DNA from: a virus
DNA: 38,533 nucleotides
IMG/VR virus record: IMGVR_UViG_3300045988_077292
Location: 1-38,533 of that record
Reading direction: 5' to 3' (one strand)
Shown here piece after piece: positions 1 through 38,533 of this stretch. Numbering within the stretch: position 1 is the first letter of the stretch; every line of letters starts with the position of its first letter. The notes beneath the pieces are model-generated. The model saw nothing but the letters and a program-made list of their open reading frames with translations, was not told where the DNA came from and searched no databases. The translations under genes were made by a program, and so were the position numbers.

Positions 1-55
1 AGCGGTGGATGGATAGGTAATGGAGTGTACGATGCATCGTTCACCAGTGACACAG
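1..55. repeat. Terminal overlap copy 1 (identical to 38479-38533)
   Basis: agcggtggatggataggtaatggagtgtacgatgcatcgttcaccagtgacacag occurs at both ends. This is typical of a circular contig closed by a k-mer overlap. Confidence 0.95.
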
Positions 56-3000
56 CGAGGTATATAGAGCGCCAGCAGGCAAAGAAACGTGTAGCTGAAT
101 TGCGAGGTGTCCCGTATGACCAGTTTGATGATGGAAACATACGCTACTCCCGGCGTGACGTGGGGCTGGACGACACGGCGGAGCAGCGCCGCGGCAGACA
201 GGAAAGCTACGCAGATCTCAGACGCAGGAACGCGGAGCTTGAGCGGCGCGTGGAATACTGGAAAGGTCAGACGAGGACAAGCAAGGCAGCGACCGTGCGC
301 CAGACGGACACGGACGCATTCGCCCGGCAGCTGATGAACGACGCATACAACAGTGACCGGGAGACGCTGGGTAAGGTGAAGGACAGCCTCAAGGGGCTGG
401 GCGATTACATTGTGCAGTCGAGGGCGGAAGACCTGGACTATGCCACGATACACGAGATTGCCACGGAGACGGCGGACATGATACTGCAAGGGTCATACAC
501 CACCATCGACGACACGAACGCGGACAACCGCGAGCAGCTGCACGACTATCTGCACAGCACGAAGCTTGCCATGAACGAGCGGGAAATGCTCGACCTGCCG
601 GAGGGCTGGCGCCAGAAGAACCGCGGCAACATCAAGCTGAGCAAGGACGGGCTGCCGGTAGACACAGCGTATGGAGAGCTGCAAGGGATGTTCGGCGAGG
701 GAACATTCCCCTCGGACATCACAAGCCAGGCAGACATGCTGCAGCGCATAGCGGACGTGGAGCGGGCGTGGAGACCCGTGAAAGCCAACCCGTTCGCAGA
801 GTACATGGCGGAGATGCGCGAGAACATGGCACAGGAGATCATAGACACAATGCTGTCGGATGAGATACGCCAGACCCCGCCCACAGCAATGGACAGAGCC
901 GTCGCCCGTGAGACGGAGCGCGTCGCCGGGGAGCGGAGAAAGAACCGTGAGCTTCAGCAGCGCATAGCACAGGTGCAGCAGGAGGGCATAGAGCGCACGA
1001 GGAAAGCCGTGCAGGATGAACGGCGGTTTCAGCTGCAGCGGCAGGAGCGGGCACAAAAGGTGAAGAACATAGAGAAGATGATCACCCGCTGGGCAAAGCA
1101 GCTGACGGACAACACGGGCAAGAGCCACATACCCGACGCGCTGAAACAGCCGATAGGGCAACTGATACGGAGCATAGACCCGACGACAAAGTACACCACA
1201 GCAAAAGGCAGCGCCGCCCTCGCGGACCGTCTGCGCCGGGTGGGCGACGCACTGGAGAAACAGCAGAAATACAACATGGGCGACACCGCGGAGGGCGGCG
1301 CGGATGTGTACATCGACCTGCCGCCAGAGATAGGCAGCCGACTGCGGGAATATGCAGAAGATATTGAGGACGCAGCAAGCATACGGCGCGAGTGGAAGCT
1401 GGAGGACATGGACTTGCAGGAGCTGGCGGAGCTGGAAGATATGCTGACCAGCGTGCGGGATTCTCTCAAGAACGCAAACGAACTGTACAGCATGAACATG
1501 AAGGCGGACGCGCTGGGCGACGAGACAGTGAAGTATCTGAACAAGCTGCCCGCAAAAACCAAGGCGGCGAGATTCGAAGAGAAGTTCCTCGGCTACACAA
1601 ACCAGACCCCGGTGTATTTCTTCAAGCGCTTCGGCACAGGCGGAGAAAAAGTATTCAAGTCCCTTGCCGATGGTTGGGAAGACTTCGCATTCAAGGCAAA
1701 TGCAATACGGGAGTTTGCTGAAAAGCTGTACAACTCCAAGGAGGTACGCGAGGCGGAGCAGACCATAGTGCAGGTGCAGCTGCACGACAAGCTTGCAAAC
1801 GGGCTGACGAACGAGGAGACCGTGCCGGTGTACATGACCAAGGCACAGATCATGTGCCTGTACGGGGCGACACTGCGCGGCGAGGCGGCGCTGAATCACA
1901 TCCTCGGCGCCGGCATAAAGCTCACGGACATCAAGCAGCCACGCGGGAAGGACACGATCACGCAGAGCGACAACTACCTCACCACGGCGGAGGAGTTGGA
2001 AAGCATCATCAACGACAACCTCAGTGAGCGGGATAAAGAGATCGTGCGCGGCATGATAAAGTTCATGAGCACAACGTGCGCGAACTGGGGCAACGCCGTG
2101 AGCCAGAAGCGCTGGGGAATCAATCTGTTCACGGAAGACAGCTACTGGCCCATATCCACGGACAGCCGCAGCCGCGACGTGAAGAGCGGCGAGGCGGCGG
2201 GCAGCAGCACAAGTATGTACCGGCTGGCAAACATGGGCTTCACAAAGCCGCTGACGCCGGGGTCAACAAACCCGATGGTGATAGGCAGCGCGTTCGATGT
2301 GTTCGCCAACCACACATCCGACATGGCAAAGTACGGCTCAATGGTGCTGCCGATACTGGACGCGATGAAGTGGATAAACTACAGCGCTACGATGGAGACG
2401 AGCGGGACACAGTACACCACGGCGTCCGTGCGCAAGGCGATGGACAGAGCTTACGGCGTGGACGCACAGAACTATTTCGTGAAGCTCATGCGTGACCTCA
2501 ACGGCAGCAAGGAGGGCGGCAGAGAAACCAACGGGTTGGAGACATGGACAGCAAGATACAAACGGCAGGCAGTGTCCGGCAACCTCCGCGTCATGCTGCT
2601 GCAGCCGACAGCTTACGCACGCGCCGGGATGGTGATAGACCCGAAGTATCTGGTCGTCGGAGCGATCGGGCAGCACGAGGTAATAAAGAACTACCGGGAG
2701 GCGATAGCAAACAGCGGCACGGCACTGTGGAAGAGCATGGGGTTTTACGATGTGAACATCAACGCCTCCATGCGGGACCTCATAAAGAACGACGAGAGCG
2801 CCGTGGACAAAGTTGTCGACTGGACGATGAAGGGCGCAGAGCTTGGCGACCAGTGGACGTGGTCGATGATCTGGCGGGCGTGCCGGACGGAGCAGCAGGA
2901 CATAGCGCGCAAAGGCAGAGAACAGCTGACACATGAGGAGCTTATGCAGCGCACGGCGGAGCGCTTCCAAGAAGTGATCTATCAGACGCAGGTGATGGAT

Positions 3001-4761
3001 TCCACACTGACGCGCAGCCAGATAATGCGGAGCGACGACAAGCTGAACAAAGCGCTGACTTCGTTCATGGCAGAACCGACGCTGACATACAACACGCTGT
3101 CGAACACGTACCTTGAGTACCAGAGACTGAAAGGTGCGGAGGGCGCGCAGACGGCGTGGAAGAAGTGCGGCGGGCAAATCGCCCGGGCGCTGGGCGTGTA
3201 CACGGTGAGCGCGGCGCTGCAAGCGGTAGTGGAGAGCATACCGGACGCATGGCGCGACGACGATGAGTACATGACGTTCATGGAAAAGTGGCTTGAAAAG
3301 TTCTGGGGCGAGGAGAGTTTCCTTGATGGCAACCTCGCGTCGGAGCTGAATCCGTTGAACAAGCTGCCGGTAATAAAGGATCTGCTCAATGCGCTGGAGG
3401 GACACGCATCAACCAATATGTCGACCGAGGGATTATCTTCGGCAGTGAAGTTCCTCAATACCTTCTGGGATAAAATCCAGTACTGGCTGGGAGAGACGGA
3501 CGGCTCAGACATAAAGGTCACAGATTGGGGCTGGATATATCAAGGGTTGAAAGCCGTGTCACAGTTGGTAGGCATACCGGGGTACAACATCGTGCGTGAT
3601 GTAGTAGGTGTTTGGAATTCAACCTTTGGCACATGGACGGATATGAGAATCAGAACGTATGCGGCGCGCCCGGAGAGCGAGATAAAGAACGCATACCTCA
3701 AGGGGTATCTGACTGATGAGGAAGCCAAGGAGCTGCTGATGGACGCCAAGACCATGGGCGACAATGTGTACTGGACTGAGCACGCCGCCACTGTACAGAT
3801 AAACGATTGGGCGAACGACAGCGGAGAGGTCTACGCAGATCTGTACACCGCAATGGAGAACGACGATCGCACGGCATACGACGCAGCGTTCAAGGCATTG
3901 ACCGACACGGGACGCTACGCCTACGACGTGCAGAGCAAGGTGAAAGAACAGATCAAGGAGTGGTATGCCGGGGACAAGCGCGGCAAGATTGTACTTGCGA
4001 AAGAGCAGACCATAGCAATGCTCAAGGAGTTCGGCGGCATGACAGACCATGACGCCAAGGTCACAGCACAGCAGTGGACGTGCAAGCAACAGGAGGGCTT
4101 TGACTACAGCCAGAGAAAGAAGCTGTTCCTCTCCGGGGACATTGACAAAACAGAAGCGGTGTACTTGATAAAGACCTATGGTGTGGACGACGACGGGAAG
4201 CTGCTGGCGGACTATAAGGACAAGACCAAGGCAAACGCAATCGCGGAAAAGGAAGTGCGCAAGTGGTCGATGATAACCGAACAGGGCATAGACTACGACG
4301 ATATGCGCGACGCCTACAATGCCGGTGAGATCACACTGGCGCAGGTCAAGGAGTGGAGCATGGATTACGGCAGTGAGGATGAGAAAACCGCAGACAACAA
4401 GTGCTACCGCTGGGAATGGATAGCCGGAAGCGAAGAGCTGAAAGGAACGACCGGCGCACAGGCGCGGAGGTACGACACTTACATTGCTGCGGCGAACGTG
4501 GACATGACCAAGGAGCAGTATTACAATTACATCGACGGTCACGAAGCGAATACGTTCCACGCAGACCTCATGCCGGGGAGCACAACGGTGTATATAAAGT
4601 ACTCCAAACGAGACAAGGCATGGGCATACATTGACAGTCTGCCGATCACGGCAGCACAGAAGGACGCGCTGGCAATGTGCTACGCTGCGGACAACAGCAA
4701 AGAACTGAATAACCCCACAAAGACTTGGATGATGCTTGAAGACGCCCCGTGGAACAACTGA
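1..4761 (+). CDS. C-terminal 1586 codons of the giant 2852-aa polyvalent-type virion protein (continues from 34681-38533 across the circular junction)
   Basis: Frame 1 is open from nt 1 to TGA 4759-4761. The listed ORF 25..4761 is only its internal GTG. The same frame is open to the very end of the window, and 38479 is equivalent to nt 1. It contains an FFKRFG motif (1609-1635) and long helical regions. Confidence 0.85.
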   Translation, partial: SGGWIGNGVYDASFTSDTARYIERQQAKKRVAELRGVPYDQFDDGNIRYSRRDVGLDDTAEQRRGRQESYADLRRRNAELERRVEYWKGQTRTSKAATVRQTDTDAFARQLMNDAYNSDRETLGKVKDSLKGLGDYIVQSRAEDLDYATIHEIATETADMILQGSYTTIDDTNADNREQLHDYLHSTKLAMNEREMLDLPEGWRQKNRGNIKLSKDGLPVDTAYGELQGMFGEGTFPSDITSQADMLQRIADVERAWRPVKANPFAEYMAEMRENMAQEIIDTMLSDEIRQTPPTAMDRAVARETERVAGERRKNRELQQRIAQVQQEGIERTRKAVQDERRFQLQRQERAQKVKNIEKMITRWAKQLTDNTGKSHIPDALKQPIGQLIRSIDPTTKYTTAKGSAALADRLRRVGDALEKQQKYNMGDTAEGGADVYIDLPPEIGSRLREYAEDIEDAASIRREWKLEDMDLQELAELEDMLTSVRDSLKNANELYSMNMKADALGDETVKYLNKLPAKTKAARFEEKFLGYTNQTPVYFFKRFGTGGEKVFKSLADGWEDFAFKANAIREFAEKLYNSKEVREAEQTIVQVQLHDKLANGLTNEETVPVYMTKAQIMCLYGATLRGEAALNHILGAGIKLTDIKQPRGKDTITQSDNYLTTAEELESIINDNLSERDKEIVRGMIKFMSTTCANWGNAVSQKRWGINLFTEDSYWPISTDSRSRDVKSGEAAGSSTSMYRLANMGFTKPLTPGSTNPMVIGSAFDVFANHTSDMAKYGSMVLPILDAMKWINYSATMETSGTQYTTASVRKAMDRAYGVDAQNYFVKLMRDLNGSKEGGRETNGLETWTARYKRQAVSGNLRVMLLQPTAYARAGMVIDPKYLVVGAIGQHEVIKNYREAIANSGTALWKSMGFYDVNINASMRDLIKNDESAVDKVVDWTMKGAELGDQWTWSMIWRACRTEQQDIARKGREQLTHEELMQRTAERFQEVIYQTQVMDSTLTRSQIMRSDDKLNKALTSFMAEPTLTYNTLSNTYLEYQRLKGAEGAQTAWKKCGGQIARALGVYTVSAALQAVVESIPDAWRDDDEYMTFMEKWLEKFWGEESFLDGNLASELNPLNKLPVIKDLLNALEGHASTNMSTEGLSSAVKFLNTFWDKIQYWLGETDGSDIKVTDWGWIYQGLKAVSQLVGIPGYNIVRDVVGVWNSTFGTWTDMRIRTYAARPESEIKNAYLKGYLTDEEAKELLMDAKTMGDNVYWTEHAATVQINDWANDSGEVYADLYTAMENDDRTAYDAAFKALTDTGRYAYDVQSKVKEQIKEWYAGDKRGKIVLAKEQTIAMLKEFGGMTDHDAKVTAQQWTCKQQEGFDYSQRKKLFLSGDIDKTEAVYLIKTYGVDDDGKLLADYKDKTKANAIAEKEVRKWSMITEQGIDYDDMRDAYNAGEITLAQVKEWSMDYGSEDEKTADNKCYRWEWIAGSEELKGTTGAQARRYDTYIAAANVDMTKEQYYNYIDGHEANTFHADLMPGSTTVYIKYSKRDKAWAYIDSLPITAAQKDALAMCYAADNSKELNNPTKTWMMLEDAPWNN

Positions 4762-4780
4762 ACAATACAGCACAAGAAAG

Positions 4781-4812
4781 AAGCTGTTCGGAAAAACCGA
4801 ACAGCTTTTTTC
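4781..4812 (+). terminator. Rho-independent terminator after the giant gene
   Basis: AAGCTGTTCGG aaaaa CCGAACAGCTT forms a perfect 11-bp stem, followed by TTTTTCAATTTT. Confidence 0.8.
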
Positions 4813-4826
4813 AATTTTATAAAAAA

Positions 4827-4872
4827 GGGATAAAAAGTGCCATAGAGAAATAGAAGGAGACCCTGCTACAAT
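4827..4872 (+). promoter_or_regulatory. Late promoter cassette 1: 24-bp box GGGATAAAAAGTGCCATAGAGAAA, 13 nt, then TGcTACAAT (extended -10)
   Basis: The same box and the same 13-nt spacing to TGcTATAAT recur at 29270-29315. It sits directly upstream of the scaffold/capsid genes. There is no TTGACA-like -35. Confidence 0.65.
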
Positions 4873-4948
4873 ATAGGCAAGGTTGACAGGGCGGTCGCCC
4901 CGCCCGGCATGAGCCGAAACAAAGCAGAAAGATATGGAGGCAACCGAA

Positions 4949-5962
4949 ATGAACAGCAAAAAATATTGGCTACAGTACTTCGCTGACGGCGCACCTGCAG
5001 GAGACGGCGGCGGAGACGGAGCCGCAGCGGGCGTAGACAGTCCTGCCGCCGCCGGGCAGGGAGAGAGCACAAGCACTCTGGAAAGACTGGGAGTTCCGAA
5101 GGACAAGGTCAAAAGGTATGAAGCGTCGAGGCAGCGGCGCGGGATGAGAACGGAAGCGGCACAGCCGCCTGAGACGTCCCCGGCTGCGGCAGAGGCAGAA
5201 GCCGAAGAAAGTGACGCCGGAGCGGGCGCACAGACCAAGCCGAAGTGGGACGACATTCTGAAAGACCCGGAGTATAAAGCGGCATTCGATTCACAGGTGA
5301 GCGGGATCCTCAGCAAGCGTCTTGCCAAGGCGAACGAGCGGGAGCAGAGCATGGCAAAGCTCACCCCGGCGCTGGAAATGCTGGCGAAGAAGTACGGCGT
5401 GGACGCGCGGGACTTCGACGGCTTGACGGCGAAGATCGTTGACGACGACAACATGTACCGCGAGCGCGCAGCAGAGATGGGCGTGGACGTGAAGACCGCC
5501 AAGCTGCTCGCCCAGAACGAGAACATGGTGGAGCACGAGAAGGCGGAGAAGCAGAACTTCATCCAGCAGCAGATGGTGATGAACCATATCGCCAAGCTCA
5601 ATGAGCAGGGCAACGCGCTGAGAGCGGAGTTCCCGGACTTCAACCTTGAAGCCGAGATGCAGAACGATATGTTCGTGAAGCTGACGCAGCCGGGTATGCT
5701 GTCGGTCGAGGACGCATACAAGGCGGTGCACCGCAAGGAGATCGAGGCCGCAAAGAAGCAGGCAATGGAGCAGCAGGCAATGATCGCTGCCCAAGCCGCA
5801 GTGAGAGCGGGACAGGCGCGTCCCCGTGAGAACGGGGCGGGTGCTGCCGCAACGATAACCCGCGTACCTCCGGCACAGCGGAGCAAAGCGGAAAGAGAAG
5901 AACTGAAACGCCGCATATACGCGGCGGACGCGAGAGGAGAAAAGCTGCCCGTAGACTGGTAG
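4949..5962 (+). CDS. Scaffolding protein (337 aa from ATG 4949)
   Basis: The protein is A/E/K/Q-rich and helical, and lies immediately upstream of the capsid gene. GGAGG at 4936-4940 sits 8 nt before ATG 4949. The N-terminus MNSKKYWLQYFAD parallels the capsid N-terminus. The track start 4934 is less likely. Confidence 0.75.
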   Translation: MNSKKYWLQYFADGAPAGDGGGDGAAAGVDSPAAAGQGESTSTLERLGVPKDKVKRYEASRQRRGMRTEAAQPPETSPAAAEAEAEESDAGAGAQTKPKWDDILKDPEYKAAFDSQVSGILSKRLAKANEREQSMAKLTPALEMLAKKYGVDARDFDGLTAKIVDDDNMYRERAAEMGVDVKTAKLLAQNENMVEHEKAEKQNFIQQQMVMNHIAKLNEQGNALRAEFPDFNLEAEMQNDMFVKLTQPGMLSVEDAYKAVHRKEIEAAKKQAMEQQAMIAAQAAVRAGQARPRENGAGAAATITRVPPAQRSKAEREELKRRIYAADARGEKLPVDW

Positions 5963-5996
5963 CGCACATCCTCTCGGATAAGGAGAGGAAAACATA

Positions 5997-7139
5997 ATGA
6001 ACAAATTCAAATGGCTGCAGTATTTTGCAGACGCCGGTACGCTTGTCAATGCGACCGGCAACTACGTCAACGCATACACCGGCGACACCACGGCATTCTC
6101 CGGCACGAACGACCTCACAGGGGAGCTGAAAACGTTCTATGACACGGAGCTGTTGGAGAACGCGCGCATCGAACTGTACTACGCTCAGTTCGGCAAGCGT
6201 CAGTCGCTCCCCAAGAACCACGAAGGCAAGGTGGAATGGAGAAAGTTCAACACCTTTGCCCGTGCGGACAAACTCGTCGAGGGCGTTATCCCCACCGGCC
6301 AGAAGCTCGGCATGAGCAAAGTGACCGGCGCTGTCGACCAGTATGGTACTTACACGGCGGTCACGGACAAGCTGGAGCTGCGCGCGTATGACCCGATAAT
6401 CCTTGCGGCGACCGAAGAGATGGGCGCAAGCGCGGCGGAGACACAGGAGAAGCTGACGCGCGACGCGCTGCTTGTCGGCACGAACGTTGTGTACTGCGAC
6501 AACATCGACAAGGAGACCCGCAAGGTGCTGAGCACACCCACGTCCTGCAAGACTATGGGCGCGGGCGGCACCACCACTCCGACCGGGGACGGCACTGCGA
6601 CGCCGGACGGCTGGGCGCTGCTCACGGCGGCGATGGTGGACAAGATCGTCACCATCATGAAGAAGAACCGCGCACCGCGCATCAACGGTTACTACTATGC
6701 AGTAGCCCACCCGTCCGTGCTGTACGATCTGCGCCGTGACCCGGAGTGGATAGAGGCGCACAAGTACGCCGCGCCCGACGCGCTGTTCAACGGCGAGATC
6801 GGCGAGATCGGCGGCGTGCGCTTCATAGAAGACGTGTTTGCGCCGGTGCTGGGCGTGAAGGGCGCAAGCGCCGCGCAGGATGACGAGTACGTCAACAAGG
6901 AGCGAGGCAGGAGCTATGCGACGTACTTCTTCGGCAAGGAAGCCTTCGGCATCATCGACCCGGAGGGCGGCGCGATGGAGATGATCGTGCACGACAAGTC
7001 CGAGATAGGCGGACCGCTGGATCAGTTCAGCACCATCGGCTACAAGCTGGAAACCAACGGCGCGACCATCCTCTACCCGGAGCGTATGCTGCGAGTGATG
7101 AGCGTGTCCTCTTTCAGCGCAGAGGACGAAACCAACTGA
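5997..7139 (+). CDS. Major capsid protein (HK97-fold type, 380 aa)
   Basis: Size and position after the scaffold gene fit. The pattern KTFYDTELLENAR...YAQFGKRQSLPKN.GKVEWRKF is typical of Firmicutes-phage major capsid proteins. RBS AAGGAGAGG. A strong hairpin follows the gene. Confidence 0.8.
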   Translation: MNKFKWLQYFADAGTLVNATGNYVNAYTGDTTAFSGTNDLTGELKTFYDTELLENARIELYYAQFGKRQSLPKNHEGKVEWRKFNTFARADKLVEGVIPTGQKLGMSKVTGAVDQYGTYTAVTDKLELRAYDPIILAATEEMGASAAETQEKLTRDALLVGTNVVYCDNIDKETRKVLSTPTSCKTMGAGGTTTPTGDGTATPDGWALLTAAMVDKIVTIMKKNRAPRINGYYYAVAHPSVLYDLRRDPEWIEAHKYAAPDALFNGEIGEIGGVRFIEDVFAPVLGVKGASAAQDDEYVNKERGRSYATYFFGKEAFGIIDPEGGAMEMIVHDKSEIGGPLDQFSTIGYKLETNGATILYPERMLRVMSVSSFSAEDETN

Positions 7140-7150
7140 TAGAAACATAG

Positions 7151-7174
7151 GCAGGGACACGAGAGTGTCCCTGC
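7151..7174 (+). other. Perfect 10-bp hairpin after the capsid gene (GCAGGGACAC gaga GTGTCCCTGC), no U-tract
   Basis: Read directly. It could be an attenuator or an mRNA-stabilising stem between the capsid and downstream genes. Confidence 0.5.
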
Positions 7175-7196
7175 TGCTGAAAGGAGAACAAACACA

Positions 7197-7505
7197 ATGG
7201 CAAAGGCAAAGACGATAGACGAAGAGATCATGAACGGCGAAGACACCATGATCGACATGGAAGGGGTCGAGACCGTAGCGGTCGAGGACCCGAACGAAAA
7301 GGTGACCATAAGAGTGCCGAGGATCCATCCCAAGGAAGACCCGAATCTCTTCGTGGGCATCAACGGGAAGAACTACATTATCCCCAGAGGCAAGGCGGTG
7401 AAAGTGCCGCGCTTCGTAAAGGAAGAGATAGAGCGCAGCGAAAAGGCGAAGGACAGATTCTACGAGACGGTGGAAGAACTCCTGCCCGAAGAGCAGCTGA
7501 AATAA
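7197..7505 (+). CDS. Small acidic head-associated protein, function unknown (102 aa)
   Basis: RBS AAAGGAG upstream, position in the head module, and a clean ORF. Confidence 0.6.
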   Translation: MAKAKTIDEEIMNGEDTMIDMEGVETVAVEDPNEKVTIRVPRIHPKEDPNLFVGINGKNYIIPRGKAVKVPRFVKEEIERSEKAKDRFYETVEELLPEEQLK

Positions 7506-7529
7506 CCACAACGAGAGAGGAGCACAGAC

Positions 7530-7910
7530 ATGAAAGCGATGGAGATGATAGACCGGGTCGACCTCATGGAACCAAACGCATACAGTCCGGAACAGAAGCT
7601 GCGCTGGCTGTCCGTGCTCGACGGCAAGGTATATGAGGAAGTAATCCGCCCGCACGAGAAAACGCCGGGCGGATTCGCCGAATATGAGAACGGAGACGAG
7701 GAGCTGCTGATACCGTTCCCGTATGACTACGACGTATACTATCAGTATCTGCAAGCAATGATCGCGGCGGAGAACGCCGAGGGGCAGCGGTACAACAAGC
7801 GCATGGCAATGTTCAACAGCGCCTATGCCGCGTATGTCAACTGGTACTGCCGCAACCACAATATGTCCGCGGTGCAGGAGGGTGAGACCCCAAAGCACTT
7901 TTTGTTTTAG
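7530..7910 (+). CDS. Probable head-tail connector/adaptor protein (126 aa)
   Basis: RBS GAGAGGAG and position after the capsid gene. The motif EQKLRWLSVLDGKVYEEV with a Tyr-rich C-terminus resembles small phage connector proteins. The family was not verified. Confidence 0.5.
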   Translation: MKAMEMIDRVDLMEPNAYSPEQKLRWLSVLDGKVYEEVIRPHEKTPGGFAEYENGDEELLIPFPYDYDVYYQYLQAMIAAENAEGQRYNKRMAMFNSAYAAYVNWYCRNHNMSAVQEGETPKHFLF

Positions 7911-7920
7911 GAGGGCGACA

Positions 7921-9666
7921 ATGTTTCTGCCGGAATGGGATTATGAATATGAGACCCGCGACGTAACGGAAACGTTCGGCGGGTATGACCACCATTTGAA
8001 GATAGCAGACGGGATGTTCTACGAGACCAAAAACCTCACGAGCGCTTTCTCCCCGCTGCTCGCAGAGCGAAAGAAGCGCGGACTGGTCAAGCAGCTTACT
8101 GCACCGGGCGGACTGCTGGGCAAGGACGAGCTTGCCTACGTGGACAACGGGACGCTCTACTACAACGACGCGGCAACGCCGGTGACAAACCTCACGTCCG
8201 GCGAGAAGCAGCTCGTGAGCATGGGCGCGTACATCTGCGTGTTCCCGGACAAGGTGTACTACAACACGGCGGACGCGACGGACTACGGCAGCATGGAAGC
8301 GTACTACACCTCAACCGGCACGGTGAAGTACACGATGTGCAACGTGCAGGGTGTAGACTACGCGACGCCGACGAAGTCCGCCACGGCTCCCGAAAACCCG
8401 GAGAACGCGGCACTGTGGATAGACACATCACAGAACACACACGTGCTCAAGCAGTACAGCAGCGCAATCAAGGAATGGAACACCATCCCAACGGTGTACA
8501 CGAAAATACAGTTTATTTCGCAGGGCGAAGTGCCACAGCATTTCAGCGAGTACGACGGCGTGACCATCACGGGCGCGGACGGCGCGGACGTGAACGGTGA
8601 CAAGGTCATATATGCAATCGGCGGCAGCGAAACTGGGTTCGACTACATTGTGGTTGTCGGTTTGCTTGAACAAGCGTACACGCAGGAGACCGGCGTGGTA
8701 AGCTTGAGCCGGTCAGTGCCGCAGATGGATTTTGTGTGCGAAAGTCAGAACAGACTGTGGGGCTGCTACTACGGCAGTGACGGAGAGAAGAACCTCAACG
8801 AAATATACTGCTGTGCCTTGGGCGACTTCAAAAACTGGCGGCAGTACATGGGACTGGCGACGGATTCATGGACTGCCTCGGTCGGCTCAGACGGCGCGTG
8901 GACAGGCGCGGTTAACTACCTCGGCTACCCCACGTTCTTCAAGGAAGACAGAATACACCGCGTGTCGATCTCTACCATCGGTGCACACCAAATCACCGAG
9001 ACGGCGTGCCGCGGCGTGCAGAAGGGCAGCCACAAGAGCCTGGCGGTCGTCAATGAACTGCTGCTGTATAAATCCCGGAGCGACGTGTGCGCATACCAGG
9101 GCGGCTTCCCAACGTCAGTGTCGGAGGCGCTGGGCGATGAGCTGTATGACAACGCAGTGGCCGGGGCGGTGCGCGACAGATACTACATCAGCATGACCGA
9201 CAGAGCGGGAACACCGAACCTCTTCGTGTACGACATAGGCAAGAAGCTGTGGATGCACGAGGATGATCTCAAGATAGATGACTTCGCCCGGGTGGACGAT
9301 GAACTGTACGCGCTGAGCGGGAAGCTGCTGTATGCACTGCTCGGCAGCAAGGGAGAGCTGGAACCGTTCGTCAGCTGGACGGCGGAGACCGGCATACTTT
9401 ACTATCAGCAGCCGGAAAAGAAATACGTCTCACGCTTCAATGTCCGCATTCAGATGGAGGAAGGCGCAGAGCTGAATATGTACATTCAATACGATTCGAG
9501 CGGGGCGTGGGAACGCCGCGGCACGGTGCGGCTCAAGGGAACAAACACTGTGACGGTGCCAATACGCCCGCGGCGCTGTGACCATATGCGGCTCCGCCTT
9601 GAGGGTAAAGGCATGTTCCGCCTGTTCTCCATAGCGAAAATCGTGGTGTATGGGAGTGACATATAA
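7921..9666 (+). CDS. Large tail/baseplate-type structural protein (581 aa from ATG 7921)
   Basis: AGGAGGG at 7909-7915 sits 5 nt before ATG 7921. The longer track ORF from 7825 overlaps the previous gene. The protein is beta-rich and repetitive (YYN, LYAL, WGCYYG) and lies between the connector and fibre genes. Confidence 0.55.
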   Translation: MFLPEWDYEYETRDVTETFGGYDHHLKIADGMFYETKNLTSAFSPLLAERKKRGLVKQLTAPGGLLGKDELAYVDNGTLYYNDAATPVTNLTSGEKQLVSMGAYICVFPDKVYYNTADATDYGSMEAYYTSTGTVKYTMCNVQGVDYATPTKSATAPENPENAALWIDTSQNTHVLKQYSSAIKEWNTIPTVYTKIQFISQGEVPQHFSEYDGVTITGADGADVNGDKVIYAIGGSETGFDYIVVVGLLEQAYTQETGVVSLSRSVPQMDFVCESQNRLWGCYYGSDGEKNLNEIYCCALGDFKNWRQYMGLATDSWTASVGSDGAWTGAVNYLGYPTFFKEDRIHRVSISTIGAHQITETACRGVQKGSHKSLAVVNELLLYKSRSDVCAYQGGFPTSVSEALGDELYDNAVAGAVRDRYYISMTDRAGTPNLFVYDIGKKLWMHEDDLKIDDFARVDDELYALSGKLLYALLGSKGELEPFVSWTAETGILYYQQPEKKYVSRFNVRIQMEEGAELNMYIQYDSSGAWERRGTVRLKGTNTVTVPIRPRRCDHMRLRLEGKGMFRLFSIAKIVVYGSDI

Positions 9667-9776
9667 TGCGGAACCTTGAATACCCGCCGATGCTTGAGGG
9701 CACGGCGGAGGAGCAGCTGCGGCAGCTGAGAGAGTATCTTATCCGGCTTATCCAGAAACTCAACGAAGAGGAATGA
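9666..9776 (+). CDS. Small 36-aa ORF (MRNLEYPPMLEGTAEEQLRQLREYLIRLIQKLNEEE), coupled to the preceding gene
   Basis: TAATG stop/start overlap at 9664-9668. It fills the gap before 9781 and is predicted helical. It is below the length cutoff of the ORF track. Confidence 0.4.
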   Translation: MRNLEYPPMLEGTAEEQLRQLREYLIRLIQKLNEEE

Positions 9777-9780
9777 AACT

Positions 9781-11705
<1,925 letters not shown>

Positions 11706-11709
<4 letters not shown>

Positions 11710-12551
11710 GCGAGGGATATATAATCGGCGGGGGCGGGAGCGACCTCAATTTTAAGGTCATCGCCGTCGCGTCAGAATCCGCTCTGCCGACCTCGGCGGC
11801 AGAGAACACCATCGCCGTTATCACGACCACGCCGATCACGTCCTATGTGTTTAGCTCGACTGCGCCCACGTCCCCCACGGAGGGCATGGTGTGGGCGTTG
11901 ACGGATAAGTCCTCCATAGCCGCCTTTAACGCTATCAGACGCAATGGGCTGTGGGTCTACCCCCTAAGCTGTCAACAGTACATCTCCGGCGCGTGGATTG
12001 AAAAAAACGCAAAGTCATATCTCAATGGTGCGTGGTCTGATTGGTGGGACGGCTCCTACTACAAGCCCGGTAATCAAGAGATTTTCATTACCGGCGGATG
12101 GCAGAAGTTTGCAAAAAACAGTGGCGTCAATAGAGTGACATTTTATCCGTCAGAGATACATTTTGGCGTACAATACCAACCCGATCCGGGATATGGCGGG
12201 ATAATCTGTACCAACAACAAAATTGATGTTACTAATTTAAGCTCGTTGAACATAAGGAAGGCCTGTCAACCACCCACGACAGATGTTGCGAATATTCCGA
12301 ACGCGGGCTTTGGGCTGTTGTCCAATGCTACATATGTCAGTCCAAGCAGCTCTAGCGGATGGGTTGCAATGGCGGTCATATACTATACTCAAAGCTATGG
12401 CGCAAACAAAGTATACTCTACATCGAGGCTTGACATATCGGGGCTGAGCGGTAGCTACTACATAGCGATAGGCAATGAGTGGCCGGCCGATTACAACCAC
12501 TATGGCGGGTCAGAGATGTGGGTGCCGAGAATCTGGGGAGAAAATCTATGA
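11706..12551 (+). CDS. Tail fibre-associated / putative receptor-binding protein (281 aa)
   Basis: ATGA overlap with the fibre gene. The N-terminus GGGGSDLNFKV...ENTIAV...GMVW...QQYISGAW resembles conserved Clostridia-phage tail proteins. The 3' half is visibly more AT-rich. Confidence 0.55.
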
Positions 12552-12874
12552 CAATTTATATAGACAACGACTATAAGTGCCACGTCACGGACGACGGCAC
12601 GATGACCGCCGTCGAGACTGATGCCTTTGACGGCATGTGCACGGAGTACATCGAGGGCTATCGCTTTGTCCCCGCGGGTCAGACATGGACACGCTCGGAC
12701 GGCGTAGAGTTTGCGGGCAAGATGATCTCCCCATGGAGACCGTGGGCGGAGCTTGACGCGGCACAGCGGGAATACGAGCGCCAGCAGCTCGCAGATATGC
12801 AAGCAGCCCTCTCGGAGGCACTGACGACCTCCGAGATAACCGCCGCGATAGACGAGGGGGTGAACAGCATATGA
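12548..12874 (+). CDS. Hypothetical tail-module protein (108 aa from ATG 12548)
   Basis: ATGA overlap with the upstream stop. The track start 12479 would overlap the upstream gene by 70 nt. Confidence 0.55.
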   Translation: MTIYIDNDYKCHVTDDGTMTAVETDAFDGMCTEYIEGYRFVPAGQTWTRSDGVEFAGKMISPWRPWAELDAAQREYERQQLADMQAALSEALTTSEITAAIDEGVNSI

Positions 12875-13320
12875 CCAAGACCGAGACGCTCGCCGTTATA
12901 CGCGACAGCGCCCGCAATGCGGCGCTCTATCTCCAAACCTGCGCCGGAAACATGACCGGCACGGAGCTGTACGCCGAGGAGGAGTATATCCCCTCATTCG
13001 CCGCCATGTCCGCCTCCGGCAATATGCTTGACCGCCCCGAGGGCTTTGTCTGTCGCTCTTCGGCTGGGCGCGTCGTGTGGCTCATACAGCCCTACAACAG
13101 CGGCATCTACCCCGGAGAGCCGGAGACGCTGCCTGCACAGTGGGGCTTTAAGTGGTCGACCGACCCGGCTAAAGCGCTGCCGTTTATCTCGCTCTCAACA
13201 AGCCCGTACATGACCGGCGACTGCTGCACCGACGGCGGCAAGACGTACCGGAGCAAGATGGACAACAACGTGTATTCCCCGGCGGACTATCCCGCCGGAT
13301 GGGAGGAGGTTACATCATGA
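12871..13320 (+). CDS. Hypothetical protein with a CBM5/12-like C-terminal motif (149 aa)
   Basis: ATGA coupling. The C-terminus YMTGDCCTDGGKTYRSKMDNNVYSPADYPAGWEEV resembles the Y..GD...Y.G..Y......P....W carbohydrate-binding pattern. Confidence 0.5.
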   Translation: MTKTETLAVIRDSARNAALYLQTCAGNMTGTELYAEEEYIPSFAAMSASGNMLDRPEGFVCRSSAGRVVWLIQPYNSGIYPGEPETLPAQWGFKWSTDPAKALPFISLSTSPYMTGDCCTDGGKTYRSKMDNNVYSPADYPAGWEEVTS

Positions 13321-14024
13321 GCATCAACCAAGACGCCGTAGCGTGGGCACGGCGCATTGCCGCCGACGACAGTCACGGCTACGACCAGACCAACCGCTGG
13401 GGCGCGGATTACGATTGCAGCAGCTTTGTGATCAGTGCATTTAAGGCGGCGGGCGTGCCTCTGGAGTGTACATACACCGGCGATATGCGCGGGGATATGC
13501 TGCGCCGGGGCTTTGCGGACGTCACAGCGTCCGTCAACCTTTCAAGCGGCGCGGGCGTGCAGGAGGGCGACGTACTGCTCAACTACGCGCGACACACGTC
13601 GCTCGCCATCGGCGGCGGACGCATCGTACAGGCGAGTATCAACGAGCGCGGCACGGCGACAGGCGGTACGCCCGGCGATCAGACCGGCAGGGAGATATAC
13701 GAGCGCGCGTACTACAACTACCCGTGGGACTGCGTGCTGCGGTACGTCGGTGATGGCGCGGCAGATGAAGAGGCCGGCGGAGAGTATGTGCCGTCGTACT
13801 GGTACTCCATCAAGCTGCCGCTGCTCAAGCAGGGCATGACGGACCACTCGGTCAACACCGTGCAGCACCTACTGAGGGCATACGGCTATTATGTCGGAGA
13901 CATTACCGGCACGATGGACGCCGCAACCGTCGAGGCGGTCAGGGGTTATCAAGCGAGCCAATGGCTGGATATAGACGGTGAGGTCGGCGTCTTGACGTGG
14001 GGCGTCCTGCTGCAAAGGGGGTGA
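13317..14024 (+). CDS. Endolysin: Cys-His peptidoglycan hydrolase domain (Amidase_5 / CHAP-NlpC-P60 superfamily) plus C-terminal PG_binding_1 domain
   Basis: YDCSSFV with a downstream ARHTSLAIGGG gives the Cys/His signature. The C-terminus GMTDHSVNTVQHLLRAYGYYVGDITGTMDAATVEAVRGYQ...DGEVGVLTWGVLL is a classic peptidoglycan-binding repeat. ATGA coupling at 13317. Confidence 0.85.
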   Translation: MSINQDAVAWARRIAADDSHGYDQTNRWGADYDCSSFVISAFKAAGVPLECTYTGDMRGDMLRRGFADVTASVNLSSGAGVQEGDVLLNYARHTSLAIGGGRIVQASINERGTATGGTPGDQTGREIYERAYYNYPWDCVLRYVGDGAADEEAGGEYVPSYWYSIKLPLLKQGMTDHSVNTVQHLLRAYGYYVGDITGTMDAATVEAVRGYQASQWLDIDGEVGVLTWGVLLQRG

Positions 14025-14082
14025 GGCAGGCATGAGATAGACGATTTAACAGCATGCTCAACGCTTAAACATGGAGGATAAA

Positions 14083-14352
14083 ATGTATATCACTTGGCAG
14101 AGCATCGTGACCGCGGGGGCGGTCATCACGGCGATCGTCGCAATCGTCAAATACTACAACCGCGGTCTGCACTGGGTCGACCGCCAGAACGCGCAGGACG
14201 CAGACATCAAGCTGCTCAAGGACGAGCAGACGCTGCTGACCTATGGCGTGCTGGCGTGTCTCAAAGGGCTAAAGGAGAAGGGCTGCAACGGCCCCGTGAC
14301 GGCAGCCATCGACAAAATCGAGAAGCACCTCAATATCGAAGCACACAAATAA
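14083..14352 (+). CDS. Putative holin / lysis membrane protein (89 aa, one N-terminal TM plus a charged helix)
   Basis: GGAGG sits 5 nt before ATG 14083. It has a TM segment IVTAGAVITAIVAIV and lies next to the endolysin. Confidence 0.6.
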   Translation: MYITWQSIVTAGAVITAIVAIVKYYNRGLHWVDRQNAQDADIKLLKDEQTLLTYGVLACLKGLKEKGCNGPVTAAIDKIEKHLNIEAHK

Positions 14353-14387
14353 AAAAGTGCCCAGACGGGCACGGAAGGAGAAAAATT

Positions 14388-14717
14388 ATGAATGAGATAA
14401 TCACAACCTACGGCATGGAGATTGTTAAGGCAATCGTCATAATGATCTTTGGCTATATCGGCATCGTCCTCAAAAACCTTGCCGCCAAGTACATCACGAC
14501 CGAGACGGCTAAAAAGGTCGCCAAGACCACGGTGGCCTACGTGGAGCAGGTGTACAAGGATATCCACGGAGAGGACAAGCTCGCCGTCGCGCTCAAGACC
14601 GCGTCGGAGATACTCGCGAACAAGGGCATAGTTGTAACTGACACCGAGCTGCGTGCCCTCGTCGAGGCCGCGGTCAAGGAGCTTAACGACAGATACCACG
14701 AGACCCAGAACGAATAA
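14388..14717 (+). CDS. Holin, LL-H-like family (109 aa)
   Basis: RBS GGAAGGAG, N-terminal TM IVKAIVIMIFGYIGIVL, then AKKVAKTTVAYVEQ...GEDKL...ILANKGIVVTDTELRALVEAAVKELN, which is characteristic of LL-H type holins. Confidence 0.75.
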   Translation: MNEIITTYGMEIVKAIVIMIFGYIGIVLKNLAAKYITTETAKKVAKTTVAYVEQVYKDIHGEDKLAVALKTASEILANKGIVVTDTELRALVEAAVKELNDRYHETQNE

Positions 14718-14738
14718 ATTCTAACACGGGAGGCGGCT

Positions 14739-15002
14739 ATGGAATACTACAATGCGGCAAGAGGCAGACTGCCGGAAGAACTGGCGGCGCTCATGCGCGA
14801 CGACCGAGTGACCGCGATAAAACAGGCGGGGCTTGGACGCATGGATGAGCAGATAGCTATCCAGTACTTTATAGAACGCATCCCGCAAGCAGACGTGGCG
14901 GTGATAGTCGGACGCGAGCGCTCGACCGTGACGCGCAGACTGAAAGCTATCACGCCGCAAATCCGCCACACTGCGGCGCTCTTGTCAAAGCTGCCGCAGT
15001 AA
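14739..15002 (+). CDS. Small sigma-70 region-4-like HTH protein (87 aa), candidate transcription regulator
   Basis: DEQIAIQYFIERIPQADVAVIVGRERSTVTRRLKAI matches the sigma region 4 / LuxR-type HTH pattern. RBS GGGAGG. Confidence 0.5.
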   Translation: MEYYNAARGRLPEELAALMRDDRVTAIKQAGLGRMDEQIAIQYFIERIPQADVAVIVGRERSTVTRRLKAITPQIRHTAALLSKLPQ

Positions 15003-15132
15003 TACAAAAGCAAGCAAAAAAGAGACACCAACACAAAGGTGTCAAGTGCTTTCTGCAAATTTCTCAAAAAACCCGGAACAAACCGTACACGGCTGTGGAC
15101 TACTTACCGCAGTAATACACATAAGTGCACAG

Positions 15133-15170
15133 AAGCACCGCAGGGATTCACCCCGCGGTGCTTTGCTTTT
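15133..15170 (+). terminator. Rho-independent terminator closing the late/lysis operon
   Basis: AAGCACCGC(a)GGG attcac CCCGCGGTGCTT followed by TGCTTTT. Confidence 0.75.
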
Positions 15171-15201
15171 GAGATAATAGATACAGAAAGGGTGTGACAC
15201 T

Positions 15202-15573
15202 ATGGGTTACAACAACATGGGCAATGTCCCATATTACGGACAGCCGCAGTACCAGATGCAGAGCGGGAACATCCAGCAGCCGATGAATGCAGTTTCTCAG
15301 CCGGGATATTCAGTGCGCCCGGTGGGCAGCCGGGAAGAGGCAGTCGGTGCGCAGGTGGACTTCATGGGTCCCGGCACACTCATGCCGGACTTCGGGCATG
15401 GAGTGATCTATTTCAAGAGATTCAATCCAAACAAGGGGTCGACAGAACTCTTTGACTTCCGGGTTACACCTCCGGAGGAGCAGCCCAAGTATGCGACGCT
15501 CGCGGACCTTGATGCGCTGCGCGCGGAGCTGACAGCGAAGAAACCGGCAAGGAGGAAAGACGATGCCGAATAG
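15202..15573 (+). CDS. Accessory protein 1: Gln/Pro/Tyr-rich N-terminus, folded C-terminus (123 aa), unknown function
   Basis: Clean ORF after the terminator, starting MGYNNMGNVPYYGQPQYQMQSGNIQQP. Confidence 0.55.
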   Translation: MGYNNMGNVPYYGQPQYQMQSGNIQQPMNAVSQPGYSVRPVGSREEAVGAQVDFMGPGTLMPDFGHGVIYFKRFNPNKGSTELFDFRVTPPEEQPKYATLADLDALRAELTAKKPARRKDDAE

Positions 15574-15889
15574 TATGCTTGACAGGATAATCCCGCCGCA
15601 GATGCGCAGCAACCTCAAGGGAATGGCGACACAGGCGATAGGCGGGATGAAGCAGATGGGGCAGATGGCAACGGAAGCGGAGACCATAATGACCCTCGTA
15701 AGCGCTTATAAGAGCGGCAACCTCGCGTCGGTAATACAGCAGCTCTCTGCACAGAATCCACAGATGCAGCAAGCAATGGGAATGCTGCAAGGCAAGGACA
15801 CCCAGCAGCTCCAGCAGATGGCGCAGAACATGGCAGCAGAACGGGGCATGAAAATGGAGGACGTGGCGAAGAGCCTAGGACTTATGTGA
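15563..15889 (+). CDS. Accessory protein 2: Met/Gln-rich helical protein (108 aa), unknown function
   Basis: Overlaps the previous gene by 11 nt. Composition is QMGQMATEAE...QNPQMQQAMGMLQGKDTQQLQQMAQNMAAERGMKM. Confidence 0.5.
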   Translation: MPNSMLDRIIPPQMRSNLKGMATQAIGGMKQMGQMATEAETIMTLVSAYKSGNLASVIQQLSAQNPQMQQAMGMLQGKDTQQLQQMAQNMAAERGMKMEDVAKSLGLM

Positions 15890-15995
15890 ACATAGATTCC
15901 TATCAGTTTAGCAGGTACTTGATGAAAAACTGCGCGACCCAGAATGCAGCGGGGCGCGCGACCCGGTGTAAATAAATTGATAGGAGAAAAACAAA

Positions 15996-16760
15996 ATGTC
16001 TTACAACGAGGCAATCCCCGTGGTAGATGTAGCGGGGAACGGAGGCGGCAACAGCTTCCTCGGCGGCGACGGTCTTGCCGCGATAATCATCATAGCACTG
16101 CTCTTCGGTTGGGGACGCGGCGGCTATGGCAACGGCAACGGTGACGGAGGCGGCAACGCCAGCGGCGCAGCTGCGGGCTATGTGCTGGCGACGGACTTCG
16201 CAAACATCGAGCGGAAGATAGACGGCGTGAACAACGGGCTGTGTGACGGCCTCTATGCACAGGCACAGCTTGTCAACGGAGTTACGCAGTCTATTGGCAA
16301 CGGCTTTGCGGCGGCGGAGCTGAGCCGCGCCAACCAGCAGGCGGCACTTATGCAGCAGCTTTACGGCATGCAGCGGGCGGCGGACAACTGCTGCTGTGAG
16401 AACCGACAGGCTATCGCACAGGTGCGCTACGACATGGCAACGCAGAGCTGCGACACGCGCAACACCGTGCAGACGGCGACCCGTGACGTGATCGATGCGC
16501 TCAATGCGGGCTTCCGCGGGATAGACCAGCGTCTGACCATGCAGGAGCTTGCGGCGAAGGACGCAAGAATCGCGGAGCAGGACCGTCAGCTGTTCCTGTC
16601 TGCGCTTGCCGGGTCCCAGGCAACACAGACGGAATCCCTCAAGGCATATGTGAACAACCAGTTCACGTATTACAATCCTCGCCCTGTCCCGTCGTTCAGC
16701 GTCCCGGCTCCATTCCAGTATACGGGGTGCGGTAATGGCTGCGGCAATTGCGGCTGCTGA
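15996..16760 (+). CDS. Accessory protein 3: Gly-rich/TM N-terminus, helical core with a CCC triplet, C-terminal GCGNGCGNCGC tail (254 aa)
   Basis: RBS AGGAGAAAAACAAA ATG. It has a TM segment LAAIIIIALLFGW flanked by G/N-rich tracts, and terminal Cys-Gly repeats. Confidence 0.6.
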   Translation: MSYNEAIPVVDVAGNGGGNSFLGGDGLAAIIIIALLFGWGRGGYGNGNGDGGGNASGAAAGYVLATDFANIERKIDGVNNGLCDGLYAQAQLVNGVTQSIGNGFAAAELSRANQQAALMQQLYGMQRAADNCCCENRQAIAQVRYDMATQSCDTRNTVQTATRDVIDALNAGFRGIDQRLTMQELAAKDARIAEQDRQLFLSALAGSQATQTESLKAYVNNQFTYYNPRPVPSFSVPAPFQYTGCGNGCGNCGC

Positions 16761-16812
16761 CAGCAAGGTGTATCGGGGCGGATAACCTCCGCCCTTGAAA
16801 GGAGGAGCAATT

Positions 16813-17205
16813 ATGTCTTGTAAGAATGTATGCCGTCTCTGCAAGCGGCTTGTCATCAGCCAAGCTGTGACCTACGACAGCGGGGTGCTCACCGTCAACC
16901 TCCCCGATGGGAGCTATGCGGACGGAGAAAAGTACTGCATCGTGATAGCACAGACTATTCCGTCAACGGCGATCATCGGCGCGCCGGTGGTGTTCACTAT
17001 CGGCACGGGAACGGCGACCTTCCCCATGGTCAACCGCTGCTGTGCACAGGTGACGGCAGCAGGCATCAGAACGCGAACGAGGTACAGCGTTGTGGTGAAC
17101 ACGAGCACCACAGGGGCAAGCTTCAAAATGCTTGGGAATCCTTGCTGCACGCCGGACTACTCTCTGCCGGCAGTCAGCACGGCGACGGGAGGTGTGACCA
17201 CATGA
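16813..17205 (+). CDS. Accessory protein 4: Cys-rich beta-type protein (130 aa from ATG 16813)
   Basis: AAAGGAGGA sits 6 nt before ATG 16813. Starts MSCKNVCRLCKRL and carries CC pairs at NRCCAQ and NPCCTP. Confidence 0.55.
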   Translation: MSCKNVCRLCKRLVISQAVTYDSGVLTVNLPDGSYADGEKYCIVIAQTIPSTAIIGAPVVFTIGTGTATFPMVNRCCAQVTAAGIRTRTRYSVVVNTSTTGASFKMLGNPCCTPDYSLPAVSTATGGVTT

Positions 17206-17777
17206 GAAATGGACGCATGATATTTCTCCCCGACAGCGGGGTAGAACCCGGACGCGACGGACGCTACGACGATCTGCGCCCGGCACGGTACGCCAGAGAG
17301 AGCGAGCCGCGGTATGAACGGACACCCTACTACTATCGTGAGCCGCGCCGCATAGGCTTTGACAGAGACCCATACTCACGCCGCTACGGCGACACACGGA
17401 TGGGCGGAGGCCAGAGCTACGGCGTAGACTACAGCCGCGGGTACGGCGGGTACAGCGAGTATGACGGCGACGAGTGCCTGAGCTGGGAAGAGGCAAAGGA
17501 CTGGATGATGCACCTGCGCGACACGGACGGTAAGACCGGTCCGCATTGGAACATCGACCAGACCAACAAAGCCTTTGAAAAGAAAAAGCTCGACTGCGAG
17601 CCGCACGAGTTCTGGGCGACGATGAACATGCTGTATTCCGATTACGGCAGCGTCGCAAAAAAATTCGGCGTAGACAACGCGGACTTCTTCGCGTGCCTCG
17701 CCGAGGCTTTCCTCAATGACGACGACGCCGTTGAGAATAAGCTGGCTACCTACTATGACTGTATAGTGGAGCATTGA
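17202..17777 (+). CDS. Accessory protein 5: Arg/Tyr/Gly/Asp-rich disordered N-terminus plus conserved-looking helical C-terminal domain (191 aa)
   Basis: ATGA overlap with the previous stop (17202-17205). The longer track ORF from 16830 overlaps gene 4 out of frame, so I discarded its N-terminal part. Confidence 0.55.
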   Translation: MRNGRMIFLPDSGVEPGRDGRYDDLRPARYARESEPRYERTPYYYREPRRIGFDRDPYSRRYGDTRMGGGQSYGVDYSRGYGGYSEYDGDECLSWEEAKDWMMHLRDTDGKTGPHWNIDQTNKAFEKKKLDCEPHEFWATMNMLYSDYGSVAKKFGVDNADFFACLAEAFLNDDDAVENKLATYYDCIVEH

Positions 17778-17782
17778 AACGG

Positions 17783-17808
17783 AGAGCCGGGGAATCCCCC
17801 GGCTCTTT
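17783..17808. terminator. Bidirectional terminator between convergent genes
   Basis: AGAGCCGGGG aatc CCCCGGCTCT is a perfect 10-bp stem, followed by TTGCACGTTTTATTTT. It lies between the + gene ending at 17777 and the integrase ending at 17816. Confidence 0.7.
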
Positions 17809-17815
17809 GCACGTT

Positions 17816-19408
17816 TTATTTTCTTGGAACACAAAAGCAAAGCAAACTCTGTGTTATAAGAATTCTTGGTGCCGGTGACCCTACACCGTCAATTCTTATA
17901 ACTGTCTCGGAATCATCTGAGAAATCAAAGTCGCCACGGGGCGTGGGGTCAAGCAATGTCCACACTTTTATAAAGTCGGCATGGACTTCCACGCGGACAA
18001 CTATACTCAAAAGCAAATCATCGGTCTCTGGGGACCGGGCAAACATATTGAGAATTTCCCGCAGTTTATCTTCGGAGACTGACGCCCCGGAGACTTGGGC
18101 TTTAAGCTGGAGCATATCATGTTCCAGCTTTGCTTTTTCTGCTTCCAGCTCGGTGAGCTTGGCGGAGAGAGCGGGACTGTTCAGCCCGGACAACACAGCG
18201 TCAACGGCGGCAGCAATGCGCTTGTCAACTGCGCTGCGGCGGGTCACGAGCTGCTGCAGCTTTTCCCCGGCGCTGCCTTGAAGCTTGCTGCGCTCATCAC
18301 GCAGAATAGCCAAAAGATATTCGACATTGGCGGGAAGGCAAAACAGCTCGCGCATAGTGTCAAGCACGCGCACCTCCAAGTCGTCTACACGAATCGGCAT
18401 ACAATCACACTTGCCCTTGCGCTGCTTGGCGGAGCAAGCATAGTAATAGTACTTCCCTTTTGCCTTGGACACGACCATCGCACTTTTGCATTCTCCGCAG
18501 AACACTTTACCCTTGAGCGGGTAGCTGCGCACGACGGGCGCGCGCCCGGCTTGACTTCGTTTGTTCTCTTGCAGCTTGCGTTGCACACGCTCCCATGTAC
18601 ATCTATCTATGATGGCGGGTACGGCGTCCTCAACACGAATGACAGAGGACGCGGAAGCGTGAGAGTTGCGGCTTCCGTCCGGTCGCTTCTCGACTTTACC
18701 ATAGGTGAGAACACCGATATACTTTTCATTCTTGAGTAAGTCATGCAGAGAGTTTGTGCCGAAGGAGTTGCCGGACTTCGTGGTATACCCAGCTTCGTTG
18801 AGCGCGCGGATGATCTCTCTGTACGTCTTGCCCGATGCATACCACTTGAAAATACTGCGGACTATTTCAGCTTCAGCCTCGCACACGACGTAGCGCCCGT
18901 CGACCACGTTATAGCCCAGCGGGGGCTTGCCGCCTGTATGTCTCCCCTGCTGTGCCAGGAAGCGCATCTTCTCCGTGACCTTCTGCCGTGTCTGCAAAAC
19001 CCAGATCTGATTGAAGAGTGCCATGCTCCCCTCGGTCAAGAAGTTTGTGGGGTCGCGCAGGTCTCCGCCAACCATAGGCTGAGTGACGGAGACAACACGC
19101 ACACCAAGGCGCTCGACCTTTTCGCGGAAGTCAAACCACGCCGTCATCTTGCGAAACATACGGGACTGATCATAGATGACCACGGTGTCCGCACTGCCGA
19201 GAGAGAGCTGCCGCATCATGCGGCTGTATTCGGGGCGGTCATCCTTCATTCCGGAAACGGCCATGTCAGCAAACACATCAAGAACTGGCAAGCCGTTAGC
19301 GTCACACCAACGAGAGCATTTCACAACTTGAACTTCTATGCTGTCCTCATCCTGCCGGTCGGTACTATAACGCGCGAGTATGTACGCGCCATGATGAAGC
19401 GTGGTCAT
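17816..19408 (-). CDS. int: Large serine recombinase (integrase), 530 aa from ATG 19408
   Basis: YILARYSTDRQ is the catalytic Ser motif. A resolvase-like N-terminus is followed by a recombinase domain, a zinc ribbon (CGECKSAM...YYYACSAK...KCDC) and a C-terminal coiled coil. ATGA overlap with the upstream gene at 19405-19408. Confidence 0.9.
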   Translation of the reverse strand: MTTLHHGAYILARYSTDRQDEDSIEVQVVKCSRWCDANGLPVLDVFADMAVSGMKDDRPEYSRMMRQLSLGSADTVVIYDQSRMFRKMTAWFDFREKVERLGVRVVSVTQPMVGGDLRDPTNFLTEGSMALFNQIWVLQTRQKVTEKMRFLAQQGRHTGGKPPLGYNVVDGRYVVCEAEAEIVRSIFKWYASGKTYREIIRALNEAGYTTKSGNSFGTNSLHDLLKNEKYIGVLTYGKVEKRPDGSRNSHASASSVIRVEDAVPAIIDRCTWERVQRKLQENKRSQAGRAPVVRSYPLKGKVFCGECKSAMVVSKAKGKYYYYACSAKQRKGKCDCMPIRVDDLEVRVLDTMRELFCLPANVEYLLAILRDERSKLQGSAGEKLQQLVTRRSAVDKRIAAAVDAVLSGLNSPALSAKLTELEAEKAKLEHDMLQLKAQVSGASVSEDKLREILNMFARSPETDDLLLSIVVRVEVHADFIKVWTLLDPTPRGDFDFSDDSETVIRIDGVGSPAPRILITQSLLCFCVPRK

Positions 19409-19887
19409 CCCAGCCACCACGGGAGCGCGCACATGATGGCGGCGCGAGTGCTCACGCCGTAGTGCGTCTGCTCAATGATGGAGCGGCGGATCCATCCCAC
19501 ATTGGGGTTCAGCAGGTCAATAATAAAAAAGATGAGCACAAAGAAAACAAAGGTAACAAGCCCGGCAATGATACGCCCGTACAGCTCCGCGCGATGCCGG
19601 TCACGCCGCGCCTCTGCTTTCAGCTGCACAACAAGCGGGTCATTCGGCACGGTCACAGGCGGCGCGTCGCGGTGAGAGGCGCCGAGAATATCATCCACGC
19701 TGCCGCCGCAGACATTGATAATGTCGCACAGCAGAAAGAAAGATGGATTCTTCGGTTCCTCGCTGAGCACGCGCCGGACTGTCATGCCGGAGACCTCACA
19801 GCGCTTGGCAAGCTCATCGTAGCTCAGCCCGCTGGCAGAAACAAGCGCACGTATTCTCTCCATAACGGTCTCTTCCTTTTGCGTCAT
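19405..19887 (-). CDS. Membrane-anchored XRE-family HTH protein (160 aa), first gene of the integrase operon
   Basis: GGAGGAGGA RBS before ATG 19887. HTH SGLSYDELAKRCEVSGMTVRRVL, and C-terminal TM IIAGLVTFVFFVLIFFIIDLL. Confidence 0.7.
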   Translation of the reverse strand: MTQKEETVMERIRALVSASGLSYDELAKRCEVSGMTVRRVLSEEPKNPSFFLLCDIINVCGGSVDDILGASHRDAPPVTVPNDPLVVQLKAEARRDRHRAELYGRIIAGLVTFVFFVLIFFIIDLLNPNVGWIRRSIIEQTHYGVSTRAAIMCALPWWLG

Positions 19888-19930
19888 TTTATCCTCCTCC
19901 ATTCGTTTTTTAGATATAAAGATCCCGCCC

Positions 19931-19981
19931 ACAAAACTGTGCGGTAAAATTACAAAAGTGAGAGTTGTTTTCACAAAAGTG
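19931..19981. promoter_or_regulatory. Three ACAAAA(C/G)TG repeats phased at exactly 21 bp (19931, 19952, 19973): operator-like iterons
   Basis: Read directly in the divergent intergenic region between the integrase operon and the small + strand unit. Confidence 0.5.
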
Positions 19982-20076
19982 TAGGGTTATGCTGTGAACA
20001 AGTAAGAATGCTGTCGTTCATCAACTGTTCACAATATACACCAACAAGAAATATATGTCAAGGAGGAACTGAGAAA

Positions 20077-20199
20077 ATGTACCGATTGGATTGTAAGCTG
20101 GGCAGTATGCTGCCGTGCCGGTGCTGCTGCCGTCATTGGTGCTGCCCGGGATTTATGTGGAGACGAGGACGAAGCGGGCGGCGGACGCTGCCGCAGTGA
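20077..20199 (+). CDS. Possible 40-aa Cys/Arg-rich peptide (MYRLDCKLGSMLPCRCCCRHWCCPGFMWRRGRSGRRTLPQ)
   Basis: AAGGAGG at 20060-20066 sits 10 nt before the ATG. The composition is odd, so this may be non-coding. Confidence 0.3.
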   Translation: MYRLDCKLGSMLPCRCCCRHWCCPGFMWRRGRSGRRTLPQ

Positions 20200-20211
20200 G
20201 AGGAGAAAAGA

Positions 20212-20301
20212 ATGAGGCAACTGATAGAGGCGAAGCTGAACGAGGCAACCGAGGAACAACTGAGATACATACTGCTCATGCTGGACAACATGATAAAGTA
20301 G
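20212..20301 (+). CDS. Possible 29-aa helical peptide (MRQLIEAKLNEATEEQLRYILLMLDNMIK)
   Basis: AGGAG sits 6 nt before ATG 20212, and a strong terminator follows immediately. Confidence 0.35.
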   Translation: MRQLIEAKLNEATEEQLRYILLMLDNMIK

Positions 20302-20318
20302 AGCGGGAGAAAAGAGAG

Positions 20319-20355
20319 CCGCCCGGCGCATTAAGCGTCGGGCGGTTTTTTGTTT
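20319..20355 (+). terminator. Strong rho-independent terminator (overlaps the 3' end of the convergent repressor gene)
   Basis: CCGCCCGGCGC attaa GCGTCGGGCGG (11 bp with one G-U pair) followed by TTTTTTGTTTG. Confidence 0.8.
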
Positions 20356-20735
20356 GTATCAGTAGGGAGCTTTTGAAGAAGCTCTAGGAGTTTATCCCAC
20401 TGTTCAACATCTGTGTTACACATAAAATCAATGAGTTTCATTTCAAGCTCATTACCTTTGCCGCTGAGAAGCTTGGTCATGTAGGCAGTTATCTCAGCAG
20501 AGCGGGCAGCGTCCGGATCAAATGTTCCTGCACCATCGCGCAGCCAATCCTCATCAGCTTTGAACTCCCGGCAGATAGAACGAATGGCAACTTCGGACGG
20601 AACACGGACGCCGGATTCCCAAGTCGCAACCGTATTCTGCTTTACGCCAATGCGCTGCCCAAATTCGGCTTGAGAAATATGATGAGCTTTCCGCAAAGAT
20701 TTTATTCGCGCGCCGATTGAATCGACAACAATCAT
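20331..20735 (-). CDS. XRE-family repressor paralog 1 (134 aa)
   Basis: HTH ISQAEFGQRIGVKQNTVATWESG. The C-terminal domain ITAYMTKLLSG..ELEMKLIDFM..DVEQWDKLLEL is shared with the neighbouring gene. Confidence 0.8.
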   Translation of the reverse strand: MIVVDSIGARIKSLRKAHHISQAEFGQRIGVKQNTVATWESGVRVPSEVAIRSICREFKADEDWLRDGAGTFDPDAARSAEITAYMTKLLSGKGNELEMKLIDFMCNTDVEQWDKLLELLQKLPTDTNKKPPDA

Positions 20736-20774
20736 CCCCTTTCAAAATAAATACATCGCCAAGTGATTTTTATA

Positions 20775-20803
20775 TTGACAAACACGAGCTGAAATAATAT
20801 AAT
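20775..20803 (+). promoter_or_regulatory. Perfect consensus sigma-A promoter TTGACA-17-TATAAT, pointing antisense into repressor paralog 2
   Basis: TTGACA at 20775-20780, a 17-nt spacer, TATAAT at 20798-20803. It is flanked by the 9-bp inverted repeat TATATTGAC / GTCAATATA (20771-20779 and 20810-20818). Confidence 0.6.
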
Positions 20804-20831
20804 CACATCGTCAATATAAATATCACAATGT

Positions 20832-21236
20832 CTATTTATTCGGCGGTTTTTCTATTTCGGATATGTTCTTCGCGAGCGGGCGGATGAGTTCGAGGAGCTT
20901 GTCCCACTGGTCAACATCTGTCGCCGCCATGAAGTCTATGAGCTTCTCCTCCAGCTCGGAGCGCTCGCCGGAGAGGAGCTTGCCCATGTAAGCGGCGATC
21001 GCGTCCTTGCGCGAAAGCTCCTTGAACATGGGACCGCCCTCATCGCCGTGCCGCAGCCACAGCTCATTGACACCAAACTCACGGCAGATGTCTGAAATGG
21101 TGCGCTCACTGGGAGTACCGCCACTGACAAGTTTAGATACATACTGCTGAGAGACGTTTATTCTTTTTGCAAAGGCAGTCTTTGTAAGACCTGATTTATC
21201 AACTACCTCGCCTATGCGTTCGTTGATGGTGCTCAT
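20832..21236 (-). CDS. XRE-family repressor paralog 2 (134 aa from ATG 21236)
   Basis: RBS AAGGGGGTG. HTH LTKTAFAKRINVSQQYVSKLVSG. The C-terminus IAAYMGKLLSG..ELEEKLIDFM..DVDQWDKLLEL is paralogous to 20331-20735. Confidence 0.8.
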   Translation of the reverse strand: MSTINERIGEVVDKSGLTKTAFAKRINVSQQYVSKLVSGGTPSERTISDICREFGVNELWLRHGDEGGPMFKELSRKDAIAAYMGKLLSGERSELEEKLIDFMAATDVDQWDKLLELIRPLAKNISEIEKPPNK

Positions 21237-21258
21237 TCTAATCACCCCCTTTGTGCTG

Positions 21259-21287
21259 ACTATATCATGAGGAAAAAACTTTGTCAA
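21259..21287 (-). promoter_or_regulatory. Repressor (lysogenic) promoter TTGACA-17-TGaTATAGT on the minus strand
   Basis: The reverse complement of 21282-21287 is TTGACA, and of 21259-21264 is TATAGT with an upstream TG. It sits about 20 nt upstream of the repressor RBS. Confidence 0.65.
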
Positions 21288-21318
21288 GAAAAAACACAAC
21301 TAAGTGGTGAAAAAATGC

Positions 21319-21347
21319 TTGACAACGAAACTCACGCGTGGTAATAT
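21319..21347 (+). promoter_or_regulatory. Divergent early (lytic) promoter TTGACA-17-TGgTAATAT
   Basis: TTGACA at 21319-21324, a 17-nt spacer ending in TGG, TAATAT at 21342-21347. It is back-to-back with the repressor promoter. Confidence 0.65.
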
Positions 21348-21392
21348 ACAACCAAGGCGTAACAAAATAATACTCAGTAAGGAGTAAAGACA

Positions 21393-21548
21393 ATGAATTT
21401 TGAAGAGCTTGTAAAACTCGTTGTAGGCAACAAACATCTGAGAAGTAGGTGGGACGTTGTAAGTTACCTAATCGGATATAAAAAGATGATAGACGAAACA
21501 GACTGGGAACACATCGAACAAATGTATGTGGATGGTCTCATAGAGTGA
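21393..21548 (+). CDS. Small early protein (51 aa), first ORF after the early promoter
   Basis: TAAGGAG RBS 8 nt before ATG 21393. Its stop abuts the stop of the convergent membrane-protein gene. Confidence 0.45.
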   Translation: MNFEELVKLVVGNKHLRSRWDVVSYLIGYKKMIDETDWEHIEQMYVDGLIE

Positions 21549-22358
21549 TTAGTCATAATCACCGGATGAATAGAAAAGTATCTGAGAGATACCGTGCAGA
21601 CCGTCAGCAAGAAGAGAGTAGAGTTCATCAAAGTCAAGAGCCGCGCCGGTCTCCATACAAGCTTCAAGTAGTTCTTTTCCCTCACGAATGGTATTTAGAT
21701 ATTCATCTATATCCGATAGAAACTCACCCCGATTCCATTCAAAGTCATCTGAGCTATCGACCAGTCCACGCCTAAAACCAGCGCTGTACCCAACGCGGAA
21801 TGAATCGCTCGCTATATCAATGTCTTCACTGGAAAGTTCTAATGCCGGAAACATTTTACCACGCTGATATTCAATCCCCGCGTAAAAGCCAAAGTCAAAG
21901 CCAGAAGAATAGCCATCGGTATATGACAAATGTTCGCGATATTCCATATCGTCATCTGTGTACAAGCCATCATCTAAGGCTGCTTCGTATCCTTCGTTGC
22001 GTGCAGCGGATCTGATTTCACTGATTTCGTCGGCGGTATAGAACAGCTTACCATTAAAAAAACAGATAAACATGGAGAGCGCAAGCAGAACCAGAGAGAC
22101 AGCGAAGATAGATTCAGCTGGATTTTCTTCCGAGTTCTCAGTGTCGCAAAGGCTGTGGCTTACAATCAATGCGAGGACAGAAGTGACACCTAAAGAAAGA
22201 CCAATGATAATTTTAGAAGACACGTCGAAGTGAGACAATACAGCGTTATTGAGGCTAAAGGCACCACCAAAAATGAGAATGTAGAGGAGAATAAACGACC
22301 AACCTTTTGCGAATGCAAACGCAATGTGAATAAAGAATGCAGATAGTTTTTCTTTCAT
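21549..22358 (-). CDS. Multi-pass membrane protein with an acidic cytoplasmic domain carrying GYxxGFxxG repeats (269 aa from ATG 22358); prophage moron, candidate exclusion/abortive-infection factor
   Basis: About 4 hydrophobic helices in the N-terminal 115 aa. The C-terminus has GYEAALDDG, GYSSGFDFG and GYSAGFRRG. The region is visibly AT-rich compared with the rest of the genome. It has the same orientation as the repressors. Confidence 0.7.
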   Translation of the reverse strand: MKEKLSAFFIHIAFAFAKGWSFILLYILIFGGAFSLNNAVLSHFDVSSKIIIGLSLGVTSVLALIVSHSLCDTENSEENPAESIFAVSLVLLALSMFICFFNGKLFYTADEISEIRSAARNEGYEAALDDGLYTDDDMEYREHLSYTDGYSSGFDFGFYAGIEYQRGKMFPALELSSEDIDIASDSFRVGYSAGFRRGLVDSSDDFEWNRGEFLSDIDEYLNTIREGKELLEACMETGAALDFDELYSLLADGLHGISQILFYSSGDYD

Positions 22359-22402
22359 AGCGAAAAATCCTTTCAAAAAATGTAATGGAGGCGAGCGGGA
22401 TG
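22356..22402. repeat. Bidirectional leader cassette copy 1: CATAGCGAAAAATCCTTTCaAAAAATGTAATGGAGGCGAGCGGGATG
   Basis: The left end is the reverse-complement ATG plus leader of the minus-strand gene. The right end is GGAGG-8 nt-ATG of the + strand gene. It recurs at 23001-23046. Confidence 0.85.
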
Positions 22403-22831
22403 AAATTTAATTATGAGCGTTTGAGCAAAAAGATTAAAGAAAAATATCGAGCGCAAGATGCGTTCGCGAAAGTGATTGGGATAACACGCACATCGCTATC
22501 CTACAAGCTAAACGGGAAAAGCTCTTGGCACGCGGATGAGATGTACAAGGTATGCAAAGCGCTCGACATACCGCTGAAAGAAATCCCACGGTATTTTTTT
22601 GAGCCCAAAGGCTCAGTGGCAGAGGCGCAAAGCGCGAGGATGCGAGAACTGAGCAGAGGAGAAGCAGCCGCAGCGGCGCTGACGATGCTGCTGGGTTACA
22701 CGAGGGACATCAACCAGAGGCGCAGACTTGAGTACGGCGACAGCGGGGACGCGGTGCTGGCGTTCAATGAAGAAGCGCTGGAGGAAGCGCTGCGCTGCGT
22801 GGAACTGGTCAACGATTCCGAATGCTATTGA
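22400..22831 (+). CDS. XRE-family HTH early regulator (Cro/antirepressor-like, 143 aa from ATG 22400)
   Basis: GGAGG sits 8 nt before ATG 22400. HTH AQDAFAKVIGITRTSLSYKLNGKSSW. Confidence 0.7.
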   Translation: MKFNYERLSKKIKEKYRAQDAFAKVIGITRTSLSYKLNGKSSWHADEMYKVCKALDIPLKEIPRYFFEPKGSVAEAQSARMRELSRGEAAAAALTMLLGYTRDINQRRRLEYGDSGDAVLAFNEEALEEALRCVELVNDSECY

Positions 22832-23003
22832 AAATCTCGAAAGCCCTGTTCCGGCAGACTGTGGTGCATTCTTTATAGCATGGTTGATAAGTATCACACC
22901 CAGCAAAAGCATAGCGATCATCCAGCGGATAAGGCAATAGGTAGACATCAACGTGATTGAAATGAACAGGGCAGAGCACGTTTATAGTGACGGTCTTTTT
23001 CAT
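22809..23003 (-). CDS. Small 4-5 Cys protein B (64 aa)
   Basis: It starts with the conserved leader GAAAGGATTTTTCGCT-ATG. Its Cys spacing is like that of 23457-23693. The 3' end overlaps the convergent HTH gene by 23 nt. Confidence 0.45.
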   Translation of the reverse strand: MKKTVTINVLCPVHFNHVDVYLLPYPLDDRYAFAGCDTYQPCYKECTTVCRNRAFEIFNSIRNR

Positions 23004-23046
23004 AGCGAAAAATCCTTTCTAAAAATGTAATGGAGGCGAGCGGGTG
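23001..23046. repeat. Bidirectional leader cassette copy 2 (1 mismatch and a 1-nt deletion that converts the ATG to GTG)
   Basis: catagcgaaaaatcctttctaaaaatgtaatggaggcgagcgggtg, read directly and compared with copy 1. Confidence 0.85.
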
Positions 23047-23227
23047 TTTGCACTGGAAAAGAAGCAACTGTACATAGTGCAAGAGCCATTGAGGAAAAAT
23101 CGCAGTTGCCAAAGCTATAGGTGGAAACAGGTTCTTCTTTGCGAAGATAAGCAACCACTTATCGAGATACTTAATGCGCAGAGCAGCCCTAGAGATTGGC
23201 GGGTTATCCCACTCGGGGACAGCGCAG

Positions 23228-23245
23228 ATGGAGGCGAGCGGGATG
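23228..23245 (+). repeat. Right-half leader copy (ATGGAGGCGAGCGGGATG) in front of gene 23243
   Basis: 18-nt identity with the right halves of copies 1 and 2. Confidence 0.8.
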
Positions 23246-23476
23246 GAAGTAATACAGATCAGTGCAGCGCAGAGAACAGCGCTGCAAGCAGCGCGAAGCA
23301 ATGAGCAACCGCGCCCAATGTCAAGCATGGCAGAGACAGTGCTGAATGCGACGAACGTGTGGAACTGGCTGCACAAGGACAGAGAGACGCCGCCGAGTGT
23401 GCTTAAAGCATTCGACGATATATGCGAGCAGCTGAACGTGCCGTATGTGATAGACGTCACCACGGTGGAGAGTTGA
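23243..23476 (+). CDS. Small early protein with a degenerate XRE-like HTH (77 aa)
   Basis: GGAGG-8 nt-ATG identical to the 22400 start. AETVLNATNVWNWLHKDRETPPSVLKAFDDICEQLNVP resembles the recognition-helix half of XRE domains. Confidence 0.55.
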   Translation: MEVIQISAAQRTALQAARSNEQPRPMSSMAETVLNATNVWNWLHKDRETPPSVLKAFDDICEQLNVPYVIDVTTVES

Positions 23477-23693
23477 GATAAGGAAAGCCGGGAATTTCGT
23501 TACGCTGGCGATCTTCAAGGCGGGCAATCAAAAGCTTGAGAGCAGTGACCGCGCAGTCTTGGCAGGTTTGAGAACCGTTTGAATCTTCACAGTAATTGGG
23601 GAGCGGAATCCCGTCCTCGGTAACAACGAAGTAAAAAGTTTTTTCGCGCCCGTAGTCGGCGCGGCAAGGGACCGTGACACGCGGTTGAGCCAT
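23457..23693 (-). CDS. Small 4-Cys protein B' (78 aa), paralog-like of 22809-23003
   Basis: Same leader GAAAGGATTTTTCGCT-ATG. Pattern VTV.C-x24-C-x7-C-x2-C. The 3' end overlaps the convergent gene by 20 nt. Confidence 0.5.
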   Translation of the reverse strand: MAQPRVTVPCRADYGREKTFYFVVTEDGIPLPNYCEDSNGSQTCQDCAVTALKLLIARLEDRQRNEIPGFPYLNSPPW

Positions 23694-23710
23694 AGCGAAA
23701 AATCCTTTCT
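23691..23710. repeat. Left-half leader copy 3 (CATAGCGAAAAATCCTTTCT)
   Basis: 20-nt identity with 23001-23020. Confidence 0.85.
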
Positions 23711-23766
23711 ATATATTTTTTATCATCATAGCACAGCAATTACCAACAAACAAGGAGGAAATACAA

Positions 23767-23949
23767 ATGGGTGCAAATGAAGAGAGCAGAGCTGACGCTC
23801 TGGCAATGGTATGCAATGGGCTGCCGGACGAGCAGGTGAGCTACGTCCGCGGAGTGCTGGACGGCATGAGGATGGCAGCACCGAAGAGAAAGGAGGACGG
23901 CCATGCCGATAGTGATAACGAGGACAGGTCCGCTGTCAGTGATAGATGA
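23767..23949 (+). CDS. Small early protein (60 aa)
   Basis: CAAGGAGGAAATACAA ATG. Confidence 0.5.
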   Translation: MGANEESRADALAMVCNGLPDEQVSYVRGVLDGMRMAAPKRKEDGHADSDNEDRSAVSDR

Positions 23950-24058
23950 CGGTGGGGTGAACGAGGCGGCGATCACAGAAATGTGGGGCGTACTCCTTCG
24001 GAAGTATGTGCAGCAGCACCCGGAGGTATGGGACACGCCGCCAAGCGCGGCGATATAA
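23903..24058 (+). CDS. Small early protein (51 aa, MPIVITRTGPLSVIDDGGVNEAAITEMWGVLLRKYVQQHPEVWDTPPSAAI)
   Basis: AAGGAGGA sits 5 nt before ATG 23903. It is below the track cutoff and overlaps the previous ORF by 47 nt. Confidence 0.45.
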   Translation: MPIVITRTGPLSVIDDGGVNEAAITEMWGVLLRKYVQQHPEVWDTPPSAAI

Positions 24059-24068
24059 GGAGGAGAGC

Positions 24069-24317
24069 ATGGAAACGATCATATCATTCATAGGCGGGCT
24101 GAGCGTCGGGGAGACCGCGGCGCTTGCCCTTGGCATAGTGGCGGCGCTGTTTATGGTTCCGCCGCTTGTCATAGCGGCGGTGCAGCACGTGGACAAGGTA
24201 GTGCACAGCTGCACGGACAGGATAGACTATGACCCCGGCTGGATGGACGCAAAGTACTATCGGCAGATGGAGCGCGAGGAGCGCGCGGCCGGCCGGACAT
24301 GGAGGCGCGGGGCATGA
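24069..24317 (+). CDS. Small membrane protein (82 aa)
   Basis: TAAGGAGGAGAGC ATG. Hydrophobic segment LSVGETAALALGIVAALFMVPPLVIAAV. Confidence 0.6.
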   Translation: METIISFIGGLSVGETAALALGIVAALFMVPPLVIAAVQHVDKVVHSCTDRIDYDPGWMDAKYYRQMEREERAAGRTWRRGA

Positions 24318-24538
24318 GAGTGTGGCTGTGTGACGCGCACAAAAAGATGCACTACTGCGGCGGGAGCATGGTCAAGGTGAGCGGCTACGGTGCGTGCAGT
24401 GTCGAGGGCTGCACCGCCACGGCACATGAATACATATTCATTCCGCCTCGCGAGTTCGGCAAGAGCAAGGCGGCAACGGATAAATATCCCACGAGAAACA
24501 CAAGAGCACAATACAAAGGTGACTGGAGGAGAACATAA
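24314..24538 (+). CDS. Small Cys-rich (zinc-finger-like) protein (74 aa)
   Basis: ATGA coupling at 24314. Sequence is MRVWLCDAHKKMHYCGG...CSVEGC. Confidence 0.55.
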   Translation: MRVWLCDAHKKMHYCGGSMVKVSGYGACSVEGCTATAHEYIFIPPREFGKSKAATDKYPTRNTRAQYKGDWRRT

Positions 24539-24969
24539 TGGGAGCACATTACAGAACCTGCGCAACAGCACAGACGAAAGAGAAGAAGACCAAGCTGCCG
24601 ACGTGCGCCAAGGAGGGCGAGGAACAGGCGACGCTGTTCCATTGGGCGGCAATGCAGCAGAGCGAGTACCCGGAGCTGGCACTGCTGTTCCATATTCCGA
24701 ACGGCGGCAAGCGCGGCAAGGCGGAGGCGGCACGCTTCAAGATGGAGGGGGTCAAGGCGGGTGTGCCAGATCTCTTCCTCCCCGTTGCTATCGGCAATCG
24801 GCACGGGCTGTTTATCGAGATGAAGCGTGTGGTCGGCGGCAAGGTCAGCAGCGAACAGGTGGAGTGGGGCGAACGGTTGACAGAGCAAGGGTACGCATGG
24901 ATAATGTGCCGCGGCTGGGAGGAGACGGCGACCATGATCAAGCGGTACCTGGACGGGCTATGGGAATGA
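24538..24969 (+). CDS. VRR-NUC domain nuclease (143 aa)
   Basis: EEQATLFHWA...LFHIPNGGKRGKAEAARFKMEGVKAGVPDLFLP...GLFIEMKR...VSSEQVEW...L..QGY fits the VRR-NUC (PD-(D/E)xK) signature. Confidence 0.8.
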   Translation: MGAHYRTCATAQTKEKKTKLPTCAKEGEEQATLFHWAAMQQSEYPELALLFHIPNGGKRGKAEAARFKMEGVKAGVPDLFLPVAIGNRHGLFIEMKRVVGGKVSSEQVEWGERLTEQGYAWIMCRGWEETATMIKRYLDGLWE

Positions 24970-25003
24970 CCCCATAAAATAATCAGAATAAAGGAGAAGA
25001 ATC

Positions 25004-25294
25004 ATGTACGAAGGAAAGTATGTAATCGTTCGCGGGGATCGTTCCGGCGTTTTTGCTGGGACACTGAAAGCCAAGGAGAGGCGCGAAGTCGAGCTGACCG
25101 ACTGCCGACGCATCTGGTATTGGGATGGTGCTGCAAGCATATCTCAGCTGGCGGTTGACGGCACAAGCGCGGCTGCCTCCTGCAAGTTCCCCGTGCCGGT
25201 AGCGTCAATAGTGATTACAGATGTGATCGAGATAATCCCCTGCACGGAGAAAGCGGAAGCCTCCATTAAGGCGGTGAAGGAATGGAAGAGATAA
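25004..25294 (+). CDS. Hypothetical early protein (96 aa); contains the left arm of the 31-bp inverted repeat
   Basis: AAGGAGAAGAATC ATG, clean ORF. Confidence 0.6.
   Translation: MYEGKYVIVRGDRSGVFAGTLKAKERREVELTDCRRIWYWDGAASISQLAVDGTSAAASCKFPVPVASIVITDVIEIIPCTEKAEASIKAVKEWKR
25127..25157. repeat. Inverted repeat, left arm GGTGCTGCAAGCATATCTCAGCTGGCGGTTG
   Basis: It is the perfect reverse complement of 25389-25419 (31/31), checked base by base. Confidence 0.95.
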
Positions 25295-25920
25295 AGCTGC
25301 GGGAATTTCTGCACGTAGATTTTACCGGCGACGGCGACGGCTCCGGCTCCGGCTACGGCTACGGCATAAAAAACTGTATCCACTCTTGCAACCGCCAGCT
25401 GAGATATGCTTGCAGCACCCCCGGCTCCGGCTACGGCTACGGCTACGTCTCCGGCATAAAATCAATATGCGGCATGGCGGTCAATATGATAGACGGCGTG
25501 CCGACTATCATCACACACCTACACGGCAACGTGGCCAAGGGCTTTATAGTCGATTCAGATATGTCAATGACCACAACGTTTGTTGTAAAGGGGCAGAATC
25601 TGTTTGCCCATGGTGCGACACTCGCAGAAGCGGTGGCAGCACTGGAAGAAAAGATCATGGAGAACCTGCCGGTAGAAGAACGACTTAAGGCGTTCAAGGC
25701 AAAATTCAGCCCCGGCAAGACCTACACCGTGGCAGAGTTTTACGACTGGCATCATCGCTTGACAGGCAGCTGCACGCAGGGACGGGACCATTTTGCACAA
25801 GAACACAGGCTGTCGATGGACGACCCAATGACCCCGGAAGAGTTTATCCAGTTGACCAAGGACGCATACGGCGGCGCGGTCATTCGGCAGCTCGCCGAGT
25901 ATTACGGAGAGGAGAAATAG
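25282..25920 (+). CDS. Hypothetical early protein with GSGSGYGYG repeats (212 aa); contains the right arm of the inverted repeat
   Basis: Clean ORF that overlaps the previous gene by 13 nt. Confidence 0.6.
   Translation: MEEIKLREFLHVDFTGDGDGSGSGYGYGIKNCIHSCNRQLRYACSTPGSGYGYGYVSGIKSICGMAVNMIDGVPTIITHLHGNVAKGFIVDSDMSMTTTFVVKGQNLFAHGATLAEAVAALEEKIMENLPVEERLKAFKAKFSPGKTYTVAEFYDWHHRLTGSCTQGRDHFAQEHRLSMDDPMTPEEFIQLTKDAYGGAVIRQLAEYYGEEK
25389..25419. repeat. Inverted repeat, right arm CAACCGCCAGCTGAGATATGCTTGCAGCACC
   Basis: Perfect reverse complement of 25127-25157. It is flanked by 21-bp direct repeats GGCTCCGGCTACGGCTACGGC at 25345 and 25423. Confidence 0.95.
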
Positions 25921-25921
25921 C

Positions 25922-26518
25922 ATGAAGCTCAAGAACATAGCAAAGCTATGCGCAAAGACGCACTCGATAGGCATATCAGAAGTGAGCGGGACACAATGGC
26001 TCGGAAACGGGCATGCCGCATACCCGGTATTCAACCTGCCGCCTCTGGACGAGGACACCGCACCCGCAGTGCTGGATTTTGACGAGGAGAAAGCAGCGAC
26101 GCTTGATGTGCGGTACGTGGACTTGCAGTCAAAGTTTGATCTGCGCGAAGACAACGATGATGAAGAGGCTTTGACGGCTGTCCTCCTGCGCTTTTTGTAT
26201 GAGGGTGAAACCCTTGACGCATGGCAGACGGAGAGCGGACGCATCGTCCTTGTCGACCCGACGTACATAAAGCCCTATATCGCGGATGAAAGCAGCGTCC
26301 CTGTGCTTTATCTGAGACGCGGCGGACATGGGGACTACATAGTCGGCAAGAGCGGGATGTTTGTAACGGCAGTAATCATGCCGCGTGAGCCGGACGCTAA
26401 GGAGGCGGATGATTTACTGAGGAAGTTTAACCGCCTCGCCTTGGCAATGGACGAGATAGCCGGGCCGCCTCCTATGCCCGTCGACCCGGACACCGGGGAG
26501 GTACGTGAGTTCAAATGA
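25922..26518 (+). CDS. Hypothetical early protein (198 aa)
   Basis: Clean ORF, tightly packed with its neighbours. Confidence 0.6.
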   Translation: MKLKNIAKLCAKTHSIGISEVSGTQWLGNGHAAYPVFNLPPLDEDTAPAVLDFDEEKAATLDVRYVDLQSKFDLREDNDDEEALTAVLLRFLYEGETLDAWQTESGRIVLVDPTYIKPYIADESSVPVLYLRRGGHGDYIVGKSGMFVTAVIMPREPDAKEADDLLRKFNRLALAMDEIAGPPPMPVDPDTGEVREFK

Positions 26519-26805
26519 CAGCTAAAGAAATATTATCCGCCGCGCTTGAGACTTTCGGTGCGGAGGCACAGACGCTGATGGTCATGGAAGAAATGGCCGA
26601 ACTGACAAAGGAGCTTTGCAAACACGCACGTGGAGCTGATAACACCGACGCTATCGCGGAGGAGATGGCCGACGTGTATATAATGCTGAGCCAAATGGAG
26701 CTATTGCACGATGTAGAAGACCGTGTGATATGGTGGTACAATGCCAAACTCGCGCGACTAGAAGAACGATTAAGAAACGCAAAGGAGGATAACGACAATG
26801 GATGA
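26515..26805 (+). CDS. mazG: MazG-like nucleotide pyrophosphohydrolase (96 aa)
   Basis: MEEMAELTKEL ... AIAEEMADVYIML gives the EExxE...EExxD metal-binding helices of small MazG proteins. ATGA coupling. Confidence 0.8.
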   Translation: MTAKEILSAALETFGAEAQTLMVMEEMAELTKELCKHARGADNTDAIAEEMADVYIMLSQMELLHDVEDRVIWWYNAKLARLEERLRNAKEDNDNG

Positions 26806-27277
26806 AACCATGTGGGTGAGAACAGACGTTGTGCTGCCGCCAGAGGGGCAGGAAGTATTGATCTGGACGGACATGATACACATCGCCCGGCGCAGCGAGC
26901 GAGGGATAACAAAAGAAGAGCGGGAGAAGATGCGCCGAGGTGAGCTGACAAACCCGATCGAAACCGGCATATCTATGCACGAAGTTGCGAGATGCCCCAG
27001 AAGCGAAATATATAAGGACGAAGATGAATGGGGCAACAATCAGAAGCCGTACAACTGGATCGGTCGAGGACACAGTAAATTCTTCGGGCAAGAAGTGAAG
27101 TGGTGGATGCCACTGCCGACAAGACCATGGGGAGAAAAAGAGAAGGACAAATCCCCGTTGCGGCAAGGCAATGCTGATCTTGCAATGGGTATCATTATGT
27201 CTGTGCTTGCGATGAATCATGTGTATAACCTCGTAAAAGAAGAGGAGGAGCGACCAGATGAGCGTAGGGAGAATTGA
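26798..27277 (+). CDS. DUF551-like phage protein (159 aa)
   Basis: WVRTDVVLPPEGQEVLIW at the N-terminus and VKWWMPLPTRPW later match the DUF551 pattern as I remember it. Confidence 0.5.
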   Translation: MDETMWVRTDVVLPPEGQEVLIWTDMIHIARRSERGITKEEREKMRRGELTNPIETGISMHEVARCPRSEIYKDEDEWGNNQKPYNWIGRGHSKFFGQEVKWWMPLPTRPWGEKEKDKSPLRQGNADLAMGIIMSVLAMNHVYNLVKEEEERPDERREN

Positions 27278-27680
27278 CACAGATGTAGTCAAGGCAGCAA
27301 TGGACGGGCGCAAGTGGAACGTGCAGCAGCTGGCGGAGAAGACAGGCTTAGAACCCAACAACCTCAGACGGATATTCAAGACCAAGGCCACGGCGGAGAA
27401 GAGCGTGTGGGCACTGTCGGAAGCGCTGAATCTTGAGCTGCCGGAGCTGCTGGGATTCGCGGACGGTCAGCTGACGACGGGACAGTCACTGCTGCTGGCG
27501 CGGTTGGAAGCCCACATGACGGTGAAAGAGCTGGCGGCGGAGAGCGGAGTGCAGCCGGGGAACATATGGAACTACGAGAACGACGCCATGCCCAGACTTG
27601 ATGCAGCGCGTCAGATAGCCGCCGCACTTGACCAAAGCATAGAGCGCGTATTCTTCAGATACATAGGCATACTCGAATGA
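27258..27680 (+). CDS. Tandem double-HTH (XRE-type) DNA-binding protein (140 aa)
   Basis: Two HTH units: WNVQQLAEKTGLEPNNLRRIF and MTVKELAAESGVQPGNIWNYEND. Confidence 0.65.
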   Translation: MSVGRIDTDVVKAAMDGRKWNVQQLAEKTGLEPNNLRRIFKTKATAEKSVWALSEALNLELPELLGFADGQLTTGQSLLLARLEAHMTVKELAAESGVQPGNIWNYENDAMPRLDAARQIAAALDQSIERVFFRYIGILE

Positions 27681-27700
27681 GGGGAGAGCGATCTCCCCTC
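27679..27700 (+). other. Hairpin GAGGGGAGA gcga TCTCCCCTC at the end of the early operon (no U-tract)
   Basis: Perfect 9-bp stem, read directly. Confidence 0.45.
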
Positions 27701-27792
27701 GCATGAACAATGATTTGGAAAGAGCTGCAATATAAAGGGCGGCTGCTTCGAGATCATTGTACCTTATTATATAAAATAGAGAGTACAGACTT

Positions 27793-27818
27793 GAAACGCG
27801 CGCGGGCGCGCACGTTTC
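27793..27818. promoter_or_regulatory. GC-rich palindromic hairpin GAAACGCGCGCG gg CGCGCACGTTTC upstream of the Rep-like gene; candidate origin/nick-site structure
   Basis: 11 of 12 positions pair. It is embedded in an AT-rich 165-bp intergenic region 50 nt upstream of the HUH gene. Confidence 0.4.
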
Positions 27819-27868
27819 TTGTGAGACTTTTAAAAGGTTAAATTAACGACGGAGGATAAAAGAAAGGA

Positions 27869-28669
27869 ATGAGACGACTGATGGAATACAAGATAGTATC
27901 GGGGAATGTTGTGGAGATCAGACGGACATACATGAATGTCCGTGCTGGGTCTCCACAGAGGAAGCCGCGCGGCCAGCGCATAGCCGGGAACACCTCCGCC
28001 AGAAAGATAAAGGCGAATGAGAATGAAGCCGTGAAGCAGCTGGCGCGCACGCTCAATGCCAACCTCAAGAAGGGATGGCTGTGGGTCACGCTGAAATATG
28101 AGAACGAATATCTGCCCGTGGATTACTCCGCCCTTGAACAGAATGGGGGCAAGTTCACACGGGCTCTTCGTGCTGCATTCAAGAAAGAGAACGGGCGTAA
28201 CCCTCAGTACATCTGGGTGAATGCCAACTGGTCGCCGGAGCGGGACGCGCCCGCAAGGCTGCACCATCATCTCGTGATAGAGGCGTGCAGTCTGGATATG
28301 CTGGCGGAGCTGTGGAAGTATGGCAGCGTGTCCGTGGAAGAGATCGACGGACGCGAAGACCACACGGCGCTGGCGGTGTACATAGTGAAGAACGTGCACG
28401 GGCTTGAGCGCGGGAAGAACAAGTGGAGCACGAGCCGGGGCAATCTGCTGAAACCCATATACACAGAGCCGGAGGAAGTGACAGACGGTGGAGTGGAAGA
28501 CATAGCCGTGCTGCCGACAGCGAGACAGACAGCGTTTGAAAGGCTGGACGATGAGTGTGGGCGAGCCGTGAGCGCATACGTGCGGTGCATACTGCCGGAG
28601 AGACCAAAGGTCAGAGGCGGGCAGATAATAATACAGCGCCCGAAGAAACGCGGAGGAAGGAGAAGCTGA
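27869..28669 (+). CDS. HUH-superfamily rolling-circle replication initiator-like protein (266 aa)
   Basis: Three motifs in canonical order and spacing: WVTLKY (aa 72-77, motif I), RLHHHLVIE (aa 130-138, HUH), AVYIVKN (Y171-x2-K174, motif III). Confidence 0.6.
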   Translation: MRRLMEYKIVSGNVVEIRRTYMNVRAGSPQRKPRGQRIAGNTSARKIKANENEAVKQLARTLNANLKKGWLWVTLKYENEYLPVDYSALEQNGGKFTRALRAAFKKENGRNPQYIWVNANWSPERDAPARLHHHLVIEACSLDMLAELWKYGSVSVEEIDGREDHTALAVYIVKNVHGLERGKNKWSTSRGNLLKPIYTEPEEVTDGGVEDIAVLPTARQTAFERLDDECGRAVSAYVRCILPERPKVRGGQIIIQRPKKRGGRRS

Positions 28670-28986
28670 TGAGCAAGATAAGAACGACGCTGTGCGCGTC
28701 ATGCTATGCCAAGCTCAGCAAGCTGTACCGGCTGCGTGAAGTGCCCGCGGTGTATCAGCGCGCGGGGTACAACAAGTGTTCGCTGTGCGACTTCGCCGGG
28801 CAGCTGACAGAATACAGCTACGACCCGGAGAGTGATAGGCGCACGGAACGGGAGCGCCAACAGATGAAGGAGCGGGAAGCCGGGGCAAGAGCGCAGCGCT
28901 TCCGCCGAACGGAAGAGGAGAAGCAGGACTGCATGTTCAGTGCTGCCGACTTCGACGCGCTCGACGATGTGCTGAGACGGATATAG
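28669..28986 (+). CDS. Zinc-ribbon-like protein (105 aa)
   Basis: TGATG coupling. CASC...CSLC pairs and a basic/acidic C-terminus. Confidence 0.55.
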   Translation: MSKIRTTLCASCYAKLSKLYRLREVPAVYQRAGYNKCSLCDFAGQLTEYSYDPESDRRTERERQQMKEREAGARAQRFRRTEEEKQDCMFSAADFDALDDVLRRI

Positions 28987-28996
28987 GGGGTGCGGC

Positions 28997-29230
28997 GTGC
29001 CAAGCGTGAGGGAAACATGGAACGCGGCGGACGTGCGCTGCCCGTTCTTCATGGGCGAGAAGCCCGGCAAGAAGAGCGTGGTGTGCGAGGGGTTCGGCGA
29101 GAAGATGAAAGTGAACGTGGAGTTCACAAGCCTCAAGGCGAAGAGTTCATACATGGGGCGGCACTGCGTGGGACCCTATGAGCGCTGCCCGCTGTACCAA
29201 ATGACGATAAAAAAATATGAGATCGAATAA
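28997..29230 (+). CDS. Small Cys-rich protein (77 aa, GTG start)
   Basis: AGGGGG sits 6 nt before GTG 28997. Sequence includes VRCPFF...VVCEGF...RHCVGPYERCPLY. Confidence 0.5.
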   Translation: MPSVRETWNAADVRCPFFMGEKPGKKSVVCEGFGEKMKVNVEFTSLKAKSSYMGRHCVGPYERCPLYQMTIKKYEIE

Positions 29231-29231
29231 C

Positions 29232-29262
29232 TTAGAGCGTCCGAAAAAATCGGGCGCTCTAA
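29232..29262 (+). terminator. 12-bp hairpin TTAGAGCGTCCG aaaaaat CGGGCGCTCTAA, followed by an A-tract and no U-tract; possible weak terminator
   Basis: Its architecture (A-rich loop, then an A-run, then the 24-bp box) mirrors 4781-4850. Confidence 0.45.
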
Positions 29263-29269
29263 AAAAATA

Positions 29270-29315
29270 GGGATAAAAAGTGCCATAGAGAAAAGCGCAT
29301 CGACCTTGCTATAAT
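29270..29315 (+). promoter_or_regulatory. Late promoter cassette 2: GGGATAAAAAGTGCCATAGAGAAA, 13 nt, then TGcTATAAT
   Basis: The 24-bp box and its spacing are identical to 4827-4872. It lies upstream of the packaging genes. Confidence 0.7.
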
Positions 29316-29347
29316 AAAATCAAAAAGCAAGCAAGGAGGCGGACACC

Positions 29348-29641
29348 ATGAGCGGGATGAGGAGCACGGCACAGCGCTTGCAGATGGCACTCGTGATGAG
29401 CGGGTGCAACGTAAGCCTAAACAGCAGACAGTTTTACAGCACGAAGTATCAGAAGATCGTGACCTGCTGGAAGATACACGAGGACAACAAGCTCGTACTG
29501 AAAACCTATTCGAGCGTCGCCGTGGTGCAGACGCTAGCGGAAATGTACAAGGAGGTGCGTGATGAAGAAGCTGCCGCCAAAGAAAATGAAATTCGCGGAG
29601 GCGTACATCCGGCTAAACAACCAGACACAGGCGGCGATTGA
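29348..29641 (+). CDS. Hypothetical protein preceding terS (97 aa; the 3' 80 nt overlap terS)
   Basis: GCAAGGAGGCGGACACC ATG. The long overlap makes the true C-terminus uncertain. Confidence 0.45.
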   Translation: MSGMRSTAQRLQMALVMSGCNVSLNSRQFYSTKYQKIVTCWKIHEDNKLVLKTYSSVAVVQTLAEMYKEVRDEEAAAKENEIRGGVHPAKQPDTGGD

Positions 29642-29960
29642 GGCGGGGTACTCCCCTGCCAGCGCACGCACAGCCGGGTATAGGCTGCTGCAAAAAGATG
29701 ATGTGCAGGAGTACATACGCGAGCGCCTGCGCGAGATAGACGAGCAAGAGATAGCCAAGACCAACGAGGTACTGCGCTTTCTGTCAAGCGTCATGCGCGG
29801 AGAAGTGCAGGACCAGTTCGGGCTTGACGCACAGCTGGCGGACAGGATAAAGGCAGGGACGGAGCTGCTGAAAAGATACGCCTCGGTCGAGGCGGAGGAA
29901 AAAGGCGCGGAGGCTGTCACCATTGAGTTCGTCGCGCGGACGGAGGAGGCGGCGCAGTGA
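29562..29960 (+). CDS. terS: Terminase small subunit (132 aa from ATG 29562)
   Basis: KFAEAYIRLNNQTQAAIEAGYSPASARTAGYRLLQKDDVQEYI is the typical Terminase_2-type HTH N-terminus. AAGGAGG sits 6 nt upstream. Confidence 0.85.
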   Translation: MKKLPPKKMKFAEAYIRLNNQTQAAIEAGYSPASARTAGYRLLQKDDVQEYIRERLREIDEQEIAKTNEVLRFLSSVMRGEVQDQFGLDAQLADRIKAGTELLKRYASVEAEEKGAEAVTIEFVARTEEAAQ

Positions 29961-31390
29961 AGCGACTGGAGATACCGGAGCCAAGCGCAAAGCAATGGCT
30001 GTTCCTGCGGGACCGGCACAAGTACGTATGCTACGGCGGGGCGCGCGGCGGCGGGAAGAGCTGGGGCGTGAGGGTCAAGGCGATACTGCTGTGCGAGAAC
30101 TACGCCGGCATAAAGGTGATGATCGTGCGCCGGAGTTACCCGGAGCTGTACGCCAACCACATAAAGCCGCTGACAGAAATGCTGCGGTGCGACAGCGAGA
30201 ACGACGCGCTGGCAAGGTACAACGACCAGCGCAAGGAGATGGCATTCCCCAACGGCAGCAGAATCATTTTCAGATGCTGCGAGCGGGAGCGGGACGCGGA
30301 CAGATTCCAGGGCACAGAAGTGGACGTGCTGTTCGTGGACGAGGCGACGCACCAGACCGAGAGCGTGATGGCAAAGCTGACGGCGTGCGTGCGAGGAGTA
30401 AACGATTTTCCCAAGCGGGTGTATTACACCTGCAACCCCGGCAACGTGGGGCACGAGTGGGTGAAGCGCCTGTTCATTGATCGGCATTACAAAGACGGCG
30501 AGACCCCGGAGGACTACAGCTTCATCCAAGCCGGTGTGCGGGACAACGTGGCGCTGATGAAAGCACAGCCGGACTACATCAAGCAGCTGGAAGCGCTGCC
30601 AGCGAAGCAGAGGGCGGCATGGCTGGACGGAGACTGGGACGTATTCGAGGGCGCATTCTTCGATGACTTCCGTGTGACGCCGGACATCAAGGCGGCGAGA
30701 GACGCAGGGTGCGATCTGTCCCCGGAGGAGATGAGACGGCAGCACAAGTGGGTGCACGTCATCCCGGCATTCGACCTCAACGCCGGGGCAAGCCGGGGCT
30801 GGAACATCATCCGCAGCTACGACTTCGGCTATGCCAAGCCGTTCTCCTGCGCGTGGTGGGCGGTGGACTATGAGGGTGTGCTGTATCGCATACTCGAATG
30901 GTACGGCTGCACGGACACACCGAACGAGGGCATACGCTACACCCCGGAACAGCAGTTCGCAGAGATAGCACGCATTGAGCGGGAACACCCGTGGCTAAAA
31001 GGAAAGCGCATTGACGGCGTGGCAGACCCAAGCATATGGGACGCGAGCCGAGGAGAGAGCATAGCAGAGACGGCGGCGAAGTACCGAGTGTGGTTTTCTC
31101 CCGGAGACAATCAACGCATACCCGGATGGATGCAGTGCCATTATCGCTTGCAGTTTGACAACGAGGGCTACGCCAGAATGTATGTGTTCGACACGTGCAA
31201 GGCATTCATACGCACGGTGCCGCTGATGCAGCACAGCGTACACAAGCCGGAGGACTTGGACACGACGCAGGAAGACCACGTGTGTGACGAATGGAGATAC
31301 ACCTGCATGTCAAGACCCATTGCCCCGCTGGTCAAGAAAGAGAACGCACACCCGATGATAGACCCGCTGAATATGTTCAGCAAACAATAG
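29957..31390 (+). CDS. terL: Terminase large subunit (477 aa)
   Basis: Walker A GGARGGGKSW, Walker B VLFVDEAT, and a C-terminal nuclease region. GTGA overlap with terS. Confidence 0.9.
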   Translation: MKRLEIPEPSAKQWLFLRDRHKYVCYGGARGGGKSWGVRVKAILLCENYAGIKVMIVRRSYPELYANHIKPLTEMLRCDSENDALARYNDQRKEMAFPNGSRIIFRCCERERDADRFQGTEVDVLFVDEATHQTESVMAKLTACVRGVNDFPKRVYYTCNPGNVGHEWVKRLFIDRHYKDGETPEDYSFIQAGVRDNVALMKAQPDYIKQLEALPAKQRAAWLDGDWDVFEGAFFDDFRVTPDIKAARDAGCDLSPEEMRRQHKWVHVIPAFDLNAGASRGWNIIRSYDFGYAKPFSCAWWAVDYEGVLYRILEWYGCTDTPNEGIRYTPEQQFAEIARIEREHPWLKGKRIDGVADPSIWDASRGESIAETAAKYRVWFSPGDNQRIPGWMQCHYRLQFDNEGYARMYVFDTCKAFIRTVPLMQHSVHKPEDLDTTQEDHVCDEWRYTCMSRPIAPLVKKENAHPMIDPLNMFSKQ

Positions 31391-31405
31391 AGAGGAGATA
31401 CCCCC

Positions 31406-33298
31406 ATGGATGAAACAAGAACGAGTGACATGATGAACACGGCGCCGCTGACACCGGAGCCGGTAATGGCAGACACCACGGTGCTGACACAGACTGCACC
31501 GCCCGTGAACGAGGAGACGCTGCGGAAGTTCAACGATACCTTGCAGAAGTACAAGAGCGGGAAGAACAGCGTGGAGCGCCGCGCCATCGAGGCAGAAAAC
31601 TGGTGGAAGCTGCGCAACCAAGTGGAGATCGAGAAGCAGACCAAGGGACTGACAGGGTACAAAGCCAAGAGCGGGTGGCTGCACAACGTGATAGTTGCCA
31701 AGCACGCCGACGCAACAGAGGCATACCCGGAGCCGAACATACTTGCTCGCGAGCCGGACGATGTGAAGGAGGCGGGTATGCTATCAAAGATAATCCCGGT
31801 GGTGCTGGAAGCCAACCGCTTTGAGGAGGCATACAGCGACGTCGCGTGGCAGAAGCTCAAGACCGGCACGGGGATATACAAGGTCTGGTGGGACGCGAGC
31901 AAGCTCAACGGTCTGGGCGATATAGCAATAGAGCGGGTGGATGTGCTCAATGTGTTCTGGGAGCCGGGCGTGACCGACATACAGAAGAGCAAGTACTTCT
32001 TCCACACGGCGACGGTGGACAACGAGGTGCTGGAAGGAATGTACCCGCAGCTCGTGGGCAAGCTCAAGGCAATGACATTTGTGCCGAACAAATTCAGAAC
32101 GGATGATACTGTCCCCGTGGATAAGAAGAGTGTGGTGATAGACGTATACTACAAGTTGCACCGCGAGGGGAAGACGGAGCTGCATTACTGCAAGTACGTA
32201 GGCGGAGAGATACTGTACAGCAGCGAGAACGCGGGAGAGCCGCTGTATGATCACGGGCTGTACCCCTTTGTGTTCGACACGCTGTTCCCCATTGAGGGAA
32301 GCCCGTGCGGCTATGGGTACATAGACCTGTGCCAGAATGTGCAGACGCAGATAGACCTCATGCAGACGGCGTTCATCAAGAACTCCATGGTGGGCGCGAT
32401 ACCCCGGTACTTCATGCGCATAGACGGCAGCATAAACGAGGATGAATTCCTTGATCTTGACAATCCCATCGTGCACGTGAACGGCAACCTCGGCAAGGAC
32501 AGCATGACCCCGGTGGAATACAAAGCACTGAGCGGGAACTATCTGGACGTGCGCACGAGCATGATAAACGAGCTGAGAGAAACGAGCGGGAACACAGAGG
32601 CATCGAACGGCGTTATCTCTTCCGGCGTGACTGCGGCGTCGGCAATCGCCGCACTGCAGGAGGCGAGCGGCAAGGGCAGCCGTGACAGCAGCCGTTCAAG
32701 CTACCGGGCATACTCGCGCATAGTAAACCTGTGCATTGAGCTGATCCGGCAGTTCTATGATATGCCGAGGCAGTTCCGCATCACGGGACAGCTGGGCGCG
32801 GAGACCTTTGTGCGGTACAGCAATGAAAACATTAAGCCGCGCGAGGAGCAGAGCGGGAACATCATGCTGGTGCGTCTGCCGGAGTTCGACATCAAGGTCA
32901 GCCCGGCGAAGAGATCAAGCTACAGCAGGATAACGCAGAACGAAATGGCGCTGCAATTCTACAACCTTGGATTCTTCAACCCGCAGCAGACGGACCAGGC
33001 GCTGGCGTGCTGCTCCATGATGGACTTTGATAACAAAGACGTGGTGATGCAGATGATCAACTACAACGGGACGATGTACCAGAAGCTCGCGCAGTATCAG
33101 CAGTACGCACTGGCAATGACGCAGAAGTACGAGCCGGACAAGGTGGACGCATTGGCCGCGGCGATCACAGGCAACGCTGCACCGCAGACAGTACGCACGA
33201 GCAGCGAGGAAGTGAAGCTCAGCCCGGACACCGAGGAGGACACGCGAGTGCAGAACACGCGGGCAAAGAGCCAATCGTATTCACAGCCGGAGGGATGA
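31406..33298 (+). CDS. Portal protein (630 aa)
   Basis: Its size and position directly after terL fit. LQKYKSGKNSVERRAIEAENWWKLRN is a motif common at portal N-termini. Confidence 0.8.
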   Translation: MDETRTSDMMNTAPLTPEPVMADTTVLTQTAPPVNEETLRKFNDTLQKYKSGKNSVERRAIEAENWWKLRNQVEIEKQTKGLTGYKAKSGWLHNVIVAKHADATEAYPEPNILAREPDDVKEAGMLSKIIPVVLEANRFEEAYSDVAWQKLKTGTGIYKVWWDASKLNGLGDIAIERVDVLNVFWEPGVTDIQKSKYFFHTATVDNEVLEGMYPQLVGKLKAMTFVPNKFRTDDTVPVDKKSVVIDVYYKLHREGKTELHYCKYVGGEILYSSENAGEPLYDHGLYPFVFDTLFPIEGSPCGYGYIDLCQNVQTQIDLMQTAFIKNSMVGAIPRYFMRIDGSINEDEFLDLDNPIVHVNGNLGKDSMTPVEYKALSGNYLDVRTSMINELRETSGNTEASNGVISSGVTAASAIAALQEASGKGSRDSSRSSYRAYSRIVNLCIELIRQFYDMPRQFRITGQLGAETFVRYSNENIKPREEQSGNIMLVRLPEFDIKVSPAKRSSYSRITQNEMALQFYNLGFFNPQQTDQALACCSMMDFDNKDVVMQMINYNGTMYQKLAQYQQYALAMTQKYEPDKVDALAAAITGNAAPQTVRTSSEEVKLSPDTEEDTRVQNTRAKSQSYSQPEG

Positions 33299-33301
33299 GC
33301 G

Positions 33302-33613
33302 ATGACCAAGATAACATACGACGCAGAGAACTACACCTTGGAGATGGACGGGCACGCCGGAGCGGGAGCGCCGGGACAGGACATCGTGTGCGCGGCAGAG
33401 ACGATACTCATGCGGGCGCTCGTCGCCGCAGTGATGGATGAACAGTCAAAACTCTGTCCCTCAGTGCGGCAACGGAGCGGGTACGCAAAGGTGCAGTGCG
33501 CCCCCACACCGAGAGCAAAGACAATGTGCAAGGCAATGATGCAGACGATCTTCATGGGATATGAACTGCTCGCCCAGCATTACCCGGAGCACGTCAAGGT
33601 ATACACAGCATAA
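33302..33613 (+). CDS. prp: Prp-like cysteine protease (DUF464 / ribosomal-processing protease family, 103 aa)
   Basis: GHAGAGAPGQDIVCAAETIL matches the GHA...DIVCAA His/Cys dyad signature (H18, C30). The size is typical of the family. Confidence 0.75.
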   Translation: MTKITYDAENYTLEMDGHAGAGAPGQDIVCAAETILMRALVAAVMDEQSKLCPSVRQRSGYAKVQCAPTPRAKTMCKAMMQTIFMGYELLAQHYPEHVKVYTA

Positions 33614-33627
33614 GGAGGAAAAGAAAA

Positions 33628-34668
33628 ATGGCAATGCTCGGAGAAGAGAAAAAGCAGCAGCAGACAGACGCAACAGCAGTCACACAGAACACGAGCGGGA
33701 GCAGCCAGCAGACACAGCAGAGGGAGACCTCGCCCAAGCAGACTGTTACCCCGCAGCAGACCGCCGCGCAGAACACCCAGCCCGCCGTACAGCAGACGAC
33801 CGCACCCCAGCAGACCGTGACGCCGACAGCAGCGCAGACCACGGGCGGGACACGGAGCGCGGCATACGACCGGGCGATGGCGACATTGAAGAAGGCAGAG
33901 AACAACGCGCCTTCGTATTCATCCTCATACGACGATGAGATCAACGAGATATACAACAAGATCACAAACCGGCAGCCGTTCAAGTATGACTACAGCACAG
34001 ACCCGCTGTATGGCCAGTACAAGGAGCAGTACACCCAGCTGGGCAAACAGGCAATGCGCGACAGCATGGGGCAGACGGCGGCACTCACGGGCGGCTACGG
34101 CAACAGCTACGGCAGTGCGGTGGGACAGCAGCAATACGACGCATACCTGCAGCGACTGAACGATGTGCTGCCGGAGCTGTACGGACAGGCATACAACCTC
34201 TACGCCGCGGAGGGCGACGCGCTCAAGGAGCGGTACACTCTTGCGGCAGATCAGCGCAACACAGAGTACAACCAGTTCCGCGACGCACTGTCAGACTTCC
34301 GCTATGATCAGTCGCTCGACCTTGAGAAGGCGCGGCAGCTGGCCGAAGACCTCGGCGCATACGGAGACTTCTCCGGCTACGGGGAGCTGTACGGTGAGGA
34401 CGCGGCGGCGAGGATGGCGAAGACATGGGCGGCGGCAAACCCCATACCGGCATACATCAACGGGCAGATAACCGCGGACGAATACTACCAGATCACCGGC
34501 GAGTACCCCTATGGCTATACGCCTCCCGGCACGGCGGTAAGCAGCGGCGGAGACAGTGGCAGTGGCGGTGGCGGTGGCTGGGACCCCGGTAACCACGCTT
34601 ACGTGAACAGGGAAAACTACTACAGAGTTACTGGCAAAGACCCGTGGGGAATATTCGAGAAGAAATAA
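33628..34668 (+). CDS. Head-module protein of unknown function, Gln/Thr-rich N-terminus (346 aa)
   Basis: AAGGAGGAAAAGAAAA ATG. Core FKYDYSTDPLYGQYKEQYTQLGKQAMRDSMGQTAALTGGYGNSYG looks like a family often seen next to portals in Firmicutes phages. Not verified. Confidence 0.6.
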   Translation: MAMLGEEKKQQQTDATAVTQNTSGSSQQTQQRETSPKQTVTPQQTAAQNTQPAVQQTTAPQQTVTPTAAQTTGGTRSAAYDRAMATLKKAENNAPSYSSSYDDEINEIYNKITNRQPFKYDYSTDPLYGQYKEQYTQLGKQAMRDSMGQTAALTGGYGNSYGSAVGQQQYDAYLQRLNDVLPELYGQAYNLYAAEGDALKERYTLAADQRNTEYNQFRDALSDFRYDQSLDLEKARQLAEDLGAYGDFSGYGELYGEDAAARMAKTWAAANPIPAYINGQITADEYYQITGEYPYGYTPPGTAVSSGGDSGSGGGGGWDPGNHAYVNRENYYRVTGKDPWGIFEKK

Positions 34669-34680
34669 GGAGGCAGTGCA

Positions 34681-37600
34681 GTGTCAACAAGAGCTGAACG
34701 GGAAGAGAACATAGCGCGTGTACGAGAAGAACGGGAAGAGAACATAGCGCGTGCGCGAGGAGAAGAGTATACAGGAAGCAGCGGACAGGGAACGTCCGCT
34801 GCTTCCCGTGGTTCAAGCGGGAGCTCCGCATGGAAAAAAGGCAGCATTCCGAAAGGCTTTGTAAAGAACCCGTTGGCATTCGCTGGTGGGATAAAGCCTG
34901 TCGATACACGCCCCAGCGTGGTGTCAATGGCACGCGCACCTTTCGAGTATGCCGCACAGCAGAGGCAGAAAGAAGCAGAGATACAAGACCTCAACCAGAA
35001 GTATAAGCAAGCATACCTTGACTACAATTCCGCCCGCCGCGCCGTGACAGCCGCGAGCAAGGGCAAGAGCACAGCAAACTATGACGTGGCCAAAAGCAAG
35101 ATGACTGAGGCAAGCAAACTTGTCGACGCATACAAGAAGCGCGTGGAGGAAGCGGGCGGCGCACTGTGGACACCGACAAACTGGCTGGACACTGTGAAGT
35201 GGAGTGCACGAGCGGGACTGACAAGTGCGGACAGCGCGATAGCAAAGGGGCTTGACTGGGCAGTCGGAGGATTCGCAGATGAGCTGCGGACATTGGCCGG
35301 TGTGACGGCAAATGATATAAGCCCTGCGCTTGCCGACAGCGCGGCGAACCTTGCAACAAAAGCGGGACGTTTGATAAACCCGAACTACACCTACGGAGAA
35401 AACAACTTCCTCAAGCAATACGTAGAAGAGGGCAACCGCAGAATCAACGTGCAGCATGAAGAGATGGCGCGCGCGGCGAGCGACAGCAAGGCAGCACAGA
35501 CTGTCGGGAAGTATACCGAGATGATCATGAACTCGCTGCCAATGTCAGCAATGGCGCTGCTGTCGGGCGGCACGACGGCAGCGGCACAGGCAACAACGGA
35601 GGCACTGCAAGCTGCTTCAACGCTTGCGAACAGCAGCAGAGCGGCGCAGATAGTCACACCCATACTCAAGGCAACAACGGACATGGCAAAAGATCCAAAC
35701 TGGGGATTCACATTCATGAGCGTTGTCGGCGACAGCTACGAGAACGCGCTGGCAGATGGAGCGAGTGAGGACCAAGCGTCCCTTTATGCGATACTGAACG
35801 CGGCATACAACGCAACGACAGAGATAGGCGGCTCGGACGAAATGCTGGGCGGCTTACAGAAGCTGCCGAAGAATATCCGCGACGCGCTTGAACGCGCAGA
35901 CAACAGCGTGCTGCTGCAAATAGTAAAGGGAATCCCCTCAGAGATAGGCGAAGAAATTGTACAGGGCATAGGTGAGAGTGGACTAAAGTCTACATACAAA
36001 AATGTACCGGTATACTCTGCCACGGATGAGGGAGCAATGATAAACCCAAGCCGCATGAAAGATGAAGCCCTCGGCGCGGCGGTGGTGTCCGCTGTGCTGG
36101 GCGGCGGACAGTCAGCAATAGGAGCTGGCACGTATGCCATAGAGAACGGCATAGCACAGCGGCAGTACCGAAACAAAGTAGCCCAAACATACGGCGGCTC
36201 GGCGGCTGAACTCGTGGAGAGTGGGCTTGAGAGCGCACCGGGGACAAAGAGCCGGACGCTTGCCGAAGCCTACAAGGCAAAGCTCGACAGCGGGAAGAGC
36301 TTGACGCCGCGAGAGCTGACGAATCTCGTGAAGGCAAACGAGGAAGCAATACGCGCAGAGAGCGCGGCGGAGGCCAGCACCGTGCAGGGAACAGACGACA
36401 CGTCAGAAATGGTCACGAGCCCTGCACAGACGCAGAACGTGACGGAGGAGCGGACACCCGTGCAGACCGCCGCGAGCACGCAGACGGCAGAGAAAGCACC
36501 CACGGGGGTGTACGAGGCAAAGTATAAAGGGCAGACGGGCGACGTGGTGGCATTCGCCAGGCAAGGAGACAGCTTTGCCATGCGGATAAAGATGCCCGAT
36601 GGCACGAGGCGCGACGTAATGGAGAACCAAGTGACGCTCGACCCGGCGACGCGGGAAATGCTGGACACTGTACGCCCGTATGATTACGGCGATGAGATAC
36701 TTACATCATACCGTGCAGCAGAGAATGGGGACAACTTCAAGCTGTTCACACAGGCATTCACCACGGTTGCGGATCTGTACGGCAAGGAGACCACGGTCAC
36801 AGCGGAACAGGCATACGCCGACAGCGTGAAGAACGGCGGCGCTGCAACGGTGCTGACGAGGGAGCAGTTCAACAAGGCGTTCGACATCGGGCGGAGCAGC
36901 CGTGATGCGCGCGTGGTGAACACGGCGGCACGCCAGCGCGGGAGCGGGAACGTGTACTTCAACAAGGTTGTGGACTTCGGCGGAGAGAGATACGCCGCCG
37001 CGACGGAGGACATGGTGAGTGCAGACGAGCTGTCAGTCATCAAGACGATAGCCAAGACGGCGGGCGTGGACGTGGTGTTCTACCAGTCCGAGACGGACAT
37101 GAGCGGGAGGTACGTCGGTGCGAACGGATTTATGCGCAACGGGACAATGTACCTCGATGTGAACGCCGGAGCGACCAGGACGACGGAACAGTCCGCCGTG
37201 CTGCTGACAGCGGCACACGAGCTGACGCACTACATCAGAGAGAACAACGCCGAGGGGTACGCACAGCTCCGCGACTTCGTGACACAGAACCTGATAAAGG
37301 ACGGCGTGAACATTGAGAAGCTGGCAGAGCAGAAGATCGCGCGCGAGGACGGCACACTCTCAATGGATGAGGCGGTTGAGGAGGTCATAGCCGACAGCTG
37401 CGAGACCATGCTGGAGGATACGAAGTTCCCGGAGCTGATGGCAAAAGAAAACCCCGGTCTGTGTGAACAGATCAGGGATTGGTTGGCGGACTTCACAGAG
37501 AAGCTGCGCCGCGCATTCAGCGGAGTAAAGGCAAGGCACGAGGAAGCGCGGGCAATGCTGAACTATGCAGAGGAGCTGCACGAGCTGTGGGACAATGCTC

Positions 37601-38533
37601 TCGTTGCCGCCGTGCGCAACACCGAGGCGGTTTCCGATAACGGCACGGAGGAAAGCGGCCAGACAGGATGGGTGCGCAATTCCAGCAGGGAAAGCAGCAC
37701 AAATACAACAGGTATAAAAGAGCAGATAGAAGAGAATCGTGACAGGCTTAACAGCATGGACGTGGTAGCAGTTGCAACTGTTCCTACAGACCTAGGAAAC
37801 TTCGACGCAGTAACAGCGTGGGCGATGAAGGAATTAAAGCGCACGGGTTATGCGGTAGACAAGCCGGGATTCGGGAGAATAATATTTGATGAGCGGCAGA
37901 TACGGAACGGTGTGAAGTACGCAAAAACGCCAGCAGAGAAAGCGGCGTTTGCTGTTCTTGACAAAGTGCTGAAACGCGGCGTAGAAATAGGCGCGCACGG
38001 CAACCACAAGAACAGGGAGAAAGAAACTGTCACATTCGCAGCGCCAGTTGAGTTGAACAACATACGGGGTAATATGGCGGTTGTGGTAAACAGAAGGGGC
38101 AACACTTACTACGCGCACCGCATTGTACTTCCCGATGGAACGGAGTTTCGATTCACAGAAAAAAAGGATGCAGTACAAGGACCGAAACGGGGAGTTACCC
38201 GAACGGGCTCTCTTGCCGAATCCACAAGTACTACATCCGAGAATAATATACCACAGCCCGTCGAGGAAAGCAATACCAAATATTCCAGGCGAGAGCTGGA
38301 TGAAGATTTGCAGAAGAGGTACCCCCAGCTGAATTTGAACGAAGACATTTCGGAGCTTGACGGTGTACCAGCAATAGAACTGACAGATGGCAGCATTCTC
38401 CCAATAAAGGACAGAGAACGATATAGAACTCATGTATCATTCATAGAAGGGAATCGAATAGATGTAGATGACTTGCGCAGCGGTGGATGGATAGGTAATG
38501 GAGTGTACGATGCATCGTTCACCAGTGACACAG
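34681..38533 (+). CDS. N-terminal 1266 unique codons of the giant 2852-aa polyvalent-type virion protein (runs off the window end, continues at nt 1)
   Basis: AAGGAGG at 34667-34673 sits 7 nt before GTG 34681. I translated every codon to 38533 and found no stop. Hydrophobic segments lie near 35520-35580 and 36060-36130, and HELTH is at 37216-37230. Confidence 0.85.
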   Translation, partial: MSTRAEREENIARVREEREENIARARGEEYTGSSGQGTSAASRGSSGSSAWKKGSIPKGFVKNPLAFAGGIKPVDTRPSVVSMARAPFEYAAQQRQKEAEIQDLNQKYKQAYLDYNSARRAVTAASKGKSTANYDVAKSKMTEASKLVDAYKKRVEEAGGALWTPTNWLDTVKWSARAGLTSADSAIAKGLDWAVGGFADELRTLAGVTANDISPALADSAANLATKAGRLINPNYTYGENNFLKQYVEEGNRRINVQHEEMARAASDSKAAQTVGKYTEMIMNSLPMSAMALLSGGTTAAAQATTEALQAASTLANSSRAAQIVTPILKATTDMAKDPNWGFTFMSVVGDSYENALADGASEDQASLYAILNAAYNATTEIGGSDEMLGGLQKLPKNIRDALERADNSVLLQIVKGIPSEIGEEIVQGIGESGLKSTYKNVPVYSATDEGAMINPSRMKDEALGAAVVSAVLGGGQSAIGAGTYAIENGIAQRQYRNKVAQTYGGSAAELVESGLESAPGTKSRTLAEAYKAKLDSGKSLTPRELTNLVKANEEAIRAESAAEASTVQGTDDTSEMVTSPAQTQNVTEERTPVQTAASTQTAEKAPTGVYEAKYKGQTGDVVAFARQGDSFAMRIKMPDGTRRDVMENQVTLDPATREMLDTVRPYDYGDEILTSYRAAENGDNFKLFTQAFTTVADLYGKETTVTAEQAYADSVKNGGAATVLTREQFNKAFDIGRSSRDARVVNTAARQRGSGNVYFNKVVDFGGERYAAATEDMVSADELSVIKTIAKTAGVDVVFYQSETDMSGRYVGANGFMRNGTMYLDVNAGATRTTEQSAVLLTAAHELTHYIRENNAEGYAQLRDFVTQNLIKDGVNIEKLAEQKIAREDGTLSMDEAVEEVIADSCETMLEDTKFPELMAKENPGLCEQIRDWLADFTEKLRRAFSGVKARHEEARAMLNYAEELHELWDNALVAAVRNTEAVSDNGTEESGQTGWVRNSSRESSTNTTGIKEQIEENRDRLNSMDVVAVATVPTDLGNFDAVTAWAMKELKRTGYAVDKPGFGRIIFDERQIRNGVKYAKTPAEKAAFAVLDKVLKRGVEIGAHGNHKNREKETVTFAAPVELNNIRGNMAVVVNRRGNTYYAHRIVLPDGTEFRFTEKKDAVQGPKRGVTRTGSLAESTSTTSENNIPQPVEESNTKYSRRELDEDLQKRYPQLNLNEDISELDGVPAIELTDGSILPIKDRERYRTHVSFIEGNRIDVDDLRSGGWIGNGVYDASFTSDT
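34696..34761 (+). repeat. 2 x 33-bp tandem duplication inside the giant gene (EREENIARVRE / EREENIARARG)
   Basis: gaacgggaagagaacatagcgcgtg is repeated in phase, with 25 of 33 leading nt identical. Confidence 0.9.
38479..38533. repeat. Terminal overlap copy 2 (identical to 1-55)
   Basis: Exact 55-nt identity with the window start, read directly. Confidence 0.95.

Follow-up and report, generated by a model that had tools for sequence, protein, structure and literature searches.

The small cysteine protease Prp trims ribosomal protein bL27 in the Firmicutes; it is under study as an essential antibiotic target specific to Firmicutes, and was discovered through phage 80alpha. Escherichia coli is reported to have neither Prp nor the extension of bL27. 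The Staphylococcus aureus enzyme cuts the 80alpha capsid protein, the 80alpha scaffold protein and bL27, in each case between Phe and Ala (PMC5744158, PMC9405229). The published sites, with the cut marked by an apostrophe here and throughout, are ...FNLQFF'ADQS in the 80alpha scaffold, ...LNLQHF'ASNN in the 80alpha capsid and MLKLNLQFF'ASKK in S. aureus L27 (PMC9405229 Table 1; PMC5744158). Cleavage of the two phage proteins is not needed for the viability of 80alpha (PMC5744158), and recent papers still call the bL27-like leader on 'some staphylococcal bacteriophages' unexplained (PMC12324487; bioRxiv 10.64898/2026.08.10.744006).

Another precedent is Streptococcus phage Cp-1, a phi29-like protein-primed podovirus, which has its own Prp-family cysteine protease that trims an N-terminal segment from the major head protein (PMC12445089, PMC9405229). 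The Cp-1 enzyme is the product of orf13 and is listed in MEROPS family C108 / clan CR. The sequence around its cut at residue 48, ...ARINH'ATVP, has no LQxF core, and no leader of the LQxF type was found on the Cp-1 scaffold candidate. The classical prohead proteases of HK97-like phages do the same general job of trimming the N-termini of capsid and scaffold proteins, and their genes lie in the order portal, protease, scaffold and capsid. They are serine proteases of the herpesvirus-assemblin type, unrelated in fold and chemistry to a Cys/His Prp of 103 residues; they bear a capsid-targeting segment and, as a rule, excise long delta domains or break down the scaffold from within the procapsid. 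Our search of the literature found no description of a phage-encoded Prp together with bL27-like leaders, though Wall 2015, Wall 2017 and Martin 1998 might remark on it.

Such a combination is encountered in the 38.5-kb stretch of viral DNA analysed here (the window), which is probably the circular genome of a podovirus-like, temperate phage whose candidate hosts are Oscillospiraceae/Ruminococcaceae of the gut. The genes and sites that concern the predicted substrates are as follows.

4936..4940, plus strand: ribosome-binding site GGAGG for ATG 4949, with an 8-nt spacer
4949..5962, plus strand: scaffold-like protein of 337 aa (phrog_13908, E = 7e-47, function unannotated), directly upstream of the capsid gene
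4949..4981, plus strand: scaffold leader MNSKKYWLQYF (M1-F11), predicted scissile bond F11'A12, between nt 4981 and 4982
4967-4987, plus strand: WLQYFAD in the scaffold, encoded by tgg cta cag tac ttc gct gac
5997..7139, plus strand: major capsid protein of the N4-gp56 family, 380 aa (TIGR04387, PF25209, phrog_1357)
5997..6026, plus strand: capsid leader MNKFKWLQYF (M1-F10), predicted scissile bond F10'A11, between nt 6026 and 6027
6012-6032, plus strand: WLQYFAD in the capsid, encoded by tgg ctg cag tat ttt gca gac

An earlier note on this DNA had proposed that the scaffold and capsid proteins share the N-terminal motif WLQYFAD and that the two copies are written in different codons. Both points are borne out: translation from ATG 4949 gives MNSKKYWLQYFADGAP and from ATG 5997 gives MNKFKWLQYFADAGT, and synonymous differences separate four of the seven codon pairs. 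Each leader lies at the extreme N-terminus, falls within a length of roughly 6-27 residues and ends in (L/I)-Q-x-F followed by a small residue, as a leader of the bL27 type does. The likeness to the Prp sites of S. aureus bL27 and of the 80alpha capsid and scaffold, which the same note had drawn, holds against the published sites (PMC9405229, PMC5744158). From the translations, a cut at F'A would take 11 residues off the scaffold and 10 off the capsid protein, with predicted mature N-termini of ADGAPAGDGG... and ADAGTLVNATGNYVN..., respectively; the semi-tryptic N-terminal peptide expected of the mature capsid would be ADAGTLVNATGNYVNAYTGDTTAFSGTNDLTGELK.

How specific is the motif within this genome? 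A six-frame scan of the 38.5-kb window for LQ[FYLWM]F[AGS] returned two sites only, the N-terminal ones of the scaffold and capsid proteins. No further N-terminal copy came up when all plausible genes and a giant ORF of 2852 aa were scanned with a looser pattern, and the idea of additional Prp substrates in the window was rejected, as no other gene has the motif at its N-terminus. Of 20,000 shuffles that preserved composition, 7 gave a 7-mer shared anywhere between the two proteins, a figure obtained before demanding that both copies lie inside the first 13 residues.

The scaffold role of the 4949-5962 product is inferred from its position and composition: the protein has a Gly/Ala/Asp-rich linker after the predicted leader and has no Pfam match, and a homologue is present in 223 of 243 related loci. 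Its start at ATG 4949 instead of ATG 4934, preferred in the earlier note, is upheld by the ribosome-binding site, and relatives point the same way: loci L002, L005, L006 and L012 all keep the GGAGGCA block, whereas the more upstream ATG is in another frame in L002 and does not occur in L012. The capsid protein has 5497 database relatives and scores 194 bits against TIGR04387 (capsid_maj_N4; cut-off 60) over residues 37-368, above the equivalog cut-off; the leader and the first ~25 mature residues fall outside this model.

The protease is encoded elsewhere, in the head module.

29957..31390, plus strand: large terminase subunit (PF03237/PF04466; phrog_979, phrog_2)
31406..33298, plus strand: P22-like portal protein (PF16510, E = 5e-27; phrog_156)
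33302..33613, plus strand: Prp-family cysteine protease of 103 aa, its ATG 4 nt past the portal stop
33353-33355, plus strand: codon of the predicted catalytic His18 in the Prp ORF
33389-33391, plus strand: codon of the predicted catalytic Cys30 in the Prp ORF

The prp gene sits between the portal gene and ORF346 and does not adjoin its putative substrate genes in this genome, as ORF346 and the gene for the 2852-aa protein intervene; neither of these two products has a Pfam match. Minus-strand ORFs at 34.9-38.4 kb were rejected as shadows of the giant plus-strand gene, which spans the window junction, and a scan of 29-38.5 kb for promoters and terminators gave nothing interpretable.

That the 33302-33613 product is a Prp protease, as the earlier note implies, is supported by its fold and its catalytic His and Cys. 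The ORF matches Pfam PF04327 Peptidase_Prp (MEROPS C108) with E = 4e-13 and 49.8 bits (gathering cut-off 27) over profile positions 1-90 of 90, and it also matches phrog_4478, annotated 'peptidase'. Among 19 phage homologues, G17, H18, G25, D27, C30 and A31 are invariant, forming the signature GH...G.D.VCA, and the His-Cys spacing of 12 residues is the one that the family signature requires. A profile of these 19 homologues matches only Prp entries in the PDB (2g0i, 2idl, 4peo/7kld, 7jvs, 1s12), and H18 and C30 align to H22 and C34 of S. aureus Prp; the C34S variant in 7jvs falls in the same column. The AF2 model (pLDDT 93.6, pTM 0.84) retrieves Prp structures as its top 14 Foldseek matches in the PDB (2g0i/j, 2idl, 7kld, 7jvs, 1s12, 4peo; TM 0.68-0.81, with 0.81 to 7kld), and matches beyond these have E > 0.03.

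The protein is at the same time distant from the cellular enzymes. Against the NCBIfam Prp equivalog models (PRK14553 equivalogs) it scores 16-37 bits, with cut-offs of 122-225, and so falls far below all 11; the best score is 37 bits with a cut-off of 171, and the gene is not in the rplU-prp-rpmA context. On these scores the phage protein is best regarded as a family member and not as an orthologue of the ribosomal-processing enzyme, and its specificity could therefore differ.

The motif is retained across related phages. Capsid homologues carry (L/I)-Q-x-F'A in 206 of the 206 loci whose N-terminus is covered. As the contigs behind these and the other locus counts are related and redundant metagenomic sequences, many of them drawn from a single IMG sample, the counts are not of independent observations. 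The motif is present in 119 of the best 120 database homologues and is kept down to about 65% identity among capsid homologues. In the scaffold homologues, LQxF followed by A, G or S stands at the same place in about 130 of 218 (~60%), and about one third have no leader, which suggests that scaffold cleavage is dispensable in the phage family; the scaffold leader is common there, not universal. Capsid leaders vary in length from 6 to 27 residues and have no conserved sequence upstream of P6. By contrast, P4, P3, P1 and P1' are near-invariant in a position-specific table, in which capsid, scaffold and the bL27 of Clostridia share one core.

The protease gene lies upstream of the capsid gene, between portal and scaffold, in 178 loci, at a median distance of 1.35 kb. 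Of 79 portal-anchored loci, 72 have it as the next gene after the portal, among them the nearest relatives, L327 and L328. The earlier note had named absence of the motif from homologous phages that carry the protease as evidence against its proposal; with 206 of 206 capsids bearing the motif and Prp upstream in 178 loci, no such absence is seen. Outside this capsid family, in other Prp-carrying viral contigs whose capsid proteins are unrelated, the scaffold or capsid gene that lies downstream begins with the leader; one of these is the cultured Dorea phage DO134P1, whose Prp ORF is unannotated. Judged from these sequences, the pairing of Prp with leader-tagged scaffold and capsid proteins is common to hundreds of related phages. 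Bacillus phage Page serves as a negative control: its capsid is distantly related, it carries no Prp, and the motif is absent from both its capsid and its scaffold protein.

Two other readings of the protease gene were rejected. Long Prp-containing ORFs in L048, L052 and L054 suggested a portal-Prp fusion, but proved to be shadow frames rich in Arg, Gly and Ala that do not share the reading frame of the portal. Prp seemed to be missing from the closest relatives because of a search artefact, the L002 contig having been missed by pattern scans; portal-anchored retrieval placed it 7 nt past the portal in L327 and L328.

How might the protease and the leaders work together? Both builders of the procapsid, the scaffold and the major capsid protein, would be made with a short N-terminal leader whose end matches the core that Prp recognizes, with Leu and Gln at P4 and P3, an aliphatic or aromatic side chain at P2, Phe at P1 and Ala at P1'. 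Prp, through His18 and Cys30, would bind the extended leader and cut F'A, as S. aureus Prp does on bL27 and the 80alpha proteins, exposing ADGAP... on the scaffold (minus 11) and ADAGTLVN... on the capsid protein (minus 10). A 103-aa protease without a capsid-targeting extension probably acts before the procapsid closes, so that free subunits or early assembly intermediates, and not proteins inside the closed procapsid, would be the likely substrates. We consider it likely that the phage-encoded Prp trims the scaffold and capsid leaders at F'A. Directly observed are the motif and its conservation across the family, the fold and dyad of Prp, the synteny, and the co-variation of the leaders described below; that cleavage occurs, that it falls at F'A and that the phage enzyme performs it, in place of or besides host Prp, is what we infer from them.

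Is a phage-borne enzyme needed at all? The leaders might be genuine Prp sites that are cut by the ribosomal Prp of the host, as in 80alpha, where dependence on host Prp is proven (PMC5744158). The phage copy would then be redundant or otherwise used: it might add capacity at burst time, cover for falling host expression or process host bL27. The bL27 leaders of Clostridia share the core (I/L)QLF'A, and seven portal-anchored relatives, together with L211, keep the capsid motif with no Prp beside the portal. The motif thus does not strictly need a phage-borne enzyme, and host Prp could act here too. However, Prp is retained in the head module of the great majority of relatives, in the slot that is normally a prohead protease's, and in the exceptions the missing gene could lie beyond the retrieved flanks. 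Furthermore, within a single phage the leaders of capsid and scaffold vary in concert: they agree at P5 in 29 cases (9.5 +/- 2.6 when permuted) and at P2 in 40 (19.9 +/- 3.0), a total reached in 0 of 10,000 permutations. P5 and P2 are W and Y here, compared with N and L in host bL27. This difference and the co-variation fit adaptation to a phage-specific enzyme, and we regard cleavage by host Prp alone as unlikely.

More improbable still, the shared leader might mainly be a signal for folding, assembly or co-regulation, which is not removed or whose removal is incidental. The N-terminus of the 80alpha scaffold is essential for assembly while cleavage of capsid and scaffold is dispensable (PMC5744158), and the leaders are conserved even where relatives have no adjacent Prp. 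Yet conservation is confined to the protease core, P4-P1', while the rest of the 6-27-residue leader is variable; one third of scaffolds manage without it; and the motif co-occurs with a dedicated protease gene. A signal role and a cleavage role are not mutually exclusive. Chance likeness, or a recent duplication or gene conversion of the two 5' ends with no function, has nothing in its favour beyond the shortness of the motif. It is hardly credible given that four of seven codons differ, that the motif is unique in six frames and that its conservation extends to capsid homologues of ~65% identity and, beside Prp, to capsid families that are unrelated; on these comparative data it is already refuted.

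Trimming of both leaders by the phage's own Prp would make this system a combination of features known separately. It resembles 80alpha and S. aureus Prp in protease family, fold, His/Cys dyad and predicted scissile bond, and 80alpha in having a short LQ-x-F'A leader on both capsid and scaffold; the 80alpha scaffold shares even F'AD. In contrast to this phage, with its own divergent Prp copy in the head module, 80alpha encodes no Prp and uses the host's essential ribosomal enzyme, whose gene lies between rplU and rpmA. The structural proteins differ as well, the capsid here being of N4-gp56 type with a P22-like portal and that of 80alpha of siphovirus type, as do P5 and P2 (W and Y here, N and F/H in the 80alpha/S. 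aureus sites).

The earlier note had called for a comparison with bL27 of candidate hosts; in the host class, the Clostridia, the bL27 sequences retrieved start MLKIN(I/L)QLF'AHKKG. The phage and the cellular Clostridia Prp/bL27 pair thus have the family, the dyad and the core (I/L)-Q-L-F'A in common, and differ after the cut, where the phage proteins have D/E-A-G and bL27 has H-K-K-G. The Cp-1 protease, by contrast, takes off 48 residues, not the 10-11 predicted here, and its gene does not follow the portal but lies among those of the tail and collar. The system combines features of 80alpha, which relies on host Prp, with those of Cp-1, which encodes a C108 protease of its own acting at a different site. 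It differs from the classical prohead proteases in that only 10-11 residues are predicted to go and the phage Prp has no targeting extension.

What does this mean for phages of the Clostridia and for their hosts? A large group of gut-Clostridia phages has both the protease and leader-tagged capsid and scaffold proteins. It offers natural variants, with scaffolds that have or lack the leader, A, G or S at P1' and lineages without a phage Prp, and is thus a tractable system for the purpose of the cleavage and the evolution of Prp specificity. The finding is also of use for annotation, the Prp ORF of DO134P1 being unannotated at present, and the F'A site predicts mature N-termini for structural and proteomic work. 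Another question is whether phage Prps could offer a way round drugs aimed at Prp, as does Rrp, a protease of a mobile element, in S. pneumoniae. A bolder proposal, which we hold to be doubtful, is that Prp and leader form a self-contained mobile module for capsid maturation that has spread widely in Clostridia phages, being present here on N4-type capsids and elsewhere, beside Prp, on unrelated capsid families such as that of the Dorea phage; the module is perhaps interchangeable with host bL27/Prp. If this were true, each enzyme could act on the other's substrates, phage Prp on host bL27 and host Prp on phage capsids; the bL27 extension of the Firmicutes and the phage leaders would be two faces of one exchanged system, providing a direct handle on why bL27 has a cleavable extension.

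The scaffold-like and major capsid genes of the window both begin with a short leader ending in WLQYF|AD, where the bar marks the predicted cut from which P and P' positions are counted. The translations from ATG 4949 (MNSKKYWLQYFADGAP...) and ATG 5997 (MNKFKWLQYFADAGT...), both on the plus strand, agree with the earlier note, which had likened the motif to the cleavage site of Prp, the cysteine protease that trims ribosomal protein bL27 in Firmicutes.

Features of the window (coordinates, strand, description)
34681-38478 then 1-4761, plus: giant ORF, 2852 aa, across the window junction; GTG start behind AAGGAGG; phrog_22978 (unknown function), E = 3e-155
4949-5962, plus: scaffold-like protein, phrog_13908 (function unannotated)
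4967-4987, plus: WLQYFAD, scaffold copy (tgg cta cag tac ttc gct gac)
5997-7139, plus: major capsid protein, N4-gp56 family (TIGR04387, PF25209, phrog_1357)
6012-6032, plus: WLQYFAD, capsid copy (tgg ctg cag tat ttt gca gac)
7825-9666, plus: 'internal virion protein' (phrog_511), overlapping the ORF before it
9781-11709, plus: tail fibre with collagen-like repeats
13299-14024, plus: endolysin (endolysin-like domain and PG_binding_1)
14094-14717, plus: holin; true start probably later than listed, because the match is restricted to the C-terminal half of the ORF
17816-19432, minus: large serine recombinase (Resolvase, Recombinase and Zn-ribbon domains)
19405-21299, minus, and 22385-22831, plus: several repressor-like HTH genes
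29957-31390, plus: large terminase, preceding the portal gene
31406-33298, plus: P22-like portal, preceding the Prp gene
33302-33613, plus: predicted Prp-family protease, 103 aa, starting 4 nt past the portal stop
33628-34668, plus: ORF346, lying with the giant gene between Prp and scaffold

The two heptapeptides are encoded differently, as had been claimed: four of the seven codons differ, so the pair is not a recent DNA duplication. In a six-frame scan of the 38.5 kb the core LQ[FYLWM]F[AGS] was confined to these two sites, and no N-terminal copy was found in the remaining plausible genes, including the giant ORF. The preference for ATG 4949 over 4934 as the scaffold start also holds. GGAGG at 4936-4940 lies 8 nt 5' of ATG 4949, and relatives keep the GGAGGCA block, whereas the ATG farther upstream falls out of frame in one locus (L002) and is missing in another (L012); this spacing and disruption support ATG 4949 as the true start. 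The capsid protein scores 194 bits on TIGR04387, for which the cut-off is 60. The 4949-5962 product carries a Gly/Ala/Asp-rich linker behind its leader, and we infer that it is the scaffold from its position, adjoining the capsid gene on the upstream side.

Is the leader conserved among relatives? Of the 120 top-ranking capsid homologues in the database (66-94% identity), 119 begin with x-L-Q-x-F-A-(D/E)-A-G, and the remaining one has GFQFFAD. Of 243 loci in IMG/VR and GTDB genomes, 206 cover the start of the capsid protein, and every one of these has the site; in 178 loci a Prp gene precedes the capsid gene (median distance 1.35 kb). Absence of the motif from homologous phages that carry the protease, which the earlier note had considered, was thus not observed. 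Capsid leaders are 6 to 27 residues long and show no conservation upstream of P6. Q is invariant at P3, and L or I at P4, F at P1 and A at P1' are nearly so; the predicted mature N-terminus, ADAGT(L/V)VNATG, is strongly conserved. A protease site with a structural N-terminus behind it would be expected to look like this.

In about 130 of 218 scaffold homologues, LQxF precedes A, G or S and then a Gly/Ala/Asp/Glu-rich linker. Roughly one third (e.g., L011, L055 and L167) have no leader, in contrast to the capsid protein encoded by the same phage. Scaffold leaders are more variable than capsid leaders, and P1' may be G or S (L036, HGLQVF|GGEGG; L032, IWLQLF|GGEG; L026, IWLQWF|SEDG); a few look decayed (L130, LNLALFDGEGG; L143, LDLTLFGEGSG). 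Within a phage, the capsid and scaffold leaders match at P5 in 29 cases (9.5 +/- 2.6 when permuted) and at P2 in 40 (19.9 +/- 3.0 when permuted); the observed total exceeds that of every one of 10,000 permutations, although the relatedness of the phages inflates this statistic. Because the leaders belong to non-homologous genes and yet agree, this concordance points to a shared reader.

Four independent grounds identify the 33302-33613 product, the candidate enzyme of the earlier note, as a Prp-family protein. It matches Pfam PF04327 above the gathering score (E = 4e-13). Its signature G17-H18...G25-x-D27-x-x-C30-A31 is kept without exception in 19 phage homologues. In the PDB, a profile of these homologues matches Prp entries and no others (2g0i, 2idl, 4peo/7kld, 7jvs, 1s12), and H18 and C30 align with H22 and C34 of S. 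aureus Prp. With the AF2 model (pLDDT 93.6) the top 14 Foldseek matches are Prp structures (TM <= 0.81). The phage protein is no orthologue of cellular Prp: on each of the 11 NCBIfam equivalog models for Prp it stays below the cut-off (16-37 bits against 122-225).

The window carries a 55-bp direct terminal repeat (1-55 identical to 38479-38533), indicating a circular assembly with a unique genome of 38,478 bp. A mechanical ORF listing shows the giant gene as a 1578-aa piece with many minus-strand shadows; the minus-strand ORFs at 34.9-38.4 kb were rejected as such. No Pfam match was found for the giant protein, which contains an HELTH (HExxH-like) motif. Around the circle, the terminase is followed by portal, Prp, ORF346, giant gene, scaffold and capsid; most relatives have portal, Prp, scaffold, capsid, with ORF346 and giant-gene homologues past the tail genes. 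Because these two genes are located differently in most relatives, the window represents a rearranged subgroup, with the protease about 11 kb from its predicted substrates. No Prp lies within 10 kb upstream of the capsid gene in 25 loci, all of the rearranged window type except L211; for this type, Prp was confirmed directly past the portal in the nearest relatives, L327 and L328, and in a 78%-identity group. Prp is immediately downstream of the portal in 72 of 79 portal-anchored loci. Portal-Prp fusions suggested by ORFs of 450-626 aa upstream of Prp in L043, L048, L052 and L054 were discarded as high-GC shadows that do not share the portal frame. The serine recombinase and repressor-like genes indicate a temperate phage. 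Nearly all GTDB capsid homologues are in metagenome-assembled genomes of Oscillospiraceae, Ruminococcaceae and other Clostridia, some on Oscillospiraceae contigs of 100-300 kb, which is compatible with prophages and a temperate lifestyle.

Which enzyme would read the leaders? Cleavage of bL27 and of the capsid and scaffold proteins of S. aureus phage 80alpha between F and A has been shown experimentally (PMC5744158, PMC9405229), which bears out the likeness drawn in the earlier note. Clostridia bL27 sequences begin MLKIN(I/L)QLF|AHKKG, as retrieved from Clostridia generally with a query that itself contained the motif, and hence with slight bias. Comparison with this N-terminus, a check the note had named, shows that the phage leaders share its core; those of the window differ at P5 (W, not N) and P2 (Y, not L). 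The best-supported reading has a Prp-family protease cutting both leaders at the F|A bond, which would shorten the scaffold by 11 residues and the capsid protein by 10. The phage enzyme is the likely agent: its gene has a slot in the head module, nearly all relatives retain it, and the leaders co-vary. Since it is a bare 103-aa Prp fold with no targeting extension, it would act on free subunits or early intermediates.

Host Prp may contribute in the window phage, and it probably suffices in some lineages. No Prp was found between portal and scaffold in seven portal-anchored loci and L211. Loci lacking Prp in this interval still have the capsid motif (MNMQLF|GAGD, DLQRF|ADSG, DLQLF|AEAG). The order portal, scaffold, capsid is seen in L211 (7539-11077), L369-L371, L394, L396 and L401, which are candidates for host-Prp dependence as in 80alpha. 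As a negative control, Bacillus phage Page, a distant capsid relative with no Prp, lacks the motif on both its capsid and its scaffold protein.

The earlier interpretation is supported, with cleavage as a prediction. The window phage would work like 80alpha, except that its protease is phage-borne. Phage Cp-1 likewise encodes its protease (C108); unlike in the window, however, 48 residues are removed at ...ARINH|ATVP, without an LQxF core, and the scaffold candidate has no leader. Classical serine prohead proteases occupy the same gene slot as phage Prp but have an unrelated fold. The searchable literature, which does not include the original Prp papers, yielded no account of a phage that encodes Prp and pairs it with bL27-type leaders. 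In a Prp-centred set, the leader also occurs on genes downstream of Prp in viral contigs with other capsid families. The cultured gut phage DO134P1 of Dorea (L245, OP172779.1), whose capsid is of a different family from that of the window, has an unannotated Prp-like ORF (5001-5252), a scaffold-like gene (5394-6035) starting MANLQLF|AEGDG and a capsid gene (6052-7254) starting MHDIRKLGLQVF|TAPDG; it could be an experimental model for phage-encoded Prp.

Follow-up and report, generated by a model that had tools for sequence, protein, structure and literature searches.

The five genes at positions 15202–17777 of the analysed stretch of viral DNA (IMG/VR record IMGVR_UViG_3300045988_077292, 38,533 nucleotides; hereafter the window) belong to a self-contained unit that is inherited as a block in hundreds of temperate phages. 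The window carries the minimal variant of a widespread accessory cassette of five to eight genes, found in temperate phages of gut Firmicutes. No characterised system matches it, and the cassette is a good candidate for a phage function not yet described that would act at the membrane of the host cell.

Layout of the cassette and its flanking signals

The 2.6-kb cassette consists of five co-oriented and partly overlapping genes, termed g1 to g5, between two strong hairpin terminators. The features of the region are as follows.

13299–14024: endolysin gene, upstream of the cassette
14385–14717: holin gene (holin_LLH), upstream of the cassette
14739–15002, + strand: gene for an 87-aa helix-turn-helix (HTH) protein, between the holin gene and the cassette
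15132–15170, + strand: upstream hairpin, intrinsic-terminator-like, with its core at 15135–15161 and then a U-rich tail, TTTGCTTTT
15170–15178, + strand: extended −10-like box, TGAGATAAT, 24 nt 5′ of the g1 start
15202–15573, + strand: g1, open reading frame of 123 aa
15563–15889, + strand: g2, open reading frame of 108 aa, overlapping g1 by 11 nt
15996–16760, + strand: g3, open reading frame of 254 aa
16813–17205, + strand: g4, open reading frame of 130 aa, with an alternative TTG start at 16795
17202–17777, + strand: g5, open reading frame of 191 aa, whose ATG overlaps the g4 stop codon as ATGA
17780–17809, no strand assigned: downstream hairpin, a terminator common to the convergent g5 and integrase genes
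17816–19432, − strand: serine integrase gene, convergent, downstream of the cassette

Each of the five genes is preceded by a purine-rich ribosome-binding site, and the overlap of g1 and g2 suggests translational coupling. The GC content of the cassette (0.53–0.60) is the same as that of the rest of the window. In comparison with the related locus L008, all five genes show purifying selection, with dN/dS values of 0.25 (g1), 0.14 (g2), 0.23 (g3), 0.11 (g4), and 0.17 (g5); because of these values and the thousands of homologues, the genes are taken as real, beyond chance. The open reading frames and hairpins agree with the sequence-only reading, which had described five co-oriented, overlapping genes between terminators with lysis genes upstream and an integrase downstream, and residue counts agree with the compositions it had given for the proteins (Q/P/Y, M/Q, CCC, CC pairs, and R/Y/G/D). 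Its placement of the cassette between the lysis genes and the integrase holds for the endolysin and holin genes on one side and the integrase gene on the other, but the HTH gene intervenes after the holin gene.

The upstream hairpin (RNA fold, −24.8 kcal/mol; z, −5.4) keeps its stem in the loci L008, L010, and L026 with compensatory changes (GCACCGC/GCGGTGC versus GTACTGC/GCAGTAC). The downstream hairpin has 13 pairs, 9 of them G–C, in the terminator scan (fold, −27.7 kcal/mol; z, −6.0) and is kept in L008 and L026, the homology to these two loci stopping just past it. Among non-redundant loci, a terminator-like hairpin precedes the first cassette gene in 48 of 93, against 8.6% of random windows, and hairpins 3′ of the cassette are likewise enriched (35/91 loci versus 5.7%). 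About half of the related loci are without a strict upstream terminator, and in many loci of type B the interval from the HTH gene to the cassette contains none. The earlier view of a coherent, terminator-bounded operon at the usual position of morons or lysogenic-conversion genes is supported.

We infer that TGAGATAAT is a candidate promoter of the cassette. L008, L010, and L026 retain the motif TGnGATAAT (four window-type loci in all), and in the other cassette type a −10-like hexamer is equally distant from the first start codon. The two matches to TGAGATAAT in the window, versus 0.54 expected, are not significant alone, and the candidate promoter has no convincing −35 element. The HTH protein is of the sigma-70 region-4/KorA–TrfB/SorC-N type, with weak matches to Pfam HTH_24 (0.007), region 4 of TIGR02937 (0.011), and phrog_3512, annotated 'sigma factor' (0.007), and with profile matches in the PDB to SorC (6e-4) and KorA/TrfB (4e-3). 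Small HTH genes that follow the lysis genes and precede the cassette amount to 41 open reading frames across 121 loci, and this protein is a candidate for a regulator associated with the cassette.

Inheritance of the cassette in related phages

The 121 related loci, a sample skewed to relatives of the query and including near-duplicates, show one order: g1, a small Met/Gln-rich protein, g3, a β-protein of ~130–140 aa, and a protein with Arg/Gly/Tyr-rich disorder. Order and strand are constant, and not one cassette gene is inverted. g1 and a g2-type gene are each present in 112 of 114 loci, the position-4 gene in 83 of 84, and the position-5 gene in 81 of 84. Co-inheritance had been set beforehand as a check, and the five genes were found to be co-inherited, every position being filled in 96–99% of loci, with alternative families without detectable mutual homology at positions 2, 4, and 5. 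In 96 of 114 loci, a gene with an invariant Asp-Cys...His...Asp pattern lies 5′ of g1; its product may be an enzyme resembling proteases or transglutaminases. Most hosts of the relatives are Oscillospiraceae or other Clostridia. g3 is present on at least 573 IMG/VR contigs, its relatives in public metagenomes number at least 5999 at 90% clustering, and the phage collection holds 22 records with the cassette, all metagenomic and none from a cultured phage.

The surroundings of the cassette vary considerably, including the type of lysin (M15, Amidase_2, lysozyme, CHAP, or NlpC/P60) and of integrase (serine or tyrosine). In 53 loci, a convergent integrase gene follows the cassette at a distance of no more than 1.5 kb; in 40, the contig stops no more than 1 kb away. 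A virion structural module, tried by co-occurrence with the capsid, portal, and tail set, was rejected: the structural genes that adjoin the cassette in the window (internal virion protein, tail fibre, p281, and p149) are found in only 1–4 of the 87 loci with more than 7 kb upstream, all of which have g3, and the complete genome of Dulem virus 35 has g3, with the window's capsid, portal, terminase, tail, and lysin genes undetectable. The presence of the cassette in phages that have no virion, lysis, or integrase genes in common with that of the window argues against a part of the virion. In Dulem virus 35, the cassette is located inside the head-gene operon, flanked by the minor and the major capsid gene. 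It is remote from the lysis genes and the integrase gene, a position that implies its late transcription in this phage.

Like morons (e.g. HK97 gp15, λ bor and lom, and the genes in the lysin-to-attachment-site region of Firmicutes prophages), the cassette ends the late operon near the integrase or prophage end, has terminators both downstream and upstream with a −10-like box in front, encodes a membrane protein, and is independent of virion genes. By composition and distribution, however, it is not recent or variable cargo. Morons usually comprise one or two genes that vary among related phages, often with deviant base composition, whereas the cassette has five to eight genes, is kept across unrelated phages, shares the GC content of its phage, and is much better conserved than cargo genes usually are.

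The five proteins and their families

The hallmark gene of the cassette is g3. From its alignment with PHROG 16490 (4e-33; residues 13–254 against profile positions 19–281 of 286), its product is a full-length member of this uncharacterised phage family. The protein has one hydrophobic segment at residues 26–40, GLAAIIIIALLFGWG, with Gly/Asn-rich flanks, a helical region of ~215 aa with the invariant Cys132–Cys134, further Cys residues at 83 and 152, and a Cys/Gly tail, GCGNGCGNCGC. In 31 homologues, the flanks of the hydrophobic segment carry 12 Lys/Arg residues on the N side and 50 on the C side, a bias that predicts an N-out/C-in anchor with the C-terminus inside. Among the five proteins, only g3 has a strongly hydrophobic segment; g1, g2, and g5 have no such stretch, and g4 has a moderate internal one at 49–63. 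No signal-peptide-like N-terminus was found on g1, g2, g4, or g5, and no lipoprotein signal on any of the five.

The g1 protein consists of a Q/P/Y-rich N-terminus (43% Q+P+Y in residues 1–37), a conserved core of ~50 aa, and a short, helical, charged C-terminus. PHROG 21718 matches it weakly, the copy in locus L004 reaching 7.5e-34, and it has no Pfam or PDB match. The g2 protein is small and helical, with 30% M+Q (16 Met and 16 Gln). The window-type g2 family occupies position 2 in 14 loci and an alternative family, M2 (PHROG 22984), in 98, the two being without homology by hhalign.

The β-rich g4 protein (130 aa, 8 Cys) starts with MSCKNVCRLC and has CC pairs at 76–77 and 111–112, motifs that are poorly conserved across the wider family of 2808 relatives (348 clusters at 50% identity). 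It is an orphan family at position 4 of the cassette, for which even a deep profile gave no match in Pfam or the PDB, and its AF2 model (pLDDT, 43; eight strands) is too poor for a fold search. In 76 of 84 loci, position 4 is taken instead by a BclA_C-like family, B4 (PHROG 20016). The C-terminal domain of BclA is a C1q/TNF-like trimeric knob of the nap of the Bacillus exosporium, also found in many phage fibres. B4 resembles it in its ~140 aa, β-rich character, lack of a signal peptide, and full-length alignment (E, 4.4e-7 for the Dulem virus 35 copy), but has no collagen-like stalk and scores 30.3 bits, under the Pfam threshold of 38. Assignments by sequence of the window g4 to BclA_C (PF18573) or to the relatives of B4 were tried and discarded: neither g4 nor 55 members of its family have a Pfam match, the hhalign probability with B4 is at most 1.3%, and no relation to B4 or BclA_C is detectable with a 77-sequence profile.

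The N-terminal half of g5 is disordered and rich in R/Y/G/D (59% of residues 1–83), and residues 84–185 constitute Pfam DUF7841 (PF25223; 76.7 bits versus a cut-off of 25.2; E, 2.2e-21). This C-terminal part forms five helices (AF2 pLDDT, 84) and has no relative in the PDB (best E, 1.2); in a viral structure library, its fold matches other DUF7841 phage proteins only (TM, 0.7–0.8). The domain is also found alone, in virulent Bacteroides phages among small, early-type, non-structural genes, and in crAss-like phages, where its gene adjoins the holin gene. The DUF7841 proteins of crAss-like and other gut phages thus share domain and fold with g5, and their genes are likewise near a holin gene, but they occur without the rest of the cassette in phages that infect Bacteroides. 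The earlier statement that none of the proteins matches a nameable family stands for characterised families, no catalytic family having been found for any of the five, but not for uncharacterised ones, namely DUF7841 for g5 and PHROG 16490 for g3.

Proposed role at the host membrane and alternatives

We tentatively favour, at somewhat less than an even chance, an accessory operon, probably with its own promoter, whose products assemble into a g3-anchored complex at the cytoplasmic side of the membrane and have their role in the host cell. The products would act on the host cell rather than in the virion and would be scaffold-like rather than enzymatic. g3 would be placed in the cytoplasmic membrane so that the short N-terminal tail faces outwards and the long helical domain with its cysteines faces the cytoplasm, anchoring g4, g5, g1, and g2 on the cytoplasmic face. 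The position-4 partner would be the β-rich g4 here and a BclA_C/C1q-like jelly-roll in most relatives; g5 would join the complex with its disordered Arg/Tyr/Gly arm, and g1 and g2 would be its Gln/Met/Pro/Tyr-rich members. Transcription would probably start, as in morons, from the cassette's own promoter just past the upstream terminator, and late read-through may contribute too. Our guess at the role is a membrane-level function that is useful whatever the type of particle, superinfection exclusion or envelope control around lysis being most plausible.

It is also possible, although unlikely, that the cassette extends the lysis module, being expressed late to time or complete the disruption of the envelope (membrane, S-layer, or similar) after holin and endolysin have acted, with g3 as the membrane-active component. 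In 46 of the 121 loci, the seed set recognised a same-strand lysis gene no more than 4 kb upstream of the cassette (in 66 others it recognised none), and the DUF7841 genes of crAss-like phages adjoin a holin gene. The layout of g3, a Gly-rich hydrophobic N-terminal segment and then a long helical region with cysteines, resembles that of Rz-type i-spanins and class I fusion proteins, the gene likewise adjoins lysis genes, and its best PDB profile matches are to influenza HA2, at an E value of about 0.1 that is not significant and lies within chance. Conserved terminators, however, part the cassette from the holin gene in the window type, the cassette does not co-vary with the type of holin or endolysin, and in Dulem virus 35 it is far from the lysis gene. 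A two-component spanin was rejected, since no outer-membrane lipoprotein partner is encoded, the helical domain of g3 is predicted to be cytoplasmic, and the hosts are mainly Oscillospiraceae and other Clostridia, mostly single-membrane Firmicutes. Quite unlikely is a counter-defence or host-takeover module of lytic growth, in which the products would form an intracellular scaffold or sponge acting on host factors. The small early-type genes that accompany DUF7841 in virulent Bacteroides phages, its presence in crAss-like phages, the predicted cytoplasmic location of all products but g3, and the non-homologous alternatives at positions 2, 4, and 5, which are compatible with an arms race, speak for this module. 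Against it, the PADLOC-DB defence models gave only noise (JetA, E 0.006 at 13 bits; PD-T4-6, E 0.08) and no anti-defence family matches the cassette proteins, known anti-defence proteins seldom have a membrane anchor or a low-complexity composition, and one cassette is kept across very different phages without the turnover of a hotspot.

Sporulation-linked lysogenic conversion, in which proteins made in the mother cell would be assembled or cross-linked on the forespore surface like a coat or exosporium, is improbable. The host clades descend from spore formers. The stand-alone BclA C-terminal-like domain at position 4 of most loci would suit such a role. Spore-coat and exosporium families such as GerQ, CotY/ExsY, and CdeC are small proteins rich in Gln, Cys, or Tyr/Gly without signal peptides. 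The cassette proteins are alike in composition, and the Cys-His-Asp enzyme-like gene of many relatives recalls the pairing of GerQ with the Tgl transglutaminase. The likeness is compositional only: the spore-coat or exosporium resemblance proposed in the sequence-only reading remains speculative and finds no direct support in the window's own proteins, as none of these or similar families is among the Pfam/NCBIfam matches (E up to 0.1–1), the one indirect hint being the BclA_C-like B4 of most relatives. Moreover, the BclA_C score is under its cut-off and phage fibres, too, commonly carry domains of this kind, collagen-like repeats are absent, the g4 cysteines vary across the family, the candidate −10 box is of the housekeeping extended −10 type and not of the sigma-E/K type, and some assigned hosts (Subdoligranulum and Phascolarctobacterium) are not known to sporulate. 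An atypically placed virion component, e.g. a decoration protein or knobbed fibre assembled in the cytoplasm, is highly unlikely, even though BclA_C/C1q-like knobs, which the position-4 alternative resembles, typically form the tips of phage fibres, the cassette has the orientation of the late genes everywhere, and it lies between capsid genes in Dulem virus 35. The phages that share the cassette have unrelated capsid, portal, terminase, and tail genes and therefore offer no common attachment partner; g3 has a membrane-type hydrophobic segment, and DUF7841 in virulent phages is found among non-structural genes. It is least probable, and hardly to be expected, that the genes are independent small cargo travelling together at a permissive site, as the alternative families at three positions and the solitary occurrence of DUF7841 might indicate; the constant order and orientation with nearly every position filled, the overlapping reading frames, the shared conserved terminators that bound the unit, and the move of the whole block to a different place in the Dulem virus 35 genome all stand against it.

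A broader reading, to which we give only a small chance, is that the cassette encodes a new phage-built material, membrane-anchored and maybe cross-linked or condensate-like, that remodels the cell or forespore envelope in spore-forming gut Firmicutes. Its parts would be the g3 anchor, a trimeric jelly-roll at position 4, and Arg/Tyr/Gly- and Gln/Met-rich linkers; in most variants, the Cys-His-Asp enzyme would process or cross-link all these parts. Possible roles of such a material are to coat or mark prophage-carrying spores or to complete egress through the Gram-positive envelope.

Should the cassette prove to be a device for superinfection exclusion or an accessory of lysis, its significance would be moderate rather than high. 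With five genes, natural variants in which parts are swapped, and a minimal form in the window, the cassette offers a tractable route to a function outside the current families, and solving it would also assign a function to Pfam DUF7841, a domain that crAss-like phages have as well. The retention of the cassette in phages that have no virion, lysis, or integration genes in common with that of the window suggests that it provides a host- or habitat-specific function needed by phages of gut Clostridia.

Gene map and genomic surroundings

The five genes g1–g5 are all encoded on the plus strand between the lysis genes and the gene of a convergent recombinase, in the following arrangement.

13299-14024, upstream of the cassette: endolysin with ELLD, NlpC/P60, and PG_binding_1 domains
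14071-14352, upstream of the cassette: small membrane protein
14385-14717, upstream of the cassette: LLH-type holin
14739-15002, between the holin and the cassette: HTH protein, 87 aa
15202-15573 (+): g1, ORF, 123 aa
15563-15889 (+): g2, ORF, 108 aa, with an 11-nt overlap with g1
15996-16760 (+): g3, ORF, 254 aa
16813-17205 (+): g4, ORF, 130 aa
17202-17777 (+): g5, ORF, 191 aa, its start overlapping the g4 stop as ATGA
17816-19432, convergent, downstream of the cassette: large serine recombinase

Elsewhere, the window encodes a terminase, a portal, a major head protein, an 'internal virion protein' homologue (7825-9666), a collagen-like tail fibre (9781-11709), and a repressor-like gene. Because of this content of structural genes, repressor-like gene, and recombinase, the window is assigned to a temperate phage genome, which may be podovirus-like and may be present as a circularly permuted complete genome. 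No tape-measure gene was seen in the window, and a very long ORF (25-4761; PHROG 22978, function not assigned), encoding at least 1578 aa, begins at the window edge.

In related loci, a convergent integrase of the serine or tyrosine type is found within 1.5 kb downstream of the cassette in 53 cases, and the contig ends within 1 kb downstream in 40 further cases. The lysis genes on the upstream side are diverse (M15, Amidase_2, lysozyme, CHAP, and NlpC/P60). One clear positional exception is the complete genome of Dulem virus 35, in which the whole block is located between the minor-capsid and the scaffold/major-capsid genes, with the lysin and the integrase away from it. The HTH protein shows likeness to sigma-70 region 4, SorC-N, and KorA, and may be the cassette regulator; about one in three related loci has a member of its family ahead of the cassette, in some cases with 1–3 kb of other genes inserted into the interval. 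The 13-nt direct repeat CCGCAGTAATACA (14994-15006 and 15107-15119; 0 expected by chance) flanks a segment that contains a minus-strand terminator-like hairpin (15024-15043), is missing from the relatives L008, L010, and L026, and resembles a short insertion or duplication immediately past the stop codon of the HTH gene.

Cassette types, boundaries, and distribution

ORFs were called in 121 g3-containing loci and classified by iteratively built HMMs, and presence was scored in loci with enough flanking sequence. In this sample, which over-represents the query's relatives and contains near-duplicates, so that the fractions describe the sample and not all phages, g1 and a small Met/Gln-rich protein were each present in 112 of 114 loci, a position-4 protein of ~130–140 aa in 83 of 84, and a position-5 protein with an Arg/Gly/Tyr/Asp-rich stretch in 81 of 84. 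The cassette genes share one strand in every locus, and all five genes of the window are under purifying selection (dN/dS of 0.11–0.25 vs L008). The window type, g1-g2-g3-g4-g5, was found in six complete loci besides the window, and the majority type, F-g1-M2-g3-B4-C5-D6, in 58 loci; M2, B4, and C5 are alternative families at positions 2, 4, and 5, and D6 is an additional gene of ~106 aa. Mixed cassettes also occur, such as those combining g2 with B4, or C5 with a protein of the Pfam family DUF7841. Alignment of g4/B4 (g4 also with a 77-sequence profile), g2/M2, g5/C5, and g5/D6 by hhalign detected no homology (probability <2% each). Since the alternatives at positions 2, 4, and 5 are thus without detectable homology, the cassette behaves like a constant framework with exchangeable parts. 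Extra ORFs interrupt it in some loci with the gene order unbroken, including one annotated as 'endonuclease' between M2 and g3 (L001, 5046-5597, minus strand) and one of 220 aa between g3 and B4 (L019, 9019-9681); the g3-to-B4 gaps are enlarged in L011, L054, and L112.

The extra gene F (PHROG 3754, ~125 aa), absent from the window, accompanies the cassette in 96 of 114 loci (e.g., L004 6843-7226 and L029 9815-10180); the main type has it ahead of g1, and some Bacilli loci have it after position 5. F has an invariant Asp-Cys...Arg...His...Asp pattern resembling a papain-like triad, with no match in Pfam or in a PDB profile search, and is replaced by a SprT-like Zn-protease in two loci.

The cassette is a real, conserved, block-inherited operon bounded by terminators. 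In RNA folding, the upstream and downstream bounding hairpins of the window reached −24.8 kcal/mol (z −5.4) and −27.7 kcal/mol (z −6.0), respectively, and both are kept in related loci, with compensatory changes in the upstream stem. A strict terminator-like hairpin precedes the first cassette gene in 48 of 93 non-redundant loci (8.6% of random windows) and follows the last one in 35 of 91 (5.7%). In both cassette types, a −10-like hexamer is located 24–26 nt ahead of the first start codon (window type, TGnGATAAT; other type, CATACT), the count of the window's box in the window alone being not significant. Because the upstream alignment of the two types gave loose similarity only, and an exact 'GCACA' box pattern for both types matched no locus, we make no claim of a shared operator. 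An imperfect inverted repeat rich in GC, GCGCGACCC...GGGGCGCGC, lies in the g2–g3 gap (15890-15995, 106 nt); it is not followed by a T-run and could be an internal regulatory hairpin.

The protein g3 has at least 5999 relatives in a 90%-clustered protein collection, mostly on ~40-kb contigs, and is found in at least 573 IMG/VR contigs and in 22 phage records, all metagenomic; every cluster member named by its source is a 'hypothetical protein', and the others are unnamed. The g4 family has 2808 relatives (348 clusters at 50% identity) and is under-called in public annotations, since the HMM places a g4-family ORF, starting at 5612, in the uncalled stretch of ~435 bp between g3 and the DUF7841 gene of L043–L045 (5565-6001). 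Genome bins, in which the placement of phage contigs is unreliable, assign the hosts mainly to Oscillospiraceae and other Clostridia, with a few Lachnospiraceae, Bacilli (Coprobacillus), and Phascolarctobacterium, and one labelled Bacteroidales.

Properties of the encoded proteins

The sequence-only reading had described the five proteins as low-complexity and rich in Gln, Met, Gly, Cys, and Tyr, and its compositional descriptions were accurate when residue composition was computed. Scans against Pfam, PHROGs, NCBIfam, and PADLOC returned DUF7841 and uncharacterised PHROGs only.

The protein g3 contains one hydrophobic segment, preceded by 12 Lys/Arg and followed by 50 within 30 residues on either side among 31 homologues. 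The Lys/Arg-rich flank of a membrane segment lies on the cytoplasmic side (positive-inside rule), and g3 is accordingly predicted to have a short N-terminal tail outside and a helical domain of ~215 residues in the cytoplasm. This domain carries an invariant CCC motif and a Cys/Gly tail. Single-sequence and profile searches of g3 against the PDB gave nothing significant; a likeness to influenza HA2 (E ~0.1) was taken as chance or coiled-coil bias, and the YjcZ-type family of tiny sporulation membrane proteins, considered for the N-terminus, was absent from the Pfam/NCBIfam output.

None of g1, g2, g4, and g5 has a signal-peptide-like N-terminus, and a moderately hydrophobic internal stretch occurs among them in g4 only (residues 49–63). 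The g1 family profile found nothing significant in the PDB; for g2, both R-body Reb proteins and STI1/DP-like repeats were absent from the Pfam/NCBIfam output. The g4 family is an orphan, with empty Pfam and PDB profile searches, a non-significant single-sequence PDB search, and an AF2 model too poor to use (pLDDT 43). Its cysteines vary across the family, so that a conserved metal site is unlikely; a CxxxCxxC iron-sulfur site found no support, and its cysteines are not kept in the wider family. The alternative B4 resembles the C-terminal domain of BclA (BclA_C, PF18573), to which the Dulem virus 35 copy aligned over its full length (E 4.4e-7; 30.3 bits, under the Pfam cut-off of 38); 3 of 19 B4 members matched this model, and the B4 profile found nothing significant in the PDB.

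The C-terminal domain of g5 is DUF7841 (PF25223), modelled by AF2 as five helices (pLDDT 84). Foldseek found no neighbour in the PDB (best, HIV matrix; E 1.2, TM 0.3), a single-sequence PDB search of g5 gave nothing significant, and matches in a viral structure library were DUF7841 proteins of siphoviruses and crAss-like phages only. Outside the cassette (L038 3441-4067, crAss-like phage cr4_1; L039; L127; L128; L040/L041 6001-6363), the DUF7841 gene adjoins the holin in crAss-like genomes, where it is annotated 'RNA polymerase sigma factor/ubiquitin-like protein'; two virulent Bacteroides phages in culture carry it among small non-structural genes, and a bacterial chromosome has it as a stand-alone gene of 120 aa amid sigma/anti-sigma pairs. 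A literature search found no mention of DUF7841 and nothing of relevance on exosporium or Faecalibacterium prophages.

Possible roles of the cassette

The cassette is independent of the virion, lysis, and integration modules, and its window variant includes a single membrane protein and nothing recognisable as an enzyme. We tentatively favour, at somewhat less than an even chance, a reading in which the cassette would be transcribed from its own promoter and its products would form a complex at the cytoplasmic side of the membrane, with g3 as anchor, and would act on the host cell; candidate roles within this reading are superinfection exclusion, control of the envelope or of lysis, and other functions. 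An accessory of late lysis or egress is a rather unlikely explanation, and a counter-defence or takeover module of the lytic cycle is less likely still. Spore-surface material, as proposed in the sequence-only reading, gains indirect support from the BclA_C-like alternative at position 4, from residue composition, and from the absence of export signals in the four soluble proteins, with no match at family level; we regard it as improbable.

An atypically placed tail module, the alternative named in the same reading, found no common virion partner across cassette loci. The structural neighbours in the window (internal virion protein, tail fibre, p281, and p149) are present in 1–4 of the 87 loci with >7 kb upstream, and the window's genes for capsid, portal, terminase, tail, and lysin all went undetected in Dulem virus 35, while g3 is present in all of these loci and in that genome. 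A particle component would need a conserved partner for attachment, and cassette-bearing phages have none in common; chiefly on this ground, a virion part is very improbable. Least probable of all is a set of unrelated cargo genes merely travelling together.

Compared with known systems, the cassette has the generic layout of a moron, with two of four moron features absent or not clearly seen. Beyond this layout, none of the defining features tested was found, and the cassette is therefore filed outside the known kinds. Its families are already catalogued (PHROGs 16490, 21718, 20016, 22984, 28802, and 3754, and Pfam DUF7841), none with an assigned function, and no paper on them was found in the literature search. 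Abundant, coherent, and odd in composition, the cassette may carry out an ordinary function by means of new proteins.

Follow-up and report, generated by a model that had tools for sequence, protein, structure and literature searches.

A conserved antisense promoter between tandem repressor genes suggests stacked immunity regions in a temperate Oscillospiraceae phage

Although lysis-lysogeny switches serve as textbook models, nearly all detailed knowledge of them comes from a few proteobacterial and Bacillus or lactococcal phages. The convergent promoters of phage 186 overlap over 62 bp of non-coding DNA. In the immI region (arc-ant) of P22, a second immunity region, a promoter in the gap between tandem regulatory genes fires the antisense sar RNA, which is a short terminated RNA covering the ribosome-binding site of the downstream gene. 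In the prgQ/prgX region of the enterococcal plasmid pCF10, an HTH repressor gene is convergent to the promoter that it represses, with an overlap of about 220 nt, and interference and antisense RNA both contribute to bistability; this system controls plasmid conjugation through an RRNPP-type protein sensing a peptide pheromone, and includes a small antisense RNA with a terminator. In P2-like phages, repression of the convergent lytic promoter relieves interference on repressor transcription (PMC5001618). Mycobacteriophage Mcgavigan carries a Bxb1-like second repressor which is dispensable for lysogeny, but is needed for heterotypic immunity (PMC12700041), and the phage repressor AimC is antagonised by AimX, an antirepressor of 29 aa (bioRxiv 10.1101/2025.11.23.689978).

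The locus described here was analysed within the window, i.e. the full 38.5 kb of IMG/VR record IMGVR_UViG_3300045988_077292, from a temperate Oscillospiraceae phage. In agreement with a preliminary description of this DNA, two tandem genes on the minus strand each encode a 134-aa XRE protein: p1 (20331..20735), identified from the ORF list and Pfam HTH_3 as the second, conserved XRE repressor, and p2 (20832..21236), the predicted primary immunity repressor, which combines a swappable HTH head with a conserved three-helix C-domain. Both are above the HTH_3 cut-off of 23 (42.7 bits for p1, 43.4 bits for p2), both match PHROG transcriptional regulator or repressor families at 1e-15, and they are 45% identical over their full length (BLASTP 2e-34), with 53% identity in the C-terminal half and 37% in the HTH half, matching the conserved C-terminus and divergent HTH noted previously. 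Their equal length holds at 134 aa each, but is incidental, with orthologues in the p2 position having 132–135 aa. The p1 protein has a head of the ..GVKQNTVATWESG.. type and a C-domain that forms a subtype of its own (ADEDWLR, a 2-aa deletion and a KPPDA end). The AF2 model of p2 (pLDDT 86) consists of a five-helix HTH and three further helices; superposition of the predicted HTH with 434 Cro and P22 c2 gave an rmsd of 1.3–2.0 Å, and the three helices of the C-domain comprise about 55 residues. Pfam gave no Peptidase_S24 match in the repressors, which sets them apart from the self-cleaving lambda CI/LexA type, and the 186 CI and P2 C families were absent among their Pfam, PHROG and PDB matches. 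With the C-domain alone, nothing usable was returned by a PDB profile search, by Pfam at E<=10, or by Foldseek using a C-domain-only model (pLDDT 81).

The 96-bp gap between p1 and p2 contains a consensus promoter, P_as (20775..20803, plus strand; TTGACA-17-TATAAT), which aims into the 3' end of p2 with a predicted start at about 20810. The earlier claim of this promoter was reproduced by our scan, which scored it 12/12, and so was the lack of a convincing minus-strand promoter, with none at >=9/12 found in the gap; all scores assume that the Oscillospiraceae RNA polymerase has a sigma-70-like preference. There are four sites of >=11/12 with 17-bp spacing in the 38.5-kb window versus 0.06 expected, and when the AT-rich gap was shuffled 20,000 times, 12/12 was reached in 0.04%. 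The tandem pair and P_as are present in three lineages, a small number with near-identical loci within each, represented by the window, L051 and L057 (p1 identity 100, 67 and 59%). The 17-nt spacers differ between them (AACACGAGCTGAAATAA, AACAGGACGAGAGATAA and GGCAAAAAGAAAAGTGA) while the hexamers are kept, as TTGACA-17-TATAAT in L051 and as TTGACA-17-TATATT with a TG in L057. With 11–12/12 in three diverged lineages despite the change of spacer, the predicted antisense promoter is not a chance match.

Other uses of the gap were also considered. A weak minus-strand candidate (TTGTGA-18-GATTAT) reaches 8/12, under the scan threshold, and its TG extension varies (CGT in L051, TGT in the window). 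The idea that the gap contains an old p1 promoter with an 8-bp spacer deletion (TTGACG-9-TATTAT) was dropped, as the gap is colinear with the lytic-promoter half of the ancestral switch; the TTGAC of this candidate belongs to the operator O_a described below. No plus-strand terminator is predicted from 20810 to 21993 and in its first 151 nt the P_as transcript shows no folding beyond that of shuffled sequences (z = +0.40), which led us to reject a short antisense RNA of the P22 sar or pCF10 Anti-Q type, and Rfam searches at a permissive threshold gave two chance-level matches and no family. A coding function of the transcript was likewise discarded, since the antisense ORFs are without ribosome-binding sites and look like mirrors of the conserved sense frame.

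To the right of p2, the back-to-back promoter pair of the preliminary description was found again, consisting of P_p2 on the minus strand (21259..21287; TTGACA-17-TATAGT with TG, 11/12), from which the p2-p1 transcript is predicted to start at about 21252, and P_lyt2 on the plus strand (21319..21347; TTGACA-17-TAATAT with TG, 10/12), the putative rightward early promoter of the p2 switch. ACAAC-type repeats are found both between these promoters and on top of them, and are kept in relatives with the same p2 head type (L051, L058) and replaced in those with a differing head (L043, L044, L053). P_p2 faces P_as, with about 442 bp between the predicted starts and the whole p2 gene in this interval. 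A terminator hairpin (20313..20351), called with 17 pairs on the plus strand and more weakly with 5 pairs on the minus strand (20337-20320), ends both the p2-p1 transcript and the convergent small-ORF transcript, and the p1 codons for KPPDA make up one of its arms. The stem is whole in p1 and in single repressors, while the 3' end of p2 (KPPNK) retains only the half AAACCGCC, and because of this p2 would be without a terminator; none was found in a scan of the 96-bp gap either. With p1 lacking its own promoter and p2 its terminator, p1 would thus be made only by read-through from P_p2 across P_as, and is apparently co-transcribed with p2.

The repeat flanking P_as had been described as an inverted repeat of 9 bp, which falls short of its true extent: it measures 17 bp with one mismatch, and its arms are 30 bp apart. 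The left arm (20763..20779, GTGATTTTTATATTGAC) includes the -35 of P_as and the right arm (20810..20826, GTCAATATAAATATCAC) covers positions +1 to +17. Across lineages the outer GTGAT and TATTGAC of the arms are invariant, and changes in the centre are not compensated. At P_as the sixth -35 base is always A, while its counterpart in the other arm varies (G/A/T). A 13-bp operator, O_a (20802..20814; ATCAC-ATC-GTCAA, equivalent to TTGAC-N3-GTGAT), spans the last two -10 bases and the start of P_as, is the sole exact copy of its motif in the 38.5-kb window, and is invariant in all tandem lineages. Of the loci encoding an NTVATWE[SA]G head, 20/20 have the exact motif TTGACNNNGTGAT (TTGAC-N3-GTGAT), against 0/86 of the others, and we infer that O_a is the binding site of p1. 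Four copies with one mismatch are present in the window, of which three (13843, 18192, 37958) are at chance level and the fourth, O_b (20822..20834; ATCAC-AAT-GTCTA), is in the gap and overlaps the p2 stop codon. In L051 and L057 the ATCAC half of O_b alone is kept, and O_b and the upstream half-site amount to full operators in the window lineage only. This upstream GTGAT half-site, preceding the P_as -35, is present in all tandem lineages and absent from single-repressor relatives, and distinct conserved operator-like repeat sets adjoin each repressor gene. The P_as hexamers partly coincide with the repeats (TTGAC in the arm, the last two -10 bases in O_a), and because of this overlap their conservation could partly reflect that of protein sites, and not promoter use.

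Comparison with relatives indicates where the gap comes from. Base for base, the P_as region can be aligned with P_lyt of four single-repressor loci (L050, L060, L062 and L056), following the pattern TATTGACAAAC..-10..ATCAC-N3-GTCNA-N7/8-ATCNC, and in L060 the counterpart of P_as drives the divergent early operon. The p1-type head and TTGAC-N3-GTGAT are found together at back-to-back P_rep/P_lyt promoters in single-repressor loci (L049/50, L056, L060, L062/63), and the repressor-promoter half of this ancestral switch is absent from the gap. The -10 of the ancestral-type P_lyt is TATTAT, P_as being closer to consensus. P_as thus appears to be the leftover early lytic promoter of a second immunity region, and is likely to be used now as a built-in opposing promoter. 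Two points go beyond the preliminary description: the orthology of P_as to an ancestral early lytic promoter, which stayed behind on the stacking of two immunity regions, and the combination of a swappable p2 head with a 17-bp repeat that has a defined 13-bp operator over the -10/+1 region.

At least four different HTH heads occupy the p2 position among relatives, on near-identical C-domains. Three of these (MSTINERIG.., MDTLGSRIEQ.. and MHSRIKQLRS..) have the window-clade C-domain, with C-halves that are 96–98% identical, while the fourth (MCDIGERVKQ..) has the p2 C-domain of the L051 clade, being 97.5% identical to that of L051 and 62.5% to that of the window. Blastn and protein alignments place the mosaic breakpoint at 21089..21110 (codons ~43-50, PSERTISDICREF): an identity of 97.5% with relatives that have other heads is seen on its left, and the DNA on its right is unrelated. 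The 97.5% block (19405-21110) is common to a phage that differs in p2 head and early region and has a tyrosine integrase, and an identical p1 protein was found on at least 14 contigs, downstream of varying p2 variants. Judged by these alignments, the p2 head is a swappable module exchanged among relatives along with the early region, and p1, the gap and the downstream genes make up a conserved cassette. A blastn search with 19300-22900 gave no match among 50,697 GenBank phages, the IMG/VR relatives of p2 (41 loci with one family member each) are uninformative on the tandem state, and scans of GTDB genomes and metagenomes with a p1 profile returned only single-repressor relatives with <=52% identity, and no new tandem lineage.

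We give a probability of roughly 55% to the reading that two immunity cassettes are stacked in series here, with P_as opposing P_p2. In this model p2 would be the working immunity repressor at the lambda-style divergent promoter pair (21259-21347), and p1 a second conserved repressor acting on the convergent promoter P_as. When p1 is present, O_a and the flanking half-sites would be occupied and P_as shut, leaving the p2-p1 transcript undisturbed, so that p1 would indirectly sustain both itself and p2, as 186 CI does through repressing pR. Without p1, i.e. upon fresh infection or when p1 is inactivated, the stronger P_as would fire antisense through p2 towards the early genes, depressing p2 and p1 synthesis by collision or occlusion and adding rightward early transcription, by which the lytic choice could be locked in. 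In trans, p1 may repress incoming phages whose primary switch has the same operator. The suggestion of two immunity specificities made in the preliminary description is supported by the p1-type head and operator motif forming the primary switch of other, single-repressor phages, and p1 probably adds a second specificity.

Set against the described systems, the locus resembles the switches of 186 and P2, and the 186 geometry that had been proposed for it is indeed present: p1 lies beyond P_as, P_as faces P_p2, and the gap has no other promoter or terminator. As in these phages, a strong promoter in the lytic direction faces the promoter transcribing the repressor, the p1 gene lies beyond the lytic promoter, and the putative repressor site covers the lytic promoter, so that the repressor, by shutting this promoter, would free its own transcript from interference. 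Unlike in 186, the overlap of about 442 bp includes a whole second repressor gene, and the convergent pair is layered on a separate, lambda-style divergent p2 switch, with its origin in stacked immunity regions. Moreover, p1, a small protein of the XRE type whose C-domain has three helices, is without homology to 186 CI or P2 C, the resemblance being one of circuit geometry and not of descent. With Mcgavigan it shares a second repressor of foreign specificity beside its own, the cognate operator type being the primary switch elsewhere, although here p1 is an adjacent paralogue of p2, with a cognate consensus promoter aimed at the p2 gene. With prgQ/prgX it shares a long overlap and a repressor transcribed convergently to the promoter that it would repress, whereas pheromone sensing, an RRNPP-type protein and a terminated small antisense RNA were not seen at the phage locus. 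As in P22 immI, an antisense promoter lies between two tandem regulatory genes in a second immunity region, but unlike sar the P_as transcript leaves the p1 ribosome-binding site behind, has no predicted terminator, and covers the upstream gene.

The locus provides a natural, conserved case from gut Oscillospiraceae phages of a 186-style convergent promoter nested behind a lambda-style divergent switch, with a visible evolutionary path in which immunity regions were stacked, one promoter and one terminator were lost, and a half-site was acquired. Provided that P_as is active, it would be a testable example of heteroimmune recombination creating a new circuit topology beyond swapped specificities, and of a prophage holding two immunity specificities on a single transcript. 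Experiments, and the annotation of immunity groups in gut viromes, could make use of the TTGAC-N3-GTGAT operator and of the breakpoint of the head swap.

It is also conceivable, if rather unlikely, that p1 is a 'moron', taken from another phage and retained only for heterotypic immunity against superinfection by phages with p1-type operators, P_as and its operators being a permanently repressed, inert relic without a part in the lysis-lysogeny decision of this phage. The gap is clearly derived from another immunity region, potential targets exist among single-repressor phages, some of which share this head and operator, and the acquired second repressor of Mcgavigan sets a precedent for heterotypic immunity (PMC12700041). 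However, a useless consensus promoter aimed at the phage's own repressor should decay fast, while P_as is at or near consensus in three lineages with diverged spacers and flanks, and matches the consensus better than the ancestral-type P_lyt (TATTAT). In addition, the lost p1 promoter and lost p2 terminator tie p1 expression to passage across P_as, and all tandem lineages have gained the GTGAT half-site upstream of the -35.

Similarly doubtful is the possibility that P_as mainly serves as an additional early lytic promoter, in series with P_lyt2. The rightward early genes would then be behind two promoters, one under each repressor, a double lock leading to induction if either repressor fails, with antisense effects on p2 as a side effect. 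This agrees with the orthology of P_as to an early lytic promoter, and as there is no plus-strand terminator in 20810-21993, P_as transcripts could reach ORF51 and beyond. ORF51 (21393..21548, plus strand) is the first rightward early gene, reachable from P_lyt2 and any P_as read-through, and is without Pfam or PHROG match; at the N-terminus it is similar to the first early gene of L060. In this phage group rightward early transcription already crosses the antisense gene at 21549-22376. Against this, P_as adds about 580 nt of non-coding antisense leader without conserved ORF or ribosome-binding site, and operator-bound p2 would stand in the way of transcription from P_as. A double lock would also be compatible with the stacked-switch model, because the same transcripts entail interference with p2 and p1.

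A more elaborate circuit, which we regard as quite unlikely, would have p1 and p2 form mixed oligomers through a partner-matched C-domain helix, bridging the p1 operators of the gap and the p2 operators some 500 bp from them and looping out the p2 gene, so that one trigger frees both and P_as serves as an interference latch making the lytic decision irreversible; if true, this would be a natural circuit in which heteromeric repressors join divergent logic of the lambda type to convergent logic of the 186 type. As with AimC/AimX, conserved ORFs of 29 aa and also 40 aa adjoin the repressor genes, and the 29-aa ORF (20212-20301) would be a candidate trigger as a SinI/AimX-like antirepressor. In an hhalign comparison with the C-domain it aligned to helices 2-3 with a probability of 2% (P = 0.02), which is not significant.

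A repressor/antirepressor pair, in which p1 and p2 form mixed oligomers via the shared C-domain in the manner of SinR/SinI, had also been suggested for this locus, but is improbable. Its support is the partner-matched C-domains: helix 3 is matched between partners in each genome and differs by lineage (QWDKLLEL, KYWYMLLDIM or QW[KQ]LLL), and the window retains this match although the 12 codons carry 5 synonymous differences. The predicted fold, an N-terminal 434-Cro-like HTH with a short helical C-terminal domain, is like that of SinR/SinI and AimC/AimX, and the best full-length matches are SinR/SinI (1b0n) and the phi106 repressor with AimX (9sf2), XRE repressors with helical oligomerisation domains that are targets of small antagonists. 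These matches are weak and HTH-driven at E ~3e-3 (top match SinR 1b0n_A, E = 3.2e-3, TM 0.41), no arbitrium genes were seen, and for the C-domain alone neither structure nor sequence comparison detected a relative, and Pfam gave no SinI match. Both proteins retain complete, well-scoring HTH domains with separate operator-like repeat sets adjoining each gene, and a simpler cause of C-domain matching would be gene conversion, as indicated by stretches of nucleotide identity in L051.

Finally, it is highly improbable that the 17-bp repeat is an RNA hairpin in the p2-p1 mRNA (for processing, stability or p1 translational control) and the promoter match incidental: the sense RNA could pair into a stem of 17 bp around a loop of 30 nt (-20.9 kcal/mol, z = -1.96) and arm position 10 changes in both arms together between the window and L051, but the stem centre has uncompensated mismatches (four variants have 16/17, 15/17, 17/17 and 14/17 pairs), fixation is limited to the outer GTGAT and TATTGAC, a protein-site pattern, the fold is marginal (9/200 shuffles equally stable) with no Rfam match, and conservation of the -10, located in the loop, is left unexplained. 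With regard to p1 translation, the Shine-Dalgarno sequence directly abuts the p1 start codon, a spacing that looks poor and may keep the amount of p1 very low; for some p1 orthologues the call begins at an upstream ATG and gives 140 aa.

The two tandem XRE repressor genes of 134 aa each reported in the preliminary description, p1 (20331-20735, minus strand) and p2 (20832-21236, minus strand), were both recovered as ORFs, and both products scored above the Pfam HTH_3 threshold. They are 45% identical overall (HTH halves, 37%; C-terminal halves, 53%), in keeping with the conserved C-terminal and divergent HTH regions described before. The perfect plus-strand TTGACA-17-TATAAT promoter claimed for the 96-bp gap between them (P_as, antisense to p2) is present at 20775-20803, and a scan of the gap gave no terminator and no minus-strand promoter of at least 9/12 matches, which bears out the earlier failure to see a convincing one. 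An inverted repeat does surround P_as, but it is not 9 bp long: it spans 17 bp with one mismatch (20763-20779 and 20810-20826).

Promoters were scored with sigma-70-like rules assumed for an Oscillospiraceae host, an assignment based on L060, a related locus from an Oscillospiraceae MAG, and the source names of homologues. The whole window holds only four sites with at least 11/12 matches at 17-bp spacing, located before p2 (P_p2, 21287->21259, minus strand), before the XRE-TM and integrase genes (20061->20033, minus strand), in the early region (24877-24905, plus strand) and in the gap (P_as); the excess over the 0.06 expected speaks for matches of this quality being genuine promoters in this host. 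Shuffled versions of the gap (29% GC) reach 12/12 in 0.04% of trials. P_as reads TTGACA-17-TATAAT in the window and L051 lineages and TTGACA-17-TATATT with a TG extension in the L057 lineage, while the 17-nt spacers have little or nothing in common; the sixth -35 base is always A, and the matching base beside the other repeat arm is G, A or T. Near-constant hexamers with diverged spacers and an invariant sixth -35 base are the pattern expected of a promoter under selection, in a comparison of only three tandem lineages, with near-identical loci within each and hexamers that partly overlap protein-site elements.

With regard to the distribution of the tandem state, among 106 loci from four collections two genes with this C-terminal domain (C-domain) stand in tandem only at the 14 loci encoding a p1 orthologue. 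The orthologues with 67% (P0003; L051-L054) and 59% identity (P0004; L057) each have a family member in front of them, 95-96 or 85 bp away, and relatives such as L050, L055, L056, L060 and L062 have a single repressor only. Single-repressor relatives with a p1-type head (..GVKQNTVATWE[SA]G..) carry a classical back-to-back switch, with a repressor promoter P_rep (TTGACA-17-TATATT or TATTAT) and a lytic promoter P_lyt (TTGACA-17/18-TATTAT) that in L060 leads into a divergent early operon. The P_as region is colinear with the P_lyt regions (TATTGACAAAC, spacer, -10, ATCAC-N3-GTCNA, 7-8 nt, ATCNC), and the tandem gap lacks the P_rep half of the ancestral switch. The sequence points to descent of P_as from the lytic promoter belonging to a second immunity region. 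The terminator at 20313-20351 uses the last codons of p1 (KPPDA) as one arm, as it does in single repressors, and this role probably explains the conservation of the KPPDA C-terminus in p1 and many single repressors. The KPPNK end of p2 (20832-20850) is a half-stem remnant, and p2 lacks a terminator because this end retains just AAACCGCC of the stem. The simplest history would be that the p2 cassette with its switch became attached immediately downstream of the operators of a lytic promoter of p1 type, an event that cost p2 its terminator and p1 its promoter. The L055 single repressor has a p2-type C-domain, ends in KPPDA and continues into the DNA found downstream of p1, which shows that recombination at the common 3' end converts tandem and single states into each other.

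All 20 loci encoding the NTVATWE[SA]G head (about five or six independent lineages) contain the exact motif TTGAC-N3-GTGAT, against 0/86 others, with about one chance occurrence expected (595 kb in all); it is absent from loci encoding heads with the same recognition helix but continuing ..AQYEMG. In single-repressor relatives it is located at the P_rep -35 box and immediately behind the P_lyt -10 box. The sole exact copy in the window (20802-20814) covers the last two bases of the P_as -10 box and the expected start site, and a one-mismatch copy (20822-20834) overlaps the stop codon of p2. As the exact copy lies there and three further one-mismatch matches in 38.5 kb are at chance level, the putative p1 operator is found above chance level on P_as only. 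The arms of the 17-bp repeat are GTGAT-N7-TTGAC units with invariant outer blocks, and could form a hairpin in the sense RNA with only a slight advantage over shuffled sequences (z = -1.96). The centres of the arms vary with no compensating changes (14-17 of 17 pairs across four variants), and protein sites seem a better fit than an RNA stem. All tandem lineages, but not the single-repressor relatives, have a GTGAT half-site upstream of the P_as -35 box, which suggests adaptation after stacking. In our view P_as is likely to be a genuine promoter under the control of p1.

At least 14 public contigs encode the exact p1 protein, and 10 encode the exact p2 protein. On the former, p1 and the 96-bp gap are constant save for one base in L043, and the gene at the p2 position varies: in the window clade three unrelated HTH heads (MSTINERIG.., MDTLGSRIEQ.., MHSRIKQLRS..) sit on a near-identical C-domain, and a fourth (MCDIGERVKQ..) is found in the L051 clade. 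By blastn, 19405-21110 is 97.5% identical to phage L043, which differs in its p2 head and early region and has a tyrosine integrase where the window has a serine one; the breakpoint within p2 (21089-21110, the PSERTISDICREF segment) is at the end of the HTH domain. The repeats at the divergent promoters upstream of p2 are kept with the same head type (L051, L058) and replaced with a different one (L043, L044, L053), so p2 behaves as the immunity repressor that sets specificity in a back-to-back switch of lambda style.

A confident AlphaFold2 model of the repressor (58 homologues, pLDDT 86) has a five-helix HTH followed by three more helices. Its best full-length PDB matches were SinR (with SinI), RghR, DdrO and the phi106 repressor bound to AimX, with E-values of only about 3e-3 that are driven by the HTH. 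The C-domain alone (model pLDDT 81) matched nothing by fold, PDB profile or Pfam and counts as an uncharacterised domain of three helices that presumably serves oligomerisation. The two paralogues of one genome have the same or almost the same third helix in this domain, which differs among lineages: QWDKLLEL in p1 and p2 (20385-20420 and 20892-20927), KYWYMLLDIM in both L051 paralogues and QW[KQ]LLL[ED][VI]I in both L057 paralogues. Similarly, C-domain identity is higher within a genome (53-57%) than between p1 and p2 of different lineages (42-45%). A 23-nt identical patch in the helix 3 region points to gene conversion in L051, and in the window the persistence of the match through five synonymous differences in 12 codons points to selection. 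This partner matching makes it possible that p1 and p2 form mixed oligomers or share a partner protein.

P_p2 (start ~21252) faces P_as (start ~20810) across ~442 bp that take in the whole p2 gene. The p1 gene is on the far side of P_as; neither a separate promoter for it nor an intervening terminator is predicted, and the putative p1 operator covers P_as. In a lysogen, the p2-p1 transcript would yield both proteins, p2 holding the early promoter P_lyt2 (21319-21347, plus strand) and p1 holding P_as. If p1 were missing, P_as (12/12 vs 11/12 for P_p2) would fire antisense through p2 and over P_p2. Collision or occlusion would reduce the production of p2 and p1, and rightward transcription would be added towards ORF51 (first early gene, 21393-21548, plus strand) and the early genes; no plus-strand terminator was predicted between P_as and 21993. 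As P_as would otherwise lower the synthesis of both, p1 would indirectly sustain its own and p2's expression, and p1 bound in the read-through path may act as a roadblock limiting its own synthesis. In trans, p1 should repress L050/L056/L060-type phages. We put the combined model, P_as under p1 control with interference, at roughly 55%; that interference with p2-p1 is a selected function is a more tentative proposal.

In circuit geometry the locus resembles the convergent switch of 186/P2 and, more loosely, pCF10 prgQ/prgX, with no relation by descent; p1 and p2 are ordinary XRE repressors that lack an S24 domain. No short terminated RNA is predicted, which sets the locus apart from the P22 sar/Anti-Q type. 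In mycobacteriophage Mcgavigan, experiments showed that a second repressor gives heterotypic immunity (PMC12700041). Both cases share the notion of a captured second repressor; here the two repressor genes are in addition adjacent, paralogous and apparently co-transcribed, and a cognate promoter directed at the first of them has been retained. Among the annotated phages searched none had similar DNA, and a non-exhaustive literature search gave no account of this arrangement, a clear and conserved natural case of switch stacking that lends itself to experiment, its functional steps all being predicted.

The window looks like a temperate siphovirus-type genome, with plus-strand late genes up to ~17.8 kb followed by a serine integrase (17816-19432, minus strand; Resolvase, Recombinase and Zn_ribbon_recom domains), a 160-aa XRE protein, p1, p2 and the rightward early genes. 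The 160-aa XRE gene (19405-19887, minus strand) overlaps the integrase start, encodes a hydrophobic C-terminal segment (..IIAGLVTFVFFVLIFFIIDLL..), making its product probably membrane-anchored, and has its own 11/12 promoter (20061->20033, minus strand) and three ACAAAAGTG-like repeats in its leader (19931-19981). In relatives it adjoins serine as well as tyrosine integrases; the integrase module is swapped among close relatives (serine in the window, L058 and L056, tyrosine in L043, L055 and L060), with the breakpoint at the exact end of this gene (19405).

In the early region, a 47-bp direct repeat (98% identical, 22353-22399 and 22998-23044) flanks a DUF739 Cro-like gene (22385-22831). The terminal 15 bases of the repeat, extended by ATGGAGGCGAGCGGGATG.AA, are found again at 23228, and the content between the copies differs among relatives. 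It looks like a scar of module insertion or duplication. An ORF of 269-275 aa with several hydrophobic segments (21549-22376, minus strand), without a match in domain and family searches, sits within the rightward early operon in antisense orientation, with ORF51 on one side and the DUF739 gene on the other, so that early lytic transcription has to cross it head-on; it may be a lysogen-expressed moron, e.g. for superinfection exclusion.

Two small plus-strand ORFs with good Shine-Dalgarno sequences (20078-20199 and 20212-20301) converge on p1, end at the shared terminator and are kept in every lineage, single-repressor relatives included. The first encodes a Cys-rich 40-aa peptide (MYRLDCK..CRCCC..CCPGF..LPQ) and the second a 29-aa peptide (MRQLIEAKLNEATEEQLRYILLMLDNMIK), a candidate small antirepressor of the same size as the antirepressor AimX. 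The 29-aa product shows a weak alignment to the final helices of the C-domain of the repressors (hhalign probability 2%, P = 0.02). Finally, the p1 Shine-Dalgarno sequence (AAAGGGG, AAAGGAG or AAAGGAGG) abuts the start codon with no spacer in all lineages (20733-20746 in the window; L051, L057, L058), the start codon being ATG, or TTG in L057, and in some relatives gene callers choose an upstream ATG giving 140 aa; this suggests that p1 translation initiation may be deliberately weak or unusual.

What the first reader, a model, noticed from the sequence alone, without database searches (positions are those of the whole stretch)
22356..23710. Start-associated leader cassettes reused three or four times in the early region
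CATAGCGAAAAATCCTTTC is the reverse complement of GAAAGGATTTTTCGCT-ATG. It forms the 5' leader plus start codon of three minus-strand genes (membrane protein 22358, 64-aa 23003, 78-aa 23693). ATGGAGGCGAGCGGG(A)TG forms the RBS plus start of three + strand positions (22400, 23044, 23243). Copies 1 and 2 share the whole 44-bp bidirectional unit with one mismatch. Copy 2 has lost one A, turning ATG into an out-of-register GTG, and the sequence downstream (23044-23240) looks like decayed coding sequence.

The pattern recalls the start-associated sequences of cluster K mycobacteriophages and the module-boundary sequences that promote cassette shuffling. It could also be a shared target for a translational regulator.
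Basis: seen in the sequence. Interest (0 to 1): 0.65.

Follow-up and report, generated by a model that had tools for sequence, protein, structure and literature searches.

The report
Repeated gene-start sequences bracket swappable phage cassettes
Two short ribosome-binding-site-plus-start-codon sequences are repeated in the early region of a gut temperate phage, and related phages from other samples have gained, lost and swapped small genes exactly at these repeats, which makes this a clean natural example of a known way that phage genomes become mosaic.

Summary
CATAGCGAAAAATCCTTTC (motif A) occurs exactly three times (22356, 23001, 23691; 0 expected). ATGGAGGCGAGCGGG (motif B) occurs exactly three times (22385, 23030, 23228). 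A and B lie back to back as a 47-bp unit, present twice with one mismatch.

I recovered 12 structural variants of this locus from about 23 independent gut metagenome assemblies. Motif A precedes the start codon of at least 8 unrelated leftward genes. Motif B precedes 4-5 different rightward ORFs. Left and right contexts reassort freely at the motifs. Some variants lack exactly the DNA between two B copies (22406-23227). Others lack the DNA between two A copies, and others stack two cassettes through a clean A·B junction.

The units contain no promoter, terminator or RNA structure. The 13 aligned A·B units vary only in spacer columns, apart from the 1-nt deletion in window copy 2.

A more distant phage has a single, diverged unit between homologues of the same two flanking genes, so the multiplication is derived.

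Best reading: these are standardised translation-initiation regions that act as short homology "linkers" for unequal or homologous recombination, swapping ORFan cassettes next to the immunity region. They work like T4 PeSLs and lambdoid boundary sequences but consist of gene starts only. They are not cluster K SAS. Interest is moderate.

The parts
21549..22358 (-). 269-aa membrane protein gene (MKEKLSAFF...). It is the leftmost motif-A gene and an ORFan, belonging to a mosaic family of membrane- or lipid-anchored proteins that share a YTxDE..IR..A..GY..G motif.
22356..22374 (-). Motif A copy 1. Read on the minus strand it is GAAAGGATTTTTCGCT-ATG, i.e. SD, 9-nt spacer and start codon of the 269-aa gene.
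22375..22384 (.). A-rich linker (AAAAAATGTA) joining A and B in the 47-bp back-to-back unit.
22385..22402 (+). Motif B copy 1: ATGGAGGCGAGCGGG-ATG, i.e. GGAGG SD, 8-nt spacer and start of the DUF739 HTH gene.
22400..22831 (+). 143-aa DUF739 / Cro-C1-type HTH protein. With the 64-aa ORF it forms cassette 1. Some variants carry only its C-terminal 63 aa, fused to motif B.
22809..23003 (-). 64-aa Cys-rich ORF, convergent with the HTH gene and overlapping it by 23 nt. It always travels with that gene. Its coding status is uncertain.
23001..23019 (-). Motif A copy 2, the start region of the 64-aa ORF.
23030..23046 (+). Motif B copy 2 with a 1-nt deletion (GGG-TG). The GTG at 23044 opens an 86-aa ORF.
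23047..23227 (.). A stub of about 183 bp of unknown origin between B copy 2 and B copy 3. It occurs only in window-type genomes, is open in two frames, and its coding status is undecidable.
23228..23245 (+). Motif B copy 3, the start region of the 77-aa gene. Homology to the other copies begins exactly at 23228.
23243..23476 (+). 77-aa gene (cassette 2, plus-strand member). It has 8 alleles and dN/dS 0.26. A distant homologue sits next to the membrane-gene homologue in outgroup L063.
23457..23693 (-). 78-aa gene (cassette 2, minus-strand member). All 5 polymorphic sites are synonymous third positions. It is an ORFan.
23691..23709 (-). Motif A copy 3, the start region of the 78-aa gene. It abuts the conserved leader of the 60-aa early gene.
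23710..23766 (.). Conserved leader of the 60-aa gene, which forms the right border of the cassette slot. On the minus strand it carries a candidate extended -10 promoter (TTGTTT-17-TGcTATGAT; -10 at 23730-23725) that could drive the motif-A genes.
   Evidence: Read from the sequence. Conservation is shown. The consensus scan did not report it because its -35 is weak.
23767..23949 (+). 60-aa early gene, the conserved right anchor of the variable slot.
24299..24316 (+). Diverged B-like sequence ATGGAGGCGCGGGGC-ATG (15/18) ending in the start codon of a 74-aa gene. It may be an older copy but is not significant on its own.

Best explanation
Motif A and motif B are standardised translation-initiation regions, each consisting of a Shine-Dalgarno core, a spacer and a start codon. 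A serves leftward genes and B serves rightward genes. Back to back they form a 47-bp junction unit. In this lineage of gut temperate phages, the unit or its halves brackets small ORFan cassettes, typically one rightward and one leftward gene that converge. The cassettes lie in a slot between the immunity region and the first conserved early gene.

The same 19-47 bp flank unrelated genes. Homologous or unequal recombination between copies therefore deletes, stacks and swaps cassettes, and every product regenerates an intact gene start on both sides. Such recombination could occur within one genome, between replicating copies, or between co-resident relatives.

Shown here:
- the repeats exist;
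- they are associated with gene starts across relatives;
- left and right contexts reassort, and deletion and stacking junctions lie at the motifs;
- promoter, terminator and RNA structure are absent from the units;
- the 77-aa and 78-aa genes are under purifying selection;
- an outgroup has a single diverged unit.

Inferred:
- the motifs work as ribosome-binding sites;
- the exchanges are by homology-dependent recombination;
- the leftward genes are read from a promoter in the 60-aa gene leader, and the rightward genes from the switch promoter at 21319-21347.
For: Repeats exist far above chance.

I recovered 12 structural variants from about 23 samples made with different assemblers.

Gene-start association in relatives:
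- A sits at the ATG of the 269-aa, 212+-aa, 133-aa, 139-aa, 101-aa, 317-aa, 64-aa and 78-aa ORFs. A variant with a 2-nt-shorter spacer sits at a 127-aa winged-helix gene.
- B sits at the ATG of the 143-aa ORF, its 63-aa C-terminal derivative, the 77-aa ORF and a 56-aa ORF.

Junctions at the motifs:
- L015 and L016 lack 22406-23227, and the junction is the B repeat.
- L007-9 share only 22342-23021 with the window and then continue directly into the sequence that follows A copy 3. They therefore lack the DNA between A copies 2 and 3.
- L023 and L030 stack both cassettes through a clean A·B unit.
- In window coordinates, 7 of about 10 distinct breakpoints inside the slot lie within 15 nt of a motif. 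Most of the rest lie at the 3' ends of convergent genes.
- 5 left contexts and 4 right contexts occur in many combinations at A, and SNPs inside the unit reassort with both flanks.

No other signal in the units:
- no sigma-70-like promoter or terminator;
- no RNA structure, z from -0.9 to +2.4;
- no Rfam family.

Among the 13 aligned A·B units only spacer columns vary, apart from the 1-nt deletion in window copy 2. The SD cores never vary.

Coding evidence: 5 of 5 polymorphisms in the 78-aa gene are synonymous, and the 77-aa gene has dN/dS 0.26.

Outgroup L063 (membrane-protein homologue 44% identical, with a tyrosine integrase) has one diverged unit between homologues of the 269-aa and 77-aa genes and no repeats.

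Elsewhere the 19-mer occurs only as unrelated singletons.
Against: - No expression, ribosome or recombination data exist, so RBS function and the recombination pathway are inferred.
- No single-strand-annealing recombinase was recognised in the phage (Pfam annotations). Short-homology exchange would therefore depend on host RecA or an unrecognised factor.
- Some junctions are not at motifs. Examples are the 63-aa derivative at 22638, 3'-end junctions near 23482 and 23523, and B truncated in L018. Illegitimate or microhomology events therefore also act here.
- Variants come from metagenome assemblies, and strain-switching chimeras would also join at shared sequence.
- The 64-aa ORF has weak coding signal.
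- At least one B copy, and possibly two, may have no real gene behind it: window copy 2, and L020 copy 2, whose 56-aa ORF is wholly antisense to a 127-aa gene.
Confidence: 0.75

Rival explanations
1. The motifs are kept identical because they are operators for a shared trans-acting regulator, either protein or RNA, that co-ordinates translation of the leftward set against the rightward set. This would resemble what was proposed for cluster K SAS/ESAS. Recombination at the motifs would then be a by-product.
For: - The B spacer CGAGCGGG cannot pair with 16S rRNA, yet it is nearly invariant, with one C>T.
- The core CCTTTCAAAAAAT is identical (13/13) in outgroup L063, although the flanking proteins are only about 44% identical.
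- The two motif classes map one-to-one onto the two strands.
Against: - The A spacer varies freely (GAAAT, AAGAT, GAGAA, GAATT, and a form 2 nt shorter) and is entirely different in L063.
- Pooled diversity of the unit (0.044 per site) is about the same as synonymous diversity in flanking genes. The identity therefore needs no extra constraint.
- No RNA structure.
- No candidate RNA-binding protein was identified.
Confidence: 0.1
2. The repeats are passive scars. One or two unequal crossovers duplicated the divergent intergenic region. The copies have no continuing role in exchange, and later variation arose by illegitimate recombination.
For: - The outgroup has one unit, so duplication happened.
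- Several junctions are not at motifs.
- The stub at 23047-23227 and the truncated B in L018 indicate illegitimate events.
Against: - At least 9 different left-by-right context combinations occur at A, and several occur at B. SNPs inside the unit reassort with both flanks. That requires repeated independent crossovers inside the motifs.
- Deletion variants remove exactly the repeat-to-repeat intervals.
Confidence: 0.07
3. The 47-bp unit is a duplicated bidirectional promoter/operator of the genetic switch.
For: - It lies between divergent genes, one of which encodes a Cro-like HTH protein.
- The linker is A/T-rich.
Against: - Only 41 bp separate the two start codons.
- No -35/-10 pair was found in any unit, whereas strong consensus promoters and an operator-like palindrome lie at 20763-20826 and 21259-21347 next to the repressor genes.
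- Variants without the HTH gene keep the unit.
Confidence: 0.03
4. The units are sites for a site-specific recombinase, either integron-attC-like or targets of the phage serine recombinase, and cassettes move by site-specific excision and integration.
For: - The layout resembles a cassette array.
- A large serine recombinase is encoded at 17816-19432.
Against: - Crossover points are scattered: in the first codons, inside A, in the linker, inside B and after the ATG.
- The unit has no dyad symmetry or hairpin.
- There is no integron-type tyrosine integrase.
- A separate imperfect inverted repeat next to the recombinase gene (17853-17902) is the likelier attP.
Confidence: 0.03
5. The structural variants are artefacts of metagenome assembly, produced by chimeric joins between co-occurring strains at shared short sequences.
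For: - Any strain-switching chimera would join at shared sequence.
- Several variants are known only from Logan contigs.
Against: - The shared motifs (19-47 bp) are shorter than the final k of the MEGAHIT assemblies (contig names k141_...).
- Within genomes, the paralogous units share less than 31 identical consecutive bases.
- The same junction types recur in independent samples and assemblers. Examples are the window type in at least 5 samples, 269-aa|77-aa in 2 samples, and 101-aa|A·B in ENA and Logan assemblies.
- The window itself carries three copies in a circularly closed 38.5-kb contig.
Confidence: 0.02

Closest known systems
PeSLs (promoter-early stem-loops), the mobile regulatory cassettes of T4-type phages (Arbiol et al. 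2010, PMC2839356; Comeau et al. 2014, PMC4122927)
   Same: - Short repeated expression signals that end in an SD and start codon.
- Concentrated in a hyperplastic region full of ORFans.
- Insertions, deletions and replacements between close relatives have their junctions at the repeats.
- Recombination between nearby direct copies would excise a cassette carrying one copy.
   Different: - PeSLs are defined by a strong sigma-70 promoter plus a stem-loop terminator. The units here have neither and consist of translation-initiation regions only.
- The units here are bidirectional, serving genes on both strands, and bracket convergent gene pairs.
- The host phage is a small temperate phage of an uncultured gut bacterium.
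- Mini-circles were not tested.
Short conserved boundary (linker) sequences at module junctions of lambdoid phages. This is the modular-evolution model, cited in PMC3029335 as refs 21-22. That paper also reports a ~50-bp repeat deletion/insertion between mycobacteriophages Island3 and Brujita.
   Same: Short sequences shared at gene boundaries let general recombination reassort otherwise unrelated modules. The unequal-crossover signature is also shared: one genome has the DNA between two repeats and a relative has a single repeat.
   Different: - Here the linkers are multiplied within one genome (3+3 copies in 1.4 kb).
- They have an evident primary function as gene starts.
- Many reassortants are seen within one near-clonal population, rather than among distant phages.
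Start-associated sequences (SAS/ESAS) of cluster K mycobacteriophages (Pope et al. 2011, PMC3203893)
   Same: A repeated, asymmetric sequence containing an SD core, placed immediately upstream of start codons of non-structural genes from different protein families.
   Different: - Different sequence; the SAS consensus is absent.
- SAS occur 11-19 times across the whole right arm, in one orientation. Here there are 3+3 copies in one 1.4-kb slot, with one motif per strand.
- SAS positions outside the SD are strictly conserved and suggest a binding factor. Here the spacer positions vary.
- SAS were not linked to recombination breakpoints.
Integron gene cassettes (attC / attI / IntI)
   Same: An array of small, mostly ORFan, promoterless cassettes separated by a repeated junction element, with a variable number of cassettes.
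   Different: - No tyrosine integron integrase.
- No attC-type imperfect palindrome or folded single strand.
- Crossover points are scattered through the repeat.
- Cassettes hold two convergent genes, and the junction supplies the ribosome-binding sites.
Moron / prophage-expressed accessory loci next to the immunity region, e.g. lambda rex and sieB, and the variable central defence loci of cluster N mycobacteriophages (recalled from my own knowledge, not checked here)
   Same: The position between the repressor and the early lytic genes. The content is membrane proteins, lipoprotein-like proteins and small ORFans that differ between close relatives.
   Different: Those loci are not described as bracketed by a repeated bidirectional gene-start unit. 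A defence or exclusion function is not shown here (no PADLOC system hit).

Membership tests
Cluster K start-associated sequences (SAS) | 13-bp consensus GGGATAGGAGCCC (up to 2 deviations) | tested here: not met
   0 matches in the window with up to 2 mismatches.
Cluster K start-associated sequences (SAS) | Located within a few bases upstream of the start codons of genes from different families | tested here: met
   A and B each end in the start codon. A precedes at least 8 unrelated ORFs and B precedes 4-5.
Cluster K start-associated sequences (SAS) | 11-19 copies spread over the non-structural half of the genome, essentially in one orientation | tested here: not met
   3 A and 3 B copies, all within 22356-23709. 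One motif type serves each strand, and there are none elsewhere in 38.5 kb.
Cluster K start-associated sequences (SAS) | Strong conservation of positions that cannot pair with 16S rRNA, implying a binding factor | tested here: inconclusive
   The A spacer varies at 4 columns and is replaced in L063. The B spacer is nearly invariant, but the sample is shallow.
PeSL mobile regulatory cassettes (T4-type phages) | Strong sigma-70-type early promoter inside the repeat | tested here: not met
   No promoter-like site in 22340-22420 or 22985-23065. Only a weak 9/12 match overlaps A copy 3, and its -35 lies in gene-specific sequence.
PeSL mobile regulatory cassettes (T4-type phages) | Stable stem-loop acting as terminator or attenuator | tested here: not met
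   Folding of all three units on both strands gives z = -0.9 to +2.4. No terminator-like site lies in the units.
PeSL mobile regulatory cassettes (T4-type phages) | SD and start codon at the 3' end of the repeat; located upstream of ORFans in hyperplastic regions | tested here: met
   The cassette proteins have no homologues outside the lineage.
PeSL mobile regulatory cassettes (T4-type phages) | Indels and replacements between close relatives have their junctions at the repeats | tested here: met
PeSL mobile regulatory cassettes (T4-type phages) | Excised mini-circles carrying one repeat | not testable with these tools
   This needs outward-facing PCR or read-level analysis of induced lysates.
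Boundary/linker sequences of the modular model of phage evolution | Short sequence shared at the junction of otherwise unrelated modules | tested here: met
   Identity starts and stops within a few bases of the motifs, and the flanking genes are unrelated.
Boundary/linker sequences of the modular model of phage evolution | Natural recombinants in which modules on either side reassort at that sequence | tested here: met
   5 left by 4 right contexts at A, and deletion and stacking variants.
Boundary/linker sequences of the modular model of phage evolution | Exchange depends on homologous recombination functions | not testable with these tools
   This needs genetics in recA+/- hosts. No phage annealing recombinase was recognised.
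Integron cassettes | IntI-type tyrosine integrase with attI | tested here: not met
   The only recombinase is a large serine recombinase (Resolvase / Recombinase / Zn_ribbon_recom) at 17816-19432.
Integron cassettes | attC: imperfect inverted repeat that folds as a single strand | tested here: not met
   No significant fold in any unit.

The most novel reading that the evidence does not exclude
The A·B unit is more than a passive linker. It would be a dedicated "socket" of a recombinase-independent, integron-like cassette system. Each cassette would add one gene to a leftward (prophage-expressed) operon and one to a rightward (early lytic) operon that run antisense through each other. The invariant non-SD positions (the B spacer and the CCTTTCAAAAAAT core that is conserved even in the outgroup) would be read by a phage or host factor. 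That factor would couple translation of the two sets to the lysis-lysogeny state, or would stimulate exchange.
Probability: 0.12. Interest if true: 0.7.

Novelty: new variant of a known kind. Interest (0 to 1): 0.45.

Why it matters
[quoted passage not shown] Clear examples of boundary sequences are few.

This locus provides many reassortants, deletions and stackings at the same 19-47-bp gene-start sequences within one near-clonal population of a human-gut temperate phage. An outgroup gives the ancestral single-copy state.

It also suggests a simple design principle. If the linker is itself the ribosome-binding site and start codon, on both strands, every recombinant is born with working gene starts, so ORFan cassettes can be tried out at low cost.

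In practice, the motifs could be used as anchors to harvest the cassette repertoire of this phage group from metagenomes. That repertoire may include exclusion or defence genes next to the immunity region.

Tried and rejected
- DNA similarity of 21400-24100 to 50,697 GenBank phages: no match.
- Exact 19-mer scan of IMG/VR: 0 hits. The exact 18-mer gave 2 hits (L001, L002), which showed no similarity to the window.
- Exact 19-mer scans of GTDB genomes (10 hits) and JGI metagenomes (16 hits): all are single copies in unrelated DNA, often at some other gene's start. The host was therefore not identified and no relatives were found there.
- The nearest GenBank record by large terminase (MT835607, 58% aa identity) shares structural genes only and has no motif.
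- Homologue searches:
  - the 60-aa gene has only 4 clusters, all within the lineage;
  - the 78-aa gene has 1 cluster;
  - the 269-aa protein matches only itself in the word-based search, and the full HMMER search of 1.8 billion representatives gave 7 hits, of which one was useful.
- Pfam, PHROGs, PADLOC and PDB sequence searches of the cassette proteins gave nothing beyond generic HTH or winged-helix hits.
- Rfam on the window region and on five variant loci found nothing; the single snoRNA match at E = 0.71 is chance.
- A promoter/operator reading of the unit is rejected. An RNA-structure reading is rejected. A simple tandem duplication is rejected because the intervals between copies (645 and 690 bp) share no homology.
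- I could not trace the origin of the 183-bp stub at 23047-23227.
- I looked for a phage single-strand-annealing recombinase among the early genes. I found only VRR-NUC, a replication initiator, an NTP pyrophosphohydrolase and HTH proteins.
- Structure prediction was not used. The cassette proteins have no alignments deep enough to give reliable models.


Full report
**1. The observation**

The 19-mer CATAGCGAAAAATCCTTTC (motif A) occurs exactly three times, at 22356, 23001 and 23691. No further match appears even at 3 mismatches, and none is expected by chance. ATGGAGGCGAGCGGG (motif B) occurs exactly three times, at 22385, 23030 and 23228. A and B lie back to back. The 47-nt unit 22353-22399 recurs at 22998-23044 with one mismatch.

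Read on the minus strand, A is GAAAGGATTTTTCGCT-ATG, that is an SD, a 9-nt spacer and a start codon. B is GGAGG, an 8-nt spacer and ATG.

The A copies end in the start codons of three minus-strand ORFs: 269 aa (21549-22358), 64 aa (22809-23003) and 78 aa (23457-23693). B copies 1 and 3 end in the start codons of a 143-aa DUF739 / Cro-type HTH protein (22400-22831) and a 77-aa ORF (23243-23476). Gene callers used on independent assemblies picked these same starts.

B copy 2 has lost one A. The resulting GTG (23044) still opens a stop-free 86-aa ORF. The 183 bp that follow match nothing in any relative. They are open in two frames with neutral codon scores. "Decayed coding sequence" therefore cannot be confirmed.

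**2. Context**

The window is a circularly closed temperate phage genome of about 38.5 kb; bases 1-55 equal bases 38479-38533. The relevant features, from left to right, are:
- a large serine recombinase (17816-19432);
- an HTH/TM protein;
- two paralogous XRE repressors (20331-20735 and 20832-21239);
- consensus-grade divergent promoters at 21259-21347;
- the repeat region;
- a conserved 60-aa early gene (23767);
- VRR-NUC, a replication initiator, terminase and portal.

The repeats therefore occupy the slot between the immunity region and the early genes.

**3. Relatives**

No GenBank phage, IMG/VR contig, GTDB genome or JGI metagenome contig carries this locus. The 19-mer occurs there only as unrelated singletons.

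Exact-protein look-ups in ENA and Logan assemblies recovered near-identical phages from about 23 gut samples. Their conserved parts are 93-100% identical to the window, but the slot has 12 different structures.

In the list below, "<" marks a leftward gene, ">" a rightward gene, and "J" the leader of the 60-aa gene.

| Variant | Structure of the slot |
|---|---|
| window | <269 \| A·B \| 143> <64 \| A·B' \| stub \| B \| 77> <78 \| A \| J |
| L007-9 | <212+ \| A·B \| 143> <64 \| A \| J |
| L015 | <269 \| A·B \| 77> (contig ends) |
| L016 | <269 \| A·B \| 77> \| ORF-less element \| J |
| L019 | <101 \| A·B \| 77> <78 \| A \| J |
| L023 | <317 \| A·B \| 63> <64 \| A·B \| 77> <78 \| A \| J |
| L030 | <101 \| A·B \| 63> <64 \| A·B \| 77> <78 \| A \| J |
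| L020 | <139 \| A·B \| 77> <31-aa remnant of the 78-aa gene \| A·B \| <127 winged-helix \| A' \| J |
| L017, L024 | <133 or <139 lipoprotein-like \| A \| J |
| L025 | <317 \| A \| 109> (own RBS) <22-aa remnant \| A·B \| 77> <78 \| A \| J |
| L018 | <101 \| A·B \| 63> <64 \| A·B (truncated) \| ORF-less element \| J |

**4. What the variants show**

(a) Start association holds in relatives. A, or a variant with a 2-nt-shorter spacer, precedes nine different leftward ORFs. B precedes four or five rightward ORFs.

(b) Contexts reassort at the motifs.
- Five kinds of left flank occur at A: MKEKLS..., MKKTV..., MAQPR..., MTTLA... and MKCFD....
- Four kinds of right flank occur at A: linker plus B, the J leader, a gene with its own RBS, and a truncated B.
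- These are found in many combinations.
- SNPs inside the unit (columns 11, 20, 26 and 37) reassort with both flanks, which places crossovers inside the unit.

(c) Repeat-to-repeat intervals are gained or lost as blocks.
- L015 and L016 lack 22406-23227, with the junction in B.
- L007-9 run from the 64-aa ORF's A copy straight into the sequence that follows A copy 3 in the window.
- L023 and L030 are what an unequal crossover between an "...<64 | A | J" genome and a "... | A·B | 77>..." genome would give.

(d) Breakpoints cluster at the motifs. In window coordinates, 7 of about 10 distinct breakpoints within the slot lie within 15 nt of a motif. Zones of that width cover about 17% of the slot, giving a rough binomial p of about 3e-4, though the events are not independent. 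Most of the rest fall at the 3' ends of the convergent gene pairs.

(e) Not every event uses the motifs. The 63-aa gene is the 143-aa gene minus its HTH domain. It was made by a 255-bp deletion that joins B's ATG to an internal ATG, which is preceded by a B-like GCGCGAGGATG. The 31-aa and 22-aa remnants, the stub and the truncated B also show illegitimate or microhomology events.

**5. What the unit is not**

- It contains no sigma-70-like promoter or terminator.
- It has no significant RNA fold on either strand, with z from -0.9 to +2.4, which suits an accessible initiation region.
- It matches no Rfam family.
- It has no dyad symmetry of the kind expected for a recombinase site. A separate inverted repeat next to the recombinase gene is the likelier attP.

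The 13 aligned A·B units vary in 7 of 47 columns. Six of these are spacer columns. The seventh is the 1-nt deletion in window copy 2. The SD cores and the remaining start-codon positions never vary. Pooled diversity is 0.044 per site, about equal to synonymous diversity in the flanking genes (0.05-0.085). Paralogous copies are therefore as alike as neutral orthologous sites. This fits recent or continuing exchange between copies and needs no constraint beyond the SD and the start codon.

**6. Are the small genes real?**

- 78-aa minus-strand gene: 4 DNA alleles with 5 polymorphic sites, all synonymous third positions.
- 77-aa gene: 8 alleles, dN/dS 0.26, and 14 of 22 polymorphisms at third positions.
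- 64-aa ORF: 3 polymorphisms and a poor codon score. It always accompanies the C-terminal part of the HTH gene, and its status is open.

All cassette proteins are ORFans with no informative family, defence-system or PDB match. The leftmost genes form a mosaic family of membrane- or lipid-anchored proteins sharing a YTxDE..IR..A..GY..G motif.

**7. Outgroup**

The only useful distant homologue of the 269-aa protein (44% identity) lies in a different phage, L063. That phage has a tyrosine integrase and a repressor about 56% identical to the window's. There the membrane gene and a distant homologue of the 77-aa gene are divergent neighbours. The homology covers 42% identity over the C-terminal 26 aa, pairwise E = 2e-6.

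The two genes are separated by a single unit, CATAGTAACCAACCTTTCAAAAAATATAGGGGGAGCGAAATG. It has the same architecture as the window unit. CATAG and CCTTTCAAAAAAT are identical to the window unit, the rest has diverged, and there are no repeats.

The 269|77 adjacency seen in L015 and L016 is therefore ancestral. The multiplication of the unit, with cassettes inserted between copies, is derived in the window lineage.

**8. Mechanism proposed**

A and B are the translation-initiation regions of two interleaved gene sets on opposite strands. Because they are shared, they serve as 19-47-bp homology tracts for unequal or homologous recombination. That recombination deletes, stacks and swaps cassettes, and every product keeps intact gene starts on both sides.

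The following steps are inferred, not shown:
- The leftward genes may be read from a candidate extended -10 promoter in the conserved leader of the 60-aa gene. Read by eye, it is TTGTTT-17-TGcTATGAT on the minus strand, with the -10 at 23730-23725 and a weak -35.
- The rightward genes may be read from the switch promoter at 21319-21347, running antisense through the leftward genes.
- No annealing-type recombinase was recognised, so host RecA or an unknown phage function would be needed.

**9. Comparison with known systems**

Functionally this is closest to T4-type PeSLs (PMC2839356) and to the boundary sequences of the modular model (as cited in PMC3029335). It fails the two defining PeSL features, the promoter and the stem-loop. 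It is therefore a variant made only of gene starts, bidirectional, and found in a temperate phage.

It resembles cluster K SAS (PMC3203893) only in being start-associated. The consensus, copy number, distribution, orientation and conservation pattern all differ. It is not an integron.

**10. Verdict**

The cassette-boundary interpretation is supported by natural variants. The SAS and regulator readings are not supported. The finding is a new variant of a known kind and of moderate interest.

The main caveats are that all variants come from metagenome assemblies, that the host is unknown, and that there are no expression or recombination data.

Noticed in passing
L018:5555-5955 and L016:75-489 (related loci, not in the window): An ORF-less, GC-rich element of about 412 nt with 31-nt terminal inverted repeats replaces the 78-aa-gene cassette and the left part of the 60-aa gene leader. 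It occurs in two different left contexts: after the 77-aa gene in L016, and after a truncated B motif in L018/L022. It folds far better than shuffles on both strands (z about -7), driven by the long closing helix. It has no Rfam match. It could be a MITE-like element or a structured RNA.
   Followed up: partly
window 25127-25157 and 25389-25419: A perfect 31-nt inverted repeat. Arm 1 lies in the DUF6948 gene and is present in all relatives. Arm 2 sits inside the Gly/Ser/Tyr repeat of the next gene. In the other variants whose contigs reach that position, the arm-2 query aligned only in reverse to arm 1, and in L003-type contigs the forward alignment is gapped, so arm 2's absence there is not established. 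It looks like a templated (strand-switch) insertion rather than an invertible segment.
   Followed up: partly
window 1-55 and 38479-38533: Identical 55-nt terminal direct repeat. This is the assembly overlap of a circular or circularly permuted genome of about 38,478 bp.
   Followed up: no
window 4821-4850 and 29264-29293: A 30-nt repeat AAAA[A/T]AGGGATAAAAAGTGCCATAGAGAAA (97% identical) in two intergenic gaps: after the 1578-aa ORF and upstream of the small terminase gene. It may be a late-gene regulatory signal.
   Followed up: no
window 20331-21347: Two paralogous XRE repressor genes (about 70% identical over 107 nt) with consensus-grade promoters (20775-20803 at 12/12, 21287-21259, 21319-21347) and a 17-nt palindrome pair (20763-20779 / 20810-20826). 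Relatives carry one or two repressors of different types (132, 134, 135 or 140 aa), and L015 has a single recombinant copy. The immunity region itself is therefore also modular.
   Followed up: partly
window 21549-22358; L007, L017, L020, L023: The leftmost slot genes (269, 212+, 133, 139 and 317 aa) share the first six codons (MKEKLS or MTTLA) and an internal YTxDE..IR..A..GY..G.D.GY motif, but have different anchors (multi-TM or lipobox LPLCGC) and swapped C-termini. They form a mosaic ORFan family, plausibly surface or exclusion proteins.
   Followed up: partly
window 9781-11709: A 642-aa ORF with extensive collagen-like GXY nucleotide and protein repeats (14 copies of a 9-nt-phased family), probably a tail fibre.
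   Followed up: no
window 17853-17902: An imperfect inverted repeat GTTATAAGAATTCTTGGTG / CACCGTCAATTCTTATAAC, 12 nt apart, just downstream of the serine recombinase gene. It is a candidate attP core. In L003/L060 an IS (DDE_Tnp_1 transposase) follows the recombinase gene.
   Followed up: no
window 24069-24538 and relatives: A second small variable spot. The 82-aa plus 74-aa gene pair, whose 74-aa gene starts at a B-like ATGGAGGCGCGGGGCATG, is replaced in other variants by 84-aa plus 57/64-aa genes. DNA methylase genes come and go after VRR-NUC.
   Followed up: no

Follow-up and report, generated by a model that had tools for sequence, protein, structure and literature searches.

The window analysed here, that is, the whole 38,533-nucleotide stretch of viral DNA, encodes a small cysteine protease of the Prp family. 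Judged from sequence comparison, the best explanation for this gene, and quite a probable one, is that an active phage Prp with the catalytic pair His18/Cys30 trims short N-terminal leaders from the scaffold and major capsid proteins at F↓A (arrows mark cut sites). The family assignment, originally predicted from a GHA...DIVCAA dyad in a 103-aa ORF and the DUF464/Prp relationship that it implies, is confirmed: the product is a full-length member of PF04327 (MEROPS C108), far beyond chance. The L27-like leaders of the scaffold and capsid proteins, which were absent from the original prediction, constitute the key evidence for the proposed function. The features concerned are collected in Table 1.

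Table 1. Positions of the genes and sites discussed, numbered along the window
Feature	Position	Strand	Remarks
Predicted scaffold leader MNSKKYWLQYF	4949-4981	+	11 residues; cut before Ala, codon from 4982
Scaffold-like protein	4949-5962 (mechanical ORF from 4934)	+	phrog_13908
Predicted capsid leader MNKFKWLQYF	5997-6026	+	10 residues; cut before Ala, codon at 6027
Major capsid protein, N4-gp56 family	5997-7139	+	TIGR04387, 194 bits; phrog_1357
Lysis cassette	13299-14024, 14094-14717	+	NlpC/P60-like, ELLD-domain endolysin with PG_binding_1; Holin_LLH holin
Large serine recombinase	17816-19432	-	Resolvase + Recombinase + Zn_ribbon_recom
HTH/CI-like regulators, several	19405-23463
Small terminase	29559-29960
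Large terminase	29957-31390
P22-like portal protein	31406-33298	+	directly 5' of Prp
GGAGGG ribosome-binding site of Prp gene	33289-33294	+	7 nt 5' of Prp ATG; sequence read directly
Prp-family cysteine protease gene	33302-33613	+	ATG to TAA, 103 aa; PF04327 match, dyad, model
346-aa protein	33628-34668	+	between Prp and giant ORF; no family match
Giant ORF, ~2,850 aa	~34681-38533, then 1-4761	+	runs across assembly junction

The Prp protein and its genomic setting

The Prp protein, whose N-terminal sequence is MTKITYDAENYTLEMDGHAGAGAPGQDIVCAAETIL, matches the Pfam profile PF04327 (Peptidase_Prp) over positions 1-90 of 90 with 49.8 bits (gathering score 27; E=4e-13), and also matches PHROG 4478, annotated as 'peptidase' (2e-14). 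A PDB sequence search returned Prp proteins only, namely S. mutans SMU.848, S. aureus 4PEO/7KLD/7JVS and S. pneumoniae 2IDL, while a word-indexed homologue search returned 4 proteins. The segment GHAGAGAPGQDIVCAA aligns residue for residue with the catalytic His/Cys segment of the S. aureus (4peo/7kld), S. mutans and S. pneumoniae enzymes, with GHA and DIVCA falling on the catalytic His and Cys. Both members of the pair, arranged as GH-x9-D-x2-C, are invariant in close homologues, and G17-H18...D27-I-V-C30 corresponds to G21-H22...D31-I-V-C34 of S. aureus Prp, with the same 12-residue spacing and an equal length of the L2 loop. In the S. aureus enzyme, the roles of the dyad His22/Cys34 and of the Gly and Asp residues that place loop L2 have been described (PMC9405229). 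When an AlphaFold2 model of the monomer (pLDDT 93.6) was compared with the PDB using Foldseek, all 14 matches with E<=1e-3 were Prp-family structures, with TM values of up to 0.81 (7kld). Profile search and structural comparison therefore agree on the family that had been proposed. By analogy with cellular Prp, the phage protein most likely acts as a dimer.

Membership of the family does not extend to orthology with the cellular enzymes. Against the NCBIfam equivalogs of cellular Prp, the best of 11 scores was 37 bits, compared with a cut-off of 171 (range 122-225), and identity to cellular Prps is only about 20-27%. The gene lies between the phage portal and virion genes, not in an rplU-rpmA context, and none of the related loci fetched contained a bL27 gene. 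Because of the low equivalog scores and this setting, the protein reads as a phage-type relative rather than as a cellular ribosomal-processing (PRK14553) orthologue. A cellular Prp recently taken from the host was considered as an origin and rejected on account of the low NCBIfam scores. Since these scores lie far below the cellular cut-offs, the specificity of the phage protein may also differ from that of the characterised enzymes.

The first and last 55 bases of the window (1-55 and 38479-38533) are identical and form a direct terminal repeat, leaving 38,478 unique bases; the window represents a whole phage genome assembled as a circle, in which ORFs that leave one end resume at the other. 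Upstream of Prp, the stop codon of the portal gene (TGA, 33296-33298) falls between the ribosome-binding site and the start codon of Prp, 3 bases before the ATG, so that the two genes are tightly packed and possibly coupled. The order from portal to Prp is kept in relatives. Downstream, the 346-aa protein combines a long Gln/Thr/Pro-rich N-terminal region with a Tyr/Gly-rich C-terminus and is without the leader motif described below; the related locus L001 has an ORF of ~330 aa at this position, followed by a long ORF that runs off the fetched sequence. The C-terminal 1,200 residues of the giant ORF match phrog_22978 (function unknown; E=7e-147). Given that the capsid protein is of the N4-gp56 type, this ORF may encode a packaged or ejected giant virion protein, and giant ORFs are also found in L081, L083 and L087. 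In the clade to which the window belongs (L001-L004, L081, L083 and probably L155), the 346-aa gene and the giant ORF separate Prp from the scaffold gene. In the window, internal-virion and collagen-like tail-fibre genes lie 3' of the capsid gene.

Searches with Pfam, PHROGs and NCBIfam across the head-module ORFs and most others detected no prohead protease of the HK97/U35, ClpP S14/S49 or T4 U9 type, in line with the original prediction. Prp is the only recognisable protease in the head module, and none of the scanned ORFs matched another protease family. No tRNA or Rfam entry was detected in the window. As a separate observation, the plus-strand ORF at 27869-28669 (266 aa) has a borderline match to REP_ORF2-G2P (28.1 bits against a cut-off of 27.8), a rolling-circle initiator type that is unusual in a tailed phage of such size.

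The gene content and the relatives of the capsid protein support a temperate gut phage of Clostridia and a Firmicutes-type host. The large serine recombinase and the CI-like repressors mark the phage as temperate and belong to its lysogeny module, and the segment that contains the recombinase and regulators has lower GC (46-49%) and reversed GC skew. The endolysin and holin types fit a Gram-positive-type host. Independent support for the host, originally proposed from the restricted distribution of the Prp system, comes from the 80 best relatives of the capsid protein in GTDB genomes, which were retrieved independently of Prp. These are almost all from Oscillospiraceae (Faecousia, Limivicinus, Flemingiibacterium), Acutalibacteraceae, Lachnospiraceae and unclassified Clostridia, as metagenome-assembled genomes (MAGs) from gut samples, with a single record labelled Bacteroidaceae that is probably mis-binned. 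Several of these capsid-anchored contigs exceed 100 kb, which argues for integrated prophages. The closest phage records are from human faecal samples, and remoter capsid relatives are found in Bacillus and Paenibacillus podophages.

L27-like leaders on structural proteins

For the scaffold gene, the ATG at 4949 is preferred as the start because GGAGG lies 8 nt upstream and because the homologue in the 94%-related locus L081 begins with MNSKTYWLQYF. Read from this codon, the protein starts MNSKKYWLQYF↓ADGAPAGDG (MNSKTYWLQYF↓ADGAP in L081), and behind the predicted cleavage site lies a Gly-rich stretch of acidic character, which is also seen in scaffold genes beside Prp in other phages. The capsid protein starts MNKFKWLQYF↓ADAGTLVNAT. 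It matches TIGR04387 well above the cut-off of 60 bits over residues 37-368, with the leader and the first ~36 residues lying outside the model. Homologues share its predicted mature N-terminus, ADAGTLVNATGNYVNA, but their leaders have only hQxF in common. The two leaders in the window are near-identical and L27-like, with the common core K.WLQYF↓AD. Both carry Phe at P1, Gln at P3, Leu at P4 and Ala at P1', together with Tyr at P2, Trp at P5 and Tyr or Lys at P6. In the 7KLD complex, S. aureus Prp contacts P1 Phe, P3 Gln, P4 Leu and a small P1' residue, and the bL27 protein of this species starts MLKLNLQFF↓ASKK, an instance of the general Firmicutes bL27 site MLxx(D/N)LQ(F/L)F↓A (PMC9405229). 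In the staphylococcal phage 80alpha, the scaffold reads ...LKFNLQFF↓ADQS and the capsid protein ...LKLNLQHF↓ASNN, and the site used by host Prp is LNLQ(F/H)F↓A (PMC5744158).

Among the genuine plus-strand genes of the window, the strict site motif [LIVMF]Q[LMYFHI]F[AS] occurs exactly twice, at residue 13 of the scaffold (8 from ATG 4949) and at residue 7 of the capsid protein, which makes these two proteins the obvious candidate substrates of Prp, with statistical support from related loci. Internal matches to a looser pattern in the portal, the giant ORF and gene 11706, all without the strict motif, were rejected as chance. The same motif was then counted in 80 IMG/VR loci, many of them incomplete, that were retrieved with the Prp protein of the window. 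On plus-strand ORFs it was present 96 times within the first 45 residues versus 3 times elsewhere, corresponding to densities of 1.61 (N-termini) and 0.012 (internal) per 1000 residues, a ~136-fold difference; the N-termini of minus-strand ORFs yielded 2 occurrences. At least one carrier was present in 53 of the 80 loci, many of which are incomplete. The carriers are scaffold- and capsid-sized genes just 3' of Prp and tail-tube-like proteins. In siphovirus-like loci (many of L011-L058, e.g., L011:4301-4843 and L014:12732-13277), a third carrier of ~175-180 aa, with the site ..LQLF↓AEAVSGKKIIYLY, is probably the major tail protein. Because this tail-tube-like protein carries a leader too, the leader system extends past the head. 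The motif has also been noted in staphylococcal phage phi13 (PMC5744158).

The loci retrieved through the capsid protein provide a second view of the same arrangement. A Prp gene lies 1-2 kb upstream on the same strand in 56 of the 80, and GH-x9-D-x2-C is kept in all but one of these 56 Prps (55/56). Scaffolds in these loci read W.NLQLF↓AGEG..., and the capsid leaders, which vary in length and sequence, almost all end in hQxF followed by A(D/E)AGTLVNAT. Rare variants of the P2-P1 residues are matched between the leaders of scaffold and capsid protein of the same phage, with the pairs YF/YF, RF/RF, HF/HF, MF/MF, YL/YL, LL/LL and FF/FF. Matched pairs other than LF numbered 10 among 69 unique pairs, with 0.68 expected and 0 of 20000 shuffles reaching this number, a figure inflated by shared ancestry; the co-varying variants occur in unrelated capsid types.

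Three kinds of relatives are particularly informative. Dorea phage DO134P1 (L086, OP172779.1), which has been isolated and published, shows the same layout, with an unannotated Prp ORF (8001-8252) between annotated genes and leaders on the proteins encoded 3' of it: MANLQLF↓AEGDG on the scaffold, ..LGLQVF↓TAP on the capsid protein and ..QGLQVF↓SES on the tail protein. In L085 (MT836159.1, 4778-5788), Prp and scaffold share one reading frame, and the two parts meet at the cleavage motif MMDLQLF↓ADGG. Such a fusion could be a protease-scaffold polyprotein that releases itself, or two nested genes as in lambda C/Nu3; a sequencing error is also possible, since the record is marked UNVERIFIED. In the subclade comprising L087 (MT835607.1), L143, L147, L151, L152, L157, L160 and L163, no Prp was found in the fetched DNA. 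Here the leader is missing from the scaffold but still present on the capsid protein (KVGFQFF↓ADAGTLVNAT), and in L087 the scaffold gene directly follows the portal gene. It seems that the phage enzyme was lost naturally in this subclade, which perhaps relies on host Prp, and its existence shows that the capsid lineage can do without a phage copy.

Proposed leader trimming and competing readings

In the proposed mechanism, the protease would be encoded in a conserved portal-Prp-(...)-scaffold-capsid module and, late in infection, would recognise the L27-like leaders of the scaffold and the major capsid protein. Cleavage of the Phe↓Ala bond would remove 11 residues from the scaffold and 10 from the capsid protein. 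Host Prp processes pre-bL27, as well as the capsid and scaffold proteins of 80alpha, in the same reaction; here the phage would supply the enzyme. We infer that the phage Prp rather than host Prp makes the cuts and that they occur late, whereas viable capsids may or may not need them. The operon-type argument is weaker in this particular genome, as Prp lies ~10 kb upstream of its putative substrates with the giant ORF between them.

The original prediction went further in suggesting that capsid maturation depends on this enzyme. Such dependence is overstated, considering the subclade without Prp and the precedent of 80alpha. In that phage, both pre-cleaved and uncleavable mutants of the capsid protein are viable, so that capsid cleavage is dispensable, and the scaffold leader is needed for assembly, whereas its cleavage is not (PMC5744158). 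Since viability of 80alpha does not need cleavage, a strict dependence on Prp may be false here as well.

A rather unlikely alternative is that host Prp cuts the phage leaders, and that the phage copy either boosts or hijacks maturation of host pre-bL27, and with it ribosome assembly, or adds redundant Prp dosage. The host almost certainly has a Prp, and the leaders of the window resemble the Firmicutes bL27 consensus (PMC9405229), so the host enzyme could do the trimming, as it suffices to do in 80alpha (PMC5744158). Rare variants such as LQLL are also found in cellular bL27, for example that of C. difficile (PMC9405229), and leaders may thus track the host; moreover, the capsid protein of the Prp-less subclade still has the motif. 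Against this, Prp is embedded in the head module beside scaffold and capsid genes in the majority of independently retrieved loci (56/80), and in L085 protease and scaffold are joined at the cleavage motif itself. The scaffold of the Prp-less subclade has lost its leader, in keeping with a phage enzyme and a scaffold leader that are functionally linked. No ribosome-related functions are indicated in the window.

Two other readings, both concerning the enzyme that does the cutting, are far less probable. One of them, very improbable, holds that the Prp-fold protein is catalytically dead, or structural and chaperone-like, and binds the leaders but leaves them uncut, for example as a means of delaying assembly. 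It draws on 80alpha, in which a scaffold leader that is required although its cleavage is not implies that leader recognition can outweigh cleavage (PMC5744158). However, the close homologues and 55 of the 56 capsid-anchored relatives all retain the His and the Cys at the same distance from each other, and the Gly and Asp that place loop L2 in S. aureus Prp are present in the window Prp as well. The other reading, for which there is hardly any probability, assigns head maturation to a different protease, such as a zincin-like domain around the HELTH sequence of the giant ORF, leaving Prp a minor part. This ORF does contain an HExxH motif (as AAHELTHY) and holds no strict Prp-site motif. Yet Pfam, NCBIfam and PDB sequence searches linked it to no peptidase, and an N4-like virion RNA polymerase gained no support either, the ORF being without any Pfam or PDB sequence match; a bare HExxH is frequent by chance in a protein of ~2,850 residues, and the Prp-type site is the only conserved N-terminal site common to scaffold and capsid protein. 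Trimming of both leaders by an active phage Prp remains the preferred explanation.

Precedents and significance

The classical prohead proteases include HK97 gp4 (U35), ClpP-like S14/S49 enzymes and T4 gp21 (U9), as well as lambda C/Nu3, in which protease and scaffold genes are nested, an arrangement that the in-frame fusion in L085 recalls. They are serine proteases of the assemblin fold that digest a delta domain or the scaffold, whereas the window Prp has an unrelated fold and a cysteine dyad. Many of their genes sit between the portal and the scaffold or capsid genes, as Prp does here. The suggestion that Prp stands in place of such an enzyme therefore holds in part: it is the only protease recognisable in the head module. 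On the other hand, no more than 10-11 residues would be lost at the predicted cut, and the phage has a separate scaffold protein; Prp would accordingly trim leaders, as happens in 80alpha, instead of digesting a scaffold or delta domain in the manner of HK97 or T4.

Two characterised systems come close to the arrangement described here. With S. aureus Prp (MEROPS C108; 4PEO, 7KLD), the phage protein shares the Pfam family, fold, His/Cys dyad and loop length. The predicted substrates are also of the same kind: pre-bL27, the 80alpha capsid protein gp47 and the 80alpha scaffold gp46 carry N-terminal leaders of 10-14 residues with LQxF↓A. In staphylococcal phages, host Prp processes capsid, scaffold and, judging by the motif, tail proteins (PMC5744158). 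The phage gene differs in lying in a head module instead of the host rplU-prp-rpmA operon, its predicted sites differ in having Trp at P5 and Tyr at P2, and the window represents a phage with an N4-gp56-type capsid protein and a P22-like portal, unlike the siphovirus 80alpha.

The other precedent is the protease of Streptococcus phage Cp-1 (orf13; Martin, Lopez and Garcia 1998). As cited in PMC12445089, it is assigned to MEROPS C108 and reported to be essential for maturation and to take 48 residues off the N-terminus of the major head protein. With ~104 aa, it resembles the window protein in size, as well as in being phage-encoded and of the same peptidase family. Cp-1 orf13 aligns with PF04327 over its full length only weakly (E=0.0024, below the Pfam threshold), whereas the window Prp is a clear member; the SOCP homologue of the Cp-1 protease was recovered as a structural match to the model of the window Prp. 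Unlike the window phage, Cp-1 has a cut site that is not L27-leader-like and no evident scaffold leader, and it is a phi29-like phage with protein-primed replication.

These precedents lower the novelty implied by the original prediction, given that C108 already contains the Cp-1 protease and that viral predicted-structure databases label homologues as 'YsxB-like protein' or 'Cysteine protease'. The literature searched, which stopped short of the primary papers (Wall 2015, 2017; Martin 1998), yielded work on 80alpha and host Prp together with reviews, but nothing on PF04327 genes carried by phages whose adjacent structural genes encode L27-like leaders. The finding is thus of modest novelty, a sound and unsurprising extension of the 80alpha and Cp-1 cases that is useful for annotation: even in the isolated phage DO134P1, the Prp ORF is uncalled. 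In practical terms, Prp inhibitors developed as antibiotics would also hit the phage enzymes.

A broader proposal, to be regarded as speculative, is that Prp and L27-like leaders form a widespread protease-propeptide system in phages of Clostridia, one that controls assembly of the head and, in siphoviruses, also of the tail tube, with leaders tuned to the enzyme (here WLQYF) and partly orthogonal to host Prp. If the leaders are tuned in this way, a phage could uncouple the timing of its assembly from ribosome biogenesis in the host, or compete with the maturation of bL27. If such a system exists, natural intermediates of its gain and loss would be seen in the subclade without Prp and in the fusion of Prp to the scaffold.

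For the uncultured temperate phages of gut Oscillospiraceae, the analysis provides a concrete enzyme-substrate pair with cut sites predicted to the residue. The comparison set amounts to a natural experiment: some phages carry a Prp of their own and others related to them lack it, in one case the protease is fused to the scaffold, and site residues co-vary. It bears on a question arising from the work on 80alpha and bL27, namely why Firmicutes, and the phages that mimic them, carry a cleavable leader.

Follow-up and report, generated by a model that had tools for sequence, protein, structure and literature searches.

A junction-spanning gene of a temperate phage encodes a 2852-residue predicted polyvalent protein with an exchangeable cassette zone

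Main

The 38533-nt window (that is, the whole stretch of viral DNA that was analysed) closes into a 38,478-bp circle in which one gene takes up 22.2% of the genome (8559/38478) and encodes a product of 2852 aa and 318 kDa. Predicted domains, a structure model and homologues support the assignment of this protein to the phage-type polyvalent proteins as defined by Iyer et al. 2017 (PMC5512222). We consider it probable that the protein is a polyvalent carrier that would be made late, delivered with the virion and equipped with cassettes acting on the host.

One gene across the contig ends

The first 55 nt of the window equal its last 55 (nt 1-55 = 38479-38533), the sole terminal overlap found among overlaps of 10 to 400 nt. 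Preceded by an in-frame stop (TAA 34666-34668), the frame is open from GTG 34681 to the last base of the window, and once the ends are joined at the overlap its first stop is TGA 4759-4761.

34669-34673, plus strand: ribosome-binding site GGAGG, read from the sequence, 7 nt before the GTG start
34681-38533, plus strand: giant gene, 5' part (aa 1-1284; nt 38479-38533 repeat nt 1-55)
1-4761, plus strand: giant gene, 3' part (aa 1267-2852 plus TGA 4759-4761)

Circularizing and translating, as the initial annotation had advised, thus yields 2852 codons without an internal stop (1266 ending at nt 38478 and 1586 from nt 1), in agreement with the counts and the genome share of about 22% given there. 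A frame of this length cannot be open by chance. That it might instead be an assembly artefact (that is, a chimaeric circularization at a 55-nt k-mer overlap) is suggested by the overlap length, 55 being a common assembler k-mer size, and by the position of the junction within the hypervariable zone of the gene. However, the whole 8559-nt gene is found exact and internal in three ENA contigs that were obtained independently, from different samples and with different assemblers (L001, a k141 contig of 40688 bp; L002, another 38533-bp scaffold with its break point elsewhere; and L003), as is a 655-nt stretch spanning the junction, and dozens of full-length homologues align across it. NCBI nr already holds an identical 2852-aa protein (P0001, 'MAG TPA_asm: hypothetical protein [Caudoviricetes sp.]'; 6 contigs). 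The exact internal copies and the nr entry therefore show that the junction is not a chimaeric join, and we regard the artefact as refuted, its remaining probability being negligible. The earlier warning that a linear annotation would split or miss the gene holds for the present contig permutation only, as other public records call the gene intact.

Genomic context and the phage

The giant gene lies among genes for DNA packaging and head assembly.

29957-31390: TerL
31406-33298: P22-like portal
33302-33613: Prp
33628-34668, plus strand: 346-aa partner gene, immediately 5' of the giant gene
4949-5962: scaffold-like gene
5997-7139: major capsid protein
7921-9666: 'internal virion protein' gene (phrog_511)
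17816-19432, minus strand: serine integrase

The order (TerL, portal, Prp, 346-aa gene, giant gene, scaffold-like gene, major capsid protein) bears out the placement after the portal and Prp genes and before the scaffold and capsid genes that had been described at the outset, and adds the 346-aa gene, which had been overlooked. The giant gene sits in the late (virion) operon: it begins 12 nt past the upstream stop, runs in the same direction as the portal, Prp, scaffold and capsid genes and is closely spaced with them. The 346-aa gene travels with it: homologues lie directly 5' of the giant gene in the relatives L004 (45% identity) and L005 (34% identity). In both genomes, the pair occupies another place in the late operon.

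The phage is temperate, carries a repressor/Cro switch and, to judge from its P22-like portal and small complement of tail genes, looks like a podovirus; its host is probably a gut member of the Oscillospiraceae or Ruminococcaceae. About eight genes separate capsid and lysis, and genes for a tail tube, a sheath or tail chaperones were not seen in the genome. A tape measure role for the giant protein was rejected on these grounds and on the position of its gene in the head block. The initial annotation had argued from the lack of a recognizable tape measure; none was indeed seen, but the argument is moot, because a podovirus-like phage is expected to lack one.

This context bears on whether the protein enters the virion at all. 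It could instead act in the cytoplasm late in infection, or be supplied there by the prophage; excluding superinfecting phages, or serving in defence after capture by the host, would be examples. In favour are the capture of polyvalent proteins by host genomes (PMC5512222), the temperate nature of the phage, which has a serine integrase on the minus strand, and one homologue (P0094) that lies in an integrase island with zero virion genes within 8 kb, which is also a counterpoint to packaging. We nevertheless judge such a role distinctly unlikely: the gene is packed into the head block as described, L004 and L005 retain it inside the virion-gene block despite its change of position, and a late cytoplasmic protein of this mass, consuming more than a fifth of a small genome, would be costly.

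Conserved parts of the giant protein

The 120 homologues listed (2400-4900 aa) have an N-terminal block, an HExxH block and a C-terminal core in common, and differ in the region between.

35089-36360, plus strand: conserved N-terminal block, Ala/Gly-rich and helical (aa 137-560), from homologue conservation
36511-36639, plus strand: small beta-barrel, Tudor/SH3-like in the model (aa ~611-653; strands E475-517 of the model, pLDDT 70-86)
36817-37680, plus strand: zincin-like metallopeptidase block (aa 713-1000), from invariant residues and predicted topology
37216-37230, plus strand: HELTH (aa 846-850), the HExxH of the zincin block
from 37381, plus strand: E901-VIA-D905 (ExxxD), downstream of the HExxH
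160-939, plus strand: helical connector resembling a coiled coil (aa 1320-1579), shared within the closer clade, with long helices in the model
940-3660, plus strand: conserved C-terminal core (aa 1580-2486), mostly helical, from homologue conservation
3661-4758, plus strand: C-terminal tail (aa 2487-2852), helical hairpins, in about 70% of the homologues listed

The N-terminal block is conserved in 80-105 of the 120 homologues and is modelled at a pLDDT below 50. Hydropathy points to two Gly/Ala helices of moderate hydrophobicity (at aa 281-300 and aa 462-482), so that the hydrophobic helices noted initially exist but are marginal, the best 19-residue Kyte-Doolittle mean being 1.4 (aa 462-482). 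The small barrel resembles Tudor/SH3 barrels weakly (Foldseek probability 0.9-1.0 but E about 1).

The zincin block, which contains the HExxH module reported at first, is a predicted zincin-like metallopeptidase. H846, E847, H850 and E901 are invariant among relatives down to about 21% identity, and AlphaFold2 predicts a zincin-like topology (helix, three strands, HExxH helix and Glu helix; H645-658, E661-666, E681-683, E686-690, H703-719 and H759-770 in model numbering) at a pLDDT of 75-90. No curated peptidase family matched the block above threshold; sub-threshold matches were to eCIS_core (E=0.11), Reprolysin_3 (E=0.083) and MMP-8 (E about 0.7).

The C-terminal core is present in all 120 homologues, corresponds to PHROG 22978 (E=3e-155) and matches at least 3,368 representative clusters (50% identity clusters, E<=1e-3). 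Searches of Pfam, NCBIfam and, by sequence, the PDB gave no match, and Foldseek of the almost all-helical core model (pLDDT 68.7) gave no PDB fold at E<0.1, polymerases included; against BFVD, the same model gave 55 matches, which are giant phage proteins whose names come from polyvalent domains. When aa 1267-2852, the C-terminal half, were searched by tblastn in the phages of GenBank, one match was returned, an unannotated 4.8-kb gut fragment. The tail, modelled at a pLDDT of 84-91 over aa ~2549-2739, carries four loose G-x-(I/L)-x-x-x-(E/Q)-A...G repeats, and BLAST detected no significant internal repeats in it.

Many of the roughly 60 invariant core residues are polar, and an RDDD(D/E) cluster (aa 2351-2354) is among them. 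Such residues could indicate an enzyme, a counterpoint to a carrier role, and the core might accordingly be envisioned as a virion RNA polymerase (N4-like or crAss-like) or another nucleic-acid enzyme that starts phage expression or replication. This seems to us very unlikely given the empty family and fold searches, a model of medium confidence without a double-psi barrel or palm-like sheet, an acidic cluster that is not a DxDxD motif, and a repressor/Cro switch typical of phages that use the host polymerase.

A variable zone of exchangeable cassettes

A short variable zone (aa ~985-1312) separates the peptidase from the core.

37807-38112, plus strand: candidate LPD3 domain (aa 1043-1144), first cassette of the variable zone, from a Pfam profile match
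38278-38295, plus strand: linker 1, K-Y-S-R-R-E (aa 1200-1205)
38296-38478, then 1-141, plus strand: cassette 'X', a 108-aa acidic module (aa 1206-1266, then aa 1267-1313)
142-159, plus strand: linker 2, R-Y-S-R-R-D (aa 1314-1319)

In comparison with L009, a Hadza-gut phage of ~95% nucleotide identity, divergence is confined to the tail fibre, the lysis genes and, within the giant gene, aa 985-1312, and the variable zone is thus replaced wholesale in an otherwise nearly identical genome. At least five architectures occur among proteins whose C-terminal halves are 94% or more identical. The LPD3 match (PF18798) covers profile positions 9-114 of 114 with E=3.6e-4 and 21.1 bits, under the 27-bit gathering cut-off, which the homologous region of P0042 passes with 30.3 bits. 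The region is basic (pI 10.1, aa 1040-1150). What had been taken for a small nuclease-like module is this candidate LPD3 domain; predicted RNases (PBECR3) occur only among its slot-mates in relatives.

Cassette X has no Pfam match and was assigned to no family by search. P0006 and P0012 lack exactly this module, P0009 and P0010 have ART-PolyVal in its place, and in P0003 ART follows it; these deletions, replacements and additions fall exactly at KYS(R/M)R(D/E) linkers, and cassettes are thus exchanged at linker boundaries. The linker consensus, (K/R)(Y/F/S)S(M/R)R(E/D), is enriched in the close clade (96 observed versus 16 expected; 173 versus 21 for a looser pattern) and weakly so in distant clades (22 versus 14). 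As the two linker copies differ in DNA sequence, selection on the peptide is suggested.

In relatives 39-95% identical, the slot holds threshold-passing ART-PolyVal, LPD3, LPD23, PBECR3, MuF_C and LPD1 domains, or else SNF2-helicase domains; a methyltransferase barely passes (28.4 versus 27 bits), and PBECR5 passes with 30.5 versus 25 bits. Some sister phages carry LPD23 together with a second zincin.

Relation to polyvalent proteins

The initial annotation had recognized a polyvalent architecture, and this reading is upheld by the zincin motif and topology, the LPD3 match over the full profile, the polyvalent domains in the slot of relatives and the late-operon position. By homology, the protein belongs to a family rich in predicted polyvalent domains. 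Within the protein itself, the polyvalent repertoire comprises the zincin and the below-cut-off LPD3, the other members passing thresholds in whole-length homologues, and the zincin is its one predicted enzyme; ART, RNase, methylase and helicase domains, and hence the 'disparate activities' of the class, are apparent in relatives only.

The polyvalent proteins of Iyer et al. (for example, WP_004096050.1 of an Acetonema longum prophage) are likewise giant, multi-domain and encoded in the late or virion block of portal-terminase phages, share a zincin-like HExxH hub domain and, by its sub-threshold match, LPD3 with the giant protein and, as in its family, vary in architecture between close relatives; its relatives add ART-PolyVal, PBECR, MuF_C, LPD1, LPD23, methylase and SNF2 helicase from the same repertoire. 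Unlike that set, the giant protein has only one predicted enzyme, and about two thirds of it (N-terminal block, core and tail) matched no Pfam domain, those built from that study included. Its short cassette zone bounded by a recurring linker motif is also a feature for which we found no description in PMC5512222. The class is thus already described, whereas the large conserved C-terminal part of the family is undescribed.

Proposed function

Polyvalent proteins of phages are predicted to be packaged, with zincin-mediated processing (PMC5512222). By analogy, we infer packaging, ejection, proteolytic processing and an anti-defence role for the giant protein, its virion delivery being suggested by gene context and by the precedents of the N4 virion RNA polymerase and phi24B gp47. 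We envision a giant carrier in which four parts are conserved and constant (N-terminal Ala/Gly-rich block, zincin, ~900-aa core and helical tail) and a plug-in zone in which small effector cassettes would stand in series, separated by linkers: LPD3 and the unnamed 108-aa module in the present phage, and ADP-ribosyltransferase, PBECR3 RNase, MuF_C, LPD23 plus a second zincin, methylases or helicases in sister phages. Made late alongside the head proteins, the protein would enter the procapsid by means of its conserved parts, perhaps accompanied by the product of the 346-aa gene that travels with it, and would leave through the portal together with the DNA. The built-in zincin may cleave the linkers and so free the cassettes, whose targets, host defences or physiology, would be reached within the first few minutes of an infection. 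A counterpoint is that both the zincin and LPD3 lie below curated or Pfam cut-offs in this protein.

The protein could also be mainly structural (that is, a packaged ejection protein that forms or extends an envelope channel, with the zincin helping to breach the wall and the cassettes accessory), a role that the initial annotation had raised and that has been put forward for the virion-borne phi24B gp47 (bioRxiv 10.64898/2026.04.10.717836). Consistent with this are the P22-like portal and few tail genes, the conserved Gly/Ala-rich helices of the N-terminal block, the extent of the conserved parts (about 2000 aa), which far exceeds the variable zone, and the phrog_511 gene, a sign that the phage has other internal proteins. 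However, the hydropathy maximum falls short of usual transmembrane values, no fold match to solved ejection proteins or any PDB entry was obtained, and a single hypervariable internal zone with enzymatic cassettes in relatives fits effector delivery better than a pure channel. We hold a mainly structural role to be unlikely, while noting that it overlaps with the carrier described above and that the two are not mutually exclusive.

A broader proposal, which we offer as possible but doubtful, is that the core, the N-terminal block and the 346-aa gene constitute an undescribed, very widespread carrier of tailed phages: a virion-delivered polyprotein with swappable cassettes released by the zincin at linkers written (K/R)(Y/F)S(M/R)R(E/D). 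If true, this would amount to a modular, rapidly re-armed anti-defence payload.

Comparison with other giant or head-delivered proteins

The virion RNA polymerase gp50 of coliphage N4 has 3500 aa and a zincin domain, is carried in the head, from which it is ejected along with the DNA, and requires its terminal regions for encapsidation and injection (PMC5512222). It shares with the giant protein its size class, the podovirus setting and the zincin, but possesses an RNA-polymerase module that the giant protein lacks by sequence and fold, and an N4-like polymerase was rejected for want of a Pfam or PDB sequence match or a Foldseek polymerase fold.

Closer in layout is gp47 (vb_24B_48) of the temperate podovirus phi24B (Stx phage, Traversvirus), also a polyvalent protein of about 2800 aa (2807 aa) with variable cassettes and a ~900-aa conserved C-terminal module, which proteomics found abundant in virions (bioRxiv 10.64898/2026.04.10.717836). 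However, its C-terminal module carries Pfam LPD38, which the giant protein lacks, and its gene lies at the far end of the late region, whereas the giant gene adjoins the portal block. BLASTP (E>=2) and hhalign of the core profile against the gp47-family profile (probability 0.6-2.9%) found no homology, and membership in the gp47 family was rejected on the hhalign result and for want of an LPD38 match. As the core lacks homology to the LPD38 module, gp47 serves as an analogy only.

SPP1 gp7 and Mu F (MuF) proteins, and the toxins fused to MuF, are encoded just past the portal, as here, and MuF_C in relatives recalls them; MuF-fused toxins are also alike in joining cargo to a head-incorporation module for delivery to the host, which for the giant protein would be by inference. 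The giant protein is more than ten times larger than SPP1 gp7 or Mu F, and this identity was rejected, as no Phage_Mu_F match was found at E<=1 and only gene position agrees. DarB of phage P1, a head-packaged anti-defence polyvalent protein with a methylase-helicase dyad, is similar in a likeness drawn from domain content; a DarB-like dyad was rejected for the giant protein, from which methylase and helicase are absent. Distant homologues of the core of 4000-4900 aa do have SNF2/ResIII helicase domains, to which five (P0088, P0099 and P0109-P0111) add Eco57I-type methylase domains.

A 2852-codon gene spans the contig ends

The first 55 nt of the window are identical to its last 55 nt. From GTG 34681, which has TAA 34666-34668 before it and GGAGG 7 nt upstream, the reading frame is open through the final base and, when joined at the overlap, ends at TGA 4759-4761. 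The resulting 2852 codons encode a protein of 317.7 kDa (pI 5.2) and occupy 22.2% of the 38,478-bp circle; recomputed in this way, the coordinates and codon arithmetic of the initial annotation proved correct. A chimeric join, which that annotation had considered, is refuted, as the whole 8559-nt gene and a 655-nt junction stretch are found intact, as exact internal matches, in three independent ENA contigs from other samples (one of them a second 38,533-bp scaffold, opened at another point). The circular closure is no artefact.

Genome context and lifestyle

The giant gene lies in the late operon, and the genes that define its surroundings and the lifestyle of the phage are as follows.

Genes of the late operon and of the lysogeny and replication regions
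First gene of the late operon: small terminase
29957-31390: TerL, late operon
31406-33298: P22-like portal, late operon
33302-33613: Prp cysteine protease, late operon
33628-34668: 346-aa protein, late operon, directly 5' of the giant gene
34681 across the junction to 4761: giant gene, between the 346-aa gene and the scaffold-like gene
4949-5962: scaffold-like protein
5997-7139: HK97-type capsid protein, followed by two small proteins
3' of the two small proteins: 581-aa protein matching 'internal virion protein' phrog_511
9781-11709, 3' of the 581-aa gene: collagen-like tail fibre
After the tail fibre, in this order: three small proteins, endolysin, holin
17816-19432, minus strand: large serine recombinase (Resolvase, Recombinase and Zn ribbon)
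20331-21299, minus strand: two repressor-like HTH genes
22385-22831, plus strand: Cro-like DUF739 gene
27869-28669: rolling-circle-type replication initiator

Genes for a tail tube, a sheath and a tape measure are all missing from the late operon, which makes a podovirus the most likely particle type. The initial annotation had reasoned that, without a tape measure, the giant protein could serve as the ejection or channel protein; the tape measure is indeed absent, but in a podovirus-like particle its absence is expected and does not call for the giant protein to stand in. The serine recombinase, the pair of repressor-like HTH genes and the Cro-like gene form a lysogeny switch, and the phage is therefore temperate; these genes lie in a low-GC stretch with a dip at 20-24 kb (0.46-0.49 versus about 0.57 elsewhere). 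The sources of relatives are human gut metagenomes, one contig of Ca. Limivicinus and one Ruminococcaceae MAG; Oscillospiraceae and Ruminococcaceae, for example Ca. Limivicinus, are thus candidate hosts. Scanning GTDB genomes with the C-terminal core (aa 1580-2486) recovered no prophage copy of the phage and a single relative (39% identity, in a Ruminococcaceae MAG), and of 50,697 GenBank phage records searched by tblastn with the C-terminal half, a single one matched, an unannotated 4.8-kb fragment.

The scaffold-like protein (MNSKKYWLQYFA↓DG...) and the major capsid protein (MNKFKWLQYFA↓DA...) have a common N-terminal leader (...WLQYFA↓D) resembling the L27-type Prp cleavage site, ...LQFF↓A, of the Staphylococcus/80alpha literature. 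As the phage has its own Prp gene, both proteins are probably trimmed by Prp. No Prp-type leader, LQ(F/Y)F↓A, was found within the giant protein, and the phage Prp is thus unlikely to be its processing enzyme.

A fixed frame around a single variable zone

Compared by BLAST with its 120 best homologs (2400-4900 aa), the giant protein shows a fixed frame and a single variable zone.

Conservation of the giant protein among its 120 best homologs
aa ~137-560: conserved in 80-105 of 120
aa ~713-1000: conserved in 93-115 of 120
aa ~1000-1320: lowest coverage; relatives have extra or different sequence
aa ~1580-2486: conserved in 120 of 120
aa 2487-2852: conserved in about 70%

The whole protein has no match in Pfam, NCBIfam or (by phmmer) PDB sequences, and its sole PHROGs match is phrog_22978 (function unknown), over aa 1285-2488; BLAST found no significant internal repeat in the C-terminal tail. 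Of the hydrophobic helices proposed in the initial annotation, what stands is a conserved Gly/Ala-rich helix at aa 462-482 (ALGAAVVSAVLGGGQSAIG), the top 19-residue Kyte-Doolittle mean of which (1.4) is below the usual transmembrane range, and hydropathy gives no convincing transmembrane helix anywhere in the protein. The structure model of the N-terminal part is poor (pLDDT 52) outside aa ~607-986, and a Foldseek search of the PDB with it returned no zincin; the matches were weak ones of Tudor/SH3 type, to a small barrel.

The HExxH block (aa 713-1000) has H846, E847, H850 and E901 (the first residue of an ExxxD motif) invariant in alignments reaching 21% identity. AlphaFold2 models it with confidence (pLDDT 75-90) as one helix, then a sheet of three strands, the HExxH helix and, further on, a helix with the Glu, which is the topology that defines the zincin core (PMC5512222). 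A profile of the block matched curated peptidases in Pfam and PDB sequences only below threshold (eCIS_core, E=0.11; Reprolysin_3, E=0.083; MMP-8, E about 0.7). The HExxH module described initially is therefore borne out by motif and topology, and we call it zincin-like, without a named peptidase family.

C-terminal to this block, aa 1043-1144 scanned alone match the whole Pfam LPD3 profile (E=3.6e-4; 21.1 bits, below the 27-bit cut-off), and the homologous stretch of the related protein P0042 is above the cut-off (30.3 bits). The module is basic (pI 10.1), and a low-confidence model shows three helices and then a sheet of four strands. LPD3 is unassigned in function, and PBECR3, a predicted RNase, occupies the neighbouring slot in relatives; the small module of the initial annotation is thus present and LPD3-like, and 'nuclease-like' is a reasonable guess for it.

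Exchange of cassettes in near-identical genomes

Among proteins 94-95% identical to the query in the C-terminal half, at least five architectures occur around a 108-aa cassette (X, aa 1206-1313) and its two linkers (aa 1200-1205 and 1314-1319).

Architectures at the cassette zone
Query: ...NTKYSRRE-[X]-IRYSRRD-VGLDD...
P0006, P0012: ...NTKYS(R/M)RD-VGLDD..., X exactly missing
P0009, P0010: ART-PolyVal in place of X, same two linkers
P0003: X, then ART-PolyVal
P0011: another cassette and ART-PolyVal

The same exchange is seen between genomes. The 39.3-kb Hadza-gut phage L009 has ~95% nucleotide identity to the window over 27236-34596, 34775-37631 and 137-11409, but no detectable nucleotide similarity to 37632-38478 and 1-136 (aa 985-1312), a stretch replaced in L009 by unrelated sequence (L009 positions 11478-12742); elsewhere, divergence is confined to the tail fibre and lysis genes. 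Sister genomes thus differ in the cassette held by a 330-residue slot, and new here are the bounds of this zone and the finding that a 95%-identical genome has it replaced. The tail-fibre gene, with long collagen-like Gly-X-Y repeats and internal repeat cross-matches, is a second hypervariable locus (identity to L009 lower, 72-83% in parts).

The break of the contig falls within the one hypervariable stretch of the giant gene, where strain mixtures could be the reason that assemblers open the circle. The warning that a linear annotation would split the gene applies to the present record, and to this record only; given where the break sits, circular contigs need closing ahead of gene calling.

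Pfam scans of the inserts of ten relatives revealed ART-PolyVal, LPD3, PBECR3, MuF_C and LPD1, PBECR5 (30.5 versus 25 bits), LPD23 adjoining a second HExxH domain, and methyltransferase domains, among which Methyltransf_23 alone just passes (28.4 versus 27 bits). Relatives of 4000-4900 aa carry SNF2/ResIII helicase domains and, in five, an Eco57I-type methylase. The domain families in this slot are those defined for polyvalent proteins (PMC5512222); together with the zincin-like block and the sub-threshold LPD3 module, they support the initial interpretation of the architecture as that of a polyvalent protein. Polyvalent proteins have been recognised as a class since 2017, and NCBI nr already lists the identical 2852-aa product, annotated as a hypothetical protein from a Caudoviricetes MAG.

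A linker motif at cassette boundaries

The motif (K/R)(Y/F/S)-S-(M/R)-R-(E/D), new here, marks all cassette boundaries in the closer clade (49 distinct sites: K31/R16, Y26/S15/F8, S49, M32/R9, R48, E25/D24). It occurs 96 times in 74 proteins versus 16 expected from shuffling (173 versus 21 for a looser pattern), with slight enrichment in 46 distant homologs (22 versus 14 expected). The two copies in the query encode the same peptide with different codons (TATTCCAGGCGAGAG versus TACTCCCGGCGTGAC), so that what selection maintains seems to be the peptide, not a recombination sequence. Zincin peptidases are predicted to process polyvalent proteins (Iyer et al., PMC5512222), and we tentatively raise, as the less probable case, that the motif is a processing site of the built-in zincin; alternatively, it would be a conserved inter-domain hinge. 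As a candidate cleavage or linker motif, it makes the proposed processing directly testable.

Proposed model for delivery

To our knowledge, almost no polyvalent protein has been studied experimentally, and this family, in which a 38-kb temperate gut phage devotes 22% of its genome to a single such protein, is a compact natural system. According to a 2017 prediction, polyvalent proteins are one of the main means by which phages and plasmids disarm the host on entry (PMC5512222). We infer packaging, ejection, processing and an anti-defence role for the giant protein, and suggest, as the most likely mechanism, that it would be made late, built into the head via its conserved parts and expelled together with the DNA, after which the short linker-bounded cassette zone would act as an exchangeable payload, its cassettes possibly freed in cis by the zincin.

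A precedent is gp47 of the Stx podovirus phi24B (2807 aa in GenBank; HM208303, 29149-37572; LPD5, LPD1, MuF_C and LPD38). A 2026 preprint reports that virion proteomics finds gp47 in abundance and that the cryo-EM map does not show it, and proposes that it is a packaged ejection protein (bioRxiv 10.64898/2026.04.10.717836). Both families combine variable cassettes with a conserved C-terminal module of ~900 aa; that of gp47, LPD38 included, is carrier-like, standing behind ART-PolyVal, methylase or LPD3 cassettes in many proteobacterial and marine sequences (homologs P0271-P0390). Comparison of the gp47 module with the query core by BLASTP, profile-sequence and profile-profile searches was insignificant throughout (hhalign probability 0.6-2.9%), which makes gp47 an analogue in function, not a relative.

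The C-terminal core

A HMMER search with the core against 1.84 billion representatives matched 3,368 clusters at E<=1e-3 (2,679 at E<=1e-30), nearly all of them close to the C-terminal end of 2000-4800-aa proteins. An AlphaFold2 model of aa 1540-2739 (pLDDT 68.7, pTM 0.57) consists of about 50 helices and a few hairpins. Foldseek of this model against the PDB found no fold (best E 0.13, unrelated helical proteins), and hmmsearch of the core profile against PDB sequences found no relative, only designed helical bundles. Against BFVD, 55 matches at E<=1e-3 (down to 1.8e-38) were all pieces of giant uncultured-phage proteins; their names derive from other domains (MuF C-terminal, nuclease, PolyVal ADP-ribosyltransferase, LPD, RelA/SpoT, type I restriction enzyme), and one is a 'structural protein' of Tenacibaculum phage Gundel_1. 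The size of this family and the absence of a structural relative are new here; as thousands of phage proteins share the core, a single structure or function for it would annotate many genes.

The core has about 60 invariant residues; many of these are polar, and R-D-D-D at aa 2351-2354 is among them. Polymerase modules of the N4 type usually come fused to a zincin and in association with ART and PBECR domains (PMC5512222). Given these polar residues and the zincin fusion, we considered the core as a virion RNA polymerase, and rejected this because it has no Pfam match and no PDB fold or sequence relative.

A conserved partner gene and mobility

The 346-aa protein encoded directly upstream has no family match; its N-terminus is rich in Gln/Thr and its centre in Tyr/Gly. 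Its homologs lie directly 5' of the giant gene in two distant phages (L004, 5929-7986, 45% identity; L005, 7018-7992, 34%), and this conserved partner gene is new here. In both phages the pair follows a homolog of the 581-aa internal protein and not the portal; kept together at another place in the late operon, the two genes behave as a mobile unit. The homologous protein P0094 (3704 aa, LPD1; L006, ENA k141_887449, 8001-19115) is encoded in a chromosomal island that lacks virion genes within 8 kb; the island also has genes for a tyrosine integrase, HTH regulators, an IstB-like ATPase, Fic/RhuM and barnase/barstar. Not every family member therefore resides in a phage structural block, and the island may be a satellite or other mobile element with its own polyvalent protein.
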